Source: a virus
Lineage: Duplodnaviria; Heunggongvirae; Uroviricota; Caudoviricetes
Length of the DNA: 64,000 nucleotides
IMG/VR virus record: IMGVR_UViG_3300047317_000139
Reading direction: 5' to 3' (one strand)
Part shown: in pieces, positions 1 through 64,000 of the stretch
Position numbering within the stretch: the stretch's first letter is position 1
Layout: every line of letters starts with the position of its first letter
The notes under the pieces: generated by a model
What the model was told of the DNA's origin: nothing
What the model saw: the letters and a program-made list of their open reading frames with translations, nothing else
Database searches by the model: none
Made by a program: the position numbers and the translations under genes

Positions 1-1
1 G

Positions 2-85
2 GCCTGGGGCAAGGACATCGACGACATCGGCGAGACACGCCGGATGAAAGTAGTCGATGCTCTTGTATCCACGCACGCCGTGTGA
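2..85 (+). CDS. 3' end of an upstream gene (C-terminal fragment, ...WGKDIDDIGETRRMKVVDALVSTHAV*)
   Basis: Open frame entering from the window edge and ending at a TGA near position 83-85. The gene is partial, so no function can be assigned. Confidence 0.25.
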   Translation, partial: AWGKDIDDIGETRRMKVVDALVSTHAV

Positions 86-99
86 ATAGAGTGTGATGC

Positions 100-486
100 A
101 TGGACACCACAGACCCTCTGGTCGCTGACTTCCTCCAGGCGAGGCGTGCTCGGGACCGGGCTCAGGCCGACCTGGACGAGGCCCAGGCCCGTCTGATCAA
201 GCAGATGGAGCAGGACCAGCGGAAGTCGTACCGGTGGACCGCGGACGGCATGTCGCACGCGGTCACCTACGTCACGAAGGGCGCGACCGTCATCGACGAG
301 AAGGGCCTGCGTCGTGCGCTGACCGCGAAGGTGTTCGACAAGTACACGGTCCGGAAGCTGGACCGCCATGCCATGGAGCAGGCCATGGACGAGGGCGCGA
401 TCGACCCGGTCACTGTCTCTCGGTTCGTCACCATCAAGCCCAGCCGCCCCTACCTGGAGCTGCGGGAGAAGGAGGTCCAGGAGTGA
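100..486 (+). CDS. hypothetical early protein (128 aa)
   Basis: ORF-table ORF with ATG start. It is the first of a tightly packed, co-oriented series of overlapping early genes. Confidence 0.5.
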   Translation: MDTTDPLVADFLQARRARDRAQADLDEAQARLIKQMEQDQRKSYRWTADGMSHAVTYVTKGATVIDEKGLRRALTAKVFDKYTVRKLDRHAMEQAMDEGAIDPVTVSRFVTIKPSRPYLELREKEVQE

Positions 487-677
487 ACGTAGAGGTCAAC
501 ACCCCGGAAGGCTGGGAGACGGTCGAGGACGTGATCGGCTTCCGCATCGACGAGCACCAGAACCTGATCATCTGGCGTGGCCCAGCGAAGCCGGAGGAGA
601 ACCCGAAGGGCTGGACTGACGTGGCCTTCTACGCCCCCGGCCACTGGCTCTCCTGCCTGCGTCAGGAGACCACATGA
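483..677 (+). CDS. hypothetical small protein (~64 aa, GTG start overlapping the previous stop)
   Basis: A GTGA start/stop overlap follows an AAGGAGG-like RBS about 9 nt upstream. Its stop overlaps the next ATG (ATGA). It is the C-terminal part of table ORF 234..677. Confidence 0.4.
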   Translation: MNVEVNTPEGWETVEDVIGFRIDEHQNLIIWRGPAKPEENPKGWTDVAFYAPGHWLSCLRQETT

Positions 678-928
678 GCACTCAGCCCAGCATCAACCGC
701 ATCGTGCACTACACGTCGTACGGCTCTGCGGACGGACGGTACAAGTCGAAGTGCCGGGCCGCGATCGTCACCGAGACACACCTTGCTCAGGACCCGCCCA
801 CTGTCGGGCTGGCCGTGCTCAACCCGACCGGGCTGTTCTTCGACCGCTACGTGCGGGAGAGCGACGAGCACACCGGTGGTACGTGGCACTGGCCTTGCAC
901 CACCCCCAGTGAGGAAGAGGAAGCCTGA
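674..928 (+). CDS. hypothetical protein (84 aa)
   Basis: ORF table; ATGA overlap with the upstream gene, and its stop overlaps the next ATG. Confidence 0.5.
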   Translation: MSTQPSINRIVHYTSYGSADGRYKSKCRAAIVTETHLAQDPPTVGLAVLNPTGLFFDRYVRESDEHTGGTWHWPCTTPSEEEEA

Positions 929-1245
929 TGGTCAACCCGAAGATCGTGGATGCGTCGGAGGTCAAGCGCCAGCCGCGCAAGGCCCCGGCCACCCGCATGA
1001 TCGAGGCTCTGCCGCCTGGTCTGCTGACCGCGCGTCAGGTGGCTGAGAGGTTCGAGGTGAACATCGAGACGATCCGTCGTCTGGCGCGCGCGAAGGACGG
1101 TGAGGGGAACGACCGGTTCACTGCTCCGTCCAAGGCTGCGAAGTCGGGCGAGCTGATCATCTGGGTCTACACCGAGGACGACATCAACGAGCTGGCCGAG
1201 TACTTCGGCGAGCGCGTCCCGAAGAAGCGAGGAAGGAAGGGATGA
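928..1245 (+). CDS. HTH DNA-binding protein (excisionase/MerR-like helix-turn-helix)
   Basis: The segment LLTARQVAERFEVNIETIRRLARAKDG looks like a classic helix-turn-helix. The protein is small and basic and sits in the early region. Confidence 0.45.
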   Translation: MVNPKIVDASEVKRQPRKAPATRMIEALPPGLLTARQVAERFEVNIETIRRLARAKDGEGNDRFTAPSKAAKSGELIIWVYTEDDINELAEYFGERVPKKRGRKG

Positions 1246-1490
1246 ACGAACCGGTCAAGCAAGGAACCGGATCCTACGAGCTGTTCGACGGCGACCAGAT
1301 CACGGTGGGGATGACCCACGAGATCAAGGTCGGCTACGACAAGTCGTGGGTGAAGTACGAGGCGATCACCAAGCTTCGTCCTGGAGAGGCAGCAGAAGAC
1401 GCAAGGACTAGGGCCATCGGCCACGTCAACGAGAGCGTCATGAGAGCAGTAGCCCAAGCAGTAGAGACAGTACGGAGGTTCAACGCATGA
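1242..1490 (+). CDS. hypothetical protein (82 aa)
   Basis: ORF table; translationally coupled to its neighbours. Confidence 0.45.
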   Translation: MNEPVKQGTGSYELFDGDQITVGMTHEIKVGYDKSWVKYEAITKLRPGEAAEDARTRAIGHVNESVMRAVAQAVETVRRFNA

Positions 1491-2266
1491 GGTTCGGAAA
1501 GTCGGCAGAGGAAGCCGCGGCAGAGCCTGGCCGCGGTGGTGGTGGAGGCGACTTCATCAAGTACCTGAAGGAGGGCGACAACACCGTCCGCATCCTCCAG
1601 GAGCCCACGGAGTGGAAGTACTACTGGGAGCACTTCTCCCCAGCGGGCTTCTCCTTCCCGTGCCCACGGGACAAGGACGACCCCCTGGACATGTGCCCTG
1701 GGTGCAGCAGCGACAACGAGAAGATGAAGAAGGTCAACCGCAGGATCGCCTTCAACGTGCTGCACTCGTTCAACGGCCAGGAGTACGTGGACGCCATGAA
1801 GATCGGCCCGATGGTGGCCGACAAGCTGGACAACCGCTACAAGAGGTTCGGCACGGTCACCGACCGCGACTACACGATCACGAAGTACAAGTCCTCGGGC
1901 GACCGCTGGGACTTCGACGTGGAGGGCAACACGGTCACGCCGATCGACCTGCGCAAGGAGGACTGGAAGGACATCGAGGCCCTGCTCCAGCAGGCCTGGG
2001 ACGACGCCTGGGGTGACCCGAGCCAGGCTGCCGCGAACCGCCAGGCCACCGAGGCCCCGAAGCGCCCCACCATCGCTGCGACCCCGAAGCCACAGCCGGA
2101 GGAGCCCCCTTTTGAGGAGGAGAAGGCCTACAACGAGGCGGACCTTCGCTCCATGGACCACACAGCCCTCGTGAAGCTCATCAACGATGAGATGAAGATG
2201 ATCCCACCGTCGACTCTGACGACCTCTGACGCTGTCGTGGACTGGCTGATGGAGCTCCAGAGCTGA
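1487..2266 (+). CDS. hypothetical replication-module protein (259 aa) with a Gly-rich N-terminus and a 3-Cys FPCP...MCPGC cluster
   Basis: Lies immediately upstream of, and coupled to, the DnaE-like polymerase gene. The Cys cluster suggests metal binding. Function unknown. Confidence 0.5.
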   Translation: MRFGKSAEEAAAEPGRGGGGGDFIKYLKEGDNTVRILQEPTEWKYYWEHFSPAGFSFPCPRDKDDPLDMCPGCSSDNEKMKKVNRRIAFNVLHSFNGQEYVDAMKIGPMVADKLDNRYKRFGTVTDRDYTITKYKSSGDRWDFDVEGNTVTPIDLRKEDWKDIEALLQQAWDDAWGDPSQAAANRQATEAPKRPTIAATPKPQPEEPPFEEEKAYNEADLRSMDHTALVKLINDEMKMIPPSTLTTSDAVVDWLMELQS

Positions 2267-5022
2267 TGAAGATCATCCCGACTCCCAGGTGGCGGGTGGT
2301 ACCTACGCCCGCCCCTGGGTGGTGGTCCCTGCACACCCACTCCCGGTACTCAGTCAACGACGCGATGGCCTCGGTGCCGGCGATCGTGGAGAAGGTAGCC
2401 GCGATGGGCCAGAGGGCAGTGGGTCTGCAGGACCACGGGAACATGGCCGCGAGCGTGGAGCTCTACCAGGCCTGCATGAAGGCCGGCATCACTCCGTTCC
2501 CCGGCTCAGAGATGTACTTCGTCCCCGACACCGCTGGGTACCGCGCGGTACGGGCGAGCAAGAAGGAGGGCCGGGAGAAGGCCACGATGTTCCACATGGG
2601 CGTCTCGGCGTACACCACCGAGGGCTACGAGAACCTGGTCAACCTGAGCACTCGCTCTCACCTGAACCACCACTACAAGCCACTGGTGGACTACCAGATG
2701 CTGGCCCAGCTGGCCGAGGACGGTCGCACTGCTGGGCTCGCGATAAACACCGGCTGTTACTACGGCTACCTGGCTCAGACACTCCTGCATGAAGGAGAGG
2801 ATGCGGCTCGACAGTTCCTGTACACGTTGAGTGAGTGGTTTCCCGACTCGGTGTACGTGGAGATCCAGAACCACAACATCACACACGACGAGGGGACGAA
2901 CGACGATGAGCTGGCTGATGGGCTTGTGGTACTGGCTGACCGAGTTGGTCTCCCCGTGGTCATCACTCAGGACTCGCACTACCTCGACGAAGGCGACCGT
3001 GCCGACCACGATGGGCTCAAACGCCTCGTCTCCTTCGGCCCGGACCCAGACGACGCTGTTTTCCCAGGGGACGGCTTTCACGTATGTGATGCCCAGTGGA
3101 TCGCCGACCGTCACAGTGAACGTCGCCTTGCGCGAGGAGTGGAAGGACTGGCAGATCTCCTCGGTCGCCACACACTCACGATCCCTGTCCTTGACTCTTA
3201 CTCCTACTCGGTCCCGGAGGTAGTCGACAATCCGCAGAAGGCCATGCAGGCCCGATGCGTGGCTGCTCTGGAGGGGATGTTCGCACCGAAGAAGGTGCCA
3301 CCTCGCTACGCCAACCAGCTGCTCGAAGAGTTCAACGTGATCGAGGCCAGCGGGATGGCCGGGTACATGATGCTGGTCAGTCAGGTCACCGACTGGCTGC
3401 GCACCAACGACGTGATGTTCCAGACCAGGGGCAGTGCTGCCGGCTCGCTGGTGTGCTGGACGCTGGGGATCAGCAACGTCGACCCGATCAAGTGGAACCT
3501 GCGCTTCGAGCGCTTCCTGAGCAAGGACCGGACCAAGCCTCCGGATGTTGACCTGGACGTGGCCCACGACCGGCGCGACGATCTGCTCGCGATGCTGAAC
3601 ACCCGGTTCACCGCACACCAGATCGGGTCGTGGGCCACCTACTCCCTCAACGAGACCGTGGACGTGGATGGAGAGACTCAAAGAGGGTCCCTACGGGTGA
3701 GGTACTACTCGGCCTCGGGGAAGAAGGATGACGGGGCCTCCTCCTGGGCCGAGGTGCCTGAGGCAGATCGCGCGATGCTAGTACGCCTCAGCGATCGCCA
3801 TCTGTACAAGGGCATGGGCACGAACGCCGCTGGCATCGTGCTCACCTCGACCCTGGAGGAGTTTCAGCGTCTGGTGCCGATGGCCTGGATGGCACGCAGC
3901 AACAACAAGGGTGGGTTCGTCACCCAGTACAGCAAGGACCAGATCGAGGCGCTGGGACTGGTGAAGCTCGACGCGCTCGGGAGCAAGACGCTCACCGTGC
4001 TGGACCACTGCATGCGGATGCTGGACCTGCCCATCAACCGGATCGGTGACATCGAGTACCAGGACGTGCCCACCTACAACCTGATCCGCAGCGGGTACAC
4101 CGATGGGCTGTTCCAGCTGGAGGGTCGGAGCACCCAGTGGGGTCTGAAGGACCTGAAGCCGACCTCGATCAAGGACGTGATCGCGGCGATGGCACTGTTC
4201 CGTCCGGCCACCATGAACACCGGTGCCACTCGTGCGTTCATCGAGCGCAAGTGGGGTGGCGCAGTGCCGCTGCGGCATGAGCTGATCATGAAGGCCACCA
4301 AGGACACGCACGGGATCATGCTCTACCAGGAGCAGGTGATCGACCTGCTGCGTGGGCTGGGCATGGACGCGGACAACCTGACCAGGTTCCTGAAGGCCGT
4401 GAAGGCCAGCAACAAGGACATCGGATCCGCTGGCGTGGTGATCGAGTCGTACCAGAAGTGGATCCACGAGCGCTGCGAGCAGGAGGGGATGAGCGCTGAT
4501 GACCAGAAGTTCCTCCACGACGCCATCGCCGGCTTCGCCGAGTACGGCTTCAACCGTGCTCATGCGACTGTCTACGGCATCACGGCGTACCGCGCGGCGT
4601 ATCTGGCTGCTCGTCATCCACTGCAGTACCACACTGCGCTCCTGGGCGTCGCGAGCGAGGGAGACAGCAAGAAGGAGAACCGCTACCTCAAAACCACGAA
4701 GCGACGTGGCGTACGAGTCCTCGCCCCCGAGATCAACACCTCAGGAGCCTCCTACACCGTCGATGAGCAGCGTGGAGCCATCCGTCGCGGACTCCAGTCC
4801 ATTGACGGGGTTGGGGCGATCAGCGCCGCTCGACTGGAGGCTCTCCAGCCCTTCCGGGACCTGGACGATCTGGTCGAGCGAGCCGCCGCCCAGACCGTTT
4901 CTGGACACAAGGAGTACGACGGCACTCCCGAGTCACTCACTGGTGTCCTGGGGAAGCTCTACGCCTCCGGATGCCTGACCGTACTGACCAACGTGAGGAA
5001 GATCCACGATGCACAGATGTGA
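2266..5022 (+). CDS. dnaE: DNA polymerase III alpha subunit-like replicative polymerase (compact, 918 aa, N-terminal PHP domain)
   Basis: The N-terminal WSLHTHSRYSVNDAMASV...GLQDHGNMAA...GSEMYF matches the PHP (histidinol-phosphatase-like) domain motifs of DnaE. Length and downstream conservation fit a trimmed phage DnaE. Confidence 0.8.
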   Translation: MKIIPTPRWRVVPTPAPGWWSLHTHSRYSVNDAMASVPAIVEKVAAMGQRAVGLQDHGNMAASVELYQACMKAGITPFPGSEMYFVPDTAGYRAVRASKKEGREKATMFHMGVSAYTTEGYENLVNLSTRSHLNHHYKPLVDYQMLAQLAEDGRTAGLAINTGCYYGYLAQTLLHEGEDAARQFLYTLSEWFPDSVYVEIQNHNITHDEGTNDDELADGLVVLADRVGLPVVITQDSHYLDEGDRADHDGLKRLVSFGPDPDDAVFPGDGFHVCDAQWIADRHSERRLARGVEGLADLLGRHTLTIPVLDSYSYSVPEVVDNPQKAMQARCVAALEGMFAPKKVPPRYANQLLEEFNVIEASGMAGYMMLVSQVTDWLRTNDVMFQTRGSAAGSLVCWTLGISNVDPIKWNLRFERFLSKDRTKPPDVDLDVAHDRRDDLLAMLNTRFTAHQIGSWATYSLNETVDVDGETQRGSLRVRYYSASGKKDDGASSWAEVPEADRAMLVRLSDRHLYKGMGTNAAGIVLTSTLEEFQRLVPMAWMARSNNKGGFVTQYSKDQIEALGLVKLDALGSKTLTVLDHCMRMLDLPINRIGDIEYQDVPTYNLIRSGYTDGLFQLEGRSTQWGLKDLKPTSIKDVIAAMALFRPATMNTGATRAFIERKWGGAVPLRHELIMKATKDTHGIMLYQEQVIDLLRGLGMDADNLTRFLKAVKASNKDIGSAGVVIESYQKWIHERCEQEGMSADDQKFLHDAIAGFAEYGFNRAHATVYGITAYRAAYLAARHPLQYHTALLGVASEGDSKKENRYLKTTKRRGVRVLAPEINTSGASYTVDEQRGAIRRGLQSIDGVGAISAARLEALQPFRDLDDLVERAAAQTVSGHKEYDGTPESLTGVLGKLYASGCLTVLTNVRKIHDAQM

Positions 5023-5338
5023 AGCACTGGTGAGCCAGCAGAGTGGCGGACACCCGCACTACCGCGTGATGTTCGTGCCCTGTGGCGCGGAGAACGCCGA
5101 TCTCCACCACAAGCTGACCAGAGCACGGGGTGGGGTGCTCCTGGACATCGCTGGTGAGACCTACCACCAGATCTACCTGTGCCGTGAGCACCACAACATG
5201 GCTCACGACGAGGGCAACGCCTTCGGACGTGGCCTGCTGATCAGAGGGTCGGTGACCACGCATCGCGATGGGAAGCCGCTGTACTGCGGGCCCGATGAGT
5301 ACCTGCTGGAGCGCTACGGAGAGGACGCGCGAGTCTGA
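5009..5338 (+). CDS. HNH endonuclease
   Basis: Cys pairs flank a CREHHNMAHDEGN motif (HNH signature). The protein is small and overlaps the end of the polymerase gene. Confidence 0.6.
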   Translation: MHRCEALVSQQSGGHPHYRVMFVPCGAENADLHHKLTRARGGVLLDIAGETYHQIYLCREHHNMAHDEGNAFGRGLLIRGSVTTHRDGKPLYCGPDEYLLERYGEDARV

Positions 5339-5532
5339 TGGAGTGGGAAGAGGGCCTGCGGATGGCTCAGCACATGAAGGAGCAGGACGCCAACATCAAG
5401 GCTGCGATCTTCCAGTGCCAGGCCAACCAGCACGGTGTGGTCGCCCTGAAGTTCACCAACGAGTGTCGGGAGATGGAGATCGAGATCCTGGATGAGCCGT
5501 TCGGCGACGACGTGCGGGTGTACCCGGGATGA
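5338..5532 (+). CDS. hypothetical protein (64 aa)
   Basis: ORF table; ATGA-type coupling with both neighbours. Confidence 0.35.
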   Translation: MEWEEGLRMAQHMKEQDANIKAAIFQCQANQHGVVALKFTNECREMEIEILDEPFGDDVRVYPG

Positions 5533-6284
5533 GGTTCTCCGAGACGGTCAAGCACGTCGACCCAGGCCTGGTGCTGTCCAAGCGGCACGAGGCGTGGATC
5601 ACCGGCAGTGACCACCCGATGTACAGCCAGCGAGCTGTCGACTTCGCTCAGTCACAACTGGGCAAGGTGGACAGGAAACGTGAGGGCACCCTCAGCGCGA
5701 GCTCACTGGGTGAGTGCGAGCGGTACCAGCAGTTCGTGTTCATCGGGATGCCCAAGCTGATGCCAGACGCGAAGAACGCGGCGAAGATGGCCAACGGCTC
5801 GTTCATGCACCTGCGCTGGCAGATGGAGGGCCTGACCGAGGGCTGGCTGGACTTCGCTGAGGTGCCCATCAACAGTGATGCATACCATCTGATGGGTACG
5901 ATGGATGGGGTGTTGTACGACGGTTCCATCCTGGAGCTGAAGAGCATCAACGCCAACGGATTCAGTCGTATCGCTGCCTTCGGACCACTGCATCCGCACC
6001 TCTACCAGATGGCCACGTACATGCTCTGCTCAGCTCGGGAGAAGGGCGTCTTCCTGTACGAGAACAAGGACACCCAGGAGTACACCGAGATCGTGGTGGA
6101 CCCCGACGACCTGCCCATGACCGAGGTGCTGATCAAGGCGGAGAAGATGTGGGAGAGCACGCAGCGACAGGTGCTGAGCGAGCCACTGAGCGACTGCATG
6201 GACAAGAAGGGCTGGAAGTACAACAGCTGCCCGTTCCGGGACCGGTGCCTGTTCGTCTACGACTGGGCGGAGGCGGAGAAGTGA
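5529..6284 (+). CDS. Cas4/RecB-family PD-(D/E)XK exonuclease with a C-terminal Fe-S-type Cys cluster
   Basis: A QMATYMLC (QhxxY-like) motif and a C-terminal SDCMDKKGWKYNSCPFRDRC cysteine cluster resemble Cas4-like phage exonucleases. Confidence 0.6.
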   Translation: MRFSETVKHVDPGLVLSKRHEAWITGSDHPMYSQRAVDFAQSQLGKVDRKREGTLSASSLGECERYQQFVFIGMPKLMPDAKNAAKMANGSFMHLRWQMEGLTEGWLDFAEVPINSDAYHLMGTMDGVLYDGSILELKSINANGFSRIAAFGPLHPHLYQMATYMLCSAREKGVFLYENKDTQEYTEIVVDPDDLPMTEVLIKAEKMWESTQRQVLSEPLSDCMDKKGWKYNSCPFRDRCLFVYDWAEAEK

Positions 6285-6421
6285 TGGATCACATCAGGTT
6301 GTGCTGGGACCACCTCCAGGTGGTGCCCGAGGAGCTGCACCGGGTCTACGCGAAGGAGCTGGTGATCGACATCACCAAGCCTGATGACTGCGAGTTCTGC
6401 CAGATGTTGGTGCTGTCATGA
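6284..6421 (+). CDS. hypothetical small protein (~45 aa)
   Basis: ATG overlaps the upstream TGA, and its stop overlaps the next start. The ORF is short, so this is a weak call. Confidence 0.2.
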   Translation: MDHIRLCWDHLQVVPEELHRVYAKELVIDITKPDDCEFCQMLVLS

Positions 6422-6642
6422 GCGAGAAGAAGATCACCGACGAGGCTCTGGTGGCCTTCGTGAGGTGGTGCCGGCTCAACGACGGACAGCTGGTGACTGA
6501 GCCAGTGACCGCGCGTCGGGTGTTCAACGCCTACAGGCTGATCCCACCCGTTGTTTCACGTGAAACCATCTGCACCGAGTGCGGCAACGACCTGGTGTGT
6601 GAGGGCTACGAGCTGTGCTCAGAGTGCCTGGAGCAGACATGA
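6418..6642 (+). CDS. zinc-ribbon protein (CTECGN...CEGYELCSEC)
   Basis: Four-Cys zinc-ribbon-like cluster at the C-terminus; ORF table. Confidence 0.4.
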   Translation: MSEKKITDEALVAFVRWCRLNDGQLVTEPVTARRVFNAYRLIPPVVSRETICTECGNDLVCEGYELCSECLEQT

Positions 6643-7031
6643 GTGACTGGGAGCCACCCGGGCTGCGGGAGCTGGTCAAGCGGCTGAGCTACAAGCCCAA
6701 CTGGATGATCTACCTGGGCACCGACAACGAGGACGACAGGTGGCTCACCCTGCACATCGTGAGCGAGACCCCGGACTCATACAACACAAAACGGACCGTC
6801 CGGGTGAACCACTCGTTCCTGGTGCCGATGGCCAGCTACAACGAGGTGAACTGGATCGCCTGGCTGTTCGACCGGATCCGGCAGGTGGAGGCGCACGAGG
6901 CCGGCGAGTACTTCATGGTGGACGGGATCAGGGTCTTCGCGCCTCATCACGGCAACGGCGAGGACCCGTACCGGGTCTGGTTCGTGGGTGACTACGCCGA
7001 CACCAGGGTGAAGGCGGGGGAGAGTCGATGA
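6639..7031 (+). CDS. hypothetical protein (~130 aa)
   Basis: ATG at 6639 (MSDWEPPG) overlaps the upstream TGA. The table ORF 6615..7031 probably starts too early. Confidence 0.45.
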   Translation: MSDWEPPGLRELVKRLSYKPNWMIYLGTDNEDDRWLTLHIVSETPDSYNTKRTVRVNHSFLVPMASYNEVNWIAWLFDRIRQVEAHEAGEYFMVDGIRVFAPHHGNGEDPYRVWFVGDYADTRVKAGESR

Positions 7032-7444
7032 AGGTGATCCCGGAGGTCAGAGCTCCGGACCGTAGGTTCAGCCACCGCCTCACCGATGTGGAGACCATCG
7101 AGGGCCTGCCGGACATCGAAGAGCTCCAGGACGAGCTGCTGGGCTACGCCAACGTCATCCTGGGGAGAGCTGACCCGCCCCTGCAGCTGGACGGGTTCTA
7201 TCTCGATCTGATGGAGGTCGCCGCGGTCTACTACGCGCGGGCTAAGGAGATCGACATGCTGATCCACTGGGAGGAGCAGAACAGACGAGTGATCAGGGGC
7301 AGCCCGTACTACCGGTTCCGCACTGGTCAGCTGCGCAGCTTCATGGAGATGGCCAAGATGATGGCGGATCTCGGGAGTAGGAGACTCACCCAGGAACGAC
7401 TGCTCAGTGAGCAGCGGTACGACGCCGGCAACGGTGACTCATGA
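7028..7444 (+). CDS. hypothetical protein (138 aa)
   Basis: ORF table; coupled to its neighbours. Confidence 0.45.
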   Translation: MKVIPEVRAPDRRFSHRLTDVETIEGLPDIEELQDELLGYANVILGRADPPLQLDGFYLDLMEVAAVYYARAKEIDMLIHWEEQNRRVIRGSPYYRFRTGQLRSFMEMAKMMADLGSRRLTQERLLSEQRYDAGNGDS

Positions 7445-7803
7445 TCATCCCGACCTACTGCTGCGGGGAGTGGCGGAACGGACGTTGCTCGTACTGTCCT
7501 GTGCTCAGGGCGCGGGAGCGTGCCATCCACAGTGTTGAAGACCATACTCAGCAGTGGTGGCGGGTAGAGGCGTTCAAGGCAGCAGATCGGGTGATGAGGC
7601 GGATGGAGAGCTTCACCACCGATGACATCTGGATCGACCTGGAGAAGCGGGGAGTGGAAGCCCCACATGAGCCCAGAGCGATGGGCCCGATCATCCGGGT
7701 ACTGACGGGGAGCGGAGAGATCAAGTTCACGGGTAGGTACACCCAGAGCGTGATCCCACGGGGACATGGAAGAACTGTCAAGATCTACACAGTGATGTTC
7801 TGA
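7441..7803 (+). CDS. Cys-rich (CCGEWRNGRCSYCP) hypothetical protein
   Basis: N-terminal cysteine cluster; ORF table. Confidence 0.45.
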   Translation: MIIPTYCCGEWRNGRCSYCPVLRARERAIHSVEDHTQQWWRVEAFKAADRVMRRMESFTTDDIWIDLEKRGVEAPHEPRAMGPIIRVLTGSGEIKFTGRYTQSVIPRGHGRTVKIYTVMF

Positions 7804-7813
7804 GGAGTCAGGC

Positions 7814-8083
7814 ATGAGTGCACAGGTCCTAGAGCGGAACGAGGACTCGCGGGATGAGACGCGAGACGACCTCCACGCGGCGAACAGAGCACGTCTGGTG
7901 GCCAAGGAGCGCTACGAGGCAGCCCTGATGAAGGCGCGGGCAGAGGGCTGGAACAACTCCCAGATCGCACGAGCCCTGGGAGTGAGTGAGGCTGCGGTAC
8001 GCCTGTACTGGAAGCGTCACCCCTACTTGGTCCGCGATCTCTCTACCGTTGTAGAAGTCCATACCAACCGGAAGGCGTCTTGA
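7814..8083 (+). CDS. HTH DNA-binding protein (sigma-70 region-4-like helix: NNSQIARALGVSEAAVRLYW)
   Basis: Helix-turn-helix motif typical of small phage transcription regulators. Confidence 0.45.
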   Translation: MSAQVLERNEDSRDETRDDLHAANRARLVAKERYEAALMKARAEGWNNSQIARALGVSEAAVRLYWKRHPYLVRDLSTVVEVHTNRKAS

Positions 8084-8829
8084 TGAGCACTGTGCATGTC
8101 ATGCACTGCTCCATGCAGTTCTCGGACAACACGGCCCAGAAGAAGGCCGATGCGAAGAAGATCTTCGACCGCGCCAAGACCCGGAAGGTGGGCTGGATCA
8201 CGGGCACCGAGGCGGGGATGGGAGCCAGTGCCGACCTGAGGAAGGCACTCCAGGATGAGGCACGAGCCCACAACTACAAGTTCGTGGTGCACTCAGATGT
8301 CTGGATCGCGGTGAACCGAGAGCTGATCACTCGTGGCTCCTGGGATGACGGCTGGATCGCCACCCTCCCGAGCAGCGCGGGGAGTCAGAAGTTCAGCGAG
8401 CGTGGGCTGGTCTGGGTCCAGTTCGCGAACAAGGAGCTGGGCACGATCAGTGTGGGCTGCAGCCACTACATGACTCATGGCCAGAAGCCCTCTGACGAGT
8501 ACTACAAGGCCAACATCAAGGCGGCCAAGACGATCGGGGACTGGGCCAAGAAGCACGGTGCCGGCTCCAAGATCTGCTTCTACGGTGGGGACCAGAACAT
8601 CCAGGACCGCGATGGCGACACGTTCCGCGGTCAGCCGATGACCTCGCTGGCTGATGAGCTGAAGGACTGGCAGAGCACTGGGCATGGTGCGATCGACGTG
8701 ATCGCCTCCTACGACCACGACGGTCGGGTCAAGGGCAAGTACTGGCGGGTGCTGGATGACAAGGAGTTCTTCCTGAACACCGACCACTGGCTGTGTGAGG
8801 GTGGGTTCGAGGTAGGACCTGTGAAGTGA
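8080..8829 (+). CDS. endonuclease/exonuclease/phosphatase (EEP)-family protein, paralogue 1
   Basis: Carries an N-terminal HxxHCSxxF motif, a GGDQN (GDxN-like) motif and a C-terminal NTDHW (SDH-like) motif. It is clearly homologous to 9376..10332. Confidence 0.5.
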   Translation: MMSTVHVMHCSMQFSDNTAQKKADAKKIFDRAKTRKVGWITGTEAGMGASADLRKALQDEARAHNYKFVVHSDVWIAVNRELITRGSWDDGWIATLPSSAGSQKFSERGLVWVQFANKELGTISVGCSHYMTHGQKPSDEYYKANIKAAKTIGDWAKKHGAGSKICFYGGDQNIQDRDGDTFRGQPMTSLADELKDWQSTGHGAIDVIASYDHDGRVKGKYWRVLDDKEFFLNTDHWLCEGGFEVGPVK

Positions 8830-9113
8830 CCTGGCTGGTGGCCCTGGTGATGGCCATGACGGGCTCAGTCAGCCCACACGAGTTCAGGCAGCTCGACCTG
8901 GGGATGACGCGCTACCGCGTGCATCACATCACCGAGGCGACCGGGGTCAAGGTCGCACCTGGGGAATGGCGCTACCGGACCTCACTGGGCATGGGCACCA
9001 AGGTGGTGCTGGACTTCACCAGAGCGCACAAGGAAGACCCGATGCGACTCACGCAGAAGCGCTGGTGCACCAGGGACTTCACTCCGGTGTGGACCTGCCA
9101 GCACCATCCCTGA
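8826..9113 (+). CDS. hypothetical protein (95 aa)
   Basis: ORF table; its stop abuts the operator repeats. Confidence 0.4.
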   Translation: MTWLVALVMAMTGSVSPHEFRQLDLGMTRYRVHHITEATGVKVAPGEWRYRTSLGMGTKVVLDFTRAHKEDPMRLTQKRWCTRDFTPVWTCQHHP

Positions 9114-9170
9114 GTGATATCACCACGAGTGATATCACCTGTGGTTTGATATCACCATGAGTGATATCAC
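9114..9170. promoter_or_regulatory. four tandem copies of the 10-bp perfect palindrome GTGATATCAC (one as TTGATATCAC) spaced about 15-18 bp apart: a putative operator array
   Basis: Read directly: ...tgaGTGATATCACcacgaGTGATATCACctgtggttTGATATCACcatgaGTGATATCACcaag. The last copy overlaps the ATG of the RHH gene. GATATC is otherwise expected to be very rare at this GC content. Confidence 0.55.
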
Positions 9171-9366
9171 CAAGAAGGCCATCATCGTGCGGCTACCTGA
9201 GGAGTACGTGACCCTGATCGACATCAGGGCCAAGGAGCGAGGGATCTCTCGGAACGAGTGGTTCACGAGGATGGCCAAGTACGGGCTCTTCGAGAGGGAC
9301 AAGGTCCAACAGCCGTCTGAGAAGCCCACGGCGAAGCGCAAGTTCGTGGTCAACCCCAGCGGATAA
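9157..9366 (+). CDS. ribbon-helix-helix (CopG/Arc-like) DNA-binding protein
   Basis: The segment KKAIIVRLPEEYVTLIDIRAKERGISRNEWFTRM has a beta strand followed by two helices, the typical RHH pattern. The operator array lies directly upstream. Confidence 0.6.
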   Translation: MSDITKKAIIVRLPEEYVTLIDIRAKERGISRNEWFTRMAKYGLFERDKVQQPSEKPTAKRKFVVNPSG

Positions 9367-9375
9367 CCTGAGCAC

Positions 9376-10332
9376 ATGGCCAACCTGCCGAGCTTCCACC
9401 ACATCCACTGCAGCTCCAGGTTCGACCGCTCAGCTGCCTCTCTGGATGCTGACATCACCGACTGGCAGACCAAGAGCTCTCTGATCACCCTCACCGAGGT
9501 GGAGGACGACCATCGGGCCTCACAGCTGCGGGCTCAGGGCTGGGGCTACTACGCCTGCAAGCTGGGCCCGTACGCCGCGGATGGTGCGATCGGCTGGGAC
9601 ACCACGAAGTGGAAGCAGCTGCACGGTGCGGTCAGGAAGCTGAGCAAGCACACCTACATGCGCGCGTACTCCAAGCGAGTCACCTACATCTACTCAGTCA
9701 CTGCAGTACTGAAGCGTGTGGACACCGGCCACAAGCTGCTGGTGAGCGTGGCCCACTTCCCAGCCCACATCGAGGGGCAGAACGGCTGGCGCACCGATCT
9801 GGAGAAGTGGAAGGCCCGCAAGGCCACCTACCTGGATGCGCTGGGTGGCTGGTCGAACCACGTGAACGACCAAGTGCGCAAGCAGCACGTGGACGCAGCC
9901 CTGCTGGTAGCTGACTGGAACCTGAACCTGAAGGAGAACTGGGTCAGGAGCACGATCATGGATCACTGGGGACCGAGCTGGCACCTGGCCTGGCAGGCGT
10001 TCCCGACCTCTGGTGGAAGCATGCACGGCGGGCCTGTAGCGCCTCTGGGAGCGCCTGGGGTGAGCAAGGGCGACCGGATCATCGACGGGAGTCTGTACCA
10101 GGGCCTGAAGGTCGACACGCCACCCAACCTGATGGCACGGGTGAGCAGCTCGGACCATCGCCCGTACCAGGAGCGGTTCACGTTCGCGGACAAGGCCGAG
10201 AACCCGATCACTGCCCCAGCCTCAGGTGACATCAAGCACGGTGATGCGTGGTGGGGCTTCGGGGACTACATGACCGATGAGATCTACCCGACCCCAGCTG
10301 CGACTGGAGACGCCGGCGGCGAGGTGCTGTGA
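9376..10332 (+). CDS. endonuclease/exonuclease/phosphatase (EEP)-family protein, paralogue 2
   Basis: FHHIHCSSRF aligns with VHVMHCSMQF of the 8080 gene. It carries ADWNLN (GDxN-like) and a C-terminal SSSDHRPY (SDHxP-like catalytic His motif). Confidence 0.5.
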   Translation: MANLPSFHHIHCSSRFDRSAASLDADITDWQTKSSLITLTEVEDDHRASQLRAQGWGYYACKLGPYAADGAIGWDTTKWKQLHGAVRKLSKHTYMRAYSKRVTYIYSVTAVLKRVDTGHKLLVSVAHFPAHIEGQNGWRTDLEKWKARKATYLDALGGWSNHVNDQVRKQHVDAALLVADWNLNLKENWVRSTIMDHWGPSWHLAWQAFPTSGGSMHGGPVAPLGAPGVSKGDRIIDGSLYQGLKVDTPPNLMARVSSSDHRPYQERFTFADKAENPITAPASGDIKHGDAWWGFGDYMTDEIYPTPAATGDAGGEVL

Positions 10333-10333
10333 G

Positions 10334-10714
10334 ATGGCCAAGGTCATCACCAGCGTCACGATGGGAGATCGGGCGTTCCGACTCCGTCAGGAGCTGGGCT
10401 GGTCTGGGGACCTGCTGGGTCGGCACATGCGGAACGCAGGTCACTCCCACTGGCAGCACGCTCAGGTGTACATGACCGAGGCAGGCACTCGGCACCTGCG
10501 GGTCTACGAGGCCTACTCGCTGGCAGACATCCTGCGTGTGTCTCTAGATGACCTGGCTTTCGGGATGGAGGGCGATGACATCTCTCTGATGCTGGCCAGC
10601 AAGGCGCGCAAGCTGATGGAGGAGCGGGAAGTGCTGCAAGAGCGTCTGGTGAAGGTGGACAAGCTGCTGCTGGGCTACAGACTGCGCGATCTGCGTAACT
10701 GGGAGGTCTCATGA
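10334..10714 (+). CDS. putative DNA-binding regulator (HTH-like; possibly Cro/CI-type)
   Basis: ATG at 10334 immediately follows the upstream stop. The protein is basic with a helical N-terminal segment and lies in the regulatory region. The table ORF 10277 starts inside the previous gene. Confidence 0.4.
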   Translation: MAKVITSVTMGDRAFRLRQELGWSGDLLGRHMRNAGHSHWQHAQVYMTEAGTRHLRVYEAYSLADILRVSLDDLAFGMEGDDISLMLASKARKLMEEREVLQERLVKVDKLLLGYRLRDLRNWEVS

Positions 10715-10809
10715 AGGACTGGCAGTTGGTCATCCTCGCTGCTGGAGGCGGTGTAGTGACTGCGATCGTGTTCTGCTATCTGCTGTTCAACTGGGTGTTC
10801 GGTCCCTGA
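10711..10809 (+). CDS. small single-TM membrane peptide (32 aa, MKDWQLVILAAGGGVVTAIVFCYLLFNWVFGP)
   Basis: ATGA overlap with the upstream stop and one hydrophobic helix. It is too short for the ORF table, so read directly. Confidence 0.35.
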   Translation: MKDWQLVILAAGGGVVTAIVFCYLLFNWVFGP

Positions 10810-10921
10810 AAGAAACCTGAAGATGGTGTCTGCGGACTATGGCCGACACGCCGAATGACGTGGTACCCCTGATGGGTCAACTGCGGGGGAGATGCCCTCG
10901 TACACGCACGGGGGAGAAACC

Positions 10922-11360
10922 CATGAACTTGCCCATCAAGTCTGCTCTGGCATCGGTAGCGAGTATCGCTGCAGTCGGAGCGTTCGCCATTCCGGCCCAT
11001 GCCGACAGCAACTCCGACTTCATCCACAAGACCGTCACTCGCTCCGCCACGCACCGGATCGCCTACGTGAAGATCACCGTGGAGTGCTCGGATGACACCG
11101 ACTCGGCTGCGCTGTCGGTGCGGCTCACCCAGGTCACGCCTGCCGGCACGGTGCAGCAGGCCACTGGAGCTCAGACCAACATCGGTGGCTTCGAGTGCAC
11201 CGGTGACCCGGAGTCGGTGACCGTGGCCGTGCGTCGTCCGACTGGTGGGTACAACTGGCAGGCCGGAACGGCTGTGGCTGACCACGCCGTGTTCGTCACG
11301 CACGACCCGAGCGGCACCTACTTCTCCTCCGCCTCACGGCGTACGGTGACTGTGAAGTAG
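10922..11360 (+). CDS. Sec-secreted protein (146 aa; signal peptide MNLPIKSALASVASIAAVGAFAIPAHA)
   Basis: The RBS gggggagaaaccc precedes the ATG. There is a clear N-terminal signal peptide with an AHA cleavage motif. The mature part is beta-rich with two Cys. The table ORF 10839 starts too early. Confidence 0.5.
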
Positions 11361-11363
11361 CCC

Positions 11364-11410
11364 CCCGGAACGGGAGGGCTCGTTACCCGAGAGACGGGCC
11401 CTCCTCCGGG
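11364..11410 (+). terminator. imperfect GC-rich hairpin downstream of the secreted-protein gene (terminator-like, no U-tract)
   Basis: Inverted repeats CCCGGA/TCCGGG and GGAGGGC/GCCCTCC enclose a short inner stem. It lies right after the stop at 11360. Confidence 0.25.
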
Positions 11411-11431
11411 AGCTCGGGACGGAGGTGAACC

Positions 11432-11524
11432 ATGAGCAACGATGCATTCCACTGGATCGTGGTGATCTCACTCATCGTGATCATCATCCTGCTGGCCCTT
11501 CCTCTGCGCACCAGGGTCAGATAG
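11432..11524 (+). CDS. small single-TM membrane peptide (30 aa, MSNDAFHWIVVISLIVIIILLALPLRTRVR)
   Basis: A GGAGGTG RBS lies 5 nt upstream. It has a hydrophobic core and a basic C-terminus, and is locally lower in GC. Confidence 0.35.
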   Translation: MSNDAFHWIVVISLIVIIILLALPLRTRVR

Positions 11525-11539
11525 GGGTACGGTCCGCAC

Positions 11540-11971
11540 ATGATCAGAAAGCTCGCGGCCGTCGTCGCCGTACTCGCTGCCATGGGGCTGACCACGCTCG
11601 GCTCCTCCACTGCTGCTCACGCGGACCCGTGTGACCACCACGGACACGGACATCCTCCGTTCTGTCCTGGACCTCCGCCTCCTCCGCCCACCCCGACTCC
11701 TGCTCCGACCTGCCACAAGCTGATCGTGGGCTCGGTCCACAACGATGTGCTGTTCGGCACCCGCTGCAACGACGCCATCTACGGGCGCGCGGGCAACGAC
11801 CGTCTGATCGGACGTCGCGGGAACGACCGCCTCAACGGTGGCCTGGGCAACGACGTCCTGCGCGGTGGCCCTGGGCGTGACGTGCTCAACGGTGGCCGGG
11901 GCAAGGATCTGTGCTTCGGGTCCAACAACGACATCTTCCGGAACTGCGAGAAGGTGTTCGTGCTCGGATGA
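11540..11971 (+). CDS. secreted protein with RTX/hemolysin-type Ca-binding nonapeptide repeats (beta-roll) and a His/Cys/Pro-rich segment
   Basis: The signal peptide is MIRKLAAVVAVLAAMGLTTLGSSTAAHA. There are five consecutive GGxGxDxLx-like repeats (GRAGNDRLI, GRRGNDRLN, GGLGNDVLR, GGPGRDVLN, GGRGKDLCF). An upstream DHHGHGHPPFCPGPPPPPP segment is also present. Confidence 0.55.
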   Translation: MIRKLAAVVAVLAAMGLTTLGSSTAAHADPCDHHGHGHPPFCPGPPPPPPTPTPAPTCHKLIVGSVHNDVLFGTRCNDAIYGRAGNDRLIGRRGNDRLNGGLGNDVLRGGPGRDVLNGGRGKDLCFGSNNDIFRNCEKVFVLG

Positions 11972-12048
11972 GCATCCTCTGGATCCTGGTGATCGTTGTC
12001 CTGGTGTTGGTCCTGGCGGGGTTCTTCAACAGCCGTCGCCGGCGCTAG
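11968..12048 (+). CDS. small single-TM membrane peptide (26 aa, MSILWILVIVVLVLVLAGFFNSRRRR)
   Basis: ATGA overlap with the stop of the RTX gene. It has a hydrophobic helix and a poly-Arg tail. Confidence 0.35.
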   Translation: MSILWILVIVVLVLVLAGFFNSRRRR

Positions 12049-12057
12049 GGTTCACCC

Positions 12058-12498
12058 ATGGCAGCCAAGAAGGTCTCGATCCCGCTGGATGAGCTCACCG
12101 ACCGACAGCTGCTGCTGTACGTCGTCCTACCCAAACTCACCACGATGGAGAACAAGATGTCGGATCTCAGCGCATCCGTAGATGACCTGAAGAACGCTGT
12201 CGACGGGGTGGCCCAGCGCCTGCTCCCGGAGATCGCCGCCCTGGAGGACGCACTCGCTGCGGCTCAGGCAGACGACGCAGACGCAGCGCAGGCAGCTGCG
12301 GATGCAGAGGCTGCGGTGGCCAACATCCGCACCGAGGTGGACCGCCTCAACGCGCTCGGGACTGACCCGAGCACGCCGGTGGACACCGAGACGCCTCCGG
12401 CAGAGCCGCCCCCGGTCGAGGTGCCCGCGGACCCGAACGCTCCGCACCCGGACAACTCGCTGCCCGGTGACCAGCCCGAGATCAACCCGTTGAGCTGA
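12058..12498 (+). CDS. hypothetical coiled-coil / Ala-Asp-rich protein (146 aa)
   Basis: ORF table; central Ala/Asp/Glu-rich helical segment and a Pro-rich C-terminus. Confidence 0.45.
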   Translation: MAAKKVSIPLDELTDRQLLLYVVLPKLTTMENKMSDLSASVDDLKNAVDGVAQRLLPEIAALEDALAAAQADDADAAQAAADAEAAVANIRTEVDRLNALGTDPSTPVDTETPPAEPPPVEVPADPNAPHPDNSLPGDQPEINPLS

Positions 12499-12502
12499 TC
12501 GC

Positions 12503-12985
12503 ATGACCCTGATGGGGGTCGACCTGGGCATCCACAAGGTCGCCTGCTTCGTGCCTGGGGGCCGACCTGATGCTCAGATTCTGGAGAGCAGCGTGGGCTC
12601 CCGCGCGCTGCAGCTGTGTGAGCTGAGCTCGTTCGTGCATGACATGGCCGGCCTCCATCAGGTAGATCAGGTGTGGATCGAGGACACCCTGATCGGGAAC
12701 AACCGCAAGTACTCGATCCAGCTGACAGAGGTCAGGGGAGCTGTGATGGCTGCCCTGGCCCTGCATGCTGACGTTCGTCTGGTGAACGTCGCCACCTGGA
12801 AGTCGCAGGTGCTCGGGGATGGTCATGCCTCGAAAGATGCGGTGAGGGACTACATCCATGTCACTCACCCTGACTATGCTGCGCTCTGTGGGAGCAACCA
12901 GGACCTCTACGACGCCTGCAGCATCTCCCTCTACGGACTCCAGATCAGAGAACGGGCCTCCGGGCTCCGCCTGGTCTCTGGATGA
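12503..12985 (+). CDS. ruvC: RuvC-like Holliday junction resolvase
   Basis: The N-terminal MGVDLGIHKVACFV matches the RuvC GIDPG-like first motif. WIEDTLIGNN and a C-terminal DACSISLYG (DAxxxAL-like) add support. The size is right, and phage RuvC-like resolvases are common. Confidence 0.55.
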   Translation: MTLMGVDLGIHKVACFVPGGRPDAQILESSVGSRALQLCELSSFVHDMAGLHQVDQVWIEDTLIGNNRKYSIQLTEVRGAVMAALALHADVRLVNVATWKSQVLGDGHASKDAVRDYIHVTHPDYAALCGSNQDLYDACSISLYGLQIRERASGLRLVSG

Positions 12986-13010
12986 CTGGCTCGATGAGAC
13001 CGGGCAGCGG

Positions 13011-13472
13011 ATGCCCGACGAAGACTCCGAGCGATGGGTCAGCTACAACATCTCCGACCTCTACCCCGAGTGGCAGCTGCAAGCACACTGCGCCGGCGTA
13101 GGGGTCTCGTACTACTTCGGGGATGAGGAAGAGCAGCCCACCATGTCGATCCGACAGGTGCGAGCTGCAACTAAGCTCTGCGACGTCTGCCCAGTCTTCA
13201 CAGAGTGCCTGACGTGGGCGTTGTCCACGCGCGAGGAGTACGGAGTCTGGGCAGGCACCTCAGGCCGAGTGCGTCGCCGGATCTTCAAGATGATGGACAA
13301 TGGCGAGACCACGGTCCAAGACGTGGTGGAGGAGTTCCGTAATGGACGAGGTCACACCTATCGAATCGGCGAAGCGACGCCCACGAGCTCGGTCAGCCGG
13401 CTTGGCCAAGGAGATCGAGGACAAGGCGCGCGAGGCCTACCAGATGCAGATCGCGGGGAAGCTGCCATCTGA
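13011..13472 (+). CDS. whiB: WhiB-like (Wbl) Fe-S transcription regulator
   Basis: Four Cys in WQLQAHCAG...CDVCPVFTECLTWAL followed by GVWAGTS (GVWGG motif) and a basic GRVRRRI patch. The start is uncertain: 13011 is the first in-frame ATG after the ruvC stop, and the table ORF begins at 12858 inside ruvC. Confidence 0.65.
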   Translation: MPDEDSERWVSYNISDLYPEWQLQAHCAGVGVSYYFGDEEEQPTMSIRQVRAATKLCDVCPVFTECLTWALSTREEYGVWAGTSGRVRRRIFKMMDNGETTVQDVVEEFRNGRGHTYRIGEATPTSSVSRLGQGDRGQGARGLPDADRGEAAI

Positions 13473-13806
13473 GATCGCTGAGCACTTCAACACCACGGTC
13501 GACATCATCGACCAGATGCTCAGCACGCGGTTCAAGCAGGACGCCGACCGACTCACTGGTGAGGACCGGAAGTACCTGCTCGCCCAGGAGCTGATCGCAC
13601 TCTCTCAACTGAAGGCCGCAGTCTGGCCCTCGGCGATGATGGGCGATCCCAAGTCCGTGGACTCCGCGGTCCGGATCATCATGGCTGCGCACAAAGTGGC
13701 TGGTCTGGAGCAGGTCGATCCGGTCGTTCAGAAGAACCTGGTCCTGGTGATGGGGGACAAGGAAGAGGACTACATCGCGGCTCTGAGGGCCACCAACAGC
13801 GACTAG
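13342..13806 (+). CDS. HTH-containing protein (possible terminase small subunit-like or regulator)
   Basis: The helix-turn-helix segment is KLPSEIAEHFNTTVDIIDQML. The protein is basic at the N-terminus and acidic at the C-terminus. Its start (13342 or 13444) overlaps the long C-terminal tail of the WhiB ORF. The function call is speculative. Confidence 0.35.
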   Translation: MDEVTPIESAKRRPRARSAGLAKEIEDKAREAYQMQIAGKLPSEIAEHFNTTVDIIDQMLSTRFKQDADRLTGEDRKYLLAQELIALSQLKAAVWPSAMMGDPKSVDSAVRIIMAAHKVAGLEQVDPVVQKNLVLVMGDKEEDYIAALRATNSD

Positions 13807-13828
13807 CCGAGGCCAGGAGACTGAAGAC

Positions 13829-14224
13829 ATGAGCGCTGCCAACGTCCCGATCGAGATCGACCAGGGCGAGGACTGGACGGGCACGGTCGTCTACACCGAT
13901 GACTTCGACCAGCCCTACAACGTGATCGCTCCGTGCCGGCTGGACATCAAGAACACCACTGGCGCGACCCAGCTCTCACTGTCCACTCCGGACGACGTAG
14001 TGCCTGATGGCACGATCCCGGACATCGGGCTGAGCTCGGAGATCGGGCTCCTGCAGCTGCACATCGAGGACAGTGTGACCGCAGCCCTGATCCCAGGGGT
14101 CTACAAGTACGACCTGTTCGTGACCGTGAACGATGGCAACGAGTACGCCGGGAACCAGGTCCAGCGGATCATCTACGGTTCGGTCACGGTGAACCAGCGC
14201 GTCACTCAGCTAGGGAGTCCGTGA
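13829..14224 (+). CDS. hypothetical virion/fibre-associated protein (131 aa)
   Basis: AGGAG RBS; beta-rich; first gene of the collagen/fibre block. Confidence 0.4.
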   Translation: MSAANVPIEIDQGEDWTGTVVYTDDFDQPYNVIAPCRLDIKNTTGATQLSLSTPDDVVPDGTIPDIGLSSEIGLLQLHIEDSVTAALIPGVYKYDLFVTVNDGNEYAGNQVQRIIYGSVTVNQRVTQLGSP

Positions 14225-14559
14225 TGGAGAGCGCCTGGGGTATCGACCACGGTGAGGTGAGCAAGGGATGGGGTGGAGACGTAGCCAGGAAGACGGCCAA
14301 CGCGGCCACCAAGGCGCGCTTGAAGGCCCCCAAGACTCCTCGCTCGAACGCGAGAAACGACTACTACCAGCGTGGGACGCGGAAGTTCCGGAACCTGACT
14401 GAGCGCAGCCACCGCAACGATGAGACTGGCCAGCACAAGATCTCTCCCATGCGTTCTCGGGCCTTCGCACCGCTGGAGCGGCAGTATCCGGCCTACGGTG
14501 GTCGCACCGGGTCGAACTGGGAGTTCAACGGGAACAAGCGCGTGAGGAAGGCCTTCTGA
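14224..14559 (+). CDS. basic protein carrying the N-terminal MESAWGIDHGEVSK motif (family member 1)
   Basis: ATG at 14224 (or GTG at 14221) overlaps the upstream stop. The protein is very basic and probably disordered. The N-terminal peptide is shared with the proteins at 34933, 40038 and 40340. Confidence 0.5.
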   Translation: MESAWGIDHGEVSKGWGGDVARKTANAATKARLKAPKTPRSNARNDYYQRGTRKFRNLTERSHRNDETGQHKISPMRSRAFAPLERQYPAYGGRTGSNWEFNGNKRVRKAF

Positions 14560-15236
14560 TGGCGAACGTCGTACGGCTGGTCAACGGCGGGTCGATCCAG
14601 GTCCGCACTGGAGTCATCCAGGGAATCGGACCTCAGGGCCCGCGTGGTGTGGCCGGTCCTCAGGGGCCTGATGGTCCGGCTGGTCCGATCGGTGACCCTG
14701 GTCCGCAGGGACAGATCCTGCAGCTCCAGGGGATGAGCTCGGTGTCGTCGAACAACCCACTGTCTGCAGGCGCGGACACGGTGCTGGCCTTCGGCTCGGT
14801 GAGCTACGACGACCTGTCCGCTTTCACCTCCACCTCCAACATCACCCTGACCGCTGCTGGGGACTACCTGCTGTCGACCTGGGTGCGCTTCGACGCAGCC
14901 ACGGCCACCAAGCGCGAGGTGTGGTTCCAGACCGGCGGCTCGACCATCGCCCGGAAGTCGGTGATGGCTGACACCGGGATCTTCTACGTGGACCTGGCGA
15001 TGCCGTTCCGAGCTGCTGGTGGGGAAGTGGTCAATGTGCACGCACTCTCCGCCGTGGCCACGGGCATCTCCATGGGCTCGGTCTCGGTGACCCGTGTTGG
15101 GTCTGGGCCACCGGGACCACAGGGGCCTGTTGGACCTCAGGGACCGATCGGCGCGACTGGCGCTGCTGGTCCGACTGGTCCTGCGGGCACGGCGAACGCC
15201 GGGTTCACCTCGTACGCCCTGCTGCTTCCCCACTAG
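14559..15236 (+). CDS. collagen-like repeat protein (Gly-X-Y tracts at both ends, globular middle)
   Basis: GPQGPRGVAGPQGPDGPAGPIGDPGPQGQ at the N-terminus and GPPGPQGPVGPQGPIGATGAAGPTGPAG at the C-terminus. Confidence 0.6.
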   Translation: MANVVRLVNGGSIQVRTGVIQGIGPQGPRGVAGPQGPDGPAGPIGDPGPQGQILQLQGMSSVSSNNPLSAGADTVLAFGSVSYDDLSAFTSTSNITLTAAGDYLLSTWVRFDAATATKREVWFQTGGSTIARKSVMADTGIFYVDLAMPFRAAGGEVVNVHALSAVATGISMGSVSVTRVGSGPPGPQGPVGPQGPIGATGAAGPTGPAGTANAGFTSYALLLPH

Positions 15237-15245
15237 CATCAGCGC

Positions 15246-18200
15246 ATGACGTTCGACCAGGCGCAGTCTCCGCGTCTGGGCCAGCGCACTCCGGTCGAGT
15301 CCACCTACGTCCGGATGTTCTCCGGGACAGAGATCCCGGAGGCTGCCTGGCCCGGTCAGCTCATCTTCCGCTCGGACGAGAAGATCCTGCAGGTCTACGA
15401 CGGTGAGGCTGAGGCCTGGACCGATGTCGCGGGTGGAGTGGCTGGTCAGCTCACCTTCATCGGTGCCACTCAGCCGGTAGCGCAGTCGGTCGGGGACACC
15501 TGGTACGACTCCGACGACAACTACAAGCTCTACGTCTGGGATGGCAGCTCCTGGAACGTGGCGGTGGCGGGAGCTGTGGCCGGCACGGTCACGGAGTACT
15601 CGGTCAGCTCCAGTGAGACGGTGGCTCCCACCACTGGCTGGTCCACGTCCACGCCTACTCGCGCGCCTGGGACGTTCATCTGGGTGCGCACCACCAGCAC
15701 CCGCATCGACGGTACGAGCACCACCACCAACCCGGCCCTGATGACGGGCAACACGGGAGCGACCGGCCCGCAGGGATCAGCTGGGCCGCAGGGCATCCCA
15801 GGTCCTACCGGACCGAACGGCCAGCCGCTCTACACCTGGACCAAGTACGCGGACACGCCGACCACTGGGATGAGCGACAGCCCGACCGGGAAGACCTACC
15901 TCGGCCTGTCCTACAACCAACCCAACCCCACCGAGTCCAACGTCTACTCCGACTACCAGTGGTCGCTGATCGTGGGACCGCAGGGTGTGCCTGGACCAAC
16001 TGGTGCTGACGGTCAGCCGACCTACACCTGGATCAAGTACGGCACCAGCTCCACGGGCGCTGGGATCAACGACGATCCGACTGGCATGACCTACATGGGC
16101 ATCGCCTACAACAAGACCACGCCCACCGAGTCCACCAACCCCGCGCTGTACGAGTGGAGCCTGATCCAGGGTCCGCCTGGGGCGAACGCGGCCACCATCA
16201 CGCTCACCTCCACCACTCAGATCCTCACCTCTCCCTCGGGCGGAGGTGCGACCACGCCGGCGACTGCCACGGTCACTGGCACTGCGGTGAACACCACGAT
16301 CTCGGTCTGGGACTACAGCGTGGACAGCGGGGCCTTCTCTACCTCACTGCCTGCGGGCGTGTCGCGGGCCGGGAACGTGGTCACCATCACCGGTGCCACG
16401 ATGACCGCCAACACGATCGCGGTCCGGATGGGGAACGGCACGATCGCGGACACGCTCACGGTGGCCAAGGTCTACAACGGTGCGACTGGAGCCACGGGCA
16501 ACCCGGGCAGCACAGGTGGCACGGGTTCACCTGGTGCCGACGCCTACACGGTGCTGCTGACCAACGAGGCGGCGGTCTTCCCGGGCACGGTCACCGCAGC
16601 CATCGCTGGCAGCACCACCAGCAGCGTGCTGGCCTACAAGGGCGCGACCCGCGTCGCTGCCACGATCGGCACGATCACTGGTCAGCAGCCTGGGCTGACC
16701 ACGGCGATCACCAACAACGGGACCACCACTGCGGGGATCACGATCACCGTCACCACCTCGTTGACCCTGGCCGGCACTCTGGTCATCCCGATCACGGTGG
16801 ATGGGATCACCTTCAACAAGCAGTTCGCCTGGACGGTCAGCTTCACTGGCGCTACTGGCAACACCGGAAGTACTGGCCCCACTGGTCCGACTGGCGGCAC
16901 TGGCTCGCCCGGAGTCAGCGTCACCGCGATGACCCCGTACTTCGCCACGGTCACCTACGGAGCAGCAGCTCCCACCCAGCCCACCAACCAGGCGACTCCG
17001 CCTGCGCCCTGGGCCACTCTCGAACCGGCCTACACGGTGGGCACCGAGCTGTACCGCACCGACAAGTCCACTTACTCCGACGCGCACTACAGCTACTCGG
17101 TGGTCACCAAGGTCTCTTCGTACGCCGCTGTCGCCACCGACAACCTGCCGCCCACCAGCTCGCCCACACCCGAGGTGATCGCTGGGATCGGTGCGTTCTT
17201 CCTGCGCTGGCCGGCGATCACCAACCACGACCCGGTGGCCTACGAGGTGCACGTCAGCGACACCTCTGGGTTCACCCCAGACACCACTCCTGGCCCTACC
17301 AGCACCACGCGCTACACCACTACCACAGGGTTCTCGGTCACGGTGCGCAACCTGATCCCGGTCGACCAGGCCACTGGACTGCCCACCGCGTTCAACTACG
17401 GCCAGCCGTACTACTTCAAGATCCTGTCCCGAGACTCTGACGGCCCCTGCTCCGCGGGCGCGGGTGCGCAGGTAACTGGCACGATGCAGCCGATCACCGG
17501 CGAGGACATCACGGTGGGCTCGGTGCTGGCGGAGCACATCGTGGGTGGCACGCTGACCGGAGACCTGTTCAGTGGCCAGGTCTTCTTGGGGTCCACGATC
17601 AGTACCGGCGCGCTGAACCCGGATGGCACGATCTCGGGCGCACGGGTAGAGCTCAGCCCGCTGGGGCTGTTCGTCTACGACCAGACCAACACCCAGATCA
17701 CCGGCTTCCCACTGGACCCGTCTCAGGACGCTTTCGTCAAGCAGGCGCACTTCGACATGCTGTCGGCGGACGTGCAGAACAACTTCACCATGCACGGCAC
17801 CAACAACCAGATCGCCACCGAGGCCGAGCTGACGCTGGCCGCTGGGGTCACGGCTCCGACCGCGCAGCCGACCCTGGCTGCGGTCTACGACACGGTGCAG
17901 CTGGACCGGACCAACGCCTACCCGCCGCACAGCCCAGCGACCGACTACAACCTGGGCACCTTCGCGCTCGATCCCTCCCAGATCACCTCGATCGCCTGGA
18001 TCACTGCCTACGGCGGCTACTGGGCGGTGATCCAGCAGAAGTCCGCCGGGTTCCGGATCTGGCGGTTCAACGCCAATGGCACGGTCAAGGCCAACCCGGG
18101 CACCGGTCGACCCTGGCTCGACGACTGGAACGGGCGGACCAACTGCTTCGTCTGCTACGACCCGGTGGGCGGGGACCTGGTGACCCTGTTCCAGCAGGGC

Positions 18201-21200
18201 ACCGGGTACTTCCTGTTCGGCTACACCCCGACCGGGACCAGCATCATCAACTTCATCCCGGCCAGCTGGATCCTGGACTCGGCCACCCGTCCGCCCGGGC
18301 TCGCGTACGACGCTGCTGCCAGCCGCTACATCATGTTCCAGTCCAACGGCGGCGCGAACGGCACGCTGCACGTACGTCGGTTCCACGGTGTGGTCGGGTC
18401 GGGCGGACTGTGGGGCACAGCAGTCTCGGACAGCACTACGCAGAGCGCTGCTGGTGGAGGCCTGTCCCAGCGGCTGCACGGGCTGGTCTACGGCACCCAG
18501 GTCGGTGGGGCGAACCGGTACGTCATCGACGCCGACACCTACCTGCAGAACTACATCTTCGACACCTCGTGGGTGCAGAAGAACACCGATGGTGCCTACG
18601 AGCAGTGGTCCAAGCCGGCTGCTGCTCGCGGGTTCTGCCACAACGGCTCCCAGTTCGTCTCGGTGGACGCGACCGGGAAGATCACCTTCTACACGAACTG
18701 GAACTGGCCCCAGTCCAACTCGACCATCTACGTCGGGGCCTCGGCCATCGCCACCAGGCCCGCTCCGGACTACGAGACTCCGGTTGGCGCACTGGCCAGC
18801 ATCAGCCAGGCGCGACGGGCCAAGCTGATGATCACGATGCCCGAGACCGGGGACACGGGGGCGACCGCCTCTCCGAACCAGTGGGGTTTGTACTACCAGC
18901 GCAGCGCCACCGCTCTCACGGGCGGTTCGGGGATGAAGCAGATCGGGCTGATCGGTGCTGCATCAACTCCGTCCAGCGTCACGATCACTGCTGACCCCAC
19001 CGGAGCCGCGCCGGCGTTCGGCCTGGACGGGAAGCCCGACGCGAACTACTCCAGCTTCCCGGGCGCGAACCCGGCGCAGCTGACCAGCTACGCCTTCGAC
19101 GGCGTAGGCCCGCTCATCCAGCTGAACGGGGATGGCTCAGGACGGCTGGGATCGGCGTACTGGGACACCAACGGGAACTGGACCGGGATCGGCAGCGGTG
19201 GTGCGACCACGCTGGATACCTACACCCTCGCTGCCACAGCGGGCCTGACGCTGACCAATACCGACACCGACATCCCCGGGATGTCCACGTCGGTATCCGT
19301 GGGAGGGCCCTCGGATCGGTTCCTGGTGGTAGCCGCGTTCGACGCGCGTACTGCGGGAGCAGGCGACAACTCGGTGATGTCAGGGAAGCTGGTGGTCGAC
19401 GGCACGGCCCAGGTTGCGGTAGCGACCTTCAACAGCGGTAGCACGGCCAACCTTCGTGCCACGGTGCACCAGAGCTGGGTGATCAGCGGGATGGCCGCGG
19501 GCAACCACACGTTCAAGGCTCAGGCCTCGCAGGTCAACAGTGGCACGATCACCCTCAGCACGGTCCACACCAGGATGGTGATCGTCAAGCTGGTCGGCCC
19601 ACCCGGACCGAAGGGCGACAAGGGCGACACCGGAGCTACCGGATCTCAGGGCGCGACCGGAGCTACTGGTCCGACTGGAGCCACTGGTGGCCAGGGACCG
19701 ATCGGTAACACCGGACCACAGGGTGCTACTGGAGCTCAGGGGCCACAGGGTGCGACTGGAGCTCAGGGCATCCAGGGTCCGACTGGTAACACCGGTGCTC
19801 AGGGCACGGCTGGTGAGAAGTGGTTCTCGGGTGCCGGCGCTCCCTCGGGCGCGACCGGGGCAGTCAACGACTGGGACCTGGACACCACTGCCGGCGACAT
19901 CTACGAGAAGACCGGGGCCTCGACCTGGACCCTGCGCGGGAACATCAAGGGCCCACAGGGCACCACGGGAGCGACCGGTAGCCAGGGCATCCAGGGACCC
20001 ATCGGCAACACCGGTGCCACGGGTCAGGCCGAGGGCTGGTGGGGTGGTGCTGGAGCTCCGTCTGGAGCCACGGGAGCGGTCGGGGACTGGTACCTGAACC
20101 AGACCAACGGGGATGTCTACGAGAAGACGGGAGCGAGCGCCTGGACGCTGCGCACCAACATCACCGGCCCCGCTGGTCCTACCGGTGCTCAGGGCCCGCC
20201 AGGAGGCTCCTCAGCGGGTTCTGTGAACGTGGTGGACGAGACCACGCTGGTGGTCTCCAACGCCACCCAGATGTCTTTCAAGGGCACCGGCGTCACTGCG
20301 ACTGCTGGAGTGGCTGGCGAGGCCGTGGTCACCATCCCCACTCCTGCTGCGCTGCCTCCGAACGGGGCTGCAGGTGGAGACCTGGGTGGGACCTACCCGA
20401 ACCCCACGGTGCCTGCCCTGACGACCAAGGTGAACACCTCGGCGGTGGGCTCGGCCAGCGGTGTCGCCTCCCTGGACGGCAGCTCCAAGGTCCCGATCGC
20501 TCAGATCCCCACCGGACAGACCTCGACTACGGTCCCGCTCGGCAACGACACCAGGTTCACTGACGCCCGGACTCCGACCGCGCACGCGGCCAGCCACGGC
20601 TCTGGGCAGGCAGACGCGGTTCTGCTGAACGCCAACCAGATCAGTGCCGGGATCATGGGCGTGAACCGGCTGGGCAACAACCCGCAGGTCACCACCTACC
20701 TGAGAGCGGCTGGAACCTCGGGCGCTCCTGACTGGGTGTCGACGGCCACGGCGAAGACCGATCTGGGAGCTGGAGCAGCCAGCGGCCTGGCCACTCTGGA
20801 CGCCACTACCCGAGTACCGCCGGCGCAGCTCCCGCTGATGGGTGGCGGGAACCTGCTGGTCAACTCCAACTTCATCGAGACCACAGGGCTAGCGGCCAGC
20901 AACTTCGGCAGTGCTGCGATCACCCAGGAGACCACCACCACCTGGCGCAACGGGCGCGCGATGCGGGTCACCTCGTCCAACGCCAGCAACGCCTTCGGGA
21001 TCGGCAGCTACGCAGTGGTCAGCGAGACGGTCGCAGCTGGGAACCGGTTCGCTCCGAACACCGCCTACACGTTCACGATGTGGGTCTACAACCCGACTGC
21101 GAGTGGCACTGCGCAGGTCGCCATCATCACCACCGGCGCTGGGATCACCACCAACCCGAGTGCTACTACCACGGTCAAAGACACCTGGACTCGGCTGTCG

Positions 21201-22112
21201 GTCTCGTTCATCACCGCTGCCAGTGGCACCTTCACACTGCGGTCCGGCAGTGAGGCCAACCCCGCAGTCGGGCTGTACTACATCGTCGGTGCCTGGCAGG
21301 CCGAGCTCGGTGAGGTCCCGACCTCGTACGCCCCCAGGGCCACTGAGCTGGTCGTGGGATCCGGACTGGCGCTGACCGGGAGCACGCTCTCGATCGGGGT
21401 CGGTGGAGTCACCTCGAACATGATCAACGATGGCGAGATCGTGGCAGCTGACATCAACGCCTCGCTGAAGTCGCCAGCGGCTGGTGTCGAGGGGCTGCGC
21501 TCGCTGGGCACCGGATCCACCCAGGCAGCACCAGGGAACGACTCACGGTTCGTGCCGACCGGCTGCATGATGATGTGGCCGACCGCCACCCCGCCGGCTG
21601 GCTGGATCCTCTGTGATGGTGGATCTACGGCGAGCTACCCCGCGCTGGCAGCTGTGGTCGGCGCGAACGTTCCGGACATGCGAGACAAGTTCGCACAAGG
21701 TGTTGGACCGCTGAACGCGCTCAACGCTACGGGTGGCCAGGCTGGTATGCCTGGTCACACCCACGACATCGGGGACCACTACCACAACGCGACCTCCTCC
21801 CCGGGGTTTCCGAACTCCTCGACCGGTGCCCTGAACGCCAACAACGACGCCGGTGCCGTGCACGTCCACCCCATCGACATCGGCAACACGACCGGCTCTT
21901 CCACGTCTTCTCTGCAGAAGACCAACGGGACGATCGCCAACACGGGCGCGACCGGCCCGTACAACCCGACCAACTCCGGCGGTCACACCCACGCCATCAG
22001 CGGGCGCACGGCGTCCTCGCAGATGCAGAACACCGGAAGCACTGGTAGCGGCAACACATCCAACGAGAACCGGCCCCCGTTCCTGACCGTCAACTTCATC
22101 ATCAAGACGTGA
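15246..22112 (+). CDS. giant tail fibre protein (2288 aa) with collagen-like triple-helix tracts, internal tandem domain duplications and a C-terminal phage tail-collar domain
   Basis: The C-terminus MMWPTATPPAGWILCDGGSTASYPALAAVVGANVPDMRDKF...GHTHD... matches the phage tail-collar fold. A long G-X-Y tract runs from about 19600 to 20240 (GPPGPKGDKGDTGATGSQGATGATG...). There are repeated ~55-60-aa modules. Confidence 0.8.
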   Translation: MTFDQAQSPRLGQRTPVESTYVRMFSGTEIPEAAWPGQLIFRSDEKILQVYDGEAEAWTDVAGGVAGQLTFIGATQPVAQSVGDTWYDSDDNYKLYVWDGSSWNVAVAGAVAGTVTEYSVSSSETVAPTTGWSTSTPTRAPGTFIWVRTTSTRIDGTSTTTNPALMTGNTGATGPQGSAGPQGIPGPTGPNGQPLYTWTKYADTPTTGMSDSPTGKTYLGLSYNQPNPTESNVYSDYQWSLIVGPQGVPGPTGADGQPTYTWIKYGTSSTGAGINDDPTGMTYMGIAYNKTTPTESTNPALYEWSLIQGPPGANAATITLTSTTQILTSPSGGGATTPATATVTGTAVNTTISVWDYSVDSGAFSTSLPAGVSRAGNVVTITGATMTANTIAVRMGNGTIADTLTVAKVYNGATGATGNPGSTGGTGSPGADAYTVLLTNEAAVFPGTVTAAIAGSTTSSVLAYKGATRVAATIGTITGQQPGLTTAITNNGTTTAGITITVTTSLTLAGTLVIPITVDGITFNKQFAWTVSFTGATGNTGSTGPTGPTGGTGSPGVSVTAMTPYFATVTYGAAAPTQPTNQATPPAPWATLEPAYTVGTELYRTDKSTYSDAHYSYSVVTKVSSYAAVATDNLPPTSSPTPEVIAGIGAFFLRWPAITNHDPVAYEVHVSDTSGFTPDTTPGPTSTTRYTTTTGFSVTVRNLIPVDQATGLPTAFNYGQPYYFKILSRDSDGPCSAGAGAQVTGTMQPITGEDITVGSVLAEHIVGGTLTGDLFSGQVFLGSTISTGALNPDGTISGARVELSPLGLFVYDQTNTQITGFPLDPSQDAFVKQAHFDMLSADVQNNFTMHGTNNQIATEAELTLAAGVTAPTAQPTLAAVYDTVQLDRTNAYPPHSPATDYNLGTFALDPSQITSIAWITAYGGYWAVIQQKSAGFRIWRFNANGTVKANPGTGRPWLDDWNGRTNCFVCYDPVGGDLVTLFQQGTGYFLFGYTPTGTSIINFIPASWILDSATRPPGLAYDAAASRYIMFQSNGGANGTLHVRRFHGVVGSGGLWGTAVSDSTTQSAAGGGLSQRLHGLVYGTQVGGANRYVIDADTYLQNYIFDTSWVQKNTDGAYEQWSKPAAARGFCHNGSQFVSVDATGKITFYTNWNWPQSNSTIYVGASAIATRPAPDYETPVGALASISQARRAKLMITMPETGDTGATASPNQWGLYYQRSATALTGGSGMKQIGLIGAASTPSSVTITADPTGAAPAFGLDGKPDANYSSFPGANPAQLTSYAFDGVGPLIQLNGDGSGRLGSAYWDTNGNWTGIGSGGATTLDTYTLAATAGLTLTNTDTDIPGMSTSVSVGGPSDRFLVVAAFDARTAGAGDNSVMSGKLVVDGTAQVAVATFNSGSTANLRATVHQSWVISGMAAGNHTFKAQASQVNSGTITLSTVHTRMVIVKLVGPPGPKGDKGDTGATGSQGATGATGPTGATGGQGPIGNTGPQGATGAQGPQGATGAQGIQGPTGNTGAQGTAGEKWFSGAGAPSGATGAVNDWDLDTTAGDIYEKTGASTWTLRGNIKGPQGTTGATGSQGIQGPIGNTGATGQAEGWWGGAGAPSGATGAVGDWYLNQTNGDVYEKTGASAWTLRTNITGPAGPTGAQGPPGGSSAGSVNVVDETTLVVSNATQMSFKGTGVTATAGVAGEAVVTIPTPAALPPNGAAGGDLGGTYPNPTVPALTTKVNTSAVGSASGVASLDGSSKVPIAQIPTGQTSTTVPLGNDTRFTDARTPTAHAASHGSGQADAVLLNANQISAGIMGVNRLGNNPQVTTYLRAAGTSGAPDWVSTATAKTDLGAGAASGLATLDATTRVPPAQLPLMGGGNLLVNSNFIETTGLAASNFGSAAITQETTTTWRNGRAMRVTSSNASNAFGIGSYAVVSETVAAGNRFAPNTAYTFTMWVYNPTASGTAQVAIITTGAGITTNPSATTTVKDTWTRLSVSFITAASGTFTLRSGSEANPAVGLYYIVGAWQAELGEVPTSYAPRATELVVGSGLALTGSTLSIGVGGVTSNMINDGEIVAADINASLKSPAAGVEGLRSLGTGSTQAAPGNDSRFVPTGCMMMWPTATPPAGWILCDGGSTASYPALAAVVGANVPDMRDKFAQGVGPLNALNATGGQAGMPGHTHDIGDHYHNATSSPGFPNSSTGALNANNDAGAVHVHPIDIGNTTGSSTSSLQKTNGTIANTGATGPYNPTNSGGHTHAISGRTASSQMQNTGSTGSGNTSNENRPPFLTVNFIIKT

Positions 22113-22146
22113 CGAGGATGAGACCATCTGAGTAGAGGAGGCAGAC

Positions 22147-22473
22147 ATGCCAGGAACTACCCCCGCACAAGCCTTCCGGGTGCCGATCAGCACGGACGAC
22201 CCGGATGTGGTTGATGACATCACCCAGCTCGCCAAGCAGATCGAGAAGCGGGTGATGGGGGTCTACGCCACCACTGCCGCGCGCGACTCGGCGACCGCCG
22301 CAGCTGGGGTCCAGGAGGGGATGTTCGCCTTCACCCAGGACGCCAACAAGGTCTGGTACTACGACGGAGCAGCCTGGCAGCCGTTCCCGCCGGCCCAGCC
22401 CGCGATCACCTCGGGGTCCTCGGTACCGGCCAACTCCTCTGGAGCCAACGGCGACGTCTTCTTCAAGGTGTAG
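22147..22473 (+). CDS. hypothetical fibre-associated protein (108 aa)
   Basis: GAGGAGG RBS; follows the fibre gene. Confidence 0.45.
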   Translation: MPGTTPAQAFRVPISTDDPDVVDDITQLAKQIEKRVMGVYATTAARDSATAAAGVQEGMFAFTQDANKVWYYDGAAWQPFPPAQPAITSGSSVPANSSGANGDVFFKV

Positions 22474-22476
22474 CCC

Positions 22477-23586
22477 GTGGCCCTCTACCAGAAGGTCAAC
22501 GATGTCTGGACTCTGTGCCAGCGGCCCTACGTGCTGCGGAACGGGGTCTGGACTGCGGTGACCGAGGCGTACGTCAAGCAGGCCGGAGCCTGGGTCCGGG
22601 CCTACGAGTTCGACGTCACTCCGCCCTCGCCACCGCTGATCTCGCTGGCGATCACCGAGGACTTCAACACGATCAAGGGTGTGAAGACGCTGGTCTCGCG
22701 CTGGATCAAGGTGGGAGTCAGGCTGCCAGGAGCGGCCAACGACCCGGACGCGCGCCTCACGCGCGTGCTCACCGACTACGCGGGGAAGCCACCAACCACC
22801 CAGTTCGGTGGCACCTACACCTCGGCTGCGGACTCCACCTACCCGAACGAGCCCTGGAGTGAGTGGCGCTACAACGACTACGGCGGACACAACGACACCT
22901 CGGTGGAGATCTTCAAGCAGTGGCCACGCAACGCCTCGGCGGGCAGCATCATCCAAGGCGACCAGACCTACCACTTCACCGGCTGGGCCCTGGACGACGC
23001 GGGGAACTGGAGCGCGGGCACCGCGGCCTCGATCCACGTTCCGAAGAACTCTGTGGACGTGCCGAACGTGGTCACCAAGGAGGTGCGGATCCAGCCGAAC
23101 AGCTCTGGGTCATGGGTGTCGGCAGGCTGGCAGAGCGGGAACCTGGTCCAGCAGAAGTCCCCGCGCTCGGTGGGGCTGTGGCTGTATGGCAACCAGATCA
23201 CCGACTCGATCGGCAAGTCGGGCACGGTCACCATCAAGAGCGCCCAGATCTACATCAGGCGCGAGAACGACAACGGCTCGGCCAACGCCAACGTCTACCT
23301 GTTCTGGACTGCGATCGGCACCGTGAGTGGGCTGCCTGCGCCCGGTGGCTCGCTAGGGAAGACCGAGATCACCAAGCTCGGGCAGCTGGCCAAGGGACAG
23401 GGGAACTGGTTCAACCTGCCGGCTGCGTTCAGCAACAACCTGAACTCCAACATCAAGGGGATGGGCTTGGACTGGAAGGACCCGATCAAGGCCGACGCCT
23501 TCCCGGCCGACTACTCCTCGATGTCCGCGTTGAGTACGAACCTCCACAGCGGGGAACTACACCTGGTGTGGGAGGAAGCCCTGTAG
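22477..23586 (+). CDS. minor tail protein (N-terminus MALYQKVNDVWT..., like actinophage minor tail proteins)
   Basis: The conserved-looking N-terminal segment is typical of actinobacteriophage minor tail proteins. The protein is beta-rich and Trp/Gly-rich. Confidence 0.5.
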   Translation: MALYQKVNDVWTLCQRPYVLRNGVWTAVTEAYVKQAGAWVRAYEFDVTPPSPPLISLAITEDFNTIKGVKTLVSRWIKVGVRLPGAANDPDARLTRVLTDYAGKPPTTQFGGTYTSAADSTYPNEPWSEWRYNDYGGHNDTSVEIFKQWPRNASAGSIIQGDQTYHFTGWALDDAGNWSAGTAASIHVPKNSVDVPNVVTKEVRIQPNSSGSWVSAGWQSGNLVQQKSPRSVGLWLYGNQITDSIGKSGTVTIKSAQIYIRRENDNGSANANVYLFWTAIGTVSGLPAPGGSLGKTEITKLGQLAKGQGNWFNLPAAFSNNLNSNIKGMGLDWKDPIKADAFPADYSSMSALSTNLHSGELHLVWEEAL

Positions 23587-23615
23587 TGACTGGCCCAACG
23601 AGTGAGGATGAAGAC

Positions 23616-23903
23616 ATGGCAACCAAGAAGCAGGATGAGTCCGCCGAGGTGACTGGCGAAGAGACCGAGCCGGAGCCCTTCGTCGACCCCGAGGGCGAAG
23701 ACGAGTTCTACGGCATCCCGGGGCAGATCCAGTACCCGGACCCGCATGTCGATGCCGAGCGCGCAGCTGCGTTCGCTGGCGGCAAGGTGGATCACCTTGA
23801 CCCGCGTGCCGAGGACGACCCCGCCTACGAGAGCGGCTGGGAGAACCCCGCCGACCGTCCGAACGAGGAGCAGGTAGAGGACGACGAGGAGAAGACCGAG
23901 TGA
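23616..23903 (+). CDS. highly acidic small protein (95 aa, Asp/Glu/Pro-rich)
   Basis: In-frame ATG at 23616 with a GAGGA RBS, inside the tail of table ORF 22863..23903. The protein is extremely acidic (EETEPEPFVDPEGEDEFY...). Confidence 0.45.
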   Translation: MATKKQDESAEVTGEETEPEPFVDPEGEDEFYGIPGQIQYPDPHVDAERAAAFAGGKVDHLDPRAEDDPAYESGWENPADRPNEEQVEDDEEKTE

Positions 23904-24082
23904 GCGAGACCCCGAGTGAGTCGCTGGCGGAGTTCGATCAGGTCGAGGAAGACCTGGAAGAGGAGCCCGAGGAGGGTCTCGACGTCGACTTCGATGGTGA
24001 CGAAGAGGTCGAGCCCGATGACTCAGCCGATCCCGGTGAGGGCGGCAACACGGGCACCGAAGGTGGGGAGGACGACGAATGA
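23900..24082 (+). CDS. highly acidic small protein (60 aa, >45% Asp/Glu)
   Basis: The sequence is MSETPSESLAEFDQVEEDLEEEPEEGLDVDFDGDEEVEPDDSADPGEGGNTGTEGGEDDE. The GTG start overlaps the upstream stop. Confidence 0.45.
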   Translation: MSETPSESLAEFDQVEEDLEEEPEEGLDVDFDGDEEVEPDDSADPGEGGNTGTEGGEDDE

Positions 24083-24519
24083 GACCAGTCAAGGGCCCCA
24101 TCGGAACTCCGTACGGCCGGCGCGGGTCGTACTGGGGCTGCAGACGTGACTCCCGTGGCTACGGCATCCACACCGGCGTGGACTTCCCAGCTCCAGCCGG
24201 AACTCCGGTCTACGCCGCTCGCGGCGGGACTGTGGTCTACGCCAACCACGGCTCTGCCTTCGGCTACCACCAGCTGGAGATCAAGCGCGGTGACGGTACT
24301 CGGGACTTCTACGCGCACATGCGTACCCGGAGCGTCCCGAACGGGGCCAAGATCCGGGCTGGGCGCAAGATCGGTGAGGTCGGTGCGGAAGGCAACGTGA
24401 CCGGACCTCACCTCCACTTCGAGCGGCATTCGGTCGCTACCGGAGGCTGGTCCTGCGCGATCGTGCGCAACCCACAGCCCTCGATCGACTTCCAGCCGCC
24501 GAAGCCGAAGAAGAAGTAG
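24079..24519 (+). CDS. M23 family metallopeptidase (lysostaphin-like catalytic domain only; putative endolysin or virion lysin)
   Basis: Carries the HTGVDFPAPAGTPVYAARGGTVVYA motif, FYAHM, and GPHLHFE (M23 HxH motif). At 146 aa it has no obvious cell-wall-binding domain. Confidence 0.75.
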   Translation: MRPVKGPIGTPYGRRGSYWGCRRDSRGYGIHTGVDFPAPAGTPVYAARGGTVVYANHGSAFGYHQLEIKRGDGTRDFYAHMRTRSVPNGAKIRAGRKIGEVGAEGNVTGPHLHFERHSVATGGWSCAIVRNPQPSIDFQPPKPKKK

Positions 24520-24528
24520 GAGGCCGTC

Positions 24529-24765
24529 ATGGCCAACTGGCAGGAGTACTGGAAGGGCATCCTCGGGTTCTTGGTGCCAGGAGCAGTGGTCATCGGAAGC
24601 TCGGTGCTCAGCGACTCCGATGGAGGCACCTCGATCACGGGTAGTGAGTGGGTGACTGCCATCGTGGCGATGATCGTGACTGGAGCTGCGGTGACTCTGA
24701 AGGGGAACGCAGCTGCTCCTACCGCCACTCCACCCGTTGAGCCACCTGTTGTGCCTCAGGTGTAG
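24529..24765 (+). CDS. holin-like small membrane protein (2 TM helices)
   Basis: Two hydrophobic helices (ILGFLVPGAVVIGSSVL and WVTAIVAMIVTGAAVTL) and a charged C-terminus, adjacent to the M23 peptidase. Confidence 0.45.
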   Translation: MANWQEYWKGILGFLVPGAVVIGSSVLSDSDGGTSITGSEWVTAIVAMIVTGAAVTLKGNAAAPTATPPVEPPVVPQV

Positions 24766-24782
24766 TGGATAGGATGGGATCC

Positions 24783-25100
24783 ATGCCGAGAACAGTGACA
24801 GTCACAGGATCCTTCCAGTACAAGAACGGTCGTCCGGTCCATGGCCTGGTCCGGTTCATGCCGAGCAGGCTCTGGGTGATCCAGCAAGAGATCGCCTGGG
24901 CCTGCTTGGCACCGGAAGTCCAGCTCGCGCGGGACGGGAGCTTCGCGGTAGAGCTCACTCCGACTGATACCGATGTGATCTGGTGGCGATACCGTGTGGA
25001 GTCGCCGGCGGGTGCCTGGGAGCTCTCAGTGCCCTGGGTCAAGACCGGGTACACGCTGAAGGAGCTGGTCAGTGAGCATCATCCTGGGACGCGGACCTAG
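24783..25100 (+). CDS. hypothetical beta-rich protein (~105 aa) overlapping the terminase start
   Basis: Likely ATG at 24783 (MPRTVTVTG); the table ORF starts at a GTG at 24765. Function unknown; it is not obviously a TerS. Confidence 0.35.
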   Translation: MPRTVTVTGSFQYKNGRPVHGLVRFMPSRLWVIQQEIAWACLAPEVQLARDGSFAVELTPTDTDVIWWRYRVESPAGAWELSVPWVKTGYTLKELVSEHHPGTRT

Positions 25101-26574
25101 GACCGACGACGAGCTCTACGAGGTAGTCAAGGCCCTCTGGGGCTACACCATCCCCAGGCACAAGGTCTGCTCCGACCACGATGCACCGTTCGACGCCTTC
25201 GCCACTGCCTACTTCAACCGAGAGCCGCAGATCCTGATCCACGGCTCTCGTGGTCTGTCCGGGAAGTCCAGGCTGCTCTCGGTGCTGGGACTCACGGTGG
25301 CAGCCATCCAGGGCTCAGACGTGAACATCGTCGGTGGCTCCCTGAACCAGTCGATCAACATCCACAACACCATCCGTGACGCCTGGGAGCACAGCAACGC
25401 TCCCTCCTACCTGGTTCGGGAGGAGTCGGCGACCAAGATCAAGCTCACCAACCGGGCCACGATCATGCCGCTCACGGCCTCCCAGAAGACGGTCCGAGGC
25501 CCGCACCCACCCACTCTGCTGCTCGATGAGATCGACGAGATGGACCAGGCCATCTTCGACGCGGCCAAGGGCCAGCCGATGCCCCAGAAGAACTGGCAGG
25601 GCGACATCATCCGGCCCCGGACCGCGATGTCCTCGACCTGGCAGTACCCGGACAAGACCTTCGCGCACGAGTACGCGCGGTTCCAGGAGGAGGGTCTGCC
25701 GATCTTCACCTGGTGCTACAAGGACACCTCCAACCCGATCGACGGCTGGCTGGACCAGGAAACCATCGACCAGAAGCGCCGTGAGATCCCTGCCGAGATG
25801 TGGCGGGTGGAGTACGACCTCGGTGAGCCCAGCATCGGTTCCCGTGCGATCGACTCGGAGTCGGTGGAGAAGATGTTCTCGCTGCCCGCAGAGGCGATCC
25901 GAGAGTCGGTGAGCAAGGAGCGCCAGGTCCACCGGTTCGAGGATCCCAAGAGCGACGCCGAGTACGTGATCAGCGCGGACTGGGCCAAGGAGCAGGACTG
26001 GACGGTGATCACTGTCTCTGACGTGACCAGGTTCCCGTGCCGGGTCGTGCACTGGTCACGGATGCGCCGGCTGCCCTACCCGGTGATGATCGGGGAGTTC
26101 AACCGGCTGATGAAGGAGTACAACGCCGAGGGCATCCACGACGCGACGGGGCTGGGTGGGGTGGTGGCGGACTACATCGACAGGCGGGCGCGAGGTTTCC
26201 TGATGACCGGAGCCCAGCGGGACAACATGTTGAGCGAGTACGTGAGCTCGATCGAGAACCACCGCTGGCTGGCTCCTCGGGTACCGGTCTTCTACAAGGC
26301 CCACCTGTACGCCTCGGTGGACATGCTCTACGCACGCGGGAAGGAGTTCCACCTCCCCGACGAGATCTGCTCGATGGCACTGGGCTACCGGCTGGTCTCC
26401 AAGCGCGCGATCCCCGCGCACCCGATCATGATCCCGGGTGACGACGGGCCCACCTTCATCGAAGAGGAGATGCGCCAGAACAAGGACGCCCAGCGGAAGC
26501 CCGGGAACTGGGTGGTGGGCAGTGTCCAGAACAAGAGCCAGGAGGTTGCTGAGGACCTGGACCTGATGGTGTGA
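25072..26574 (+). CDS. terL: terminase large subunit
   Basis: P-loop-like LIHGSRGLSGKSRL and the ATPase-coupling LLLDEIDEM are present. The C-terminal nuclease region has acidic motifs (VISADWAKEQDWTVITVSDV). The size is right and the gene lies upstream of the portal. Confidence 0.8.
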   Translation: MSIILGRGPRTDDELYEVVKALWGYTIPRHKVCSDHDAPFDAFATAYFNREPQILIHGSRGLSGKSRLLSVLGLTVAAIQGSDVNIVGGSLNQSINIHNTIRDAWEHSNAPSYLVREESATKIKLTNRATIMPLTASQKTVRGPHPPTLLLDEIDEMDQAIFDAAKGQPMPQKNWQGDIIRPRTAMSSTWQYPDKTFAHEYARFQEEGLPIFTWCYKDTSNPIDGWLDQETIDQKRREIPAEMWRVEYDLGEPSIGSRAIDSESVEKMFSLPAEAIRESVSKERQVHRFEDPKSDAEYVISADWAKEQDWTVITVSDVTRFPCRVVHWSRMRRLPYPVMIGEFNRLMKEYNAEGIHDATGLGGVVADYIDRRARGFLMTGAQRDNMLSEYVSSIENHRWLAPRVPVFYKAHLYASVDMLYARGKEFHLPDEICSMALGYRLVSKRAIPAHPIMIPGDDGPTFIEEEMRQNKDAQRKPGNWVVGSVQNKSQEVAEDLDLMV

Positions 26575-26595
26575 CACCGATGGGAGACTGAAGAC

Positions 26596-28455
26596 ATGGC
26601 TGACGTGAGGCTCCCCCAGGGAGACATCTCCACCTGGGACGAGGACAACGCTGGCGACGAGATCCCCCAGCGCGTCGGCCCGATGGAAGAGCTCGGTGTC
26701 TCCGGGCTGAAGCGGGTCTCGGGCTACATCGACGAGGAGTTCCTGCCGGCGCTGCGTGGCCGCAAGGCGGTCCGGGTCTACCGGGAGATGGCGTCCAACG
26801 ACTCCATGGTCGGGGCGCTGCTGTTCAGCATCGACAAGTTGATCCGCGAGGTCGAATGGAAGGTCCTCCCTCCCGAGGGTGGCAAGGAGGGCGAGCAGGC
26901 CCAGGAGTTCCTCGAACAGTGCATGGAGGACATGTCTCACAGCTGGGACGACCTGATCGGCGAGATCCTCTCGATGATGACCTACGGCTGGTCCTGGCAC
27001 GAGATCGTCTACAAGAAGCGGATCGGGCCCTGGGAGAAGGATCCACGGAAGCGCTCGAAGTACACGGACGGCAAGATCGGCTGGCGGAAGATGCCGATCC
27101 GCGCGCAGGAGACGCTGATGCGCTGGTCCTTCGACGAGACCGGCGGGATCAGGGCAATGGTCCAGATGGCCCCGCCCCGGTACGCGACCACAGTGATCCC
27201 GATCGAGAAGAGCATCCTGTTCCGGACCTCCATCGCCAAGGGCAACCCCGAGGGTCTGTCCCTGCTCCGTAGCTCCTACCGCTCCTGGTACTTCAAGAAG
27301 CGCCTGGAGGAGTTCGAGGCGATCGGCGTTGAGCGAGACTTGGCGGGCATGCCTGTAGGAAGGGTCCCCGCGGACTACCTGACGGCGGCCAAGGGGACGC
27401 CTCAGGCGAAGACCGTGGATGCCTTCAAGAAGATGGTCCGCGGGGTCAGGCGTGACGAGAACGAGGGTCTGGTCCTGCCCACCCAGTACGACCCGGACAC
27501 CAAGCAGCCGCTCTTCGACTTCGAGCTGATGAGCTCGGGTGGCACCCGTCAGTTCGACACCAACGGGATCATCAACCGCTACGAGCAGCGGATCCTGATG
27601 AGCGTGCTGGCTGACTTCATCCTGGTCGGGCACGAGGACACCGGCTCCTACAGCCTGCACACCGACAAGACCGGCATCTTCCGGGCCGCTCTGAACGCCA
27701 TCACCAAGTCCATCGCAGATACTCTGAACCGGTACGCCGTGCCTCGGCTGTTCGCGGTGAACGGCTGGAAGCTCGACGAGCTGCCCCGGTTCGAGCCCAC
27801 CAACGTGGACCCGCCGGCCCTGGACCAGCTGGCTGCCTTCATCTCCTCGACCGCTGGAGCCGGCATGCAGTGGTTCCCGGACCCGGAGCTGGAGAAGTAC
27901 ATCCGCGAGATCGCTCGCCTGCCCGAGATGACCGACGAGGACGTGGACTACAAGCGGATCATGCTGGAGCAGCAGCAGGCCATGGAGTACGGCTCGGGGC
28001 AGATGGAGCTGCTCGGTCTGCAGCAGAAGGCTCAGATGACGGCACAGGGGATGACCCCGGAGCAGGCTCAGCTCCACTCCGAGACTCCGCACCCGGCGAC
28101 TGCGGACGCTCAGGCCCAGCAGGCGCAGATGCAGGCCGAGGCCACCAACCAGCCCCCGCCCGAGGACCCGAACGCAGGACCGCAGCATCAGCGCGAGAAG
28201 GAGAAGATGCTGCTGGCGGAGAAGACCGCTCAGAGTGCACACTCGCGCGAGAAGGAGAAGATGCGGCTGCAGGACGTGATGGCGAACCGGGACCACAAGC
28301 GGACCAAGGAGCAGATCCGGATCAAGGACCGCTCAGCCGCCACGAACACCAAGCTGAAGCTCCAGCAGCAGAAGGCCCAGAAGCCGGTCAACGCGCTGGC
28401 CGCGAAGAAGACTGCGAAGACGGCGAAGAAGCCGCCGCCGAAGAAGGGACGCTGA
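26596..28455 (+). CDS. portal protein
   Basis: Sits directly after terminase. At 619 aa it has a conserved-looking core and a C-terminal low-complexity Gln/Lys-rich tail typical of portals. Confidence 0.65.
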   Translation: MADVRLPQGDISTWDEDNAGDEIPQRVGPMEELGVSGLKRVSGYIDEEFLPALRGRKAVRVYREMASNDSMVGALLFSIDKLIREVEWKVLPPEGGKEGEQAQEFLEQCMEDMSHSWDDLIGEILSMMTYGWSWHEIVYKKRIGPWEKDPRKRSKYTDGKIGWRKMPIRAQETLMRWSFDETGGIRAMVQMAPPRYATTVIPIEKSILFRTSIAKGNPEGLSLLRSSYRSWYFKKRLEEFEAIGVERDLAGMPVGRVPADYLTAAKGTPQAKTVDAFKKMVRGVRRDENEGLVLPTQYDPDTKQPLFDFELMSSGGTRQFDTNGIINRYEQRILMSVLADFILVGHEDTGSYSLHTDKTGIFRAALNAITKSIADTLNRYAVPRLFAVNGWKLDELPRFEPTNVDPPALDQLAAFISSTAGAGMQWFPDPELEKYIREIARLPEMTDEDVDYKRIMLEQQQAMEYGSGQMELLGLQQKAQMTAQGMTPEQAQLHSETPHPATADAQAQQAQMQAEATNQPPPEDPNAGPQHQREKEKMLLAEKTAQSAHSREKEKMRLQDVMANRDHKRTKEQIRIKDRSAATNTKLKLQQQKAQKPVNALAAKKTAKTAKKPPPKKGR

Positions 28456-28456
28456 G

Positions 28457-31400
28457 ATGCCGTACAAGAGTGCTGCACAGCGCCGGTTCATGCACGCTCG
28501 CCACCCGGACATCGCCTCCCGCTGGGACGCTGAGATCAGGACCGCGAAGAAGAAGGGGAAGTACCGCAAGCCGCCCGAGCGGGTCGAGAAGATGTCGGCC
28601 AAGGACTCCGGCTGGCTGAAGCCCGTCATCGCCGGCACGGTCGCTGGTGGACTGGCCAACCAGTTCCCGCGCGTGCAGGACATCGAGCGAGCCCATCGTC
28701 GGAAGAAGAAGGGGCTCGTGAAGAAGATGCTGCTCCCGCTCTCCGACGACCCTGACTTCAACCAGGAGGCTGCTCAGCGGGCGTTCGACCTGGTGATGAA
28801 GATGGACGATGACACCGCCGAGATGTTCACCCACATCATGGTGGCCGAGCTGTTCACCGACGACATCGAGAAGAATCTCGGTGCTCTGCAGCACCACCTG
28901 GACGACGTGATCGCCAAGCGCGTCGAGCTGATCAAGCAGTCCCACCTCCGGATGGTCAGCAAGGGCATGGACCCCGAGCAGTCGGTGGCCTACGCCCAGG
29001 CGCTGGCGCTGATCTCCAAGGCCGTGGAGTGGGAGGAGAAGCTCCACCCCCGTGGTACGGCTGGTCGGTTCCGGACCAAGATCACCCACAACCAGGCCAA
29101 GGAGCTGCACCCGAAGACGGCACAGGCTCTGTTGGGTGTGGACACTCCCAGCCATCACCAGGCCTCGAACCACAAGCTCACCTCACCGGAGCGCACCCAG
29201 TTCCAGGATGAGTACCGGCAGCTGGCCGACTTCCTGTCCTCGGTGAACCAGTCCACCGGTGGGAGCGGCAACCACGAGGTGACCCTGCACTTCCAGGACC
29301 GCACTGGTCGCCAGTTCATGGAGCGGATGACGGGCACCCGCCCGGACGCTCAGCTCCTGGCTGACCCCAGCCTGACTCTGATCGGAGCCGAGGCTCGTCC
29401 GACCACGCTCACCGCTGGTGGTGCTGCCTTCGGTCTGGCTGGTGCGATGGGCACCAACATGTCTCCGTCCCAGGTCGGGGTGGTGAACGCTGCCAGCCGC
29501 AGTGGTGGCGCGTTCGCCGACCAGTGGACCCAGGCTGGGGATGCTGCACACTCCAACGCCAAGCTCTACGGCCGTACGGCTGCGGCTGGTCAGTTCCTGA
29601 GTGCAGTCGGTCCTCCGGGATCCAAGGCTCAGCTCGCCGGCAAGTTCGCCGAGATCGTCGGGAACGCGGGCCCGCAGGCGGAGAACGTGCTCGGTCCCAC
29701 AGCCCGGAAGACCGCCTACCGGTACCGGGGCACCGAGAAGACCCCGGACACCGAGCTCGTGCGCTCGTACGGGACGGGCATCGAGCAGGGCAAGCAGGCC
29801 GGTGTGGAGACCGGTGGCGCTCCGCTGTCGATGACCCAGATGGTGGCTCGTCGGAAGGCTCTGTCGGACCGTGCTCCTACCTGGGATGAGCGGGAGCTGG
29901 GCCGTCGCGCGGTGCTGTCGAACCTCCGGGAGACGCTGCCCAGCCAGGGGCTGTACGCCCTGCAGCTGGCCTCTGGGAACACTCCGCCCTCCGAGGGCGT
30001 GATCATCAACGCCGATGGGCAGCTGGCCACTCAGGCAGTGGGCTACGCCGATGACCACTACCTGCCGTTCAACCTGAAGAACCTGAAGGCGCTGAAGGGC
30101 GGGGAGTACATCCGGACTCGCTCGGTGGGCGGGCTGACCGCTGAGGACGTCTACACCGGTCTGATCTCCGGAGCACGCCAGGTCACGGTGACCTCGCGCT
30201 CGGGCACGTTCACCATGGAGTTCCAGGGTGACCTCCGTGGTGGTCGCCGGTACTCCGACAAGGCGCGTCGGATGACCCGGCGCTACGAGCAGATCCTGGA
30301 CGCGGTGCAGTCCGGGCAGGTGGAGCGGGCTCAGATCCCGCCCGAGATCAAGGCCACCATCGCGCGGCAGGTCCGGGAGCAGAACCCCGGCGAGGGCAAC
30401 GTGACGATCCGAAACATCATCAAGGAGCGGGAGAAGGAGTACCGAAACGACCCGGAGCTGAGCGATGTCGACGAGCAGGCCGCTCGACACCTGGCGATGG
30501 CCCGGTTCAACGACGACAACTCACCGGAGTCCAAGGCCTTCATCCGGCAGCGCCTGAACGACCTGCAGCGGAAGAAGCAGGTCAACTGGCAGCTGAACGG
30601 GGATGGGTACAAGGCTGCACTGGACGCGCTGGCCGAGCAGTTCCCGTACTACATCAAGACCGACTCGCACGTCCTGGACGACGAGGACAAGACCAGCCTG
30701 GAGCCGGACCGTGGCTACGTGGAGCCGGGGCGGAACCGGCCCACTGCGGCTCGGGGTGTGGGGCTGTACGGCACCACGATCAACCCCGGACTGAAGCGAG
30801 AGGGTCTCGCGGCTTCCACGGCCTCGCGCGCGGACTACCAGCGCGGTCGGTTCGAGCCTCGATCCAAGCCCGAGAGCGAGACCACTGAGGCGGGCGAGAA
30901 GAAGGAGGAGTCCAAGGACTCGCCCAAGAAGTTCGCTGCCCAGGTGGCCCAGGACATCAAGCACCGGACAGCGGCCGACTCGCTGTACGACGGGATGCAG
31001 TCTCCCCAGGTCGGGGAGAAGGTGAAGGCTGCCTTCCCCTGGCTGAACGACCGGGACCAGTACAACAAGATGATGGAGTCGCCCGAGGGTCCGGCTGCTG
31101 TGGACGCGCTGGTGTCCGCGATCACTCCGAACCTGTCGGCGTTCCCGCAGGAGGTGCAGAACGCGGCACGGGCCTGGAAGATCTCTGGCGTTCCGGTCGG
31201 TGACCAGAAGTTCGTGGCTGGCCGTTGGCCGACGACACCGATCCCCTTCCCAGGCCCAGGGTTCCAGAAGGGTGCACCGTTGGAGGCCCAGCAGGCTGCT
31301 TTCCGACAGGTCAACTCTGAGTACGGGCGGAGCTTGAAGTTCGGTGGCAATATCGGCTCGCTGAACGATGCCCAGCTGAAGCAGGAGCATGACTCTCTGG

Positions 31401-31963
31401 TGGGTGTGCTGCGCGCGATCCGGGCCAACCCGGACATGGTGCAAGCGGCCAACGAGCAGGGTGCTGAGGTCCGCCGGCAGATCGCTGCGGAGTTCTACGA
31501 CAGCGCTGCTCCGGACACCGTGGCCACTCTGATGAAGCGGCCCGAGCAGATCGAGCACCAGATGCTGAACCTCCAGAAGATGCGGACGCTGAAGGCGAAC
31601 GGGTCTTGGCCGGAGGGCACCGAGTACCAGCACACCGCTCGGGTGCCTGGTGTGTTGAACGAGGCTCAGCCGGCTGCTCCGATCTTCCGCACCGAGAACA
31701 GCGCAGACATCGTCGACGCCGAGGTAGTCGAGGAGCCGGTCAGCAATGAGCCCGAGCGCGCGAAGATGATGAAGCAGATGACTGACCAGCTGGCTCGTAC
31801 GGCTGGACATCGACTGCGGCAGAAGCCGGAGGCGGAGTGGTCTGAGTCTGACTACGACCTGGACACCGCGCTGAAGGACTACGCCGAGAACCCGCCGGCC
31901 AACTCAGCTGAGCTGGATGCCGTCCATGAGCACCTGTACGACCTGCACCGCCGGTCCATCTGA
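28457..31963 (+). CDS. large head-module protein (1168 aa) with a basic N-terminus MPYKSAAQRRFMHA...; possible internal/ejection or morphogenesis protein
   Basis: It follows the portal gene after a 1-nt gap. No recognisable catalytic motif. Unusually large for this position. Confidence 0.5.
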   Translation: MPYKSAAQRRFMHARHPDIASRWDAEIRTAKKKGKYRKPPERVEKMSAKDSGWLKPVIAGTVAGGLANQFPRVQDIERAHRRKKKGLVKKMLLPLSDDPDFNQEAAQRAFDLVMKMDDDTAEMFTHIMVAELFTDDIEKNLGALQHHLDDVIAKRVELIKQSHLRMVSKGMDPEQSVAYAQALALISKAVEWEEKLHPRGTAGRFRTKITHNQAKELHPKTAQALLGVDTPSHHQASNHKLTSPERTQFQDEYRQLADFLSSVNQSTGGSGNHEVTLHFQDRTGRQFMERMTGTRPDAQLLADPSLTLIGAEARPTTLTAGGAAFGLAGAMGTNMSPSQVGVVNAASRSGGAFADQWTQAGDAAHSNAKLYGRTAAAGQFLSAVGPPGSKAQLAGKFAEIVGNAGPQAENVLGPTARKTAYRYRGTEKTPDTELVRSYGTGIEQGKQAGVETGGAPLSMTQMVARRKALSDRAPTWDERELGRRAVLSNLRETLPSQGLYALQLASGNTPPSEGVIINADGQLATQAVGYADDHYLPFNLKNLKALKGGEYIRTRSVGGLTAEDVYTGLISGARQVTVTSRSGTFTMEFQGDLRGGRRYSDKARRMTRRYEQILDAVQSGQVERAQIPPEIKATIARQVREQNPGEGNVTIRNIIKEREKEYRNDPELSDVDEQAARHLAMARFNDDNSPESKAFIRQRLNDLQRKKQVNWQLNGDGYKAALDALAEQFPYYIKTDSHVLDDEDKTSLEPDRGYVEPGRNRPTAARGVGLYGTTINPGLKREGLAASTASRADYQRGRFEPRSKPESETTEAGEKKEESKDSPKKFAAQVAQDIKHRTAADSLYDGMQSPQVGEKVKAAFPWLNDRDQYNKMMESPEGPAAVDALVSAITPNLSAFPQEVQNAARAWKISGVPVGDQKFVAGRWPTTPIPFPGPGFQKGAPLEAQQAAFRQVNSEYGRSLKFGGNIGSLNDAQLKQEHDSLVGVLRAIRANPDMVQAANEQGAEVRRQIAAEFYDSAAPDTVATLMKRPEQIEHQMLNLQKMRTLKANGSWPEGTEYQHTARVPGVLNEAQPAAPIFRTENSADIVDAEVVEEPVSNEPERAKMMKQMTDQLARTAGHRLRQKPEAEWSESDYDLDTALKDYAENPPANSAELDAVHEHLYDLHRRSI

Positions 31964-33918
31964 TGACAGCAACCCCGTACGTCGAGCTCAGGTTCAACCC
32001 GACTGATCTGCGGCCCCGGGACCTCCCCAAGACGGCGGAGTTCCTGGGGAAGCCATCGGACGCGATAGAGGCTGCGCTGTGGGCTGCTCGGATGCGGATG
32101 ATCGAGGAGCTGAGGGACGAGGTCCGGGGGATGGTAGAGCCCACCCAGGCCTCGCTGCTGCGTGCTGCTGACCTGGCCTGGCAGGCAGTGTTCTGGCGGT
32201 ACCGGAAGATCTCAGCCCCGATCATGGCCGATGCCTACATCCGCGCGTACCGGGCTGCTGGAGCCGGTGATGTGCCGATGAGCGTGATCTACGACCTGGC
32301 TGACAAGCATGCGGAGAAGATCGGGGACTACTTCCACAACACCTCTCGTGACGCGCTGGCCGAGGGCTTCAACACCCTGGTCAACCGCAGGGTGCCAGCC
32401 AAGGCTGCGGCGGATCGAATCCTGGATGCCTACGGACTGACCCCGCGCCAGATGCGTGGGTTCACCTCGAACAAGCAGCTCATGATGTCGGTGGAGTCGG
32501 TCTCTCCGCTGGACGTGAAGGCTCGCGCGCGGGCCTACATCGACCGCTCCTTCACCCAGCGAGTCCGGAAGCTGGCGAACCAGGAGGAGCACAACATCGA
32601 CGAGCAGGCGAAGCAGTTCGCCTGGATGTGGATGCAGGACAAGGGGAAGATCTCCCCCAACGCTCAGAAGATGTGGGTCACCGCTCACGACGAGCGGGTC
32701 TGCCCGGTGTGCGGGCCTCTGCACGGTCAGAAAGTGGGGGTCAACGAACAGTTCCGGTCCCACGTCGGACAGTTCTGGACACCTGGCCTGCACCCGAACT
32801 GCCGGTGCGTGGTGCGGCTGATCGAGAACCGGTTCTCCAAGGTGCTGGTCCGCAAGGACGACTGGGACCCCAGGGAGCACCCGCGCGGGGGCGACCCGGA
32901 GAATCGTGGTCGGTTCTCTCGGGTGGCCGAGCGGCCTCAGGGAGACGTGATCAACATCGCGGAGCCTGATGTGATCGCGCCGGCTTCTCCGGTAGCTGAC
33001 ATCTTGGACAGCGTCCTGGCGGACATCCAGCTCCAGGCTGGAGCGTTGCGCCCGATCGCAGACATCGTGGCTCCTGCAGACATCACTGCACCGGTGGTTG
33101 ACATCACTCTGCCGGTGGCGGACATCGACGTGGCTCCAGTAGCAGACATCGCAGACGCTCCGGTAGCAGACATCCTGGGGCTGCTGCGAACGACACCCGT
33201 GGCTCCGCAGGTCTCCGACATCACGGTGGTCCAGAAGCCCAAGAAGAGGTTTGTTCAGTACCAGCATGTTCGCGACTTGTCGCAGCCCTACTACGCAGTC
33301 GTGGAGGGTGCTGTTGGTTCCCACCAGTTCGACCAGACGACCTTCTCTGCTGACCGGGAGCAGGTGATTAACGATGCTGCGGACACCCGAGAGAACGTGA
33401 TCAACGACATCATGCGAACACACGTCGTCGGCGGGGAGGTGAAGTACTCCGAGATGGTGGGCTCTTACGGTGTGCCTCTGCAGGCTCGGATACCTGCTGA
33501 GGAGTTCCGGAACATTCTGGAGGCTGCGGCACAGCACTACACGTCGGAACCGCCATACGACGCGATGATCGACGTGGACTACTACGACCCAGACGGCCAG
33601 GAGGGGGACGCTCCGATTGAGACCACTGGGCGGACGGTGCTGGACATCATTCACGCGGTGGGTGTCGACGCCGATCATCTAGAGGTCAGCGTGGTGATGT
33701 TGGACCAGGTGCACTCCGAGGACGTTGGTCGAGGAACTGCCCAGCGTGGTGAGCGTGTGGGACATCTATACGACCAGTACGACGTCACCGGAGATTACGT
33801 GGTGAACGACTGGCAGCCGGAGTACGAGGAAGGCACGGGGACCCCGAACGGGGTAGACATCTACTACATCCAGCCTCACGATCCAGCCACCGGCTGGATG
33901 GAGGAGCCCGCCGACTAG
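31963..33918 (+). CDS. MuF-like (SPP1 gp7-like) minor head / head morphogenesis protein with a repeat linker and a C-terminal domain of unknown function
   Basis: Carries the diagnostic motif HDERVCPVCGPLHGQ...LHPNCRCVV of the Phage_Mu_F family. This is followed by about ten (A/V)DI repeats (PVADIL, PIADIV, PVVDIT, PVADID...) and a ~250-aa C-terminal domain. Confidence 0.7.
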   Translation: MTATPYVELRFNPTDLRPRDLPKTAEFLGKPSDAIEAALWAARMRMIEELRDEVRGMVEPTQASLLRAADLAWQAVFWRYRKISAPIMADAYIRAYRAAGAGDVPMSVIYDLADKHAEKIGDYFHNTSRDALAEGFNTLVNRRVPAKAAADRILDAYGLTPRQMRGFTSNKQLMMSVESVSPLDVKARARAYIDRSFTQRVRKLANQEEHNIDEQAKQFAWMWMQDKGKISPNAQKMWVTAHDERVCPVCGPLHGQKVGVNEQFRSHVGQFWTPGLHPNCRCVVRLIENRFSKVLVRKDDWDPREHPRGGDPENRGRFSRVAERPQGDVINIAEPDVIAPASPVADILDSVLADIQLQAGALRPIADIVAPADITAPVVDITLPVADIDVAPVADIADAPVADILGLLRTTPVAPQVSDITVVQKPKKRFVQYQHVRDLSQPYYAVVEGAVGSHQFDQTTFSADREQVINDAADTRENVINDIMRTHVVGGEVKYSEMVGSYGVPLQARIPAEEFRNILEAAAQHYTSEPPYDAMIDVDYYDPDGQEGDAPIETTGRTVLDIIHAVGVDADHLEVSVVMLDQVHSEDVGRGTAQRGERVGHLYDQYDVTGDYVVNDWQPEYEEGTGTPNGVDIYYIQPHDPATGWMEEPAD

Positions 33919-33940
33919 CGCGAGTGAGGACGATGGAGAC

Positions 33941-34936
33941 ATGAGCGACATCCACGAGCTGCTGGCCACGGACGAGACGTTCCGCGAGGTCGCTGATCTG
34001 CTGTTCGGTGGCGGAGGAGATGAGCTCATCTCCAAGATCAGCCCGACTCAGTCTGATCTGGCCACTCACGACAAGCGCAAGCGCATGACCACTGCGGGTC
34101 TGAGCGCTATCGGAGCCACGGCTGGTGCAGCTGGTCTGGGTCTGGCCGGCAAGGAGACCTACCACGGGATCAAGAACGCCCCGAAGGGCCTGTCGGCGAC
34201 CGGAAAGCTCGTGCACGCGGCGAAGACCAAGAAGCTCGCCACTGCGCTGGTCCCGCTGGAGGTGGCAGGCCTGGGTGGTGAGCTGATGGCCACCAAGATC
34301 CTGCACGGAGACACCAAGAAGAAGATCCCGGTCTCCAAGGCCTCCGACCTGCTGCTGAACAACGCCAGCGAGATCCCCACCTCCAAGGGCAAGCTGACCC
34401 GGGCTGTGATCTCCAGCCCCAAGGTCCGGAAGAAGGGGGTGGAGTACACCAAGAAGGGCGCGGGTGTGCTGAAGCGAGTCCCGGACAAGCTGGTCACCCA
34501 CCACAAGGTCGAGAAGGCCGACACCGAGATCGACGTGGTCTGGGAGGGCGACTTCGCCAAGGCCGACGCTGACAAGCAGCAGGTCTTCGGCTGGGCCAGC
34601 GTGGTAGAGGTGGACGGCCAGCCGGTGGTGGACCTGCAGGGCGACTACATCTCCACCGACGAGATGGAGAAGGCTGGCTACCAGTACGTGATGAAGTCCC
34701 GGAAGGGTGGCGACATGCACCTGAGGGACAACTGGGCTCCGATCCAGAAGTCGGAGATGATCGAGAGCTTCATCGTCACCCCCGAGAAGCGGGACGCGAT
34801 GGGCCTGCCGGACTCGGTGCCGACCGGCTGGTGGGTCGGGTTCCAGGTCCAGGACCAGCAGGTCTGGAGCGACATCAAGGACGGGAAGCGGACCGGGTTC
34901 TCCATCCACGGTCACGGGAAGCGGAGCCCGGCATGA
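33941..34936 (+). CDS. XkdF-like (peptidase S78-2-like) putative prohead protease with a Lys-rich N-terminal extension
   Basis: The C-terminal QQVFGWASVVEVDGQPVVDLQGDYISTDEMEKAGYQYV...GDMHLRD...GWWVGFQVQDQQVWSDIKDGKRTGFSIHGHG resembles the XkdF family pattern. Confidence 0.5.
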   Translation: MSDIHELLATDETFREVADLLFGGGGDELISKISPTQSDLATHDKRKRMTTAGLSAIGATAGAAGLGLAGKETYHGIKNAPKGLSATGKLVHAAKTKKLATALVPLEVAGLGGELMATKILHGDTKKKIPVSKASDLLLNNASEIPTSKGKLTRAVISSPKVRKKGVEYTKKGAGVLKRVPDKLVTHHKVEKADTEIDVVWEGDFAKADADKQQVFGWASVVEVDGQPVVDLQGDYISTDEMEKAGYQYVMKSRKGGDMHLRDNWAPIQKSEMIESFIVTPEKRDAMGLPDSVPTGWWVGFQVQDQQVWSDIKDGKRTGFSIHGHGKRSPA

Positions 34937-36291
34937 GCCTCTCAGCCTTCGGGATCGACCACGGTGGCATCTCCAAGGCCGAGGACCCGAACCGGAAGAA
35001 GCAGGTCGCTGTAGCTGCCGGCGGCACTGCTGCGGCGGGCGGAGTCGGACTGGCTGCGACCAAGATCCCTGAGCACTCCCACTACGACAAGAAGACCCGG
35101 AAGTACCTGCACTCGCTCCCCGCGGGCGAGCACGAAGTGCCGACCTCGATGCTGTCGACGCGACCCAGGAAGCTCGGTGCTCGGAAGCAGCAGGCTCCGT
35201 ACGTGGCAGCGATGGCGCAGGAGCGTCCGCTGGAGTCCTTCCACGCCTCTCCGGTCCCGGTCACCCGATACAAGGGCAAGGGCCACCCCACCATCCAGCG
35301 GGACAACGCGCACACGGTGATGGCCAACGCGATGAAGGGCCGCACCACCAAGATCAAGATCGAGGATGCTCCTGGCTACCGCCCGAACCGGAGGACTGGC
35401 GAAGAGCTGGTCAGACGCGGGCAGATGCGGTATCAGCAGCGCCGGCTGAAGCTGCACACCAACCTCTCGGAGAAGGCGATCGAGGGGATCCGAGGGAAGT
35501 ACACCGACAAGTCCCGAGCGGCCAACACGACCAAGCGCCCGCACGGGGTGGTAGAGGACACCCTGAAGTACAACCCGAAGAAGTACTCGGTGGCCCGAGC
35601 GGTGGGACGAGCCGGGAACCTCGCGGCAGTGGTGAAGAGGGATGATCGCCGGGGGCGAGACACAGCCGCCGGCGTCACCGGGGCGGCTGGGGTAGGAGCG
35701 CTGGCATCTACGCCGGTGCGGCGCTCAGCGGCCAAGGTGGATGTCTCCGGCGGCTCGATGAGCGCGTCTGACGCCAAGAAGGTCGTCTCTCCTGGATACC
35801 GCCCTGGGAACAAGCGCGCGATCCGGACGATGGCCGCGAACCTGGGTCACCTGGAGAACAAGCCCACCACGGTGGTCAGGTACAAGGGCGGACACGTGGT
35901 CCCCTTCGACGGGAACCACCGAGCCTCTGCTCGGGTCGCACGCGGGGACGCACGAGTCCCGGTGAACGTGGTCGAGGGCGGCGAGCGCCCTGCGGTCTCC
36001 GTGGCTCGGAACGCCTACCACGTCGCTCAGCAGAAGGTGCACCAGTCGCGGCTGGACCGGGACGTGTTCAAGCCCAACTCCAAGATCGGCCGGCACGCTG
36101 GTGAGACCAAGGCCTACTCTGCGATCGCCAACGCATCTCCGCTCCGGTCCGGGAAGCGAGTCGCGATCGGGTCCACCAAGCTAGGTTCGGGCCCGACCAA
36201 GGCAGTGTTGAGGACCAAGCAGGGTCTGGCGCTGGGTGCCAGTGCCGCGCTACTGGGTACCTCTGCTCACCTGCACAGGAAGAAGAGCTGA
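34933..36291 (+). CDS. very basic (Lys/Arg-rich) protein, 452 aa, with the N-terminal MSLSAFGIDHGGISK motif (family member 2); putative internal virion/DNA-associated protein
   Basis: ATGA overlap with the upstream gene. Strongly basic composition. The shared N-terminal motif is present. The table ORF 34831..36291 starts upstream inside the previous gene. Confidence 0.5.
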   Translation: MSLSAFGIDHGGISKAEDPNRKKQVAVAAGGTAAAGGVGLAATKIPEHSHYDKKTRKYLHSLPAGEHEVPTSMLSTRPRKLGARKQQAPYVAAMAQERPLESFHASPVPVTRYKGKGHPTIQRDNAHTVMANAMKGRTTKIKIEDAPGYRPNRRTGEELVRRGQMRYQQRRLKLHTNLSEKAIEGIRGKYTDKSRAANTTKRPHGVVEDTLKYNPKKYSVARAVGRAGNLAAVVKRDDRRGRDTAAGVTGAAGVGALASTPVRRSAAKVDVSGGSMSASDAKKVVSPGYRPGNKRAIRTMAANLGHLENKPTTVVRYKGGHVVPFDGNHRASARVARGDARVPVNVVEGGERPAVSVARNAYHVAQQKVHQSRLDRDVFKPNSKIGRHAGETKAYSAIANASPLRSGKRVAIGSTKLGSGPTKAVLRTKQGLALGASAALLGTSAHLHRKKS

Positions 36292-37166
36292 TGAAGCCAC
36301 TCATGAGCGACGCGGAGATGCGTCGTCGGCAGAAGCTGCAGGGCAAGATCGGCCGGACCACCTCCACGCTGGGCCTGTCCGGAGTGGCGCTGACCGGTGC
36401 TGCGATCGCGACCAAGAAGAAGCCAGGCGCGCTGAAGGCAGTCACCAAGGTCCCAGGACTCAGCCGAGTCAGCCATGGTGGTCTGAAGAACGCCGCCTTC
36501 CACACCTCGATCGCGGCTGGCGGCATCGGCGGTGTAGGAGGGTTCAACCAGGCAGCGATCTACTCGGCAGAGTCCAGGAAGCGCAAGGCAGCGACTGTGG
36601 TGAAGAAGGAGTTCGGCATGGAGATGGGCTACTACGGGGAGGAAGGCCGTCCCCTCACTCACCAGCAGATCGAGGCCGAGATCGAGAAGGCCTGGACGCC
36701 ATCGGCCTCCAACTTCGACTCCGAGCGCAGCCGGCACCGACGTACTGGTGCCTACCAGGCCGGGGCCATGGCAGCTGCCGGTGCTGGTGGTGCGTACGCC
36801 GCCCGGCACGGGGTGAAGGCCGTACAGCAGGGCAAGAAGATCCAGTCGATCCCGGACTCGGCTCAGATCAAGACGGTCGAGGAGACGGTCAGGCCGAAGG
36901 CAGGCAAGGAGTTCACCCGGAACGTGAAGCGGGCCGGGAAGACGTTCCGGGCTCTCGACGCGGACGTGGTCGGGCGGACCCTGAAGCATGGGGGCAAGGC
37001 CGGGCTCGGGCTGGCGGCGGTCGGTGGCGCGGCTGCCACTCACTCCGCGATCAACCGAAAGAAGAGCGGTTCCTGGCAGTCGTACGCCAAGCGCGATGCC
37101 ACATCAGCGTTCGGAGTCGATCACAGCGACAACCCGAATGGACAGCACCGTGAGACTGAGAACTAG
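36291..37166 (+). CDS. Gly/Ala/Lys-rich head-module protein with a C-terminal ...SAFGVDHSDNP motif-like segment
   Basis: ORF table. Gly-rich and low in complexity. Near its C-terminus there is a copy of the SAFG(V)DH peptide. Confidence 0.45.
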   Translation: MKPLMSDAEMRRRQKLQGKIGRTTSTLGLSGVALTGAAIATKKKPGALKAVTKVPGLSRVSHGGLKNAAFHTSIAAGGIGGVGGFNQAAIYSAESRKRKAATVVKKEFGMEMGYYGEEGRPLTHQQIEAEIEKAWTPSASNFDSERSRHRRTGAYQAGAMAAAGAGGAYAARHGVKAVQQGKKIQSIPDSAQIKTVEETVRPKAGKEFTRNVKRAGKTFRALDADVVGRTLKHGGKAGLGLAAVGGAAATHSAINRKKSGSWQSYAKRDATSAFGVDHSDNPNGQHRETEN

Positions 37167-37177
37167 AGGTAGATGAG

Positions 37178-37996
37178 ATGCCACGACCGAAGAACAACCT
37201 GACTGACATGGAGATCGACGAGATCTCCACCGTCGACAAGGCCGCGAACCAGCACTCACGGTTCGTCATCGCGAAGCGGGCTCCCGAGGAGGAAGAGATG
37301 CCCAAGCTCTACAACCAGGAGGGCCAGCCCCTCGACGAGGACCAGCTGGAGTTCGGCGACATCGTGTACGACGACACAGGCGCTGCCTACGAGTACGTCG
37401 AGAACGAGGTCGAGGACGAAGCTGTCGAGAAGGAAGAGGACCAGCCAGTGCCCGAGCTCGCAGGAGTGGGCAAGTCGGCGTTCTTCGAGAAGCAGGCCAA
37501 GGCCGGCAGCTTCAGCGCATCGGTGATGGAGGAGCTCAGCAAGGCGTTCTCCGACAAGGACCGTGACGCGGTCATCGCCAAGGCGCTCGGTCGGGTCGAG
37601 GAGCTGGAGAAGGCTCAGGCCGAGTCCACGAAGATCGCCAAGGCCGAGCGCGACCTGCGCCTGACCCGTGAGTACATCTCCAAGGCGGCGGAGTACAACC
37701 TCCCGATCCCCGCCCAGGAGCTCGGCCCGGTGCTCTACCGGATGGCCGAGACCATGAGCTTCGAGGACTGCTCGGTGATCGCCAAGGCTCTGGAGACGGC
37801 GGGCGAGATCATCTTCGAGGAGAAGGGCTACACGGGCGGCGGCGACAACTCCGACGTGTACTCCCAGGTCGAGGCTCACGCCTACGAGGCCTTCGGCAAG
37901 GCCGAGAACTTCGACGCTGTCTCAGCCATCAACACGGTGTTCGACCAGAATCCGGACGCCTACGACGAGTACCTGCGCTCGCAGCAGGCCCGGTAG
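37178..37996 (+). CDS. scaffolding protein (acidic, helical/coiled-coil)
   Basis: Acidic and Glu/Ala-rich, immediately upstream of the decoration-like and capsid genes. Confidence 0.5.
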   Translation: MPRPKNNLTDMEIDEISTVDKAANQHSRFVIAKRAPEEEEMPKLYNQEGQPLDEDQLEFGDIVYDDTGAAYEYVENEVEDEAVEKEEDQPVPELAGVGKSAFFEKQAKAGSFSASVMEELSKAFSDKDRDAVIAKALGRVEELEKAQAESTKIAKAERDLRLTREYISKAAEYNLPIPAQELGPVLYRMAETMSFEDCSVIAKALETAGEIIFEEKGYTGGGDNSDVYSQVEAHAYEAFGKAENFDAVSAINTVFDQNPDAYDEYLRSQQAR

Positions 37997-38011
37997 GAGG
38001 GGAAGTAGCTC

Positions 38012-38413
38012 ATGGCCTACGAAGAGAGCCTACGGTCGATCACGCTGAACGCGGACTCGTCCCTGGGCATCTACACGGGAGTCCCGGGTCAGCCCGGTTC
38101 CCCTGATCCGCACGGAGGGCGTCAGTACCACTTCGTGAAGGTGACCGGGGTCCACCAGGTTGGTCTCGGTGACGGCACCGGCCCCTGCATCGGAGTGATG
38201 CAGAACAAGCCGCAGGGGACCGGGCAGGCGGCTACCGTCGCCATCGCCGGTGTCTCCAAGGTGGTTGCCGACGCACCGATCACTGCCGGGGCCAAGGTCC
38301 AGGTGAGTGCGGATGGCCAGGCCACCAGTGCTGGTGCCACCGCGGTCGTCGGAATCGCACTGTCCACTGCCGCCAACGCTGGAGAACTCGTCAACGTTCT
38401 CCTGACGATCTGA
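38012..38413 (+). CDS. putative head decoration / capsid accessory protein (133 aa, Gly/Ala/Val-rich beta protein)
   Basis: Position between scaffold and major capsid. The composition resembles small phage decoration proteins. Confidence 0.35.
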   Translation: MAYEESLRSITLNADSSLGIYTGVPGQPGSPDPHGGRQYHFVKVTGVHQVGLGDGTGPCIGVMQNKPQGTGQAATVAIAGVSKVVADAPITAGAKVQVSADGQATSAGATAVVGIALSTAANAGELVNVLLTI

Positions 38414-38426
38414 GAGGAGAGAAGCC

Positions 38427-39425
38427 ATGCCGAACCCCACTCAGAGCGATCTCCACGTCAACGTGCCGCTGACCAACGTCAGCGTTGCGTACATGCAGGA
38501 CAAGGCGCAGTTCATCGCGGACAAGGTCTTCCCGCGTGTGCCAGTGCAGAAGCAGAGCGATCTGTACTGGAAGTACTCCAAGTCCGACTGGCGCAGGACC
38601 GACGCGCAGAAGCGCGCCCCCGGCACCGAGACGGCTGGAGTCGGCTGGAAGGTCGACACGGGGCAGTACTTCTGCGAGGTCTGGGGTGTCCACAAGGACA
38701 TCGACGACCAGGTCCGCGCGAACGCCGACTCGAACTGGAGGCTCGACTCTGACGCCACCACGTTCGTCACCAACCAGCTCCTGCTCCGGCGGGACCTGGA
38801 CTGGAACGCCAAGTTCTTCACCACCGGCCAGTGGGGTACCGACCTCGCCGGCGTGACCGGGACGGTCGGCGCAGGGCAGTTCCTGCAGTGGAGCGACCCG
38901 GCCTCGGACCCGATCGTGCAGTTCTCCGATCTGCAGACGAACTTCGTGGAGCAGTCAGGCCGCAAGGCCAACACGCTGGTCCTCGGTGCTCGGACGATCA
39001 CTCAGCTGAAGAACCACCCGGACATCATCGACCGCATCAAGTACACCCAGCGTGGTGTGGTGACCACCGACCTCCTCGCGTCGCTCTTCGACGTCGAGCG
39101 GATCCTGGTCAGCTACGCGACGGTGACCGGTGTGGCCGAGCTGAACGACGCCAAGGCGCAGGACGCTGCCGCGACGTACAGCTTCATGTCCAACTCCAAG
39201 TCGGCGCTGCTGGTCTACACCCCCAGCTCGCCGTCCCTGATGACCCCGGCCGGCGGCTACACCTTCACCTGGAACGGGTACCTGGCTGGCAACAGCTACG
39301 GGATCCGGATGAAGAACTTCCGGATGGAGCCGATCGCTGCGGACCGCATCGAGGGCGAGATGACCTACGACATGCGGGTGGTCGCCAAGGACATGGGCAT
39401 CTTCCTGTCCAACGCGGTGGCGTAG
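38427..39425 (+). CDS. major capsid protein
   Basis: 332 aa, preceded by the scaffold gene and followed by a strong hairpin, as expected for a highly expressed capsid gene. Confidence 0.6.
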   Translation: MPNPTQSDLHVNVPLTNVSVAYMQDKAQFIADKVFPRVPVQKQSDLYWKYSKSDWRRTDAQKRAPGTETAGVGWKVDTGQYFCEVWGVHKDIDDQVRANADSNWRLDSDATTFVTNQLLLRRDLDWNAKFFTTGQWGTDLAGVTGTVGAGQFLQWSDPASDPIVQFSDLQTNFVEQSGRKANTLVLGARTITQLKNHPDIIDRIKYTQRGVVTTDLLASLFDVERILVSYATVTGVAELNDAKAQDAAATYSFMSNSKSALLVYTPSSPSLMTPAGGYTFTWNGYLAGNSYGIRMKNFRMEPIAADRIEGEMTYDMRVVAKDMGIFLSNAVA

Positions 39426-39438
39426 TCAGATCTACTCT

Positions 39439-39474
39439 GAGACGGGCTGTGGGTTTCGGCCCGCGGCCCGTCTC
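39439..39474 (+). terminator. stem-loop (9-bp stem GAGACGGGC/GCCCGTCTC) immediately downstream of the capsid gene
   Basis: Perfect 9-bp inverted repeat with an ~18-nt loop, followed by TCTGGTT. This is the classic position for a partial terminator or stability element after the major capsid gene. Confidence 0.35.
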
Positions 39475-39483
39475 TGGTTAGGA

Positions 39484-40038
39484 GTGCAGATGGCCATCCA
39501 GCTGCTGAAGAACGACGGGATCTCCTTCGTCGCGGCCAAGAACTTCACGTACGCCGGCGAGGAGTACGTGATGGGGCAGGAGTTCCCCCAGGAGAAGGCC
39601 AAGAACATCGAGACGCTCGTCCGCGCTCGGTTCGTGATCCCGGTCCTCGAAGAGGGCGCGCTGCGTCCTCGGCACTGGCACACCCATGTCCGCACCCGCG
39701 AGGAGGCGGAGGAGTACCTGAACCGGGACCGGGTGCAGCTGGTCTGGCCTGCGGAGCCGGACACCCAGGTAGACCTGGAGGTGCTCACCAACCCCGAGCT
39801 CACTCCTGAGCCGGAGGGAGATGGCGAGGATGCCCTGGCTCCTGCTGAAGATTCTGTGGAAGAGCCTCCTGCTGACCCTGAGCCGCCGGAGAGCCTCGAA
39901 GAGACCTACGACCCGGCTGAGCACAACGTAGACGCGGTCCTGGAGTACCTGGACGAGCATCCTGAGCAGCGGGACGCGGTCCTGGCGATGGAACGCGCAG
40001 GACGCGGTCGCAAGGGGCTCCTGGGAGACGATGAGTGA
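39484..40038 (+). CDS. hypothetical head-module protein (184 aa, acidic Pro/Glu-rich C-terminus)
   Basis: ORF table; GGAG RBS. Confidence 0.45.
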   Translation: MQMAIQLLKNDGISFVAAKNFTYAGEEYVMGQEFPQEKAKNIETLVRARFVIPVLEEGALRPRHWHTHVRTREEAEEYLNRDRVQLVWPAEPDTQVDLEVLTNPELTPEPEGDGEDALAPAEDSVEEPPADPEPPESLEETYDPAEHNVDAVLEYLDEHPEQRDAVLAMERAGRGRKGLLGDDE

Positions 40039-40340
40039 TGGAGAGCGCATTCGGCGTTGACCACGGCTCCGAGGAGATCTCGAAGCTGGGACTGAAGCCG
40101 CCTGGCATGGGCACGCTGAAGCCGATGGTCCAAGGGATGCAGAGCGCGTTCAAGATGGGCGCTCAGGGCGTGCACGGCCCAGCAGCTTCGGTTGGTGCTG
40201 GGCGCGCGATGGGCGCTGGTGCGATGACCCGCAAGGTCGGCCAGTTCGGGATGAAGAACAAGAAGCCGCTGGCCATCGGCGCAGGAGCAGCTGGCGCTGG
40301 TGCTGCTGGAGGCATGCTCACGAGCCGTAGGCGGTTCTGA
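40038..40340 (+). CDS. small basic Gly/Ala-rich protein with the N-terminal MESAFGVDHGSEEISK motif (family member 3)
   Basis: ATG at 40038 (or GTG at 40035) overlaps the upstream stop. The shared N-terminal peptide is present. Confidence 0.5.
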   Translation: MESAFGVDHGSEEISKLGLKPPGMGTLKPMVQGMQSAFKMGAQGVHGPAASVGAGRAMGAGAMTRKVGQFGMKNKKPLAIGAGAAGAGAAGGMLTSRRRF

Positions 40341-40660
40341 TGCAGAGCGCGTGGGGGATCGAGCACGGGGACGCGGTCTCCAAGATGCGCCTGCCCCGTC
40401 GACTGGTGGGTCCGAAGCCACCCCCTCCGGGGGCCCAGCGAGCTCCGTCTCGGGCCACTCAGATCAAGGGCAAGCTGAACCGCCTGGGAGAGAAGGACAT
40501 CTCCGTCAAGGAGCTGGGCGCGAGCGCGGGACGTGGCGTGGGCAACGTCGGTAGGTTCATGCAGAACCGTCCCGGTCTCACCGGTACTGCACTGGTGGGA
40601 GGAGGCGGCGCGGCGGGCTACAAGCTCGTGAACGACAGGTCCAGGAAGAAGACGCGCTGA
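40340..40660 (+). CDS. small basic Gly-rich protein with the N-terminal MQSAWGIEHGDAVSK motif (family member 4)
   Basis: Tandem paralogue of the preceding gene. ATG overlaps the upstream TGA. Confidence 0.5.
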   Translation: MQSAWGIEHGDAVSKMRLPRRLVGPKPPPPGAQRAPSRATQIKGKLNRLGEKDISVKELGASAGRGVGNVGRFMQNRPGLTGTALVGGGGAAGYKLVNDRSRKKTR

Positions 40661-41181
40661 TGACCGGTACCTACACCTATGACGTGCCAGGAGCCTCTGA
40701 GGTAGACACCCAGCGATTCCTGATCCAGGACACTGGCCCCGGTGCTCACCAGTCCGGTGACTGGATGATCTCCAACGAGGAGATCCAGTGGGCCTACGAC
40801 ACCTGGTACCCGCTCTACCACTCCGAGTACTACGTGGCCTCGATCCTGGCCGACACCATCGCTGCCAGGTTCGCCAACGAGGCGTCCTACTCCGCTGATG
40901 GCGTGAGCGTGAACCTGGGCCCGGTCGGAGACCAGTACCGAGCCCTCGCGGAGAAGCTGCGGGAGCAGTACAAGGCCGCGAACGTGGGCACTCTGGTGGA
41001 TGCCGGCGGGATCAGCCCCAACGAGCCCCTGGAGCCTGACACCAAGCCGTTCGCCTTCGGCAAGGGCATGCACGACAACCTGGAGGCCGGCGCTCAGGAC
41101 TACGGCGGGGTCTACCCGCCTGATGTCCCGATCACCGGGAACATGAACGTGCCGGACTACGAGAAGATCGTCGAGCCGTGA
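40660..41181 (+). CDS. putative head-tail connector/adaptor protein
   Basis: Position and size within the connector block. Confidence 0.35.
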   Translation: MTGTYTYDVPGASEVDTQRFLIQDTGPGAHQSGDWMISNEEIQWAYDTWYPLYHSEYYVASILADTIAARFANEASYSADGVSVNLGPVGDQYRALAEKLREQYKAANVGTLVDAGGISPNEPLEPDTKPFAFGKGMHDNLEAGAQDYGGVYPPDVPITGNMNVPDYEKIVEP

Positions 41182-41594
41182 CGACCAATCCGATCTCCGA
41201 TCACGCGATCGCCTACGTGCGCGGGCAGGCCACAGCGGTGATGACCACCACCTGCCAGATCTTCAGTCGTGAGGTCCCAGAGGCCTACGACGAGGAGACC
41301 CTGGTCTACACCGCGGCGGGTCTGGCGCAGATGGTCTACGAGGGCGTCTGTCGGATCTGGGAGGTGGCCAACTCGTCCTCGGTGATAGTCGGCGACACCG
41401 ACGTGTACCAGCAGACCACCAACCTCTCGATCCCCTGGGACACCACTGCGGTGATCAAGCGCTACGACGAGGTGATCATCGTCGACGAGCCCAACGACCC
41501 ACAGATGGCCGGCAGGCGTTACGAGATCCAGACGGTGGCCAAGGCTGGTGCGATGCGCGCGACCCGGCGCTTCGAGGTCACCGGGATCATGTGA
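41178..41594 (+). CDS. putative head closure / connector protein
   Basis: Position; coupled to its neighbours. Confidence 0.35.
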   Translation: MTTNPISDHAIAYVRGQATAVMTTTCQIFSREVPEAYDEETLVYTAAGLAQMVYEGVCRIWEVANSSSVIVGDTDVYQQTTNLSIPWDTTAVIKRYDEVIIVDEPNDPQMAGRRYEIQTVAKAGAMRATRRFEVTGIM

Positions 41595-42052
41595 TGGGGG
41601 CAGTCGGACAGGCTGACATCTCCAAGCTGGCGGACGCACTCCGGCAGACCGCAGACGACTCCCAGATCACCACTCAGCAGGTACTGGTCCAGAGCGCCAA
41701 CCAGATCCTGGCGGAGATGGAGGCGCTGGTTCCGGTCGACACCGGCAGGCTGCGCACTTCATTGCAGATCCGGGTGGACACAGACCGGGTCATCATCGGA
41801 CCCAACGAGAACATCGCTCCGTACGGCGGCTACGTCGAGTTCGGCACCAAGCCCCACACGATCGTCCCGAAGAAGCCGGGTGGCGTCCTGGTGTTCAAGA
41901 TGAACGGCCAGACCGTCTACACCAAGAAGGTCCGGCACCCGGGCACCAAGGCTCAGCCGTACGTCCGCCCTGCGTTTGAGGCATGGGTGGACTCCCTTGG
42001 GACGATGGCAGCAGAGGCCAACATCAAGGTGCTGAAGGACGGTGCGAGGTAG
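41591..42052 (+). CDS. HK97 gp10-family tail-component protein
   Basis: The segment LVPVDTGRLRTSLQIRVD...GGYVEFGT resembles the HK97 gp10 family signature. Confidence 0.5.
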   Translation: MMGAVGQADISKLADALRQTADDSQITTQQVLVQSANQILAEMEALVPVDTGRLRTSLQIRVDTDRVIIGPNENIAPYGGYVEFGTKPHTIVPKKPGGVLVFKMNGQTVYTKKVRHPGTKAQPYVRPAFEAWVDSLGTMAAEANIKVLKDGAR

Positions 42053-42516
42053 TGCCAAGCTCCATCTCACGAGGACCGATCACCACTCGGCTGCTGGGCG
42101 AACTGGCGACCGAGGGGTTCCCTGTGGGCGACAACGCCTCACCGACTGCCCCGTTCGGGTGGCAGGGAGAGCCGAACGAGCCCGGGACCACCTTCACCCC
42201 GTGGCTCTCCCTGTCCCCTGGCGCAGCCACCCTCCAGAGCCCCGGAGGGGCGATGGGGGACAGCCAGTCCGAGTGGCGTCTGTCCTACTCGGTGGTCTAC
42301 GCCGGCATCTCCAGGAAGCAGACGGAGGCGCTGGCTGACCGGATGAGGATGAACCTGACGAACATCGCCAGGGAGAACGTGGACTCCGACACAGGTCCAT
42401 GGAGGATCCAGAAGATCACGTGCACCACGATCGGCAACACCAACCGGATCGGGTCTGCCTATCCGGACTACTTCACACAAGCAGACTCGTTCGAGGTCTG
42501 GGTCACGAAGGGATAG
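42052..42516 (+). CDS. putative tail terminator / tail completion protein
   Basis: The GTG start overlaps the upstream TAG, in the open frame of table ORF 41983..42516. Position before the major tail protein. Confidence 0.35.
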   Translation: MPSSISRGPITTRLLGELATEGFPVGDNASPTAPFGWQGEPNEPGTTFTPWLSLSPGAATLQSPGGAMGDSQSEWRLSYSVVYAGISRKQTEALADRMRMNLTNIARENVDSDTGPWRIQKITCTTIGNTNRIGSAYPDYFTQADSFEVWVTKG

Positions 42517-42519
42517 CAC

Positions 42520-42720
42520 ATGCCACGAGCTCAGCAGATCAAGATCACCAAGGACGGCGAAGAGGGCTTCGTCCTCCGCGAGTCGGTCAAGGCGTGGGAG
42601 CGCAACGGCTGGACGGTTGCGGATGATGAGAGTAGTGAGACAGAAGCTGCCAAGGTCACCGAGAAGCCAGCGGAGACCCAGGCTGCAGCGAAGAAGACGA
42701 CCACGAGGAAGGCTGACTGA
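42520..42720 (+). CDS. hypothetical small protein (66 aa)
   Basis: ORF table. Confidence 0.4.
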   Translation: MPRAQQIKITKDGEEGFVLRESVKAWERNGWTVADDESSETEAAKVTEKPAETQAAAKKTTTRKAD

Positions 42721-43199
42721 TGGCCCGGATCATCCCGAATGAGAACACCTGGATCGGGTTCTCCACTGCCACGATCAGTGACATCGAGGCCCCGACCGCT
42801 GCACAGGTTGCAGCTGCGATCGACCTGACCGGCTACTGCATCAGCCTCAACGCCTCCGCGCGCGGCAACACGGTGCCGACCCCTGCGTTCGACAGTCTCT
42901 TCGAGACCAGCACTGCTGGTACCTCGGCAGCGACCTTCGACGCGGACTTCTACCGAGACGACGAGGAAGACACGGCCTGGGAGACTCTCCCGCGCGGTAC
43001 CCGTGGCTTCTTCATCATCGCCCGGTTCGGTGGCAAGGGCCCAGCCAACCTCCCTGAGGCGACCGACGAGGTCGAGGTCTGGCCGGTGATGGTGACGTCG
43101 CGGACGATGGCGAACATGAGCTCCAACACGGTGCTCACCTTCACCGCGTCCTGCTCGGTGAACATCGAGCCCGCCGAGGCCGCGATCGTCGCAGCGTAG
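42720..43199 (+). CDS. major tail protein
   Basis: 159 aa. It lies immediately upstream of the chaperone pair and the tape measure and is followed by a strong hairpin. Confidence 0.5.
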   Translation: MARIIPNENTWIGFSTATISDIEAPTAAQVAAAIDLTGYCISLNASARGNTVPTPAFDSLFETSTAGTSAATFDADFYRDDEEDTAWETLPRGTRGFFIIARFGGKGPANLPEATDEVEVWPVMVTSRTMANMSSNTVLTFTASCSVNIEPAEAAIVAA

Positions 43200-43204
43200 G
43201 TCCT

Positions 43205-43243
43205 GGCGGAGGGATAGCATCAGATCGACTACATCCCTCCGCC
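43205..43243 (+). terminator. strong stem-loop (11-bp perfect stem GGCGGAGGGAT/ATCCCTCCGCC, 17-nt loop) after the major tail protein gene
   Basis: Perfect inverted repeat read directly from the sequence. This is the classic attenuator position between the major tail protein and the chaperones. Confidence 0.4.
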
Positions 43244-43256
43244 CAGGAAGCGACCG

Positions 43257-43694
43257 ATGCCTACACCTCCAGCAGCCAAGACCGTCGAAGCCCGTCAGAA
43301 GCAGTCGACCGCGTCCAAGCGCGCCACCCTCGACCAGCTGGTCAACAAGCCTCGTTCGGTCACCGAGTTCTCGCTGTACCTCAGCGATGGCAACGGTGGC
43401 ACGAACGAGGTGACCCTGAAGTACCAGGCGATCGGGATGCGGGCCTACGACCGCCTGGTCGCGAAGCATCCGCCGAAGCCGGAGCAGCGTGCAGAGGGCT
43501 CCAGCTTCGACATCGACTCGTTCGCGCCGGCGCTGATCGCGGCCTGCTCGGTAGAGCCTGAGCTGTCCCCGGCCGAGGCCAAGCAGATCTGGGAGTCCGA
43601 CGACTGGTCTCGCGGCGACGTGATGGTGCTGTTCCGGAACGCTGTGGAGCTCAACAACCGGGGGCTCGACATCCCTTTCAGCGTGAGCGGCTGA
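43257..43694 (+). CDS. tail assembly chaperone (G-like)
   Basis: Position between major tail protein and tape measure. A slippery heptamer lies near the 3' end, with an overlapping downstream -1 frame. Confidence 0.5.
   Translation: MPTPPAAKTVEARQKQSTASKRATLDQLVNKPRSVTEFSLYLSDGNGGTNEVTLKYQAIGMRAYDRLVAKHPPKPEQRAEGSSFDIDSFAPALIAACSVEPELSPAEAKQIWESDDWSRGDVMVLFRNAVELNNRGLDIPFSVSG
43673..43679 (+). other. candidate -1 programmed ribosomal frameshift site C_CCT_TTC (XXXYYYZ) near the end of the chaperone ORF
   Basis: The heptamer CCCTTTC is in the 0 frame as C CCT TTC. The -1 frame is open from here into ORF 43721..44047. Confidence 0.4.
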
Positions 43695-43720
43695 GGAAGG
43701 ATCGCAACTTCTACCTAGAG

Positions 43721-44047
43721 ATGTCCTACTGCTTCGAGCACGGGATCCCGCACTCGAAGTGGCTGAAGTGGGATGCCGAGGACCGAGCGAAGACCATCGC
43801 CTACGCGATGGAGTCCTCGGCACGTTGTCAGATGTGCGGGACCGCACCGTGGGAGTGGGAGGAGAACAAGTTCGCGTTCACAGCCGTCGATGAGTTCTGT
43901 CAGGGCTGCTATCAGAAGTCCGTGTTCGGGGACACACAGGGCTCGTCACTCCCGGGGACCAATGTCAAACTGATCCCGACCACTCCACAGCTGACCGCCC
44001 AGATGGCTGTGAAGGCCAAGAAGCGACACTCGCTGAAGATGGAGTAG
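43721..44047 (+). CDS. tail assembly chaperone, downstream (-1 frame) part (GT-like)
   Basis: It is in the -1 frame relative to 43257..43694. The frame is open back to the slippery site. Position immediately before the tape measure. Confidence 0.45.
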   Translation: MSYCFEHGIPHSKWLKWDAEDRAKTIAYAMESSARCQMCGTAPWEWEENKFAFTAVDEFCQGCYQKSVFGDTQGSSLPGTNVKLIPTTPQLTAQMAVKAKKRHSLKME

Positions 44048-44050
44048 GAC

Positions 44051-47000
44051 GTGACGGCTCAGCCGGTTGAAGCCAACGTCGTACTGACGAGCGACAACTC
44101 TCAGTACGACCGGGCGATGACCACATCGGCTGGGAACACCGACAACCTGTCGATGTCGGTCGACAACCTCGGCCGCAAGATCAACAACCTCGCCAAGACC
44201 GCCGGCAAGACGCTGATCGGGATCAGCGCTGCCGACGTGGCCACGATCACGGGTGCCACTGCGGCCTGGTCCAGCTACGAGAAGCAGGTGTCTCGGCTGC
44301 AGGCGCAGTCGGCGATCCTGACTCGTACCAACGCCCAGCAGACCCTGGTGATGAAGGACTACACCGCGGCGGTCAAGGGGCTGCGGACCGAGTACGGGAC
44401 TACCACCAGCGAGGCCTCGAAGCTGGTGGAGACCCTGTCCAAGGTCACCAGCATGCGGCAGACCCGGGACCTGCAGGACCTGAGCAAGGTCTTCGTGGAC
44501 ATGTCCCACGCCACCGGTGAGAGCTCCGATGGCCTGGCCTCCTCGCTGACCAACCTGCAGCGAGTGATGGGCACCCCGATCAACTCCAAGAACACTCGGC
44601 AGTACGCCGACCAGTTCACCTACCTGGCTGCCCAGACCAACACTTCGGCCCAGGGCCTGATCGACTTCACCTCCCAGCTGGCTCCGGCCGGGCGGCAGAT
44701 CGGGATCACCTCGAATCAGATGGCCGGGTTCGCCACCGCCTTCGCCAAGGCTGGCCAGGACAGCGGACCTGCAGCCACCGTCTTCACCAAGATCACCACC
44801 GACATCGCGCACTCGATGCAGACCGGGTCTCCGGAGATCGCGCACTACGCCAACATGCTGGGGGTCACCCAGAAGGCGTTCAAGGCGATGTCGGGTGGTG
44901 AGCAGGTCGTCGCGATCCTGCAGAACCTGCAGGACCGGGGCAAGGGCGCTGCCACCGAGCTGAGTCGGCTGGGTCTGGACGGACCTCGTTCGATCCGAGC
45001 GATCCAGGCAGTGCTGCAGCAGGGTGGTCTCGCGGAGTCGATGCAGCTGGCGACGAGTGGCGGGTCCAAGGGCGCTGCTGCTGAGGGTGCTGCTGCCTCC
45101 ACCAAGGGTCTGTCCGACGAGGTCAACAGGCTGACCCAGAACTTCCAGCAGCTGGCCGAGACCATGGGTGGCTACTTCGGGCCGGTCATGGAGAAGTTCC
45201 TCCAAGGCATGAACAAGGCCCTGGAGGTGGTCAACAAGATCGCTGAGGGCCCGATGGGCAAGTTCGTGGCCCTGGTCATGACCGTGGTAGCTCCGCTGGC
45301 CAGTGGAGCCGGGATGCTGCTGCTCTTCGCCGGTGCGCTGATGAAGGTGGCTACGGCCTTCGCGGCGTTCCGTTCCAGCGCGGCGTACGGCATCCGCGAG
45401 GGCTTCGCGGGTGGTGGACCACTGGGCTCAGGAGCTGCGGGTCTGCGCGGGCAGCAGCTGGAGCAGGCTGGCACCTGGTTCCAGCGGGCCCAGTATCGCG
45501 GTGGTCAGACTGCTGGCAGCCTGGCTTCCAGTGCGTTGGGTGCTGCTCGTGGGGGATGGCAGACCGCGCGAGGCTGGGCTGACCCGAACTACACCCCGGG
45601 ACCGCCGCGGAGCGCGCTGTCCTACATGGCTGGCGGACTGGGTCGTGGGATCGACATGTTCCTGACCCCGACCTTCGACCAGATGCGGTACGCCGACCCG
45701 ACCAAGCGCGAGCGCAGCCGGTTCTGGCAGCGGACCCAGATGGGACAGAGCGCGGCTGTCTCCGACGCCGCGGCCACCGCTGACGCGGCCAGGGAGCGAG
45801 CGCGCACTGCTGGCGCGGTCTACCAGTCGATGCTGGGCTCGCAGGGCGCGAGCGCTGATCAGACCGAGCAGGCTCGGCGGGACATGCACCGGGCCAACCA
45901 GGAGGCGCTGTCGACCACGCGAGCCTCGGTCGCTGCTCAGAAGGACCAGATCGCGACGGTTCAGCGGCTGAACCAGGAGACCGGCAACACCACCACCGGG
46001 TTCCGCCGGCTCGCCCAGTCCGCTGGCGGGTTCGCGGCTGGTGCCGGCGGCGGAGTCCTGGGAGCTGGCCGGGCGGGGCTCAGCGCCCTGGCGCGTTCCC
46101 CGATCGCTGGGAACATCGCGTTCGGGCTGGGTGGGGCGGCACTAGGGGCTGCTGGCGTCCAGTCGCAGGCGCTGATGTTCGGTGCGATGGGCGGGATGAT
46201 GGGCGGGGCTCCGGGTGCTGTCGCCGGTGGCGTGATCGGGGCGGCTCTGGACGCTCGGCAGCGGACCCAGAACTTCAACCAGATCGTGGCTGCTCGGCAG
46301 CAGGCACTGAGGGAGGGTCTCCCGTCCGGGATCCTCTCCGCGAACCAGGCTGCGACGTCGGAGTTCCAGCCGTACCAGCAGTACCAGCAGGAGAGCATCT
46401 GGGGTCGGCTCACTCATCCGGGGTCGATCGTCGGGAACGTCGGACGAGGGTTGGGCTCCGCCTGGCAGTTCGCCAGTGGCGGCGGCGACGCCTACAAGAC
46501 CAGGCAGGACCAGGCCGACGCGGCCAAGACGCAGTCCACAGCCCTGATCGGCGCGTTGACCGACGTCTCGCGGCGGCAGGGCGTGTCGCTGAAGGGCATC
46601 GACCCCACCACCCAGTCCGGCATGGCCAAGCTGGACGAGGTCACCAACAAGCTCGCTCCGACCATGGAGAAGCTGGGGATCACCACCGACGACATCGTCA
46701 AGGCCTACCAGGGTCGAGGCACCTCGGGTGGAGCGCAGACCTGGAAGACCATGATGGGGAACCTGGTCAGCCCGGACCAGGCACTGGGGTACATCAGCGC
46801 AGCAGGGGGCACGGCTGCTGGCGCGGCGATGGCAGACTCCGCGTCGGCTCGTCGGTCGATCCGGCTCCAGGAGGACGTCGGGGCCTTCTACAACGCCACC
46901 AGCGACATCTTCAGCAAGCTGCACAAGCAGGGGCTGACCGACCAGCAGATCATGGCCTCGACCGAGAAGGCGCAGGCCCGGATCGGAGACGAGAACAGCC

Positions 47001-49744
47001 GCTCCTACGAGCTGCAGATGGCGGTCTCCCAGAAGGCCCAGCAGAACATCCAGATGCAGATGCCGCTGATGACCCGGGCCCAGCAGTTCCAGGCCACCAT
47101 CGGTCAGATGAACGCGCTGAGTGGGATCACTCCGCGCACCCAGGAGCAGGCTGCCCAGCTGGAGCAGCAGAAGACGGCCACCGCCCAGGGGTTCGTCGAC
47201 CAGGCGTCCTACTTCAAGCAGCTGCTGCTGATGCAGGACCAGTACGAGATCCAGCGAACCCGGGCCCAGCAGGACTACAGCCTGCAGCGCTCCTACCAGG
47301 AGCACGACTACCAGCTCCAGCGCTCCCGGCAGGAGTACCAGTTTCACCTCTCCCAGAACCGAGCCACAGCGGACTACTACCGGAGCGTGCGTCGGGCGCA
47401 GTACGACTTCAACCTGCAGCGCAGCCGGAGCGAGGCCGACTACCAGCACTCGGTGTCGGTCCAGGCCAAGCAGATGGCGCAGAGCGTCTACGACATCTAC
47501 TCCAGGGTGCAGGTACAGCGGACCAGTTCGGCCTCACAGATCCTGAGCAACGCTGCTGACCAGCTCCAGCGGATGCGCCAGCAGGAGTCGGACCTGCAGC
47601 GACTCCGGGCCATGGGTGCCTCGGACTCCATGATCCAGCAGATGAAGTTCACCGACCCCCAGAACCAGCAGCAGCTGGCTCGGTTCCTGACCGAGGCCAC
47701 TCCGCGGGTGATCAGGCAGTTCAACCAGGTGGCCGGGTCTCTGCGAGAGGGTGCGGCCAAGGCACTGGCGACTGACCCGTCCTCGCTGGACTGGCAGGAG
47801 CAGCAGCGCTCGCATCGGCTCCAGATGCAGCGGTCTCGGCAGGACTTCCAGCGCCAGCTGGAGCTCGGTCACGAGGACTTCGCGCGCTCGCTGAGCCGGC
47901 AGCGCAAGGACTTCAACCTGATGATGGACCAGCAGGCCACCGACTTCAGCACCCAGATGGGACGCCAGGCGGACGCCTACCAGCTGTCCATGCAGCGCTC
48001 AGCTCAGGACCTGGCCAACGTCGGCAAGGAGATCGACGGGAACTTCGAGAGCACCTTGGTCCAGGCCACGAAGCGGCTGTCTGGACACGCGCAGGCGCAG
48101 GCCGCGGCAGTGCTGAAGTCCTTCACGACCCTGAAGTCCTCCACCAGCGCCCAGGCAGTGGCCACCATGAAGGACCTGGCCTCGATCTTCGGGTTCAAGT
48201 ACCAGGCTCCGGCTGGCATCAACACCACTCCGGTCTCGACTCCCCGGGGTACCCAGGACATGTCGTTGCACGGCACGGGTGGCCACGTCGTGGGTGGCAA
48301 CGCCGAAGGTGGGATCGTCCCCGGCTGGTCCCCAGGCCGTGACGACAAGATGGTCCCGCTCTCCGGTGGCGAGGCGATCATGCGTCCGGAGTGGGCTCGC
48401 GCGATGGGTGGAGCGGCGATCGACGCGATGAACCACGCTGCCAAGCACGGCGGACTCGCGGCCGGCGGGATCTACCGGCCGATCAAGGAGCCGGTGTCGC
48501 GTGGTCTGCACGACCAGTTCACCGGGTACAGCGCAGTCGACTTCGCAGCTCCGGTGGGCATGCCGGTCTACGCAGTGGCTGGTGGCCGGATCTCTCGGTC
48601 CTACGACATCCCTGGTCCGCTGCCCAGTGACAGCTACCACGACCCCAAGTACGGCCCGTACGGCTCCTACGGGCGGGTGATGTACCTGAAGACCGACATG
48701 GGTCCTGAGGTGCTGTACGCGCACCTGTCCAAGCGCGGTTTCGGCCAGGGAGCCATGGTGAGCGCCGGCCAGCCGATCGGGCTCTCGGGCTCAGCTGGTA
48801 ACTCCTCCGGCCCGCACCTGCACTTCGGTGACAACGACGGGAACCCGTACGAGTTCATCACCGGTGCTGGTCGCGGGGCTGGCACCATCAACGGCTTCGT
48901 GGGCGGTCAGGTAGCGAGCACTCGGGCCCAGCTGAGGAAGGTCTTCAAGAGGCTCTATCCTGACGCTGAGAGGGCGGCGTGGGACATGCAGGGCGTGCAC
49001 CCGCTGAACCCTGGCGACATCTCCTCGGTGATCAACCAGATGGGCCGCGACGTCGTGCGGAGGATCCGCCAGGACTCCACCGACACTGCAGGTGTCGGGG
49101 CGACCAACCTGGGCCGCGCTCCATCCGGGAACCTGTCCAACGAGGCGATCGTGCACACCGCGGCGAACCGGATGGGTTGGGGCAAGGAGTGGAGCGCGCT
49201 GCGTCAGATCGTGATGCACGAGTCCGGGTTCAACAACACCGCCCAGAACCCGAACAGCACGGCGTACGGGATGTTCCAGTTCCTGGACTCGACCTGGGGC
49301 AACTACGGAGGTCACAAGACCTCTGACCCGTGGCTGCAGGCCAAGTACGGGATGAACTACATCAGGGACCGGTACAACGACCCGAACGGGGCCTGGAACT
49401 TCTGGCAGTCCCACAACTGGTACGGCGACGGCTCGGTGTTCACCAGCCCGAACATGATCGGGGTCGGGGAGAAGGGCCCCGAGGCGGTGATCCCTCTCAA
49501 CGACCGAGGCGGGGAGTTCCTGACCAAGGCGATGATGGGTGTGGACGCGCGTCGGATCGGGATGAGCAGCACTCCGGTGGGTGGCGGGCTGCATGTCTTC
49601 AACACCCGGATCGACAAGTCCACCAACTTCACCGGCCCGATCACGGTCCAGGCCAACGACCCCAACGAGCTGCTGAACAAGCTGCAGGCTCGCCAGCGGG
49701 TGATGGCCCTGAGCCGGCCATCCCTGACAGGATCAGCTGCATGA
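44051..49744 (+). CDS. tape measure protein (1897 aa) with C-terminal M23 peptidase and lytic transglycosylase-like domains
   Basis: Huge Gln/Ala-rich helical protein. It carries an M23 motif (VDFAAPVGMPVYAVAGGRI...GPHLHFGD) and an SLT-like motif (HESGFNNTAQNPNSTAYGMFQFLDSTWGNYGG). Confidence 0.85.
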   Translation: MTAQPVEANVVLTSDNSQYDRAMTTSAGNTDNLSMSVDNLGRKINNLAKTAGKTLIGISAADVATITGATAAWSSYEKQVSRLQAQSAILTRTNAQQTLVMKDYTAAVKGLRTEYGTTTSEASKLVETLSKVTSMRQTRDLQDLSKVFVDMSHATGESSDGLASSLTNLQRVMGTPINSKNTRQYADQFTYLAAQTNTSAQGLIDFTSQLAPAGRQIGITSNQMAGFATAFAKAGQDSGPAATVFTKITTDIAHSMQTGSPEIAHYANMLGVTQKAFKAMSGGEQVVAILQNLQDRGKGAATELSRLGLDGPRSIRAIQAVLQQGGLAESMQLATSGGSKGAAAEGAAASTKGLSDEVNRLTQNFQQLAETMGGYFGPVMEKFLQGMNKALEVVNKIAEGPMGKFVALVMTVVAPLASGAGMLLLFAGALMKVATAFAAFRSSAAYGIREGFAGGGPLGSGAAGLRGQQLEQAGTWFQRAQYRGGQTAGSLASSALGAARGGWQTARGWADPNYTPGPPRSALSYMAGGLGRGIDMFLTPTFDQMRYADPTKRERSRFWQRTQMGQSAAVSDAAATADAARERARTAGAVYQSMLGSQGASADQTEQARRDMHRANQEALSTTRASVAAQKDQIATVQRLNQETGNTTTGFRRLAQSAGGFAAGAGGGVLGAGRAGLSALARSPIAGNIAFGLGGAALGAAGVQSQALMFGAMGGMMGGAPGAVAGGVIGAALDARQRTQNFNQIVAARQQALREGLPSGILSANQAATSEFQPYQQYQQESIWGRLTHPGSIVGNVGRGLGSAWQFASGGGDAYKTRQDQADAAKTQSTALIGALTDVSRRQGVSLKGIDPTTQSGMAKLDEVTNKLAPTMEKLGITTDDIVKAYQGRGTSGGAQTWKTMMGNLVSPDQALGYISAAGGTAAGAAMADSASARRSIRLQEDVGAFYNATSDIFSKLHKQGLTDQQIMASTEKAQARIGDENSRSYELQMAVSQKAQQNIQMQMPLMTRAQQFQATIGQMNALSGITPRTQEQAAQLEQQKTATAQGFVDQASYFKQLLLMQDQYEIQRTRAQQDYSLQRSYQEHDYQLQRSRQEYQFHLSQNRATADYYRSVRRAQYDFNLQRSRSEADYQHSVSVQAKQMAQSVYDIYSRVQVQRTSSASQILSNAADQLQRMRQQESDLQRLRAMGASDSMIQQMKFTDPQNQQQLARFLTEATPRVIRQFNQVAGSLREGAAKALATDPSSLDWQEQQRSHRLQMQRSRQDFQRQLELGHEDFARSLSRQRKDFNLMMDQQATDFSTQMGRQADAYQLSMQRSAQDLANVGKEIDGNFESTLVQATKRLSGHAQAQAAAVLKSFTTLKSSTSAQAVATMKDLASIFGFKYQAPAGINTTPVSTPRGTQDMSLHGTGGHVVGGNAEGGIVPGWSPGRDDKMVPLSGGEAIMRPEWARAMGGAAIDAMNHAAKHGGLAAGGIYRPIKEPVSRGLHDQFTGYSAVDFAAPVGMPVYAVAGGRISRSYDIPGPLPSDSYHDPKYGPYGSYGRVMYLKTDMGPEVLYAHLSKRGFGQGAMVSAGQPIGLSGSAGNSSGPHLHFGDNDGNPYEFITGAGRGAGTINGFVGGQVASTRAQLRKVFKRLYPDAERAAWDMQGVHPLNPGDISSVINQMGRDVVRRIRQDSTDTAGVGATNLGRAPSGNLSNEAIVHTAANRMGWGKEWSALRQIVMHESGFNNTAQNPNSTAYGMFQFLDSTWGNYGGHKTSDPWLQAKYGMNYIRDRYNDPNGAWNFWQSHNWYGDGSVFTSPNMIGVGEKGPEAVIPLNDRGGEFLTKAMMGVDARRIGMSSTPVGGGLHVFNTRIDKSTNFTGPITVQANDPNELLNKLQARQRVMALSRPSLTGSAA

Positions 49745-50193
49745 CATCGACGACAGGTCTGGACTACCTGGCTGTCGAGGTCAGCTACGGAACCCGTTGG
49801 GTGAACATCAACAACGGGGAGACCTACAAGATCGCTGCTGACACCACTCGGGACTCCACGGCGAAGACCTGGCGGAAGGTGGTCGCGGAGTCGCCGATCC
49901 TGGGTGGCAACTACCTGATCCACGCGGTCCCGGAGATGGTCCAGGAGCAGATCGGGGTGTGGGTGTACGGGACCACCCAGACAGAGGTGAACGACAACCT
50001 GTTCGGGCTGACCGACCTGTTCGAGCAGTACGACTTCCGGATCAGGTGGACCTTCGACGAGTACCGGGAGTACTGGCGCTGCCAGCTGGCCGACGCCACG
50101 ATGAGCCGGGGCCAAGTCTGGACTCATTCAACTATGGCCAGAGTGGAGTTCGCGGTGCCTCGGTACCCCGACATCACCACGGAGCAGATCTGA
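49741..50193 (+). CDS. minor tail protein (distal tail protein-like position)
   Basis: ATG overlaps the tape measure stop. First gene after the tape measure. Confidence 0.45.
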   Translation: MTSTTGLDYLAVEVSYGTRWVNINNGETYKIAADTTRDSTAKTWRKVVAESPILGGNYLIHAVPEMVQEQIGVWVYGTTQTEVNDNLFGLTDLFEQYDFRIRWTFDEYREYWRCQLADATMSRGQVWTHSTMARVEFAVPRYPDITTEQI

Positions 50194-50633
50194 TGTCCGG
50201 CCGGCTCACGGTGTGGGGAGCCAGCCAGCTCCTCACCACCTACTTCACGATGGCCACCACCCCGCCACCCTCGTTCTGGCTGGCCCTGGTCCGGACTACT
50301 CCACCGGATCCGTACATGTCCGGGAGCGAGCTGGACGAGCCGGACAGCGATGACTACTCCCGGATCGAGATCCCCAACGACCTGGCGAACTGGGCCAACG
50401 ACTCCCAGCCCCAGGAGATCTACAACGTGCTGTCGGCGCAGTACGTCACTGCCACCGCGGACTGGGGACAGATCGGGTACTGGGCGCTCTGCAACGCTCC
50501 GGTGGACGGCTACAACTTCATCGTGGGCTATCTGGACAACCCGCTGCTGGTCTCGACCGGAGACCAGGTGGAGATCTCGGAGGGTGATCTGAGCGTGTCC
50601 CTGGGGCCGTTCTTCCTCGCTGAGGAGGCCTGA
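50193..50633 (+). CDS. minor tail protein
   Basis: ATG overlaps the upstream TGA (TGATG). It is the C-terminal part of table ORF 49959..50633. Confidence 0.45.
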   Translation: MSGRLTVWGASQLLTTYFTMATTPPPSFWLALVRTTPPDPYMSGSELDEPDSDDYSRIEIPNDLANWANDSQPQEIYNVLSAQYVTATADWGQIGYWALCNAPVDGYNFIVGYLDNPLLVSTGDQVEISEGDLSVSLGPFFLAEEA

Positions 50634-51610
50634 TGGCCACTCTCCCCATGGTGCCTGGGAAGACCGAGGCTCAGCTCACCGCACGGGCGCGAGGTCAGCG
50701 GATCCCGCCGGCGCTGCTGAACGTGCCGGGTGGGCTGTACCCACTGATGAGCGCGGCGTACGAGGTCGACGAGTACCGGATCATGTCTGGTTGGCCAGTC
50801 CCGGTTCCGGAGTGCGACATCCGGATCGACTGCCTGGTCTCGGCTGAGGGCGATCTCCTGAGCAACCGGGATGCACCCACTGCCCTGGTCACCACTGCGG
50901 ACATGCGCTGGGTGGCTGACGACTCCTTCTACGACCAGACAGCGTTTCTGTGGGCTCCGATCCAGGGCAGCTCCTCGCCCTGGCAGACCTCGGTCTCCGC
51001 TGCCCCCACTCTGGTCACCGACTACGAGTACACGGTCGGGGACGAGCGGTTCACCTCGATGACCGCCCTGAACTTTGACTCCAACACCGGCGACTACATG
51101 TGGAACAACCTCGACCTGTACATGGGTGGGGTGACCGGTTACACCGTGCTGATGGTGCTGAGTCCGAACTCGATCTACGGCAACGACGACACGGTCGACA
51201 ACAACGCGCTCTGGGGTCCGGACTCGGTCAGCGGGGCCTGGACGATGTTCACGGTCAAGGACCAGGCGATCTGGATGCGGACCGAGGAGCAGCCGGACCA
51301 GATGGGAGTGGCGATCGGGAACGGACTGGCCAGCACCGCGCTGACCTACGTGGCACTGGTGGTAGGTAGGCCCCAGACGACCCTGTACGCCGCCTCAGGG
51401 CCCTCCAAGGTGCTGCACAAGGCTCTGGCCGCCGGAGCGGCTCCTGAGCCCCTGAGCACCCGTTTCTGGCTGGGGAACGGCCCCTTCCTCGACTCGGCCA
51501 CCATGGACATGGCGTTGCTGGACCTGGGCATCTACGGCAGGCCGCTGAGCCAGGCCGAGGTGGTCTCCGAGATCACCTCTCTGAGCACCGTCTACGGAGG
51601 CGACAGTTGA
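50633..51610 (+). CDS. minor tail / tail-tip protein (325 aa)
   Basis: ORF table; coupled to its neighbours. Confidence 0.45.
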   Translation: MATLPMVPGKTEAQLTARARGQRIPPALLNVPGGLYPLMSAAYEVDEYRIMSGWPVPVPECDIRIDCLVSAEGDLLSNRDAPTALVTTADMRWVADDSFYDQTAFLWAPIQGSSSPWQTSVSAAPTLVTDYEYTVGDERFTSMTALNFDSNTGDYMWNNLDLYMGGVTGYTVLMVLSPNSIYGNDDTVDNNALWGPDSVSGAWTMFTVKDQAIWMRTEEQPDQMGVAIGNGLASTALTYVALVVGRPQTTLYAASGPSKVLHKALAAGAAPEPLSTRFWLGNGPFLDSATMDMALLDLGIYGRPLSQAEVVSEITSLSTVYGGDS

Positions 51611-53859
51611 AGTCCCTGACCGCGTACCCCTCCGAGCAGCAGCCGATGGGCTTCTTCCGGATCTTCGCCACGCCTCCCGGTGGGTACCAGCGCGAGATCA
51701 CCCTGTTCCGGGACGCCCCGACCAAGATCGGCACGGTCTCCACCCAGGACCCGTTCACCGAGGTGACTGCCCAGCTGTCCTTCCCACAGATCACGGTCTT
51801 CGACACCCCGGGCGAGGGCGACCTGGACTGGCTGGTCCCGAACAGCGACATCGACATCGTCTGGCAGAACGTGGGTGGCTACGACTTCCAGTGGCGCTGG
51901 GAGGGCTACATCGCGGCGTACAGCTTCTCGCTGACCGGTACCGAGTCCTCGTTCAACATGGACCTGAAGGGAGCCTTCTACGGTCTGGACGACTACCTGG
52001 CCATTCCGTCCTTCCCGAAGCAGCCGATCCCCTACGAGATCCTGATGGCTCAGGCCTTCGACCAGGACGAGCACCCCGCGCACCTGGGGAAGTTCCGGAT
52101 CCTGTTCCCCGAGGACTGGGACCTGACTGTTCCTCCGTTTAACGACCCGAACTACCTGGTGGCGCTGAAGCCCTGGGGAGTGGCCACCGGACAGCGCTGG
52201 ACCGGGTTCACCTCCAGGTCCACCGGGAGCTGGGAGCCGCTGCTGACCGGTCACGTCCAGTCCCTGCTCACCGTGATGTTCGCGGAGGGTGGGTCGCAGT
52301 GGAGCATCCGGAACCGGGGGCAGCGCCGGCCCGAGCTGTTCCTGCGTCGGATCCCGGACAGCCAGGACGACTCGATCATCGAGATCACCCTGGGTGCGCC
52401 GGGGGTCCAGCTGGACGGGAGCCGTGACTACACCCAACGAGCCGGCGTGATCTACGGAACCGGTACCGACGAGGCTGGGATCGCGTTCTCCAACATCCAG
52501 GTCACTCCAGACGGGAAGACCACCTACTTCGAGCCGTTCGCCTACAACTCGCGGATGTACCCGAGGAAGAACAACCCGAGCTACGACCCGAGGGTGAAGC
52601 CCAAGGAGACCCTGCTCCGGTTCCAGGATGGAGTGGATGAGCTCAGTGCCCTGAAGATCGCGCAGGGCCAGTATCAACGGTTCGCCGAGCCTGGGATCAC
52701 CGGCTCGATCACGCTGACCTCGGACCCGCGCACCTCAGCTGGTGCGCTGATGCCCCGGCTGATGATCCGGGGTGGTCAGACGATCCGGCTGAACGGGCTG
52801 CTGGGAGTCAAGGAGGGGGTGCTGGCTCACGTCACCCAGGTGAACGCGGACTTCGACACTCTGAGTGTGCAGCTGACCTACGACACCAAGTACCGCGACC
52901 AGCTGACTGTGGAGGAGGTGAAGGCCAGGACCCGGGACGCACTGACCCCGATGCGCGCGCTGCAGGTGGGGAAGTACTCCAACACGATCCAGGATCTGGT
53001 GCTGCCGTGGTCCTACAAGGCGGGGTCCGGGATCATCCCCACCGGGGCCAAGGAGTTCTTCGTCGAGAAGCTGCCCAGCACAGCCACCTTCCCGTACGAG
53101 GACTGGACCACGAAGTGGCCGCCGTCGAACCCCAAGTCGAAGCCGTACTACATCGAGCTCACCAAGACCGACCGGGCCAACTCCCTGAACAACTGGAGCT
53201 CCATGAAGCGGGATGGGATCGCCCTGGCTGCGATCCCGATCCGGATGTCCCAGGCGGGCAACATCCGGTCCACCCAGATCGCGGCGTACGACAAGAACGG
53301 CCACGTGCTCCCGGTGAAGTTCCACGTCAGCGTGTACTCCAACTCGGGCGTGGACGCGAAGGCGATGCCCCGGTTCCCGGTCATCCGGACCGACCCGTTG
53401 TTCCCGGACTATCTGCCGGCGCGCAGGGTGGACGGCTCGGTGATCCCGACTACCTACCAGGCGAACCTGACCCCGGCGATGACCCATCCCTTCTACAAGG
53501 GCGGGTGGGAGAGCATCCAGCCGAACGGCACTCACTTCCCCTGGGGTCCCGATGTCCAGCTGACCGCGCAAGGAGCCGATCTGCTGGTCGGGTGGGGGAA
53601 CTACTACGAGCCCGCCGGCTACTCCCCGGGCCGGTTCTCCAAGGGCGCATCCCGGACCGGACTGTTGGATGACGATGCATCCTGGAGCTGGGACCTGAGC
53701 TCGCTGCTGAACCTGGACAAGCCCAAGGACCCCAAGCTCGGGAACCAGAACGAGGAGTACTCGGGGATGCTCTTCGTCATGATCTACTGCGACGATCAGG
53801 ACGATCAGTCTGTGTACTTCATGGGCCGCTTCATAAGGCAGGAGCCTGGTCAGTCATGA
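51607..53859 (+). CDS. tail-tip / receptor-binding-region protein (750 aa)
   Basis: Large beta-rich protein at the distal end of the tail module. The TTG start overlaps the upstream stop. Confidence 0.5.
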   Translation: MKSLTAYPSEQQPMGFFRIFATPPGGYQREITLFRDAPTKIGTVSTQDPFTEVTAQLSFPQITVFDTPGEGDLDWLVPNSDIDIVWQNVGGYDFQWRWEGYIAAYSFSLTGTESSFNMDLKGAFYGLDDYLAIPSFPKQPIPYEILMAQAFDQDEHPAHLGKFRILFPEDWDLTVPPFNDPNYLVALKPWGVATGQRWTGFTSRSTGSWEPLLTGHVQSLLTVMFAEGGSQWSIRNRGQRRPELFLRRIPDSQDDSIIEITLGAPGVQLDGSRDYTQRAGVIYGTGTDEAGIAFSNIQVTPDGKTTYFEPFAYNSRMYPRKNNPSYDPRVKPKETLLRFQDGVDELSALKIAQGQYQRFAEPGITGSITLTSDPRTSAGALMPRLMIRGGQTIRLNGLLGVKEGVLAHVTQVNADFDTLSVQLTYDTKYRDQLTVEEVKARTRDALTPMRALQVGKYSNTIQDLVLPWSYKAGSGIIPTGAKEFFVEKLPSTATFPYEDWTTKWPPSNPKSKPYYIELTKTDRANSLNNWSSMKRDGIALAAIPIRMSQAGNIRSTQIAAYDKNGHVLPVKFHVSVYSNSGVDAKAMPRFPVIRTDPLFPDYLPARRVDGSVIPTTYQANLTPAMTHPFYKGGWESIQPNGTHFPWGPDVQLTAQGADLLVGWGNYYEPAGYSPGRFSKGASRTGLLDDDASWSWDLSSLLNLDKPKDPKLGNQNEEYSGMLFVMIYCDDQDDQSVYFMGRFIRQEPGQS

Positions 53860-54221
53860 GCGACGGCAGCATCACCGATGAGCAGGCCCACCTGTGGCTG
53901 CAGGACATCGCGAACAAGGGCTACGTGAGCCTGCACTACGACAGCCCGGCGCTGGGTGGTGAGGACCGTGCGGAGATCGCTGGTGGTGGGTACCAGCGGG
54001 TCAAGATGAGCTTCTCCCAGCCCAACAACCGGGCGATCTGGTCCCTGGTCGACGCCAGGTACACCGGGCTGCAGCAGACCAAGCTGGTCTACTTCGGGAT
54101 CTGGGACTCCCTGACCCAGGGGATGCTGCGCTCCTACGGTGAGCTCCCGGTGCCGGCGGTGGTGCTGAACGGGAAGGGCTACGTCCTGCACGCTGGCCTG
54201 ATCGCCATCTCCTTCGGCTGA
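53856..54221 (+). CDS. last gene of the + strand structural arm (121 aa)
   Basis: ORF table. It is followed by an AT-richer convergent intergenic zone. Confidence 0.45.
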   Translation: MSDGSITDEQAHLWLQDIANKGYVSLHYDSPALGGEDRAEIAGGGYQRVKMSFSQPNNRAIWSLVDARYTGLQQTKLVYFGIWDSLTQGMLRSYGELPVPAVVLNGKGYVLHAGLIAISFG

Positions 54222-54240
54222 GGTTTATGAACTTTAGGTC

Positions 54241-54263
54241 GGTTTACGAGAATCCTGTAAACC
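54241..54263. repeat. inverted repeat GGTTTAC-N9-GTAAACC in the AT-rich convergent intergenic region
   Basis: Read directly from the sequence. It lies just after the stop of the last + strand gene. Confidence 0.3.
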
Positions 54264-54273
54264 CCTAGAACGC

Positions 54274-54295
54274 AAAAAAGGGCCGTTGAGGGCCC
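54274..54295 (-). terminator. rho-independent terminator for the minus-strand arm (GGGCC-loop-GGCCC hairpin followed by T6 on the minus strand)
   Basis: On the + strand this reads aaaaaaGGGCCgttgagGGCCC. On the minus strand it is a hairpin followed by TTTTTT, just downstream of the minus-strand HNH gene end (54419). Confidence 0.45.
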
Positions 54296-54418
54296 TGCCT
54301 CCACCCGTAGGCAGAGACAGGGCCCGCTAGGCCATGGAGACTCGCTGACGCATTAGCTATCTCCGTTCCCCTCAACCGCCCGCAGGGATGCGCCGTGCAG
54401 CGGTGTGGTTGGGGTGGA

Positions 54419-54943
54419 TCAGGCGACCATCTTGTCGCGTACAGGACAGGGCGGCATGCGCTTCGACTCGTCGCGCAGCATGGGCCAGTTCCAGTGCTTC
54501 ATGTCAGTCCTGTTGTACAAGGGGTGGCCCTCGTACTTCGGGTTCTGAGTAACCCAGAGCGGTGTGATCCACACTCTGGGTGCACCGATGAATGCTCTGC
54601 GCCACGCTCGTTCTGGCTGAGCCTCTGATCCGAGGGCCAGGGGCCTAGAAGCTTCAAACCGCTGCGCGCGGTGGAGCCTGTGATTCCACTGGCCCGCTGC
54701 CTCTCTGAGGTCGATGGTCTGGATCCCCTTGTGCAGGTTGCAGGCCATGCAGAGAGGCTGGAGGTTCTCGATGACGGTGAGGCCACCGAACTTCTCCGGG
54801 AGTACGTGGTCGAAGGACAGTGTGTCCGGGCGAACCCTGCTGTCCGGGTACCTGTGCATCGGTCTCCCGCAGCACAGGCAGTTCCAGCCGTGTAGCTCTA
54901 TCACCGCCATCTTCATCTCGGCGGGTATCGGTGTGATGCTCAT
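54419..54943 (-). CDS. HNH endonuclease
   Basis: The segment CLCCGRPMH...FDHVLPEKFGGLTVIENLQPLCMACNLHKG is a canonical HNH motif with flanking Cys pairs. Confidence 0.65.
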   Translation of the reverse strand: MSITPIPAEMKMAVIELHGWNCLCCGRPMHRYPDSRVRPDTLSFDHVLPEKFGGLTVIENLQPLCMACNLHKGIQTIDLREAAGQWNHRLHRAQRFEASRPLALGSEAQPERAWRRAFIGAPRVWITPLWVTQNPKYEGHPLYNRTDMKHWNWPMLRDESKRMPPCPVRDKMVA

Positions 54944-54964
54944 GTGCTTCCCTTCGGTTATGGG

Positions 54965-55005
54965 TATGTGAGAGACCCCCGCCTCCCCTAGATCACAGGG
55001 GGGAG
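54965..55005 (-). terminator. 15-bp perfect GC-rich stem-loop (GACCCCCGCCTCCCC / GGGGAGGCGGGGGTC) between the minus-strand Zn-ribbon gene and the HNH gene
   Basis: Read directly. Very stable hairpin with an ~11-nt loop. It is either a terminator without a U-tract or a regulatory structure. Confidence 0.4.
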
Positions 55006-55066
55006 GCGGGGGTCGGTTGTCCCGGACCCCAGGCCCTACCCGAGGGCAGGACCGGGGCCCGGGGGT

Positions 55067-55441
55067 CTAGATACCTAGCTGCTTGTCCTCAGCCAGGCGT
55101 CGCTCTTCGTCCTCCGCGCGGTGTGTCTCGCAGAGGGTCTTCAGCCATTGGCGTGTGGCCTTGCACTCACCCGGTTCTCCACACACCTCGCAGAGATGGA
55201 AGGACGCCTCCTCTGCCAGCGAGATCAGCTGGTGGAAGGAGTCGTAGGCTCCCGTCTCACCAGAGGTCTGGGCGTAGTACCGCAGCCCACCGAACTTCTC
55301 CTTGACCTGCTGGAGCTCGAACTCCGGGTCGATCTTGTTGAGATTCTCCTCCAGAGTCCGGATCAGCTCGTGCCAACCCTCACCGACGTTGTTGATCGAG
55401 GTCATCATCGGGACTCTCTGGTCCCCGAAAGCACTAGTCAT
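55067..55441 (-). CDS. hypothetical protein (124 aa) with a C-terminal Cys cluster (LCEVCGEPGECKATRQWLKTLCETH)
   Basis: Internal ATG (MTSAFGDQ...) overlaps the upstream stop (ATGA). The long Arg-rich N-terminus of the table ORF 55067..55696 looks like a GC-shadow extension. Confidence 0.45.
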   Translation of the reverse strand: MTSAFGDQRVPMMTSINNVGEGWHELIRTLEENLNKIDPEFELQQVKEKFGGLRYYAQTSGETGAYDSFHQLISLAEEASFHLCEVCGEPGECKATRQWLKTLCETHRAEDEERRLAEDKQLGI

Positions 55442-55764
55442 GTCTTCTCTCCGGAGTAGAGGGCGAATGTGTCTGCAAGAACCCAGCCCACGAGCGGCCC
55501 ACCCCAGTAGTGGGCGTCGTCGTAGGGCAGGAGACGGGTGTGGCCATCCGTGTTCACGGTCAAGCACACGCCGTCGTTGACGTAGACGCCGCAGTGTCCC
55601 CAGGGCTCGCTGGCGTAGAAGCACACAGACCCGAAGGCCGGCACCTCGTCCTGGACCAGCGGCAGCGCCTTCGCGGCCTGCTTCGCGGTGCCCCACTTCG
55701 GTGGGCAGCGGAGCAGCCGGCGTACGAAGAACAGGCTGCGACCGGCGTACTCGTCTTCGTTCAC
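55438..55764 (-). CDS. NlpC/P60-like (papain-fold) domain protein, short form
   Basis: PAFGSVCFYAS...GHCGVYVNDGVCLTVN resembles the His-containing beta-hairpin of NlpC/P60 hydrolases. A GTG start at 55764 follows a GGAGGA RBS. The table ORF extends to 55905 through an Arg-rich stretch. The call is weak. Confidence 0.3.
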   Translation of the reverse strand: MNEDEYAGRSLFFVRRLLRCPPKWGTAKQAAKALPLVQDEVPAFGSVCFYASEPWGHCGVYVNDGVCLTVNTDGHTRLLPYDDAHYWGGPLVGWVLADTFALYSGEKT

Positions 55765-55914
55765 ACGTCCTCCGCTGCTTGCGCGTAGTACTGGCGAAGG
55801 GCGGTTCGGACTCCAGACAGCCTGTCCGAGATAACCGTGTCGAGACAGTCGGCGCATGACCGCGCGCCGTTGACGTTCACGATAGAAGGCTTTCCACAGT
55901 CGCACTTGGGCACC

Positions 55915-56208
55915 TCATCCGTCTCCACCGGATTGCTCCTTCCGGTAGTGCGCGAACTTCATCCCGATCACGAAGCCCATCGCGTAGCACTGGATCAGGT
56001 CTTCCAGATCAGATCGGTTCTTCCCGAACACCTGGCTGATCGCCTGGGTCGCGTGCGGGATCATCAGGTCGAGCGGGATCCCGGTGACGGTGTCGAAGGT
56101 CGGGTTGTCCGCGACCTCTTCCTCCAGTCCCTCCAGGACCGTCTGTAGCGCGTTGTCTAGTTCTGTTTCTGGTTTCAGGCCCCATACGGGCATGCGTGTC
56201 CCTTTCAT
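55915..56208 (-). CDS. hypothetical protein (97 aa)
   Basis: ORF table. Confidence 0.4.
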   Translation of the reverse strand: MKGTRMPVWGLKPETELDNALQTVLEGLEEEVADNPTFDTVTGIPLDLMIPHATQAISQVFGKNRSDLEDLIQCYAMGFVIGMKFAHYRKEQSGGDG

Positions 56209-56261
56209 GGCAGACCCCGGTAGGAAGAGGCTCGGGGCGCTCTCCCTACCGGGGTGGTTGG

Positions 56262-56990
56262 TTACACCTGAGAGACCTTCCAGGTGCCGTCGTTGCCGAG
56301 CCGCTCGATGAGCATCTCTTCTCGTACCGAACCGGGCTCCGCACCAACTACTGCGGAATGGATCAACCCGCGTTCGTTCAGCGCAGTGAGCGTGGCCATG
56401 TCGGTGTGGAACAACCGACGCTCTGGCTCGTCCACCAACAGCTGACCCATCACCGCGGTGAGTGGGTTCGACTTGGCGTCCTCTGCGATCTTCTCCTCGA
56501 TGGTCTTGTTCGCCATCGCGTTCTGGAGGTACTCGAACATCACGCCGGCAGCCTGCCCCTCGGTCTCGGAGGAGATGTGCATCTGCTGCTCGGTCCAGAC
56601 CACCTTGTCGCCGGTGATCCGGTACCCATTCGAGTTGAGGATGTACGCCCCACCTCGCTCATGCGAAGTGGTGGTGATGCACTCATCGACCCAGTGCTCC
56701 ACCGCGTTGCGAGGTTCAGCCTCGAAGACGTACTGCATCTCGTGCGGTCTCCACTGCTGACCAGTCAGCGGAGACTTGCCCTCGTTGCTGTGGAAGGACT
56801 CGAACGTGATCGCCATCGTGTCGGCACCGAAGCCCATGGCTCCGATGTCTCCAGCAGCCATCGCCTTGTCCCGGTCCACTTCGCACTGCAACGTGACGAC
56901 TAGATCTTCGCCACGCCAGAAGTGCAGGTAGATCGCGATGTCGGTGTTGTCCGGCTTGGTGGCTACCCACTCCTCCTTGGTCTTCTTCAT
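56262..56990 (-). CDS. hypothetical protein (242 aa)
   Basis: ATG at 56990 (MKKTKEEW) follows a GAGG RBS and lies 4 nt after the upstream stop. The table ORF 56262..57203 over-extends into the upstream gene. Confidence 0.45.
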   Translation of the reverse strand: MKKTKEEWVATKPDNTDIAIYLHFWRGEDLVVTLQCEVDRDKAMAAGDIGAMGFGADTMAITFESFHSNEGKSPLTGQQWRPHEMQYVFEAEPRNAVEHWVDECITTTSHERGGAYILNSNGYRITGDKVVWTEQQMHISSETEGQAAGVMFEYLQNAMANKTIEEKIAEDAKSNPLTAVMGQLLVDEPERRLFHTDMATLTALNERGLIHSAVVGAEPGSVREEMLIERLGNDGTWKVSQV

Positions 56991-56994
56991 GACC

Positions 56995-57675
56995 TCAGTG
57001 ATCTGCTGCGTCTTCTCCTGTAGATCCAACAGGAGCCTCCTCAGTCGCGATCGCGATGCCATCCAGCACATCGCGCTCACGCCAGCTAGTTCCGAGCTTG
57101 TTACCAGCCAGGAACGACGCACAGACACACGCCGTCCCGCCCATGATCCAGATGTCCCAGACCTTCTGCGGCTCCACGTTCGAGTGAGCGAACCCGGTGA
57201 CATGAGCGAGGTGGTTGACCCCGCCCATCAGGTACTCAGCGAAGTACTGGCACACCTCTTCGTCGTCGGCGAACCCAGCGCTCAGGTCCTTCGACGCCTG
57301 CAAGAAGGTGTCGTCGTCCCACAGAGCGTCGGCCTGGTTGAAGTGCAGCATCATCCGCACCAGGTGGTGGTCCCGGTGACCGATCATCACTCCGTCCGAG
57401 AAGGCCCGGAACAACGTCGCGATCATCGGAGTGACCATCTCCGTCGCTGTCAGCTTCAGCAACGTGTCCGCGTCATGGGTCAGCGTGGCTCCCGCGAAGT
57501 GTCGGTAGCCACGCCTGGTGACGATCCTGATCCGGTTCTCGAAGTAGGTCTTCATGGCCATGAAGCCAGGTGCCATGTTGACGTCGCCGGGACCCAGGAT
57601 GGTGACAGGTCCGGCGTCCTCGTGGTGCCGTGCCATCTCGAAGCTGGACCTCACCTCTTCGATCAGATCCGTCAT
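56995..57675 (-). CDS. hypothetical protein (226 aa, His-rich motifs LTHDAD / IGHRDHH)
   Basis: ORF table. It may bind metal ions but has no confident family assignment. Confidence 0.45.
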   Translation of the reverse strand: MTDLIEEVRSSFEMARHHEDAGPVTILGPGDVNMAPGFMAMKTYFENRIRIVTRRGYRHFAGATLTHDADTLLKLTATEMVTPMIATLFRAFSDGVMIGHRDHHLVRMMLHFNQADALWDDDTFLQASKDLSAGFADDEEVCQYFAEYLMGGVNHLAHVTGFAHSNVEPQKVWDIWIMGGTACVCASFLAGNKLGTSWRERDVLDGIAIATEEAPVGSTGEDAADH

Positions 57676-57968
57676 GGCGCTCCTCTCTCGACCAGGAAGT
57701 GGATGAACTCACTGGCCAGCTGCGGAGTCATCTCCACTGAGAGCGGTGCCGGCTTCTGCAGGTTGGACTGGTAGGTCCGACCAGCCACGAAGCAGAGCAT
57801 GGCGACGTTCACGTCGTCATCCGAAGCCGGTGGAAGCTCGTTGGTGGTGTAGATCCGCGTGATGATGTCTCTCAGTTCTGCCTCGGTCTCGTCGGCGATG
57901 TTCGTGCCGAGAGCACTGATCGCCTCCTCCGTGAAGGCGTCTTCTACATCCATCTGTGTTCCTCTCAT
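57672..57968 (-). CDS. hypothetical acidic protein (~93-98 aa)
   Basis: ORF table. Confidence 0.4.
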   Translation of the reverse strand: MRGTQMDVEDAFTEEAISALGTNIADETEAELRDIITRIYTTNELPPASDDDVNVAMLCFVAGRTYQSNLQKPAPLSVEMTPQLASEFIHFLVERGAP

Positions 57969-58042
57969 GCCGGGGGCCCCGGAGGGGCAGGCGAAGGGAA
58001 GCCAACTCCTACCCCTCCGAGGCGGTCTAGCTGGGGACTAGA

Positions 58043-59536
58043 TCAGTCCCGGACCAGGATGTCGCCCGAGTCGCCGACGTCCACGAAGTGGGCCTGCAGC
58101 TCCTGAGCGATCACGTCACGCAGCGCGGTCTCCAGGACCGGCTTCACGGGACGCGCCTCGGTGTCCGTGTGCAGCTGCCAGGCCGCACGCAGCGCGTTGG
58201 CGCACCTCACGAAGTCCTCGGTCGCCAGCGGCTGGCCGAGCTCCTTGGTACGGATCACGCTCTGCTTGGACACACCCTTCAGCGCCTGCACGATCCACGA
58301 GGGCGCGAACCCCTCGTAGGCCGTGTGCAGGGCCTCGTAGTCCAGCTCCTCCCGCTGAGCCGCCGGGATGAGCACGTTGATCAGACGCTCCACGCCCTCC
58401 TTGTCGAGGTCGCTGACGAGGATCATCCGGTTGATGCGCCCCGCACGAGTCATCGCCTTGGGGAGCTCACCGACGTGGTTGGACGTCATCAGCAGCAGGA
58501 CCTCACGGCCCTTGGTCCGCATCCCGTCGAACTGCTCCAGGAGCTGGTCCATCTTCTGCGGGTTGCTGCTGATCAGCTTCTCCACGTCCTCGATCACGAT
58601 GACCGCCGGCGTGCCGAGGAGCTCTGCGAAGCGCATCACGTGCTTCAGGTCCTCGTCCCACCGGGCCTGGATGAACGACCAGTCGTTCTCCAGGCAGATC
58701 TGCGCGGTGATCGCGGCGGCGAGCGTCTTGCCCGTGCCGTTCTCTCCGTGCAGGAGCACCTTGTTGCCCAGGTCGTTGCCGTTCTGCCGAAGGAGCTCGG
58801 CGGTCTCGACCACTCCCCAGATCTCGTCGGTGAGTGCCTCGAAGACGTCCTGAGAGTAGACGACCTCGGTGCGCTCCACCGTGTACGGGTTGAAGAACTC
58901 CGGCTCCTTGTAGGCACCGTTGACGATCCGGCCGACACCGATCAGGGCCTTGTTCCGGTAGATGCTGTGCTCCCGGATGTAGGCCTCGACCAGCATGAGC
59001 AGGCCGCGGATCTCCACCTCGTACTTCTTCTTGGCCATGACGTACACCTGGAACGCCATCCCGTAGTCGTCGTCAGCGCGCTCCTGCAGGTAGAACTGCG
59101 CGCCGAGCGGCGGGAACTCCAGGAGGCCGAACGGCACCTGGACCTCCTCGGTCGGGCTGACCTTGACCGTGCGGAGCTCGGGGAGCTGGTTGCCGAAGAA
59201 GCTCCGGATCTCCTTGCCCAACGCGGTCATGCCGTAGACGTCCTTCAGGACCTTGTTGAAGGCGAAGGCACCGTCCATGGGACGGCAGTCGAACGGCTTG
59301 GTGTACTCGTGCATGGCCTCCTCGGCCTCGGCCTGAGCGAGCAGCATGTTGGCCGCCCTCTTCAGTCCGAGCTTCGAGGGGACCTGCGGCAGGGCGATCC
59401 GGATTCCGCCGTCCTCGCGGTACTCGAATGCGCTCTCCACGGTGATCCGGCCTCCGGCGACGTCCTTCAGGAAGTCGTTGGCCTTCTTCACGTCCTTGCG
59501 TGCTGTCTTGTCACTCCACATGCTCTCTTCGGACAT
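58043..59536 (-). CDS. AAA+ ATPase (classic clade) with a ~270-aa N-terminal domain of unknown function
   Basis: Walker A is LLHGENGTGKT and Walker B is VIVIEDVEK. Sensor-1 is MTSNH and the Arg finger is TRAGRINR. The start is probably the ATG at 59536 (MSEESMWSD). The table ORF begins at a GTG at 59635. Confidence 0.7.
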   Translation of the reverse strand: MSEESMWSDKTARKDVKKANDFLKDVAGGRITVESAFEYREDGGIRIALPQVPSKLGLKRAANMLLAQAEAEEAMHEYTKPFDCRPMDGAFAFNKVLKDVYGMTALGKEIRSFFGNQLPELRTVKVSPTEEVQVPFGLLEFPPLGAQFYLQERADDDYGMAFQVYVMAKKKYEVEIRGLLMLVEAYIREHSIYRNKALIGVGRIVNGAYKEPEFFNPYTVERTEVVYSQDVFEALTDEIWGVVETAELLRQNGNDLGNKVLLHGENGTGKTLAAAITAQICLENDWSFIQARWDEDLKHVMRFAELLGTPAVIVIEDVEKLISSNPQKMDQLLEQFDGMRTKGREVLLLMTSNHVGELPKAMTRAGRINRMILVSDLDKEGVERLINVLIPAAQREELDYEALHTAYEGFAPSWIVQALKGVSKQSVIRTKELGQPLATEDFVRCANALRAAWQLHTDTEARPVKPVLETALRDVIAQELQAHFVDVGDSGDILVRD

Positions 59537-59583
59537 ACGGTGTACTGCTCCTTTGGGTTGTGGTTGTCCGTTGATGTGCAGAC

Positions 59584-59853
59584 TCACTCGATGTGACCGA
59601 GCTCGTCTCTTGATGCGTTGAGTTCGACACGGCACTGCTCATACCGAGCGTCGTGATGGTGGGTGTGCTGATGGCGAGCTGCCTCGTCGAAGACGACCTT
59701 GGTGATCTTGTGGTCCTCTTCGAGACCCTCAACAGCACCGGTTCGCACGTACGTGCCGGTCCTGTTGGTGATGCGGGTCAGGAGGGCAGAAGTCAGTGGC
59801 TTGTCTGCTTCGTAGAGCAGGTCCACGGACACTCTGGCCCGATAGATGGTCAT
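59584..59853 (-). CDS. hypothetical protein (~89 aa, His-rich QHTHHHD)
   Basis: Internal ATG of table ORF 59584..59943, preceded by an RBS-like AAGGGA. Confidence 0.35.
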   Translation of the reverse strand: MTIYRARVSVDLLYEADKPLTSALLTRITNRTGTYVRTGAVEGLEEDHKITKVVFDEAARHQHTHHHDARYEQCRVELNASRDELGHIE

Positions 59854-59885
59854 ACGTATCCCTTCATGGTTGATCTGTGCGGGGA

Positions 59886-60287
59886 TCACTTTTCGGCTGG
59901 CTCCTCGGTGCCTCCCTTCTTCGTGTAGCGCTTCTCGATCCACTGGTCGAGGTCCTGTTCAGGAACTCCGAACCAGTTGGACTGATCTCCGGCGCGGGTG
60001 AGTAGCACATGGGTAGTGCGCTCACCCTCGTGGAAGAACTCGACGAGGCTGACCTGGAGGACGTCATCCATGTGCAGCGCACGCAGATAGACCACTGCGC
60101 TCAGCTGACCTGTACTGAGCAGGGCCTTGCGCGCGGTGAGGAGCGCGGGGTCGCCCTTGGCGAACACCTCACGCACCTCACCACGCGGGCCGAGGAGCAT
60201 CGCTCGCTCGTCCCTGACAGACCACTGGCCCCACGCGATGTCTCGCACCGCGCGGGCCAGCTTCCGATCCGTGGGGGCATCCGTCAT
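59886..60287 (-). CDS. hypothetical protein (133 aa)
   Basis: ORF table. Confidence 0.45.
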   Translation of the reverse strand: MTDAPTDRKLARAVRDIAWGQWSVRDERAMLLGPRGEVREVFAKGDPALLTARKALLSTGQLSAVVYLRALHMDDVLQVSLVEFFHEGERTTHVLLTRAGDQSNWFGVPEQDLDQWIEKRYTKKGGTEEPAEK

Positions 60288-60544
60288 GCGGGCTGCGCCT
60301 CCGGTGGCTCGATCGGACCGAACTGGTAGTCCATCTGTCGCTTCATCTCCTCACTGGGGTTGCCGAATGTGACGGTTCGCACCACCACGCCGGCCTCGTC
60401 ACGAATGGCGAGTGCGACGTTGGCGTTGCGGAGTCCCGGGAACGCTGTGGTCAGCGCCTGCATCAGGTAGATCTCGGTCCGGTTCAGGTTGTTCTCCTGC
60501 GACTCGAACACAAGGTCCACCGAGATCACTCTCTGTTTGGTCAT
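60284..60544 (-). CDS. hypothetical protein (86 aa)
   Basis: Strong AAGGAGGA RBS immediately upstream on the minus strand. Confidence 0.45.
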   Translation of the reverse strand: MTKQRVISVDLVFESQENNLNRTEIYLMQALTTAFPGLRNANVALAIRDEAGVVVRTVTFGNPSEEMKRQMDYQFGPIEPPEAQPA

Positions 60545-60565
60545 CAGTCCTCCTTGGACATGAGA

Positions 60566-60596
60566 AAGGGGCGGGGGTCCTACTCCCCCGCCCCTT
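60566..60596 (-). terminator. terminator-like hairpin (12-bp stem AAGGGGCGGGGG/CCCCCGCCCCTT, 7-nt loop) followed on the minus strand by TTCTC
   Basis: Read directly. It sits between the membrane-protein gene (60606..61544) and the next gene's RBS. Confidence 0.45.
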
Positions 60597-60605
60597 CGCC
60601 CACTG

Positions 60606-61544
60606 TCAGGCCTCGACCACGATGGTCTCGGTCTGGTGCTCCACCAGGAGCTTGCTGACCTTCGCGTCAGCAGTGCGCATGCCGGTGCTCACCGCCAGCG
60701 CGTCGAACCTGTCCCACTCGTCGACGTTGATCATCGAGGTCTTGTAGCTCTCGAAGATCTCCTTGACGGTCCCGGTGTTGCCGTCCATCCGCTCGCGGAC
60801 CAGAGCGAGCTGACCGGTGATGTTCGACATCTGCGGAACGGTGGCCTTGGCAGCCTTCTGCTCCCGCTCCTCCTCCAGGTCGGTCACGAGACCCAGCAGC
60901 GCGCTCATCTGCGCCTGGTTCAGAGTCAGGCTCTCCTGGCTCATCAGGTCCTCGACGACCTTCTTGTCGGCCTTCTTGGTCTTGCGACCCTTCCGGACCT
61001 TCACGATGCGGGTGGTGCGGGTGCTGGACAGCGCCAGGTAGAGCACCAGTCCTGCACCGATCGTGGCGAACGTGGTCGGGCCGAAGAGCGACCAGACCGA
61101 CAGGCCGAACAGAGATCCGACGACCGCTCGGGTCGGCGTGCTCATCCAGTAGAAGACGGGAGCCGTGTAGCTCCACGCCCAGGCAGCGACCGTGGTGGCT
61201 CGCACCCAGGTCGAGTTCGCGACCGCGGCGACCATGCCGGCACCGGCGACGGCCTTCGCCTTGGTCCACTTCGCTGCGGTCTTGGCCCAGGCCATCCCGC
61301 GCAGGTACGCCTTGCGGCTCTTCTTGGACATCCAGCGGAGAGCCTTCTTCATCCAGCGCATGGCCTTCTTGTAGGCCTTCTTGGCGCGACGCTGGGCCTT
61401 CTTCAGGAAGGAGACGTCCTCGACGAGGATGACTTCCTTCGTGCCCTTCAGGGTCTTCTTGGGCTTCTTGGAGCCCTTCTTGGAGGTGACGATGACGTCG
61501 ACCTCCGGCGGAGCGACAGGGCGCTCCTGTGTCGTAACAGACAT
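60606..61544 (-). CDS. membrane protein with an N-terminal Lys/Arg-rich amphipathic repeat region, central TM helices and a C-terminal coiled-coil
   Basis: Contains KKAQRRAKKAYKKAMRWMKKALRWMSKKSRKAYLRGMAWAKTAAKW, followed by hydrophobic helices. The start is probably the ATG at 61544 (MSVTTQERP). Confidence 0.5.
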   Translation of the reverse strand: MSVTTQERPVAPPEVDVIVTSKKGSKKPKKTLKGTKEVILVEDVSFLKKAQRRAKKAYKKAMRWMKKALRWMSKKSRKAYLRGMAWAKTAAKWTKAKAVAGAGMVAAVANSTWVRATTVAAWAWSYTAPVFYWMSTPTRAVVGSLFGLSVWSLFGPTTFATIGAGLVLYLALSSTRTTRIVKVRKGRKTKKADKKVVEDLMSQESLTLNQAQMSALLGLVTDLEEEREQKAAKATVPQMSNITGQLALVRERMDGNTGTVKEIFESYKTSMINVDEWDRFDALAVSTGMRTADAKVSKLLVEHQTETIVVEA

Positions 61545-61578
61545 GAGTCTTTCCTTCGTGTGAGTAGTGCGGACATGC

Positions 61579-61612
61579 AAAAAGCCCCCACGGCTATCTG
61601 AGCCGTGAGGGC
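61579..61612 (-). terminator. rho-independent terminator on the minus strand (12-bp stem with 1 mismatch, followed by T5)
   Basis: The + strand reads aaaaaGCCCCCACGGCTatctgAGCCGTGAGGGC. On the minus strand this is a hairpin then TTTTT, downstream of gene 61688..62389. Confidence 0.45.
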
Positions 61613-61620
61613 TGGTACCC

Positions 61621-61648
61621 GGGACAGGCGTCCCTTGGGTACGTACCC
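61621..61648. promoter_or_regulatory. pair of palindromes GGGAC-AGGC-GTCCC and GGGTACGTACCC (perfect 12-mer) in the intergenic region
   Basis: Read directly. Possible protein-binding sites; role unknown. Confidence 0.25.
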
Positions 61649-61687
61649 ATTGTATCACATACACGACACAACGGGAAGTGCTGGGGA

Positions 61688-62389
61688 TCAGTTACTGATC
61701 CCGGGGAGCTGCCACTCGTCGTCGCCGAGATCGGCCTTCGAGTCGCAGCCCTTGCAGTGCAGTCGAGCCACGTGAGACGAGGTCTCGACCGGGTCCATGA
61801 CCGGCACGAAGAACTCGTGCCCGTCGATCATCAACGTGCCCACCCGACTGCGGTACTCGATCTTCCTGACAACGACGATCTCGATGTCCGTGGAGTTGCA
61901 GTTCGGGCAGTGAGACGACCGAGGCACCGTCTCAGGTGAGTGCTGGGACAGCATCTCGGTGTACTTCTCGTGGTTGTCCATGAGCCAGTCCGGCAGCTCT
62001 TCGGGGAAGCCGTTCTTGCGCCAGCTCCGAGCTTGCTTGTACCGGTAGGCCTTGATCGGCATGAGCTTCAGCCGGCTGAACCAGCCGATGGAGAGCTCCT
62101 TGTCGATGGCGGAGAAGTACTCGCACAAGACGAACGAGTTCATCTCCCGCTCGGGCCAGTCCGGGAACTCGTCCTCGTGCTGGCTGGCGTCGATCGCCCG
62201 CGCGAACACCAGGTCGTTCTCCAGCGGGGTGTTGGCCTGCGCGATGATCGCGCAGTCCCCCACCGTGAACGAAAGCTGCTCATCGAGCGGCATGATCTCG
62301 TTCTCCACCTTCTCGGCGTCGCCCACGAAGGAGTTCTGACCGAAGAGCATCACCATCAGGGGATGCGCCTCGTTCTCGTGGTCACTCAT
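61688..62389 (-). CDS. zinc-ribbon-containing protein (CPNCNS...CKGCDS) of unknown function (233 aa)
   Basis: Two CxxC pairs about 40 aa apart at the C-terminus. The N-terminal domain is unassigned. Confidence 0.5.
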   Translation of the reverse strand: MSDHENEAHPLMVMLFGQNSFVGDAEKVENEIMPLDEQLSFTVGDCAIIAQANTPLENDLVFARAIDASQHEDEFPDWPEREMNSFVLCEYFSAIDKELSIGWFSRLKLMPIKAYRYKQARSWRKNGFPEELPDWLMDNHEKYTEMLSQHSPETVPRSSHCPNCNSTDIEIVVVRKIEYRSRVGTLMIDGHEFFVPVMDPVETSSHVARLHCKGCDSKADLGDDEWQLPGISN

Positions 62390-62525
62390 CGGAGAGCTCC
62401 TCGTCGGTGTGGATGATCATGGAGAGGGACTGACCGACCTTCTTGGCCGCCTCGTCGAAGACGTGTCTGAAAGCGGACCAGTCGTCGACGTACTCGCCAT
62501 CTTCGAGCTGCACCTTGATGATCAT
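62382..62525 (-). CDS. small protein (47 aa, MIIKVQLEDGEYVDDWSAFRHVFDEAAKKVGQSLSMIIHTDEELSDE)
   Basis: A GAGGAGGA RBS lies upstream. Its stop overlaps the start of the Zn-ribbon gene. It is not in the ORF table because it is under 60 aa. Coordinates are approximate. Confidence 0.35.
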   Translation of the reverse strand: MIIKVQLEDGEYVDDWSAFRHVFDEAAKKVGQSLSMIIHTDEELSDE

Positions 62526-62534
62526 CAGTCCTCC

Positions 62535-62678
62535 TCAGCCCGCGCGATGCGAGCTGTCTTCCATGTCGGGGTCGTAGTCGCCCATCTCGTTCTTGGCCTT
62601 GCGGGTGAAGTAGGCCTCCATGAACACGCAGGTGATCACGGAGGAGCCCACTGCGGTGAGTACTGTCTGCAGCCACAT
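62535..62678 (-). CDS. small single-TM membrane peptide (47 aa, MWLQTVLTAVGSSVITCVFMEAYFTRKAKNEMGDYDPDMEDSSHRAG)
   Basis: AAGGAGG RBS. The ATG is adjacent to the lipoprotein stop. The frame was checked against the table ORFs. Coordinates are approximate. Confidence 0.35.
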   Translation of the reverse strand: MWLQTVLTAVGSSVITCVFMEAYFTRKAKNEMGDYDPDMEDSSHRAG

Positions 62679-63604
62679 CACTGGCCTCCTTGTGGGACGG
62701 TGCCGCCGACGATGTACTGCGGCTGGTACGGGTTCCCGCCCTGAGCGATCAGCTGGGCCTCGTTGTAGGCCCGGACCGCCTGTGCGGGAGTCATGCCCTT
62801 CAGCTCGTAGCCCTCGATGCCGGCACGCTGCTTCGCGGCCTCTGCCTTGGCCACCGCGGTCTCCGCGACTGCCTTGGCCTTGTCCGCCTTCGCCTGGGCC
62901 CGTGCTGCATCGGCCTGAGCGACCAGGGTCTGCTCAGAGGCCACCGCGGCAGCGAGGTCCGGGTTCTGCGGCTGTGGGGTACCGACCAGGACGGAGATGC
63001 CGTCAAAGTACTGACCCTTGGCGGTCTGCACCATCAGCGAGCTGTCGGACTGCAGAGCAGCGTTCATCTGCTGCTCGATCTCGGTCTTGGTCTTCGGGTC
63101 GTTCCAGACGTTCTGCCAGTTGTACTGCTGGACGATCCGGTCCAGGGTCTGGTCGGACGGGTCGGCGACCAGCTTCCGGAGCAGGGTCTCCCACTGGTCG
63201 TTGTAGCTGCCGTTGCTCTTGAAGGACACCCCGTACCGACGCGCGTAGGAGGTGTAGAACTTCTCCAGCGTGGGGCAGTCGGTCTTCAGGGTGAAGCGGA
63301 TGGTGACGGGGATGTTCATCACCACCTTGTCCTTGGTGACCGAGGTGAAGTCCTTGCTGTCAGAGCCCTGCTGGCCGGTGGCGTCCCACTCCCGCTCGGA
63401 GGTGGGGAACAGGGGGTAGGAGTCGTTGGTCTGCCAGAAGTGCTTCCGCGATGCGGAGTCGACACATCCGACGACCTGCTTGGAGTCTGTCGGTCCGCTC
63501 TTCACGTGGACCGCGACCATGTCTGAGGGCACGTTGTAGCCGCACCCGCTCAATACGAGGCCGCCCCCGACCAGCGCGAGGGCGACCTTCTTCGTTCTGT
63601 TCAT
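62678..63604 (-). CDS. lipoprotein (signal peptide + lipobox LSGC) with a C-terminal Ala/Glu/Lys-rich coiled-coil; SPFH/band-7-like or superinfection-exclusion-like
   Basis: MNRTKKVALALVGGGLVLSGCGYN is a lipoprotein signal peptide. The C-terminal AQADAARAQAKADKAKAVAETAVAKAEAAKQRA is a coiled-coil. The family assignment is tentative. Confidence 0.55.
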   Translation of the reverse strand: MNRTKKVALALVGGGLVLSGCGYNVPSDMVAVHVKSGPTDSKQVVGCVDSASRKHFWQTNDSYPLFPTSEREWDATGQQGSDSKDFTSVTKDKVVMNIPVTIRFTLKTDCPTLEKFYTSYARRYGVSFKSNGSYNDQWETLLRKLVADPSDQTLDRIVQQYNWQNVWNDPKTKTEIEQQMNAALQSDSSLMVQTAKGQYFDGISVLVGTPQPQNPDLAAAVASEQTLVAQADAARAQAKADKAKAVAETAVAKAEAAKQRAGIEGYELKGMTPAQAVRAYNEAQLIAQGGNPYQPQYIVGGTVPQGGQ

Positions 63605-63786
63605 GTGGTTCCGGGTTCCTTCCCGATGGTGATGATCGTCTGGCCCTCGTGGTGACGGGTCATGACATTGGTGTACGGAGCTCCGACGACGAGGGTGAGC
63701 TCGTCGCGGAACGTGGAGATCTCAACCACAGCGATCTCGTCGGTGAAGTGCATCACCGTGTCGATCTTCGGGATCGGGATGCTCAT
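63601..63786 (-). CDS. hypothetical protein (61 aa)
   Basis: ORF table; ATGA overlaps. Confidence 0.4.
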   Translation of the reverse strand: MSIPIPKIDTVMHFTDEIAVVEISTFRDELTLVVGAPYTNVMTRHHEGQTIITIGKEPGTT

Positions 63787-64000
63787 GGCGCTGCGTTGTA
63801 GAGCGACGTGGTGCCGACGAATGCTCCGGACCAGTCCCAGTTGTCGAGCCAGTAGGCGTTGAAGTCACGCTCATCCAGCTCGACCTGGTCGTTCACCTCT
63901 GCTTCGAGGCGAGCGATCATGACGTCGTAGGAGTGTGCGTAGCTGACCGGCTTCGGCAGCGACATCAGAGGGTTGAAGCTCTTGTTGTTGAGCGTCTTGG
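63783..64000 (-). CDS. hypothetical protein, probably 5'-truncated by the window edge
   Basis: The open frame continues to the end of the window. The table start at 63965 may not be the real start. Confidence 0.35.
   Translation of the reverse strand, partial: KTLNNKSFNPLMSLPKPVSYAHSYDVMIARLEAEVNDQVELDERDFNAYWLDNWDWSGAFVGTTSLYNAAP

Follow-up and report, generated by a model that had tools for sequence, protein, structure and literature searches.

The closest described relatives of the two phage proteins considered here, denoted A and B, belong to the endonuclease/exonuclease/phosphatase (EEP) superfamily (PF03372; cd08372), with TDP2, two Bacteroides EEP proteins (3g6s and 3mpr) and neutral sphingomyelinase as the nearest solved structures, to which A and B are only 9-18% identical in sequence. 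Among cultured phages, the only relative found was gp5 of Streptomyces phage Yosif, listed in UniRef as an endonuclease/exonuclease/phosphatase domain-containing protein, which shares the EEP fold (BFVD match, E = 2e-12) and scores 19 bits against the B-family profile. The similarity is remote, and gp5, unlike B, has the canonical motif-I Asn, lacks the C-terminal tail of B and comprises 232 aa.

In terms of chemistry, the relevant precedents are GDPD tail lysins, pneumococcal Pce and the EEP enzyme GlcNAc-PDase, all of which hydrolyze phosphodiesters of wall glycopolymers or glycoconjugates. GlcNAc-PDase provides an example of an EEP enzyme that cleaves sugar-6-phosphodiesters (PMC10704324), and teichoic acid-targeting tail lysins have been reported for enterococcal phages (PMC10194240). 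GDPD and Pce have folds unrelated to those of A and B, whereas the GlcNAc-PDases, which are secreted by bacteria, could not be linked to either protein by sequence. Finally, actinophages encode modular endolysins (Lysin A) that combine a peptidase with an amidase or glycosidase and a wall-binding domain, along with the accessory Lysin B esterase. No lysin containing an EEP-fold domain has been described in the literature searched; a tail fiber of Citrobacter phage CR8, which carries an EEP domain (BFVD), provides a precedent for this domain in a phage protein.

Gene order and active sites of the two EEP proteins

The window, that is, the entire 64,000-nt stretch of DNA analyzed here, is part of the genome, about 80 kb long, of an uncultured actinophage, whose relatives include a prophage in Nocardioides pini. 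Because the best match of its terminase, to a Microcystis phage, is only 20% identical, the phage could not be placed in a known cluster. An earlier note on this DNA had described two EEP genes separated by a 95-aa ORF, an operator array and a gene for a ribbon-helix-helix (RHH) protein, and this layout is borne out, with both EEP genes on the same strand (Table 1).

Table 1. Genes and sites discussed in the text, with their positions in the window
Feature	Coordinates	Strand	Remarks
89-aa sigma-70 region-4-like HTH protein	7814..8083	+	Pfam HTH_23, E 1.9e-6; Sigma70_r4_2, E 7.2e-6
EEP protein A, 248 aa	8083..8829	+	Single-domain representative of a family of lysin-associated EEP enzymes (predicted phosphodiesterases)
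95-aa ORF, no family match	8826..9113	+	Start overlaps the A stop
Operator-like array of four 10-bp palindromes	9114..9170		Last site overlaps the RHH start codon
69-aa RHH-like DNA-binding protein, putative autoregulator	9157..9366	+	Weak profile matches
EEP protein B, 318 aa	9376..10332	+	EEP core, Gly/Pro-rich loop and disordered C-terminal tail
126-aa ORF, possible HTH protein, not conserved	10334..10714	+	Begins 1 nt past the B stop
32-aa single-TM peptide	10711..10809	+	Hydropathy scan; start codon runs into the stop of the 126-aa ORF
Standalone M23 peptidase, 146 aa	24079..24519	+	Pfam Peptidase_M23, E 1.3e-24

The A gene probably starts at the ATG at 8083, as in the identical 248-aa database protein (P0105), the alternative being a TTG at 8080 that would yield 249 aa. 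This start overlaps the stop of the HTH gene (TGA/ATG), and in 10 related loci a homologous HTH gene likewise immediately precedes A. By contrast with this conserved neighbor, the 95-aa ORF has no homolog in any related locus and remained a singleton in the locus clustering. The small hydrophobic TM peptide proposed downstream of B was recovered, but the XRE/HTH regulator proposed next to it was not: the HTH_31 match (E = 0.04) had been obtained with an over-long ORF, and nothing matched the likely 126-aa product. The wider surroundings of A are replication and recombination genes, namely, a 918-aa ORF (2266-5022), the counterpart of DNA-polymerase-III-alpha-like genes in a related contig (L001), RuvC (12503-12985) and WhiB, and envelope-directed small TM and secreted proteins are encoded 0.4-2 kb downstream of B. 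Between positions 7400 and 11600, a scan for sigma-70 promoters, with a model that does not cover actinobacterial promoters, found none, and the only terminator-like match was the palindrome array itself.

Structural models of both A and B display the four-layer alpha/beta sandwich typical of EEP proteins, and motifs II-VI of both align with the canonical motifs of Yosif gp5 (MAFFT), so that the fold and the catalytic residues concur on membership in the superfamily, as previously proposed. Profile searches with the A and B families, as well as searches with the individual B members that match PF03372, did not reach any solved EEP chain; because of this missing sequence bridge, the residues were mapped using the AF2 topology together with the Yosif gp5 alignment. 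The catalytic residues thus assigned are E44 (II), H129 (III), D171/N173 (IV), D227 (V) and D235/H236 (VI) in A, and E41 (II), H127 (III), D180/N182 (IV), D237 (V) and D260/H261 (VI) in B. All are invariant or nearly so in the 45-sequence alignments of the respective families, including the DxN and DH signatures that the earlier note had recognized as GDxN-like and SDH-like motifs. Thus, A and B are very divergent EEP proteins with intact catalytic residues and a predicted metal-dependent phosphodiesterase activity.

The exception is motif I, where the Asn at the end of strand beta-1 is absent from both families and is replaced by a conserved H-x-S-x-x-F. This is the only element conserved across the two families; of the longer HxxHCSxxF motif initially read from the window proteins, the first His and the Cys are not retained in the A family. 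An identification with TDP2 was rejected, given that the motif-I Asn of the catalytic tetrad and specific sequence similarity are both missing. Two further features set B apart from the rest of the superfamily: a loop rich in Gly and Pro (residues 212-232) and a disordered tail at the C-terminus with the conserved sequence WWGFGDYxDDExY...GGEVL.

Comparison of A with B does not support the identity of about 30%, and the old duplication, that had been suggested. The best BLASTP match has an E value of 0.39, an hhalign comparison finds 19% identity across 223 collinear columns (E = 0.013, probability 3%), cross HMM searches score below 10 bits, and even a compact B-like paralog (L057) reaches only 14 bits against the A profile. 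These comparisons give no demonstrable sign that A and B are nearer relatives of one another than of other EEPs, the shared H-x-S motif aside. B is often, not always, encoded just downstream of A, and each also occurs without the other in related contigs.

Both families are poorly covered by existing resources. PF03372 matches 5 of the 45 B-family members (best E = 4.1e-7), the window B protein not among them, and neither the window A protein nor any other A-family member. Searches of 50,697 phages and 72,556 plasmids with tblastn returned no match to A or B, and DNA and protein searches were likewise empty. PADLOC-DB 2.0 gave no match at E ≤ 0.01 for A, the 95-aa ORF, the RHH protein, B or the 126-aa ORF, and a defense-system reading was rejected on this ground. 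The view that the pair corresponds to no named system is upheld by the lack of Pfam, PHROG, PADLOC, phage and plasmid matches for the two window proteins.

The A family and peptidoglycan hydrolases

A belongs to a metagenome-only actinophage family comprising 454 clusters at 50% identity, which is invisible to Pfam and PHROGs, absent from cultured-phage databases and at present annotated as "hypothetical". About one fifth of the fetched sequences are fused to GH25 muramidase, Amidase_2, M23 peptidase or peptidoglycan-binding domains. Single-ORF architectures include PG_binding_1+GH25+EEP (L003), GH25+EEP (L026 and L033), EEP+Amidase_2 (L037 and L038) and Amidase_2+EEP (L004 and L034), the partner domains in all seven scoring above the Pfam cut-offs. 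Among the 54 long members, GH25 was detected in 15, Amidase_2 in 11, M23 in 2, and CW_7 and PG_binding_1 in one each, with further Amidase_2 and M23 matches in the family beyond these counts. By architecture, 208 sequences consist of the EEP domain only, 51 have an N-terminal extension, 5 a C-terminal extension and 1 both; accordingly, the EEP domain is C-terminal in most fusions. The catalytic residues are invariant in the fused forms as well. By comparison, lysin-domain fusions were never found in the B family, which is smaller.

The same association is apparent between separate genes. Standalone A genes often adjoin standalone genes for Amidase_2 (L039) or M23 (L022, L023 and L041); in L028 the neighbors are a GH25 gene and one for a putative peptidase. 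In several contexts with unrelated terminases, A immediately precedes the terminase and portal genes. Secretion signals were detected in 2 of 264 family members.

The window A protein is a single-domain form, with no lysin domain in the same polypeptide, and is not encoded beside a peptidoglycan hydrolase. GH25 and Amidase_2 queries found no endolysin in the window, nor did a Pfam search of ten minus-strand and other ORFs; only the M23 peptidase, encoded 15 kb away, came to light, and it is likely the peptidoglycan hydrolase of this phage. A fusion-partner domain of the A family (local HMM extc4) matches this peptidase with an E value of 4e-57; hence, the M23 domain of the window phage is one that, in other phages, is fused to A or encoded directly beside it.

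Proposed role in lysis and competing readings

The links to peptidoglycan hydrolases seen across the family, by fusion and by gene adjacency, argue for a role of A in lysis or at the cell envelope; a lysis enzyme of a new type, directed at the envelope, is a more likely identity for A than a DNA nuclease. Most likely, it is an accessory lysis phosphodiesterase acting on a phosphodiester of the cell envelope. A would represent a standalone copy of a module that is incorporated into the endolysins of many related phages, and would act at the time of lysis; candidate substrates are a teichoic acid-type wall polymer, the phosphodiester that links such a polymer to muramic acid, and the head group of a membrane phospholipid. 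In doing so, it could assist the M23 peptidase in breaching the wall, in the way that LysB assists LysA in mycobacteriophages. As with Lysin B, the proposed task is the removal of a non-peptidoglycan wall component to complete lysis, and, as in Lysin A, A-family domains share polypeptides or adjacent genes with peptidoglycan-degrading modules; the predicted chemistry, phosphodiester hydrolysis, sets A apart from these enzymes, which cleave ester, amide or glycosidic bonds. The role of B is less certain, its link to the envelope running through the association with A and the shared motif only: B probably acts on a related class of substrate, with the disordered C-terminal peptide probably docking it to a partner or target. 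The best overall explanation, in which A has a lysis role, B is a second EEP enzyme and an RHH-autoregulated cassette is an optional addition, has in our estimate a probability of about one half.

A narrower version of this scenario is tentative, and we lean somewhat against it: the A family would be an unrecognized endolysin module, an EEP phosphodiesterase with a His/Ser first motif that cuts teichoic acid-type wall polymers or their peptidoglycan anchor and serves as the LysB counterpart for phages of non-mycolate Actinomycetota, such as Nocardioides, with B as a tail-targeted enzyme of the same pathway that, in some phages, is under a private RHH switch. If A-type domains do act as lysis enzymes, they add a new chemistry, EEP phosphodiester cleavage, to the repertoire of endolysin modules, and phages of teichoic acid-bearing Actinomycetota must strip an anionic wall polymer or lipid for lysis, in parallel to the function of LysB. 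A-family enzymes might find use as enzybiotics or as reagents for cell wall analysis.

The lysis reading is weakened by the location of A among replication and recombination genes, 15 kb from the M23 gene, and by the B-like gp5 of Yosif, which adjoins membrane protein and terminase genes, with the annotated endolysin far away. In one alternative, A and B would belong to the replication-recombination module as nucleases or phosphodiesterases that process DNA, engaged in TDP2-like or AP endonuclease-like end cleaning or in degradation of host DNA. We regard this alternative, in essence the nuclease reading of the earlier note, as unlikely. For A, the fusions and adjacency described above tell against the nuclease, defense and toxin-antitoxin roles that the earlier note had entertained; from local synteny alone, given the replication genes that flank it, A would have been annotated as a "nuclease", in all likelihood wrongly.

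It is rather improbable that the lysin-associated EEP domain functions as a DNase that is set free upon lysis, where it would degrade host or extracellular DNA and thereby lower viscosity or break the biofilm matrix for virion escape. The fusions do show the EEP domain acting together with lysins, and some EEP DNases are secreted, an example being Vibrio Xds of PF03372 (PMC12833820), but the literature searched contains no precedent for a DNase domain in an endolysin, and the altered motif I speaks against a standard DNase I or ExoIII mechanism. The position of the domain argues in the same direction. Wall-targeting modules of lysins usually sit C-terminally, which is where the EEP domain is found in most fusions. 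By analogy with PDE12, Nocturnin and ANGEL2-type EEPs, A and/or B might be anti-defense enzymes that degrade nucleotide immune signals (cyclic oligonucleotides or cADPR isomers), but this is very improbable, as no EEP-fold anti-defense enzyme was found in the literature searched, the lysin fusions of the A family would be left unexplained, and the structural similarity in question is generic to the whole EEP superfamily.

The RHH cassette and its operator

The operator array consists of three copies of GTGATATCAC and one of TTGATATCAC, with start-to-start spacings of 15, 17 and 15 bp. All four GATATC sites of the window fall within the array, a count that was reached in none of 100 shuffles and is thus far above chance. 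The adjacent protein scores below the Pfam cut-off for RHH_1 (16.4 bits versus 20.5; E = 0.0086), with further weak, below-cut-off matches to CopG_antitoxin (E = 0.026) and HicB (E = 0.034) and a match to phrog_13890 (E = 2e-4); the RHH assignment follows from the weak Pfam match combined with the operator architecture. The small size, the N-terminal beta-strand followed by two helices and the tandem palindromes over the protein's own translation start resemble the Arc/Mnt/CopG autoregulators, from which the unit differs in its sub-threshold Pfam score and in the nature of the putatively regulated downstream gene, which encodes an EEP enzyme. The RHH protein would bind the four palindromes across its own start codon and thereby autoregulate a transcription unit consisting of its own gene, B, the 126-aa ORF and the TM peptide.

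Only 4 of the roughly 25 related contigs contain the cassette, and the RHH orthologs in the other three (L051, L014 and L025) are likewise encoded directly upstream of B, the intervening gap being 7-11 nt in three of the four contigs and 146 nt in L014. L051 and L025 contain the same palindrome array, whereas in L014 a different palindrome, GTGGTACCAC, lies beside a diverged RHH protein, so that the operator covaries with the protein. An RHH gene is missing upstream of most B genes, and the interval between A and B is a variable slot, empty in some loci and in others occupied by a methyltransferase or GDSL hydrolase gene, by genes for small TM peptides or by the RHH gene. The RHH gene with its four-palindrome operator is a self-contained cassette, optionally inserted in this slot, and provides a clean example of a portable RHH-operator unit with operator-protein covariation. 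It may gate B and the downstream membrane protein genes, but cannot gate A, because it is located downstream of A. Hence, the "repressor-gated nuclease module" envisaged earlier is not sustained, and gene maps of the related loci reveal no obligate EEP-RHH-EEP arrangement.

The layout of the cassette, with a small RHH gene, a palindromic operator over its own start and a larger gene a few nucleotides further on, is reminiscent of type II toxin-antitoxin systems, as are the CopG_antitoxin and HicB matches. Nevertheless, a toxin-antitoxin-like or abortive module, in which a toxic phosphodiesterase B is neutralized or repressed by the RHH protein, is highly unlikely considering that obligate co-occurrence fails, that B does not belong to a known toxin family and has no PADLOC match, and that the two genes are well separated in L014.

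As a separate observation, the ORF upstream of the RHH gene in L051 might be EEP-like, judging by its motifs; Pfam and hhalign lend this possibility no support.

Fold and relationship of the two EEP proteins

Neither of the two endonuclease/exonuclease/phosphatase (EEP) proteins, here denoted A and B, was matched in Pfam, PHROGs or PADLOC, or by tblastn among 50,697 phage and 72,556 plasmid records, and separate searches yielded a large metagenomic family for each. The EEP fold that the earlier note had proposed for both was borne out. AlphaFold2 models based on 45-sequence alignments reached pLDDT 97.3 and pTM 0.94 for A, and 78.6 and 0.78 for B, the latter with a core above 90 and disorder in the loop 212-232 and the tail 283-318, and PF03372 was matched individually by 5 of the 45 B-family members (best E 4e-7). 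The (near-)invariant columns of the family alignments (E44, H129, D171/N173, D227 and D235/H236 in A; E41, H127, D180/N182, D237 and D260/H261 in B) coincide with the EEP catalytic positions at strand ends. In both families, the motif-I Asn of canonical EEPs is replaced by H-x-S-x-x-F; the longer motif described previously, HxxHCSxxF, is present in both window proteins, but the A family conserves neither its first His nor its Cys. A and B are EEPs with a common unusual first motif.

The proposed ~30% identity of A and B, from which an old duplication had been read, could not be reproduced. BLASTP of A against B gave a best E of 0.39, reciprocal HMM searches scored below 10 bits, and hhalign of the family profiles produced 223 collinear columns with every motif paired, at 19% identity, E 0.013 and probability 3%; these comparisons do not demonstrate that A and B arose by a specific duplication. 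EEP genes in tandem are nevertheless a recurrent theme, given that in some relatives (L057, L063-66) B is immediately preceded by a compact B-like paralogue; one such paralogue scored 132 bits with the B profile and 14 bits with the A profile. Such tandem pairs were seen in L057 and L063, as well as in L064-L066 and L075; the compact paralogue (~253 aa) is tail-less and occurs in phages without A.

Gene neighborhoods

The ORFs of 7814-10809 are tightly packed on the same strand, in a phage-like window (61-67% GC) whose DNA similarity was confined to faint matches with Streptomyces phages. We retrieved 49 related loci by way of the A family and 25 by way of the B family, and used local HMMs and clustering to map their genes. 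The A and B genes co-occur, on the same strand and with A upstream, in 15 distinct contigs, mostly close relatives from ~80 kb contigs; ~35 A loci lack B, and B lacks an A inside 8 kb in L051, L054, L059, L060 and L062. The A-B interval is a variable slot, empty in L012 and occupied by a methyltransferase-like gene in one lineage (L005, L006, L011), a GDSL/SGNH hydrolase, which could be another wall-modifying esterase, in a second (L008-L010), small transmembrane (TM) peptides in L014 and L025, and other orphans or the ribbon-helix-helix-like (RHH) gene elsewhere. Because this slot varies and A and B also occur separately, EEP-RHH-EEP, previously regarded as a possible module, is not a conserved system. 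In L051, whose B (75% identical) is the nearest relative among the fetched loci, a 268-aa ORF with EEP-like motifs, canonical Asn included (CSHNML, GYQEA, INVHP, GGDYNGD, NTDH), stands where A would be; it matched neither the A nor the B profile, Pfam and hhalign did not support an EEP assignment, and it may be a third EEP replacing A non-orthologously.

Features of the window and of related loci
Feature	Coordinates	Strand	Remarks
Sigma-70 region-4-like HTH protein	first ORF of 7814-10809		89 aa; Pfam E 2e-6 to 7e-6; stop overlaps A start
A	8083-8829		identical database protein P0105, 248 aa
Orphan ORF	between A and array		95 aa; start overlaps A stop
Palindrome array	9114-9170		last palindrome overlaps RHH ATG
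RHH-like gene	9157-9366		69 aa; 43-bp gap after 95-aa ORF
B	9376-10332		begins 9 nt past RHH-like gene
B tail	10256-10332		residues 283-318
ORF	1 nt 3' of B		126 aa
TM peptide	10711-10809		32 aa; overlaps stop of 126-aa ORF
Signal-peptide protein	10839-11360		
TM peptide	11432-11524		
Signal-peptide protein	11540-11971		RTX calcium-binding repeats, Pfam E 6e-24
Possible third TM peptide	~11968-12048		
RuvC-like resolvase	12503-12985		E 3e-6
WhiB-like regulator	12858-13472		E 2e-17
Collagen-repeat protein	14559-15236	+	Pfam Collagen E 4.5e-8
ORF, function unassigned	15246-22112	+	2288 aa
Standalone M23 peptidase	24079-24519	+	146 aa; Pfam E 1.3e-24
Tape-measure protein	44051-49744	+	1897 aa; M23-like segment inside
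HNH endonuclease	54419-54943	-	
AAA ATPase	58043-59635	-	530 aa; weak likeness to defence ATPase IetA (PADLOC E 4e-11, partial)
SPFH/Band-7 protein	62678-63604	-	
extc1-EEP ORF, L003	6552-8786		
Slot GDSL/SGNH hydrolase, L009	8758-9348		Pfam E 4e-13
Slot methyltransferase-like gene, L011	3011-3577		E 4e-4
ORF in place of A, L051	6937-7740		268 aa
Compact B-like paralogue, L057	7173-7931		
Compact B-like paralogue, L063	5531-6289		

The A family and its proposed role in cell lysis

Among 1.84 billion representatives, a profile search recovered 454 A-family members (E <=1e-3). Of all A-family sequences fetched, 208 are EEP-only, 51 are extended N-terminally, 5 C-terminally and 1 at both ends; the 54 long proteins contain GH25 (15), Amidase_2 (11), Peptidase_M23 (2), CW_7 (1) and PG_binding_1 (1), and further Amidase_2 and M23 matches were found beyond these. 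In several of the fetched loci, the A-family ORF is a long single reading frame, for which Pfam calls, all above gathering cut-offs, gave the architectures PG_binding_1+GH25+EEP (L003, an Actinomycetota MAG), GH25+EEP (L026, L033), Amidase_2+EEP (L004, Aeromicrobium; L034) and EEP+Amidase_2 (L037, L038). The fused proteins, too, have invariant catalytic residues. One cluster of partners, extc1, is a ~140-aa domain N-terminal to the EEP (n=13; L003, P0166, P0174, P0185 and others) with no Pfam match and a Cys...His pattern that hints at a peptidase of the NlpC/P60 or CHAP kind; another, extc3, has five members, at least one with an Amidase_2 match.

HMMs built from the fusion partners and run on the loci also revealed standalone partner genes adjoining standalone A: Amidase_2 precedes A in L039 and M23 does so in L022, L023 and L041, and in L028 A is followed by a putative peptidase and GH25. 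In many loci, A is closely followed by a small gene plus terminase and portal; the terminase contexts are of at least three unrelated kinds, one of them a bona fide Nocardioides pini prophage with HNH, Terminase_4, TerL and portal genes. This position is common for lysis genes in lambda-like phages, and Nocardioides has teichoic acids and Gly-bridged LL-DAP peptidoglycan. Sec-type or lipoprotein-like signal peptides were found in 2 of 264 A-family members.

Domain fusions and gene adjacencies jointly make a role in lysis or at the cell envelope the best-supported reading of the A family. The surroundings in the window count against it: A and B sit amid replication and recombination genes, with RuvC and then WhiB downstream, the L001 genes corresponding to those upstream of A are DNA-polymerase-III-alpha-like, and the M23 gene is 15 kb from A. 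That A or B is a replication or repair nuclease seems unlikely to us, and a lysis-linked DNase, which would account for the same fusions, more doubtful still. The EEP fold and modular endolysins are already well known, as are RHH autoregulators; what appears to be new is an EEP subfamily, large and unannotated, whose first motif is non-canonical and which recurs as an actinophage endolysin module; the searchable literature yielded no description of it.

EEP enzymes are phosphodiester hydrolases, with substrates beyond nucleic acids that include sphingomyelin and inositol phosphates. In Citrobacter phage CR8, a predicted tail fibre contains an EEP domain. On glycoconjugates, EEPs of the GlcNAc-PDase family cleave phosphocholine or phosphoethanolamine esterified to GlcNAc-6 (PMC10704324), and lysins against teichoic acids, of a fold unrelated to EEP, are reported for enterococcal phages (PMC10194240). 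By analogy with these cases, A would cleave a phosphodiester of the actinobacterial envelope and thereby aid a peptidoglycan hydrolase; candidate substrates are teichoic-acid-type polymers, the muramic-acid-6-phosphate linkage unit and phospholipid head groups. In this phage, the hydrolase is probably the standalone M23 peptidase, whose gene is overlapped by minus-strand ORFs and is overlooked when only the longest ORFs are taken; it lies shortly upstream of putative small and large terminase genes.

The B family, the RHH cassette and other genes

The B family is small: broadening the profile still gave only ~113 clusters. None of its members is fused to lysin domains. The sole relative from a cultured phage, Streptomyces phage Yosif gp5, is a canonical EEP encoded between a two-TM protein and terminase genes, with the endolysin elsewhere. 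The C-terminal peptide of B is near-invariant yet disordered: a variable charged (Lys- or acid-rich) linker is followed by WWGFGDYxDDExY, 6-12 residues and, in most members, GGEVL. This tail, which contains a YxxxE pattern and a GGE close to the C-terminus, may serve for docking or targeting. Two TM peptides and two signal-peptide proteins come after B in the window, one with RTX repeats, part of a group of small envelope-directed proteins (10711-12048). By association, an envelope-related role of B is plausible; action on nucleic acid is a live alternative. The B family, a second set of EEPs with its own conserved tail and often paired with the A family, also appears to be new.

The array preceding B comprises four 10-bp palindromes, three GTGATATCAC and one TTGATATCAC, spaced by 15, 17 and 15 bp; the 64-kb window has four GATATC sites, all of which fall inside the array, a count reached in 0 of 100 shuffles. 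The Pfam score for RHH is below threshold. RHH orthologues lie directly upstream of B in L051, L025 and L014 as well; the gap is 146 nt in L014 and 7-11 nt in the three other contigs. The palindrome of the window recurs in L051 and L025, and L014 has GTGGTACCAC beside an RHH protein with a different beta-strand sequence. This covariation of operator and protein supports a self-contained autoregulatory cassette, in which RHH would bind the palindromes; its position suggests that it governs RHH, B and two small downstream ORFs. The repressor-gated EEP pair envisaged in the earlier note is partly confirmed as an observation and partly supported as an interpretation: the cassette may gate B, which RHH directly precedes, but it cannot gate A, which lies upstream of it. 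A portable RHH-operator cassette inserted directly 5' of the second EEP gene in a few phages likewise appears to be new. That RHH and B form a toxin-antitoxin-like pair is very improbable, considering that the majority of B genes lack RHH and PADLOC gave no match, and an anti-defence signal phosphodiesterase, for which the literature searched gave no precedent, is equally improbable.

Elsewhere in the window, the minus-strand block 54419-63604, with its HNH, AAA ATPase and SPFH/Band-7 genes, may be an accessory or defence-related island. The collagen-repeat gene, 5' of the 2288-aa ORF, lies with it between the WhiB/RuvC region and terminase. As listed, the RuvC-like and WhiB-like ORFs overlap by ~128 nt, and the true WhiB start is probably further downstream.

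What the first reader, a model, noticed from the sequence alone, without database searches (positions are those of the whole stretch)
9110..9172. Four-copy array of the perfect palindrome GTGATATCAC overlapping the start of a ribbon-helix-helix gene
GTGATATCAC or TTGATATCAC occurs four times within about 60 bp at regular 15-18 bp spacing. This is a striking AT-containing palindrome (it contains an EcoRV site) in an otherwise ~68% GC genome. The last copy overlaps the ATG of a CopG/Arc-type RHH protein (9157..9366). This architecture is typical of a cooperative, autoregulated RHH repressor/operator switch. Here it sits in the middle of a nuclease-gene pair rather than at a classic lysogeny switch.
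Basis: seen in the sequence. Interest (0 to 1): 0.65.

Follow-up and report, generated by a model that had tools for sequence, protein, structure and literature searches.

The report
Self-regulating phage repressor with palindrome operator array
Four copies of a 10-bp palindrome sit on the start of a small ribbon-helix-helix gene in an uncultured actinobacterial phage and are almost certainly that protein's own operator, an ordinary kind of genetic switch that relatives document unusually well because operator and DNA-reading residue change together.

Summary
GTGATATCAC lies at 9114, 9129 and 9161, and TTGATATCAC at 9146 (spacing 15/17/15). These four copies hold the only GATATC sites in the 64-kb window. 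Copy 3 ends 1 nt before the ATG (9157), and copy 4 forms codons 2-5 (S-D-I-T) of a 69-aa protein whose RHH fold I confirmed.

Relatives support the RHH/operator reading:
- The array travels with the RHH gene while the flanking genes change.
- In 12 lineages read at DNA level, the residue two positions before the invariant beta-strand Arg is I/A/S wherever sites are GTGAT.ATCAC (7 of 7). It is Asn wherever a half-site is ACCAC (5 of 5).
- A nearby conserved HTH does not covary with the arrays.
- The non-palindromic GTGATACCAC variant keeps repeat identity but loses RNA complementarity, which argues against an RNA-structure role.

Most likely the RHH dimers occupy the array and repress their own gene and the EEP-fold gene 10 nt downstream. 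That would resemble Arc in P22 immI or omega of pSM19035. Binding, repression, cooperativity and the promoter remain untested.

I found no toxin partner, no ParA and no integrase. This is a new member of a known kind, and interest is modest.

The parts
9114..9123 (.). Operator copy 1, GTGATATCAC. It begins directly after the TGA stop (9111-9113) of the upstream 95-aa ORF.
9129..9138 (.). Operator copy 2, GTGATATCAC. It is the centre of the 24-bp near-palindrome ACCACgaGTGATATCACctGTGGT (9122-9145).
9122..9126 (.). Accessory half-site ACCAC (GTGGT type), overlapping the 3' end of copy 1.
   Evidence: Read from the sequence. GTGGT/ACCAC is the half-site used by relatives L206, L230 and L237.
9141..9145 (.). 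Accessory half-site GTGGT just 5' of copy 3. A GTGRT element occupies this position in L004, L013, L001, L016, L235 and L239.
9146..9155 (.). Operator copy 3, TTGATATCAC. This is the start-proximal copy and ends 1 nt before the ATG.
   Evidence: The same juxtaposition (0-1 nt) is seen in L004, L013, L001, L016, L235, L239 and L240.
9161..9170 (.). Operator copy 4, GTGATATCAC, inside the RHH gene. It encodes residues 2-5 (S-D-I-T).
   Evidence: The N-terminal x-D-I-T peptide is conserved in the family.
9157..9366 (+). 69-aa ribbon-helix-helix protein. It has a beta-strand (about residues 7-14, AIIVRLP), two helices (15-28 and 32-48), a G29-I30-S31 turn and a disordered C-terminal tail (49-69).
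   Evidence: Pfam RHH_1 E=0.0086, below the cut-off. PDB profile hit to the MazE6 RHH, E=1.2e-4. AF2 model plus Foldseek returns Arc, CopG, MazE6, AmrZ and others at 1.2-1.4 A.
9376..10332 (+). 318-aa endonuclease/exonuclease/phosphatase-fold protein. It starts 10 nt after the RHH stop, has no SD, and is probably co-transcribed and therefore under control of the array.
   Evidence: AF2 pLDDT 81.9, pTM 0.85. Foldseek hits to nocturnin, TDP2, CNOT6L and 3mpr at E about 3e-13. PF03372 hit in 4 of 36 homologues.

Best explanation
The array is the operator of the RHH protein encoded at 9157-9366.

Proposed mechanism: RHH dimers insert their two-stranded beta-ribbon into the major groove at each GTGAT.ATCAC palindrome. 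The simplest arrangement is one dimer per 10-bp palindrome, with the protein dyad on the DNA dyad. The residue two positions before the invariant Arg (Ile10 here) reads half-site position 4. Occupying four sites (plus two accessory half-sites) that bracket the start codon blocks transcription into the RHH gene and the EEP-fold gene 10 nt downstream. The block could act at a promoter inside the array, possibly giving a leaderless mRNA, or on read-through from upstream. Either way the result is negative autoregulation that caps or shuts off expression of this small operon during infection.

Shown: the array, its uniqueness in the window, the RHH fold, the physical linkage of array and RHH gene across relatives, and the covariation of site and beta-strand residue.

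Inferred: binding itself, stoichiometry, cooperativity, repression rather than activation, the position of the promoter, and co-transcription with the EEP gene.
For: 1. Statistics. All four GATATC sites of the 64-kb window are in the array.

2. RHH fold. Supported. The G-x-S turn and the R12/S31/R32/N33/W35 positions are invariant in 28 homologues.

3. Linkage. GTGATATCAC arrays sit on the RHH start in L004/L014, L013, L001, L007, L235, L238, L239 and L240. The flanking genes differ between them: a 268-aa gene, a 260-aa gene, EEP before or after the RHH, RuvC, or GH12.

4. Covariation.
- I/A/S at the position two before the Arg goes with ATCAC halves in 7 lineages.
- Asn goes with an ACCAC half in 5 lineages: L016 and L236 with GTGATACCAC, and L206, L230 and L237 with GTGGTACCAC.
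- The apparent exception P0119 was resolved at DNA level in favour of the rule.
- The two types are interspersed in the tree.

5. Other RHH types. More divergent RHHs in the same genomic slot carry entirely different repeats: GCGTCAGAC in L009, L207, L216 and L229, and CGTCCATACGACTGG in L011.

6. The alternative binder fails. The conserved HTH at 7814-8083 keeps the same recognition helix across loci with different arrays.

7. Independent cases. TGATATCA arrays found by a DNA-only scan abut RHH genes of other Pfam families (HicB/Arc, FitA-like, PSK_trans_fac, RHH_3). All of these have a hydrophobic residue at the same beta-strand position.

8. Precedent. RHH omega binds arrays of WATCACW overlapping its own promoters (PMC9499535).
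Against: - No sigma-70-type promoter is detectable in or near the array, either in the window or in L238. In L238 the RHH must have its own promoter.
- Spacing between adjacent copies varies from 13 to 19 bp among relatives. That is unusual for RHH systems that depend on fixed dimer-dimer contacts.
- The window protein itself scores below Pfam's RHH cut-off.
- The covariation rests on 12 lineages and a poorly resolved tree.
- The hybrid site GTGAT.ACCAC, paired with a homodimer, does not fit a simple symmetric code.
- About 14 kb of the genome was not visible, so other targets cannot be excluded.
Confidence: 0.75

Rival explanations
1. The palindromes act at the RNA level. Because every copy is self-complementary, the transcript folds into stable hairpins (copies 1:4 and 2:3, or 1:2 and 3:4). 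These could terminate upstream transcription or hide the SD-less AUG and so control translation.
For: - RNA from 9095-9200 folds to -37.5 kcal/mol, z = -3.8.
- Copies 1 and 2 were scored as a terminator-like hairpin.
- The AUG lies between two complementary copies.
- No SD precedes the RHH gene.
Against: - Hairpins are an automatic by-product of closely spaced palindromes.
- In class B relatives (L016, L236) all copies changed to the same non-palindromic GTGATACCAC in direct orientation. This preserves repeat identity but not complementarity; L236 folds at z = -0.66.
- The exact 10-mer is conserved across RHHs that are only 25-45% identical. RNA pairing would not require that.
- The T-run after copy 2 is absent in L001 and L007.
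Confidence: 0.07
2. The RHH and the downstream EEP-fold protein form a toxin-antitoxin-like pair. The RHH would both neutralise the enzyme through its C-terminal tail and repress the operon at the array.
For: - The best PDB sequence and fold neighbours include the RHH antitoxins MazE6 and Rv0298.
- The gene order, RHH first and then the effector, with an operator over the start, is typical of type II TA loci.
- The window protein has a 21-aa disordered C-terminal tail.
Against: - The partner is not conserved. The RHH precedes RuvC in L235, L236 and L240, precedes GH12 in L238, and follows the EEP gene in L239.
- EEP occurs without an adjacent RHH in L010, L215 and L222.
- The long tail is restricted to the window's close relatives.
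Confidence: 0.05
3. The array is a centromere or iteron site bound by an omega/ParG-type RHH. It would serve partition or replication of a plasmid-like prophage.
For: - It shares the ATCAC core with the omega heptad WATCACW.
- Omega sites are also multi-copy arrays at the regulator's own gene.
Against: - No ParA/Walker partition ATPase, integrase or plasmid replication gene was found among the neighbours or the large ORFs scanned.
- There is a single array, at least within the 64 kb visible here.
- The sites are 10-bp palindromes spaced 13-19 bp apart, not contiguous heptads.
- No sequence similarity to omega appears in the PDB search at E<=1.
Confidence: 0.03
4. A different protein binds the palindromes, either the phage HTH at 7814-8083 or a host regulator. 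On this view the RHH gene is merely the regulated target.
For: - Direct binding by the RHH has not been shown.
- An HTH gene lies 1 kb upstream in nearly all relatives.
Against: - The HTH recognition helix (VSEAAVRLYWKRHP) is essentially unchanged in loci whose arrays are GTGATATCAC, GTGATACCAC, GTGGTACCAC or GCGTCAGAC.
- The RHH beta-strand, in contrast, changes with the site.
- A host factor would not explain site switching between closely related phages.
Confidence: 0.05

Closest known systems
Arc repressor of Salmonella phage P22 (immI region)
   Same: - Both are small phage RHH proteins encoded as the first gene of a short operon, upstream of an effector gene.
- Both are thought to act on an operator at their own operon to limit its expression during lytic growth.
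- The beta-strand motif is similar: F-N-L-R-W-P in Arc, and F-N-L-R-L-P in family members such as L016.
- Arc is among the top fold neighbours.
   Different: - The Arc operator is a single 21-bp site bound by two dimers (from my own knowledge). Here there are four 10-bp palindromes plus accessory half-sites spread over 57 bp and running into the coding region.
- The window protein does not reach the Pfam Arc threshold.
- There is no mnt-like divergent partner and no antirepressor.
Omega (ParB) of Streptococcus pyogenes plasmid pSM19035
   Same: - Omega is an RHH that binds multi-copy arrays overlapping the promoter of its own gene.
- The repeat core ATCAC is identical to the half-site here (PMC9499535).
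- A small or hydroxyl residue followed by x-R in the beta-strand resembles the S/A/I-x-R pattern of this family. The omega residues are from my own knowledge.
   Different: - Omega sites are 7-10 contiguous 7-bp heptads with one dimer per heptad. Here pairs of half-sites are fused into 10-bp palindromes spaced 13-19 bp apart.
- There is no ParA partner.
- No detectable sequence similarity was found.
CopG and MetJ-type RHH repressors, and RHH antitoxins (MazE6, Rv0298, FitA, ParD)
   Same: - They share the beta-alpha-alpha fold and the G-x-S/T/N turn.
- They autoregulate through palindromic or repeated sites at the promoter or start of their own operon.
- MazE6 is the best PDB sequence hit (E=1.2e-4).
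   Different: - No conserved toxin partner exists.
- The operator sequence and arrangement differ.
- MetJ boxes are contiguous 8-bp units and need a co-repressor (from my own knowledge).

Membership tests
Ribbon-helix-helix (MetJ/Arc/CopG) superfamily | Beta-strand followed by two helices (beta-alpha-alpha) in a domain of about 45 residues | tested here: met
   - The AF2 model has an extended segment at 7-14 and helices at 15-28 and 32-48, with pLDDT 82-86 over the core.
- Nearly all of the top 38 Foldseek PDB hits are RHH proteins, at 1.2-1.4 A.
- A profile search hits the MazE6 RHH at E=1.2e-4.
- The homologue L016 passes the Pfam cut-offs for RHH_1 and HicB.
- The window protein itself is below the cut-off (16.4 against 20.5 bits).
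Ribbon-helix-helix (MetJ/Arc/CopG) superfamily | G-x-S/T/N turn between the helices, which contacts the DNA backbone | tested here: met
   G29-I30-S31 in the window protein. S31, R32 and N33 are invariant in 28 homologues.
Ribbon-helix-helix (MetJ/Arc/CopG) superfamily | Obligate dimer forming a two-stranded antiparallel beta-ribbon that reads the major groove of repeated or palindromic sites | not testable with these tools
   Only a monomer could be modelled. Indirect support comes from the palindromic sites and from covariation of a beta-strand residue with a half-site base in 12 lineages.
Type II toxin-antitoxin system with an RHH antitoxin | A conserved, adjacent cognate toxin gene | tested here: not met
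   The downstream gene varies (EEP, RuvC, GH12 or small ORFs). The order is reversed in L239. EEP occurs without an RHH in L010, L215 and L222.
Type II toxin-antitoxin system with an RHH antitoxin | A C-terminal toxin-binding extension conserved in the antitoxin family | tested here: not met
   The tail at 49-69 is disordered. It is present only in close relatives, and most family members end 10-15 residues after helix 2.
Type Ib partition system (omega/ParG-type RHH centromere-binding protein) | A partner ParA (Walker-type) ATPase gene in the same locus | tested here: not met
   No ParA-like hit among the ten neighbouring genes or the large ORFs scanned with Pfam and PHROGs. Not every small ORF was scanned.
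Type Ib partition system (omega/ParG-type RHH centromere-binding protein) | A centromere made of contiguous short repeats (omega: 7-10 heptads of WATCACW) | tested here: not met
   The ATCAC core is the same, but it is arranged as 10-bp palindromes at 15/17/15 bp spacing.
Arc-like DNA-binding domain (Pfam PF03869) | A score above the Pfam gathering threshold | tested here: inconclusive
   - The window protein has no Arc hit at E<=0.1.
- The homologues L016 (20.1 bits) and L001 (19.2 bits) fall just below the 20.4-bit cut-off.
- P0116 and P0118 carry precomputed PF03869 hits.

The most novel reading that the evidence does not exclude
These phages provide a natural specificity-switch series for RHH proteins. 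A single beta-strand position (I/A/S or Asn, two residues before the invariant Arg) tracks a single half-site base (GTGAT or GTGGT). Hybrid intermediates exist. The same rule, hydrophobic-x-Arg paired with GATATC, also appears in unrelated RHH families from Bosea, Caulobacter and gut elements.

If the rule holds, it is a usable recognition code for predicting RHH operators from sequence.

The rapid turnover of RHH/operator specificities in one genomic slot would also suggest that these cassettes act as exclusion or immunity determinants between co-infecting related lytic phages, rather than as housekeeping autoregulators.
Probability: 0.2. Interest if true: 0.6.

Novelty: new member of a known kind. 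Interest (0 to 1): 0.35.

Why it matters
As a switch this is ordinary: a small RHH protein sitting on repeats at its own gene.

Its value lies in the comparative series found around it. Related uncultured actinophages carry at least five RHH/operator specificity types in the same slot. Within one protein family, the operator half-site and one DNA-reading residue change together. That gives a directly testable recognition rule for a fold whose DNA code is poorly predictable.

It also marks a regulated early-gene cassette (RHH plus an EEP-fold enzyme) in a phage lineage that has no cultured close relatives.

Tried and rejected
- **GenBank phages.** Megablast of 8000-10500 and tblastn of the RHH against GenBank phages found nothing. 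The nearest cultured relatives, by portal protein, are Arthrobacter phages at about 46% identity.
- **Two-copy exact pattern in IMG/VR.** This gave one true relative (L001) and two unrelated low-GC hits (L002, L003).
- **Three-copy TGATATCA scans.** Scans of metagenomes and genomes returned mostly heterogeneous tandem or coding repeats and large freshwater arrays. Only a minority abut RHH genes.
- **Promoter scans.** The sigma-70 scans found no promoter, and manual inspection found no consistent TANNNT element. The promoter remains unidentified.
- **Paralogy of the flanking genes.** BLASTP of the 249-aa protein against the 318-aa protein found nothing. hhalign aligned them end-to-end with matching motifs but at only 8.8% probability.
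- **PDB sequence searches.** Searches with the 318-aa and 249-aa families found nothing useful. The EEP fold was recovered only through structure prediction.
- **Literature.** No paper describes GTGATATCAC or TGATATCA as an RHH operator. Every hit was a cloning primer.
- **P0123.** One contig look-up returned no DNA.
- **Explanations considered and rejected:**
  - CRP-like site: the GTGA-N6-TCACA spacing does not fit.
  - Terminal inverted repeats of a mobile cassette: there are no matching repeats 3' of the RHH gene.
  - TA, partition, RNA-structure and HTH-binder readings: see the rival explanations.

Full report
**1. The observation**

The sequence at 9110-9172 reads ctgaGTGATATCACcacgaGTGATATCACctgtggtTTGATATCACcATGaGTGATATCACca. 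Exact GTGATATCAC lies at 9114, 9129 and 9161. TTGATATCAC lies at 9146. Centre-to-centre spacing is 15, 17 and 15 bp.

GATATC occurs four times in the 64,000-bp window, and all four are here. About 6.7 are expected from base composition. With one mismatch allowed, the 10-mer has 5 hits against 0.91 expected over the whole window, and four of them fall within 57 bp. By my own arithmetic that is vanishingly unlikely by chance.

The unit is slightly longer than reported, AGTGATATCACC in three copies. Copy 2 is flanked symmetrically by ACCAC (9122-9126) and GTGGT (9141-9145), which makes a 24-bp near-palindrome.

The window is 64.3% GC, not about 68%. The upstream 95-aa ORF (8826-9113) ends in the TGA that abuts copy 1. 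Copy 3 ends 1 nt before the ATG at 9157. Copy 4 starts 1 nt after it and encodes residues 2-5, S-D-I-T. The 69-aa ORF has GC3 0.86, like the other real genes here.

**2. The protein**

Pfam gives only sub-threshold RHH_1, CopG_antitoxin and HicB hits for the window protein (E=0.009-0.03). Other evidence confirms the fold:
- A profile of five family members hits the RHH antitoxin MazE6 in the PDB at E=1.2e-4, and Arc at 0.11.
- A homologue 55% identical over residues 1-42 (L016) passes the Pfam cut-offs for RHH_1 and HicB.
- An AlphaFold2 model built on 28 sequences shows an extended N-terminal segment, helices at 15-28 and 32-48, and a disordered tail.
- Nearly all of its top 38 structural neighbours are RHH proteins (Rv0298, MazE6, Arc, CopG, AmrZ, TacA, NikA, PutA, ParD) at 1.2-1.4 A over 36-37 residues.
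- The G-I-S turn, R12, D22, R24, S31, R32, N33 and W35 are invariant in the family.

**3. Genomic context**

The window is most of an uncultured actinobacteriophage genome. An identical RHH protein occurs on 26 contigs, the longest 77.7 kb.

Genes identified:
- a large DNA polymerase (2266-5022)
- a Cas4-like exonuclease (5529-6284)
- an HTH protein (7814-8083)
- RuvC (12503-12985) and WhiB (12858-13472)
- tail fibre, terminase and portal genes
- a reverse-strand block from 54.4 kb containing HNH, AAA ATPase and SPFH genes

No integrase or ParA appeared among the genes scanned. The portal protein is about 46% identical to those of Arthrobacter phages, and no DNA-level match exists in GenBank phages.

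The gene 10 nt downstream of the RHH (9376-10332, 318 aa) has a confidently predicted endonuclease/exonuclease/phosphatase fold. The model has pLDDT 81.9 and pTM 0.85. Foldseek finds nocturnin, TDP2, CNOT6L and 3mpr at E about 3e-13. The catalytic-type residues E41, D180, N182, D237 and H261 are conserved. Its substrate is unknown.

The 249-aa protein at 8080-8829 aligns end-to-end with that family at the motif positions, but only weakly (hhalign E=0.004, probability 8.8%). 'Nuclease pair' is therefore partly right.

**4. Comparative evidence that the array belongs to the RHH**

*(a) Linkage.* GTGATATCAC arrays sit in the same position in these relatives: one copy ends 0-1 nt before the start codon, and one copy forms codons 2-5.
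- L004/L014 (RHH 85-87% identical)
- L013 (76%)
- L001 (25%)
- L007 (34%)
- L235, L238, L239 and L240

The neighbours differ. Upstream genes differ in L004 and L013. The EEP gene is downstream in the window but upstream of the RHH in L239. RuvC is downstream in L235, L236 and L240, and a GH12 gene in L238. The EEP gene has no adjacent RHH in L010, L215 and L222. The only constant partner of the array is the RHH gene.

*(b) Covariation.* Consider the beta-strand residue two positions before the invariant Arg.
- It is I, A or S in all seven lineages whose sites are GTGAT.ATCAC.
- It is Asn in all five lineages in which at least one half-site is ACCAC. These are GTGATACCAC x3 in L016 and L236, and GTGGTACCAC in L206, L230 and L237.

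Codons 2-5 are themselves an operator copy, so the N-terminal peptide (D-I-T or D-T) reports the operator type in the protein sequence. The one apparent exception in the protein alignment, P0119 (D-T with Ala), turned out at DNA level to have two perfect GTGATATCAC copies upstream.

The two types are interspersed in a neighbour-joining tree. This suggests several independent switches, though a tree on 56 columns is weak.

*(c) Divergent RHHs in the same slot carry different repeats.*
- GCGTCAGAC-type repeats in L009, L207, L216 and L229, some of them inside the RHH coding sequence
- CGTCCATACGACTGG in L011
- other palindromes in L205 and L210

*(d) The conserved HTH does not covary.* The HTH 1 kb upstream keeps an essentially identical recognition helix across all these array types, so it is not the cognate binder.

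*(e) Independent cases.* A DNA-only scan for three TGATATCA copies in genomes and metagenomes returned mostly unrelated repeats. It also returned arrays abutting RHH genes of other Pfam families:
- HicB/Arc-like in gut contigs and in L095
- FitA-like in L100
- PSK_trans_fac in five Bosea genomes
- RHH_3/RHH_1 in a Caulobacter MAG

All of these have a hydrophobic residue at the equivalent beta-strand position. L106 even has S-I-I-V-R, like the window's A-I-I-V-R.

**5. Mechanism**

The best-supported model is negative autoregulation. RHH dimers occupy the palindromes that bracket the start codon and block expression of the RHH gene and, probably, of the EEP gene 10 nt downstream. This resembles Arc at the head of the P22 ant operon. 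It also resembles omega, whose WATCACW repeats share the ATCAC core and overlap its own promoters (PMC9499535).

Details that remain open:
- **Promoter.** No sigma-70-type promoter is detectable. The RHH and EEP genes lack the SD-like motif found before 38 of 56 genes. The palindrome abuts the start codon within 0-1 nt in most relatives. These three points fit a leaderless transcript starting at the ATG, with the promoter inside the array. A roadblock of read-through transcription is equally possible.
- **Spacing.** Adjacent spacings vary from 13 to 19 bp among relatives, but two successive spacings sum to 30-32 bp in seven loci. Copies i and i+2 would therefore lie on the same face of the helix. 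I cannot say what this means for cooperativity.
- **Stoichiometry.** Whether one dimer binds each 10-bp palindrome (MetJ-like) or each 5-bp half-site (omega-like) cannot be decided here.

**6. Rivals**

*RNA structure.* The region folds well as RNA (-37.5 kcal/mol, z=-3.8), and copies 1 and 2 resemble a terminator. This is automatic for clustered palindromes. In class B relatives all copies became the same non-palindromic GTGATACCAC, which keeps repeat identity but loses complementarity (L236 z=-0.66). Exact sequence conservation across divergent RHHs also points to protein recognition.

*Toxin-antitoxin pair.* The partner gene is not conserved, and the long C-terminal tail is limited to close relatives.

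*Partition site.* There is no ParA, and the repeats are not contiguous heptads.

*Another binder.* The HTH does not covary with the arrays.

**7. Comparison with known systems, and novelty**

This is an RHH autoregulator with a multi-site palindromic operator, which is a well-known kind. It is a member of the RHH superfamily: the fold and the turn motif were tested and met. It is not a TA antitoxin and not a partition protein, because defining features of both were tested and not met. It falls just outside the Pfam Arc family threshold.

I found no paper describing this operator sequence. I rate it a new member of a known kind, of modest interest.

The most interesting by-product is the natural specificity series (ATCAC to ACCAC, coupled to I/A/S to Asn) together with the turnover of RHH/operator types in one slot of related phages. 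That could yield a recognition rule for RHH proteins. It might also reflect selection for distinct specificities between competing phages. Both ideas are untested.

Noticed in passing
window 1-64000: Several GC-rich 6-bp palindromes are strongly avoided. GGCGCC occurs 0 times against about 70 expected from composition (18 by a Markov model). CTCGAG is 0 against 22/28, ACGCGT 0 against 22/11, ATCGAT 0 against 7/17, and TTCGAA 0 against 7/9. This looks like restriction-site avoidance. GATATC is also absent everywhere except in the array.
   Followed up: partly
L142, L146, L160, L175, L196 (Bosea genomes); L155 (Caulobacter MAG); L098/L037/L131 (human-gut contigs); L095; L100; L106: Arrays of 3-8 TGATATCA palindromes lie directly at the start of RHH genes from different Pfam families (PSK_trans_fac, RHH_3/RHH_1, HicB/Arc, FitA-like). 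All have a hydrophobic residue two positions before the beta-strand Arg. TGATATCA may be a recurrent, possibly convergent, RHH operator core.
   Followed up: partly
L025 36-294; also L029, L042, L045, L120, L122, L123, L129 and L021, L028, L030, L033, L034, L048, L070: Freshwater-lake metagenome contigs carry non-coding arrays of up to 15 copies of (T)ATGATATCAT(A) at irregular 12-25 bp spacing. My crude ORF scan found no RHH-like ORF next to them. Their nature is unknown.
   Followed up: no
L009 2580-2690; L207 about 3600-3720; L216 about 2110-2230; L240 about 586-640: Operator-like repeats are embedded in the coding sequence of the RHH that presumably binds them. In L009 and L207, GCGTCAGAC copies encode D-A-S-D and the beta-strand V/L-R-L-T. 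In L240 a perfect GTGATATCAC encodes V-I-S of the beta-strand K-V-I-S-L-R. The same DNA therefore both encodes the DNA-reading strand and matches the site it would read.
   Followed up: partly
window 9114-9170; L004, L001, L007, L016, L206, L230 arrays: Adjacent copy spacings vary from 13 to 19 bp, but two successive spacings sum to 30-32 bp (about three helical turns) in all seven loci. Alternate copies are thus in phase while the middle copy floats.
   Followed up: partly
L001 2292-2324: A perfect 12-bp stem with a 9-nt loop (GCCCCGGCTCTG...CAGAGCCGGGGC) lies 15 bp upstream of the array in this relative. It looks like a terminator without a T-run, which would imply that the RHH there starts a new transcription unit.
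   Followed up: no
L215 about 2440-2460: A perfect 16-bp palindrome, TGTCATACGTATGACA, sits just upstream of the EEP homologue in a relative that has no RHH gene in the slot.
   Followed up: no
L210, L213, L214 about 1923-2489: In some relatives a 168-188-aa gene with a DPPY motif, which looks like a DNA methyltransferase, is inserted between the RHH gene and the EEP gene.
   Followed up: no
window 10277-10714: The longest version of the 145-aa ORF (weak HTH_31 hit) overlaps the 3' end of the EEP gene by 56 nt. The homologue in L004 starts later, so the true start in the window is probably downstream of 10277.
   Followed up: no
L206 3740-3995: The RHH gene of this relative appears split between two reading frames, whereas the intact L230 homologue is in one frame. 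This is probably an assembly indel in a long-read contig.
   Followed up: no

Follow-up and report, generated by a model that had tools for sequence, protein, structure and literature searches.

The stretch of DNA analysed here (the window; 64,000 nucleotides of IMG/VR record IMGVR_UViG_3300047317_000139) is an actinophage genome. Its phage origin, stated in the original prediction, is borne out by genes for a DNA polymerase, RuvC, WhiB, terminase, portal and tape-measure protein, and we take WhiB to be an actinobacterial marker. An open reading frame of 143 codons on the plus strand, starting with ATG as first described, encodes a small protein with RTX repeats and is flanked by genes for two tiny membrane peptides. 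The features of this three-gene cassette are:

11359..11414, plus strand: GC-rich hairpin, lying 3' of the upstream 173-aa ORF and 5' of the three-gene cassette
11432..11524, plus strand: gene for a 30-aa single-pass membrane peptide, MSNDAFHWIVVISLIVIIILLALPLRTRVR, directly upstream of the RTX gene
11540..11971, plus strand: coding sequence of the 143-aa, putatively exported beta-roll protein; ATG start, stop codon 11969-11971 (from the ORF list, GC3, Pfam and homologues)
11540..11623, plus strand: signal peptide, residues 1-28, as read from the sequence (MIRK, 17-residue hydrophobic core, AHA/DP)
11624..11665, plus strand: loop rich in His, Asp and Gly and closed by a Cys pair (C-x10-C), residues 29-42, DPCDHHGHGHPPFC; most relatives keep C-x(7-10)-C and the His enrichment
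11666..11710, plus strand: Pro/Thr-rich linker, residues 43-57, PGPPPPPPTPTPAPT, likewise read from the sequence (pLDDT <75)
11711..11917, plus strand: beta-roll, residues 58-126, with N-cap Cys58, seven nonapeptide repeats (G64-F126) and Cys76 in a turn
11918..11968, plus strand: C-terminal cap, residues 127-143, which completes the invariant Cys125...Cys136-Glu137 motif (GGxGxDxC-x10-CE)
11968..12048, plus strand: gene for a 26-aa single-pass membrane peptide, MSILWILVIVVLVLVLAGFFNSRRRR, whose ATG overlaps the RTX stop codon (ATGA)

The reading frame 11540..11971 has a GC3 of 0.78, typical for coding frames in this window of 63-65% GC, and its full-length homologues share 44-57% identity; GC3, the profile score given below and the conserved homologues rule out both a spurious ORF and an opposite-strand gene. 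The protein begins with MIRK (+2), a 17-residue hydrophobic core and an AHA/DP site (-3,-1) after residue 28, which would leave a mature protein of only 115 residues. AlphaFold models a helix at residues 5-19 of the signal peptide region with low pLDDT, and the N-terminus carries neither a twin-Arg motif nor a lipobox. The string DHHGHGHPPFCPGPPPPPPTP, placed after the signal peptide in the original prediction, corresponds to residues 32-52, and the six Cys counted there are residues 31, 42, 58, 76, 125 and 136.

Genomic setting of the RTX gene

The upstream peptide is 93-96% identical at loci L011, L013 and L026 and 73% identical at L003-L005. Downstream, peptides made up of M-x-x-x-W, a hydrophobic run and a basic tail lie 3' of the RTX gene at L001, L003, L011, L012, L013, L025 and L027, which span two different phage backbones, and L021 has an MSND-type peptide in the same position. 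Membrane peptides are missing beside about half of the family loci, and tiny membrane peptides are in any case common in actinophage genomes. Across the family, the RTX gene has several settings: early regions by RuvC or ParB, the vicinity of peptidase genes (M23 or M15), the end of a tail operon, and the neighbourhood of genes for other secreted proteins.

The neighbouring ORFs of 318, 145, 173 and 146 aa gave no significant Pfam, NCBIfam, PADLOC or PDB match, and a suspected kinship between the 318-aa neighbour and the ORFs beside the L021 RTX gene was unsupported by BLASTP. Neither an integrase nor ABC transporter or membrane-fusion genes were recognised among the window ORFs scanned, and a scan for promoters and terminators around the RTX gene found none. 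The hairpin at 11359..11414 folds as RNA at -38.7 kcal/mol (z = -1.7), marginally better than its shuffles, has no T-tract and falls within a stretch of about 600 bp that is missing from L011; it is possibly a transcript boundary, for which this is weak evidence.

Beta-roll repeats and their conservation

In the model, residues 58-143 take up a parallel beta-roll that is built from seven RTX nonapeptides and whose ladder of Ca2+-ligand Asp is complete. The original prediction had listed five consecutive GGxGxD repeats; the repeats themselves hold, and the count was loose, as there are seven repeats of nine residues, of which only R5-R7 are strict GGxGxD, R3-R4 read GRxGND and R1-R2 are degenerate. 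The repeat Asp residues fall at positions 69, 78, 87, 96, 105, 114 and 123, at nine-residue spacing, with an eighth (D131) in the cap. Profile detection, the check first proposed for this protein, succeeds clearly: Pfam PF00353 (HemolysinCabind) matches in three stretches with 84 bits against a cut-off of 23 (E = 6.4e-24). In a phmmer search, the CyaA RTX domain is the best PDB sequence match (1e-31). AlphaFold models residues 58-143 at a pLDDT of about 97 with strands every nine residues, and the best Foldseek matches of the model are all beta-rolls (CyaA block V and AlgE R-modules; TM about 0.5, rmsd 1.5-2.4 Å). The RTX beta-roll assignment is thus backed by a profile, a PDB sequence search, a structural model and a structural search.

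In an alignment of ten sequences, the Asp residues at 69, 78, 87, 96, 105, 114, 123 and 131 are invariant. Within the repeat register, position 6 has an entropy of 0.00; entropy is low at positions 1, 4 and 8 and high at surface positions 2, 3, 5 and 9. With the ligand ladder fully conserved, the Ca2+ sites appear to be kept and Ca2+ binding is predicted. The window roll has a pI of 9.1 and a net charge of +3 before Ca2+ is counted, as against a pI of 4.1-4.7 for generic RTX proteins; the rolls of family members that lack the loop are acidic. Cytoplasmic Ca2+ is below 100 nM and RTX repeats fold after export (PMC3034196), and their folding requires C-terminal capping (PMC5618222).

Paired cysteines, export and the His-rich loop

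Residues C125, D131, C136 and E137 are invariant in the family alignment, and the spacing of the cap Cys pair is 11 in all 23 members compared. The number of Cys is even (2, 4, 6 or 8) in 22 of the 23, and the single odd member has its extra Cys within a lipobox-like SVGC, a motif carried by the L041 variant. The turn Cys (C76) is found only alongside a Cys just ahead of the roll. A26 and A28 are invariant or nearly so across the family, in agreement with the signal peptide that had been proposed; n, h and c regions with an AxA site are present and conserved, as are paired Cys in the mature protein. The window protein is probably exported by a Sec-type route, because of the conserved AxA signal peptide, the Pro/Thr linker, the even number of Cys in all but one of the 23 members and the lipobox variant.

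The His/Cys segment, also noted at the outset, proved to be a family feature and not a quirk of this protein, as relatives have Cys-closed loops rich in His and Asp, of the types DPCDHxGxGxPPFC or HDHxCDNxxHHxxHHC. The His composition is kept and the individual positions are not (H36 and H38 are Q, N or T in close relatives). In L035 and L039 a C-x(8-10)-PPPFC loop is placed at the C-terminus instead, and in P0008, P0010 and L028 the loop is absent altogether. The linker is replaced by a collagen-like/TVTAT linker in L017, and P0008 and P0010 have none. Searching IMG/VR for the exact loop motif with a degenerate DNA pattern returned three loci, all on known family contigs, and a protein query with the 60 N-terminal residues found no other proteins bearing the loop and no alternative context for it.

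Distribution of the family

Members of the family occur at 24 viral loci of IMG/VR and on several phage contigs from metagenomes. Megablast, blastn and tblastn searches of 50,697 GenBank phage records returned no match, even at E = 10, although masking of low-complexity sequence probably removed most of the query. PHROG holds no significant family (the best match, a 'tail protein' at E = 0.015, spans the Gly-rich repeats), and a BFVD search returned one beta-roll; absence from cultured phages therefore leans more on PHROG and BFVD than on the BLAST searches. Besides the RTX repeat, the window protein has no Pfam or PHROG match, and PADLOC returned none for it. The view that RTX proteins are rare in phages accordingly stands for cultured phages (GenBank, PHROG and BFVD); it fails for uncultured phages, as the family recurs on their soil-type contigs.

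A pattern scan of cellular genome contigs found at least 80 generic RTX loci (best E = 9e-19). Among the best 80 listed, the sole cap-like motif is in an Actinomycetota MAG, within a protein of 444 aa, and none of the 80 encodes a small capped protein. Absence from cellular genomes, judged among the matches listed, is suggestive, and on that basis the small loop-linker-roll architecture is found on phage contigs only. Searching 1.84 billion representatives with a profile of the family alignment gave 264,021 matches, of which the best 150 are all multi-repeat RTX giants of 2,400-8,000 aa; these swamped the search, which gives no estimate of family size. The phage-borne, positively charged version of the beta-roll belongs to an undescribed family with a fold that is itself well known.

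Module shuffling and divergence

The window loop is 75% identical to that of L011, while the window roll is 68% identical to that of P0001; loop and roll modules are shuffled across the family. Against L011, the closest relative, the roll and the 26-aa peptide gene form a divergence trough of 46-70% nucleotide identity between flanking genes of roughly 70-100%. At the protein level, identity to L011 is 92% for RuvC, 96% for the 30-aa peptide and 54-58% for the RTX protein. On account of the varied gene settings, the module shuffling and the divergence trough, we regard the gene as accessory (moron-like) and mobile in character.

Comparison with known beta-roll and exported phage proteins

The best structural match is block V of CyaA from Bordetella pertussis (TM about 0.5, rmsd 1.5-1.6 Å over about 76 residues), a type I RTX protein with which the phage protein has in common the tandem GGxGxDxUx Ca2+-binding parallel beta-roll. 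From this likeness the phage protein would be expected to fold only after export and in a cap-dependent manner (PMC3034196, PMC5618222). Type I RTX proteins have an uncleaved C-terminal signal, a large capping region and an acidic roll, whereas the phage protein has an N-terminal, predicted cleavable Sec-type signal, 17 residues past the last repeat with a predicted Cys-Cys staple in place of the large cap, and a basic roll (pI 9.1). In contrast to CyaA, it has no pore-forming, acylation or enzyme domain, and it is phage-encoded in a Gram-positive setting.

Three established classes were rejected. A strict RTX protein, that is, a type I substrate, is contradicted by the missing C-terminal signal, the lack of ABC/MFP genes in the scanned window ORFs and a roll that is not acidic. 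An RTX pore-forming toxin of the HlyA/CyaA type does not fit 143 residues without such a domain (NCBIfam RTX_toxin, 51 bits against a cut-off of 1000). Serralysin proteases and family I.3 lipases share the repeat and the fold in their C-terminal beta-rolls, but their matches are confined to the repeats (NCBIfam Zn_serralysin, 43 bits against a cut-off of 500) and the phage protein is without a catalytic domain.

Similar in size are the R-modules of the Azotobacter vinelandii mannuronan C5-epimerases AlgE4 and AlgE6, small stand-alone beta-rolls that rank among the top five Foldseek matches (TM 0.39-0.44, rmsd 2.4-2.7 Å; sequence E = 1e-8). R-modules bind the anionic polymer alginate and offer a model for the beta-roll as a polymer-binding module; by analogy, the phage protein may bind a polymer too. 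They are, however, joined to a catalytic A-module, exported by Gram-negative bacteria and without the signal peptide, disulfide cap, His loop and Pro linker. The small exported exclusion and receptor-masking proteins Ltp of Streptococcus phage TP-J34 and Llp of T5, which have a signal peptide or lipobox and act at the external side of the membrane of the infected or lysogenic cell, resemble the phage protein by analogy only, with no relationship in sequence or fold. Within Actinobacteria, RTX-like proteins without type I secretion genes have been described (Linhartová et al. 2010, PMC3034196), and the phage protein likewise combines RTX repeats with the lack of type I secretion. Lastly, the Cys...Cys-Glu ending is also present in database matches of 160-250 aa (P0015, P0022-24, P0028, P0033 and P0050), which suggests that these RTX-like proteins share their cap type with the phage family; the larger GGxGxDxC...CE proteins exceed the phage protein in size and have different N-terminal domains.

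Proposed role and alternatives

We propose, with roughly even confidence, that this accessory phage gene encodes an exported, Ca2+-folded, disulfide-stapled beta-roll that serves as a binding module at the cell envelope. The chain would cross the membrane unfolded via Sec and be cleaved after AHA28. Folding would take place only outside the cell, where Ca2+ is present, a step proposed because cytoplasmic Ca2+ lies below 100 nM (PMC3034196). Three disulfides may then lock the fold, C31-C42 in the His-rich loop, C58-C76 at the N-end of the roll and C125-C136 in the C-terminal cap, pairings proposed from Cys parity and co-occurrence. The Cys-stapled cap would stand in for the bulky C-terminal region that caps type I RTX proteins and directs their secretion, and the His-rich loop would be held on a Pro/Thr stalk. 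The Ca2+-loaded roll is expected to be strongly cationic with variable surface positions, and it is this charge and variability that lead us to suggest a role as binding module at the infected cell's envelope, where binding to anionic wall or membrane components might alter the cell surface. Cationic binding cannot serve as a mechanism for the whole family, because the loop-less members have acidic rolls.

From the analogy with other exported phage proteins and the cationic surface, we infer that the outcome could be exclusion of superinfecting phages or masking of a receptor. The 26-aa and 30-aa membrane peptides, which are inherited along with the RTX gene, may take part; pairing of the gene with such peptides is seen on different backbones. 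A bolder version, which we hold as doubtful, is that the loop-linker-roll proteins and their co-inherited tiny membrane peptide make up a phage-specific, fast-diversifying cassette for extracellular specificity. The roll would coat anionic wall polymers or a membrane receptor and block adsorption or DNA entry by competitors, or shield progeny from cell debris, and swaps of the roll would set which competitors are excluded. If true, this would be a new class of superinfection exclusion and the first function assigned to a viral beta-roll.

The position of the L021 and L028 RTX genes beside endolysin-like genes fits a role in lysis equally well. In that role the cationic roll and the holin-like peptides would weaken or permeabilise the envelope late in infection, or tune endolysin access or timing. 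The gene order at L021 is RTX gene, MSND-type membrane peptide and Peptidase_M23 gene (E = 9e-20), the L028 gene overlaps a Peptidase_M15_4 gene (E = 2e-13), and those of L032, L035 and L039 lie amid small multi-TM holin-like ORFs; in the window itself, two single-pass peptides flank the gene, one of them translationally coupled. The cassette of the window lineage, however, sits amid early and DNA-metabolism genes (DNA polymerase, RuvC and WhiB) with no recognisable lysin nearby, the gene lies inside an apparent structural operon in L006, L019 and L023 and adjoins ParB in L001 and L012, and single-pass peptides of 26-30 aa are small for holins. As an account of the protein, we consider lysis association unlikely.

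Less probable still is a role in metal or Ca2+ handling, in which the loop would bind Zn, Cu or Ni and the roll Ca2+, for surface capture or buffering that might, for example, deprive competitor phages of the Ca2+ needed for adsorption. His is enriched in two versions of the loop, with 1-5 His per pre-roll segment (loop plus linker) of 24-45 residues, and the eight Asp are invariant; yet the His positions drift, as described for H36 and H38, and P0008, P0010 and L028 do without the loop. Moreover, with five or six Ca2+ sites of low affinity, one molecule would buffer little, and Ca2+ is structural in known beta-rolls (PMC3034196, PMC5618222).

We rate as very improbable an RTX-type adhesin or a bacteriocin-like or toxin-like conversion gene that benefits the host by acting on other cells or surfaces. 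Beta-roll domains are common to adhesins, bacteriocins and toxins (PMC3034196), and a variable surface with module shuffling would also suit target diversification. Against this, 115 mature residues hold no effector, pore-forming or long adhesin region, the RTX_toxin score is far below its cut-off (51 bits against 1000), the gene sits within lytic-cycle operons, and the window ORFs scanned include no recognisable integrase, which leaves lysogenic conversion unsupported.

That the protein is not exported, with its N-terminus an uncleaved anchor or irrelevant and the product intracellular or part of the virion (tail or decoration), is hardly to be expected: the weak PHROG 'tail protein' match (E = 0.015) and the position of the gene in or after apparent tail genes at L010 and L006-type loci are in its favour, but that match is non-significant and spans Gly-rich repeats, the AxA site, even Cys counts, Pro/Thr linker and lipobox variant point outside the cytoplasm, and beta-rolls are unfolded at cytoplasmic Ca2+ levels (PMC3034196).

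Implications

The domain assignment is clear, and the proposed role is probably to change the surface of the infected cell. RTX beta-rolls are textbook features of Gram-negative proteins exported by type I systems. The family described here is predicted to bring this Ca2+-gated fold to Sec-exported proteins encoded by phages of Gram-positive bacteria with high GC; a staple of two Cys would replace the large C-terminal cap and the repeat region is basic instead of acidic. Should the proposed role be confirmed, the protein would offer a beta-roll that is compact, minimised by nature, locked by disulfides and some 85 residues long, of interest for the engineering of Ca2+-switchable scaffolds. Phages would also gain a further type of exported accessory protein, and the variability of its roll points to a part in conflict between phage and host or between phages.

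The RTX gene and its repeats

The RTX protein is encoded by the following reading frame:

11540–11971 (+): RTX gene, ATG start, 143 aa

Its GC3 (0.78) resembles that of other plus-strand genes (window GC 63–65%), and its status as a real gene is well supported. The product reads, in order, MIRKLAAVVAVLAAMGLTTLGSSTAAHA, a dividing mark, DPCDHHGHGHPPFC, PGPPPPPPTPTPAPT, CHKLIV, seven repeats (GSVHNDVLF, GTRCNDAIY, GRAGNDRLI, GRRGNDRLN, GGLGNDVLR, GGPGRDVLN and GGRGKDLCF) and GSNNDIFRNCEKVFVLG. The string quoted in the original prediction, six cysteines (31, 42, 58, 76, 125 and 136) and the repeats were all found in this frame. Five consecutive GGxGxD units had been proposed; repeats of this type are present, but only three of the seven are strict, the others being GRxGND (two) or degenerate (two), all in a strict nine-residue register. 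Profile search detected the repeats as Pfam HemolysinCabind (84 bits, E = 6.4e-24; cut-off 23), so the prediction withstood the refuting condition set for it, that profiles would miss the repeats. We judge the original finding correct and its interpretation supported. In a phmmer search of PDB sequences, the CyaA RTX domain (1e-31) was followed by lipases, AlgE R-modules and serralysins, while NCBIfam matches (RTX toxin, serralysin and others) came from the repeats only and were far below cut-offs.

Eight aspartates (69, 78, 87, 96, 105, 114, 123 and 131) are invariant in a 10-sequence family alignment, as are the glycines at repeat positions 1 and 4, C125, C136 and E137. When the columns of 11 ungapped rolls (RTX repeat regions) are grouped by repeat register, entropy falls to 0.00 at position 6, where the Ca2+-ligand Asp lies, stays low at 1 (Gly), 4 (Gly) and 8 (core hydrophobic), and is high at 2, 3, 5 and 9. 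Such a pattern marks a Ca2+-binding scaffold that is kept while its surface is left free. That the protein is a beta-roll keeping its Ca2+ ligands is well supported. AlphaFold2, run with the same alignment, modelled residues 58–143 at pLDDT ~97, with short strands at 61–63, 70–72, 79–81 and onward to 115–117 followed by a three-strand cap; confidence was low for the signal peptide, loop and linker, as expected of flexible parts. The leading Foldseek matches in the PDB were beta-rolls: CyaA block V (TM 0.47–0.50, r.m.s.d. 1.5–1.6 Å), AlgE6 R-modules and the Pseudomonas MIS38 lipase.

Cysteines, loop and roll charge

We compared the protein with related loci on viral and metagenome phage contigs (L numbers) and homologous proteins from the database search (P numbers). 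The cysteine count is 2, 4, 6 or 8 in 22 of 23 family members, the one odd count being in L041 (5887–6267), whose extra Cys lies in a lipobox-like SVGC within the signal peptide. The C-terminal pair is spaced by 11 in every member, and the second-turn Cys (GTRCND) occurs only where another accompanies it, either shortly before the roll (window, P0001, P0007, P0008 and L024) or in a later turn (P0013). From this parity, fixed spacing and pairing we infer three disulfides, probably C31–C42, C58–C76 and C125–C136. The 17 residues after the last repeat carry the invariant Cys...Cys-Glu motif, which we read as a likely covalent substitute for a C-terminal cap. Larger RTX-like proteins that the database search matched share this ending, which may be a general way of capping beta-rolls exported by Sec.

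RTX proteins as defined by Linhartová et al. combine type I export, through an uncleaved C-terminal signal, with acidic Ca2+-binding repeats, which remain unfolded until export because cytoplasmic Ca2+ is below 100 nM; the six Actinobacteria with RTX genes covered by that review lacked type I components (PMC3034196). In contrast, the window protein has a predicted N-terminal Sec-type signal and a basic roll (pI 9.1, net +3 before Ca2+), and its Cys...Cys-Glu segment stands where CyaA block V has a C-terminal capping group required for folding (PMC5618222). That it is neither a type I substrate nor a toxin is well supported.

The N-terminal loop takes several forms (DPCDHxGxGxPPFC, HDHxCDNGEHHGDHHC, RDHDCDRGRHHHEC and DKPGCTGDRHKC), in all of which two Cys close the loop and His and Asp are usually abundant; in IMG/VR, the exact motif was found only on contigs carrying the family. 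The loop is absent from P0008, P0010 and L028, and in L035 (5920–6480) and L039 (5640–6137) a C-x(8-10)-PPPFC version lies C-terminal to the roll, behind a Pro-rich stretch; the loop is therefore a module in its own right, carried on a flexible stalk. Linker composition differs too: it is Pro/Thr-rich in the window and collagen-like (GPxGPxG) with TVTAT repeats in L017 (RTX ORF ~2360–2932); L017/L018/L022, L041, L035 and L039 are architectural variants of the family. Roll charge and loop presence are largely coupled: loop-bearing relatives mostly have basic rolls (pI 8–11; exception L012, 5.4) and loop-less members acidic ones (pI ~4.1–4.4; exceptions P0010, 9.0, and L028, 5.5), with generic RTX proteins at pI 4.1–4.7.

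Genome setting

Features of the window surrounding the RTX gene

2266–5022: DNA polymerase
9376–10332 (+): 318-aa ORF
10839–11360 (+): 173-aa ORF
11432–11524 (+): 30-aa single-pass membrane peptide, basic C-terminus
11968–12048 (+): 26-aa single-pass membrane peptide, basic C-terminus; ATG overlaps the RTX stop codon (ATGA)
12503–12985 (+): RuvC-like resolvase
12858–13472 (+): WhiB-like regulator
14559–15236 (+): 225-aa collagen-repeat protein
15246–22112 (+): 2,288-aa ORF
25072–26574: terminase
26596–28455: portal
44051–49744: 1,897-aa ORF whose size and position, the only basis for the assignment, fit a tape-measure protein
62678–63604 (−): SPFH/Band 7 domain protein

It is well supported that the window is a phage genome and the RTX gene phage-borne. 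No deposited phage has a portal more than 48% identical to that of the window, the top match being an unannotated metagenomic record and the best named ones Arthrobacter phages (~46–47%); no DNA-level match of the window to deposited phages was found. Both the WhiB-like gene and the GC content suggest that the host belongs to Actinomycetota. The window ORFs scanned included no recognisable integrase. The listed coordinates give a 128-nt overlap between the RuvC-like and WhiB-like ORFs; WhiB homology begins at residue ~66, so the true WhiB-like start is probably further downstream.

The RTX gene sits within the early/DNA-metabolism block, flanked on both sides by the tiny membrane peptide genes, both kept across related phage contigs. 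Directly beside this cassette, the 173-aa ORF has its own Sec-type signal peptide (…AIPAHA/DSNSD), no Pfam, PHROG, NCBIfam or PADLOC match and, with a hairpin at 11359–11414, forms a ~600-bp insertion relative to L011, the closest relative, that is missing from all related loci; its product is predicted to be a second exported accessory protein. Every window-type locus keeps the 318-aa ORF (52–75% identity) just upstream of its cassette; the C-terminal SSSDHRPY of this ORF recalls endonuclease/exonuclease/phosphatase enzymes, with no match in Pfam, NCBIfam or PDB sequences. The 2,288-aa ORF (PHROG matches collagen-like, tail-fibre-like and 'host range') and the preceding 225-aa ORF lie upstream of terminase, an unusual site for a giant fibre-like protein. 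The SPFH/Band 7 protein (Pfam 1.8e-09), in the right-end minus-strand block, belongs to a PHROG family annotated 'lipoprotein'.

Distribution and mobility of the family

Among 5.8 billion proteins, 56 matched the RTX protein; the nine best full-length matches (117–158 aa, mostly 40–57% identity) share its architecture, and all retrievable contexts of these relatives are phage-like. L001 is a contig of 59 kb that carries terminase and Mtd_N genes, and L003–L005 have the gene order of the window. The gene lies within an apparent structural operon in L006–L009, ends an apparent tail operon, adjoining ERF, in L010, and adjoins secreted GH99/metallophosphatase and CAP-domain proteins in L024. A pattern scan of IMG/VR gave 37 loci, 24 with the small capped architecture, while in 185,579 species genomes the 80 top-scoring loci encode generic RTX proteins, only one of these 80 having a cap-like motif (within a 444-aa protein). 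GenBank phages gave no match, although masking weakened the tblastn part; PHROG gave no significant family, and BFVD held one viral beta-roll. Set against the 24 IMG/VR loci, this shows the fold to be rare in cultured phages, while the family recurs in metagenome contigs of uncultured ones.

Between the window and L011, protein identity is 92% for RuvC, 96% for the 30-aa peptide, 80% for a 146-aa ORF, 75% for the 318-aa ORF and 54–58% for the RTX protein. Sliding nucleotide comparison shows a trough (46–70% identity, ~11640 to 12100) over the roll-coding part and the 26-aa peptide gene, with flanks at roughly 70–100%. The window loop is nearest L011 (75%) and P0002 (69%) and the roll nearest P0001 (68%) and L012 (65%), so modules have been exchanged. 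On two unrelated backbones, RuvC type and ParB type (L001 and L012), the RTX gene is followed by peptides of the 26-aa type (M-x-x-x-W, hydrophobic run, basic tail); MSND-type peptides lie beside the gene in the window type and on its other side in L021, and other lineages are without such peptides. Genomic position varies widely among loci, and the gene behaves like a mobile accessory gene.

Proposed role

Sequence logic supports a scheme in which the protein would be exported by Sec and cleaved after A28, three disulfides would form, and folding of the roll would be gated by Ca2+ outside the cell, where the roll, we infer, serves as a binding module on the envelope. Its likely role, in our view, is to modify the cell surface for superinfection exclusion or receptor masking. 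Exported small phage proteins of known role are mostly of this type (for example, Ltp and Llp), and the roll, with Ca2+ bound, would carry a strong positive charge and could attach to anionic wall polymers, a precedent being the AlgE R-modules, which bind alginate. The variable surface, the roll segment swapped between close relatives and one lipoprotein-like variant also argue for this role.

The main rival is a role in lysis, consistent with the holin-like peptides beside the gene and with lysin-adjacent placements: in L021 (5932–8017) an MSND-type membrane peptide and then a Peptidase_M23 gene follow the RTX gene, and in L028 (5893–6956) a Peptidase_M15_4 gene comes immediately after it, which hints at a lysis-cassette link in some lineages. 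Metal sequestration is less likely; the composition of the loop makes metal binding plausible, but individual His positions vary among family members. Also less likely are a secreted factor benefiting the host and a role inside the cell or in the virion.

The beta-roll domain is already known; what is new, and without described relatives, is this phage-borne architecture, which combines predicted Sec export, a basic roll with a predicted disulfide cap, a stalk-borne His-rich loop and an association with micro-peptides.
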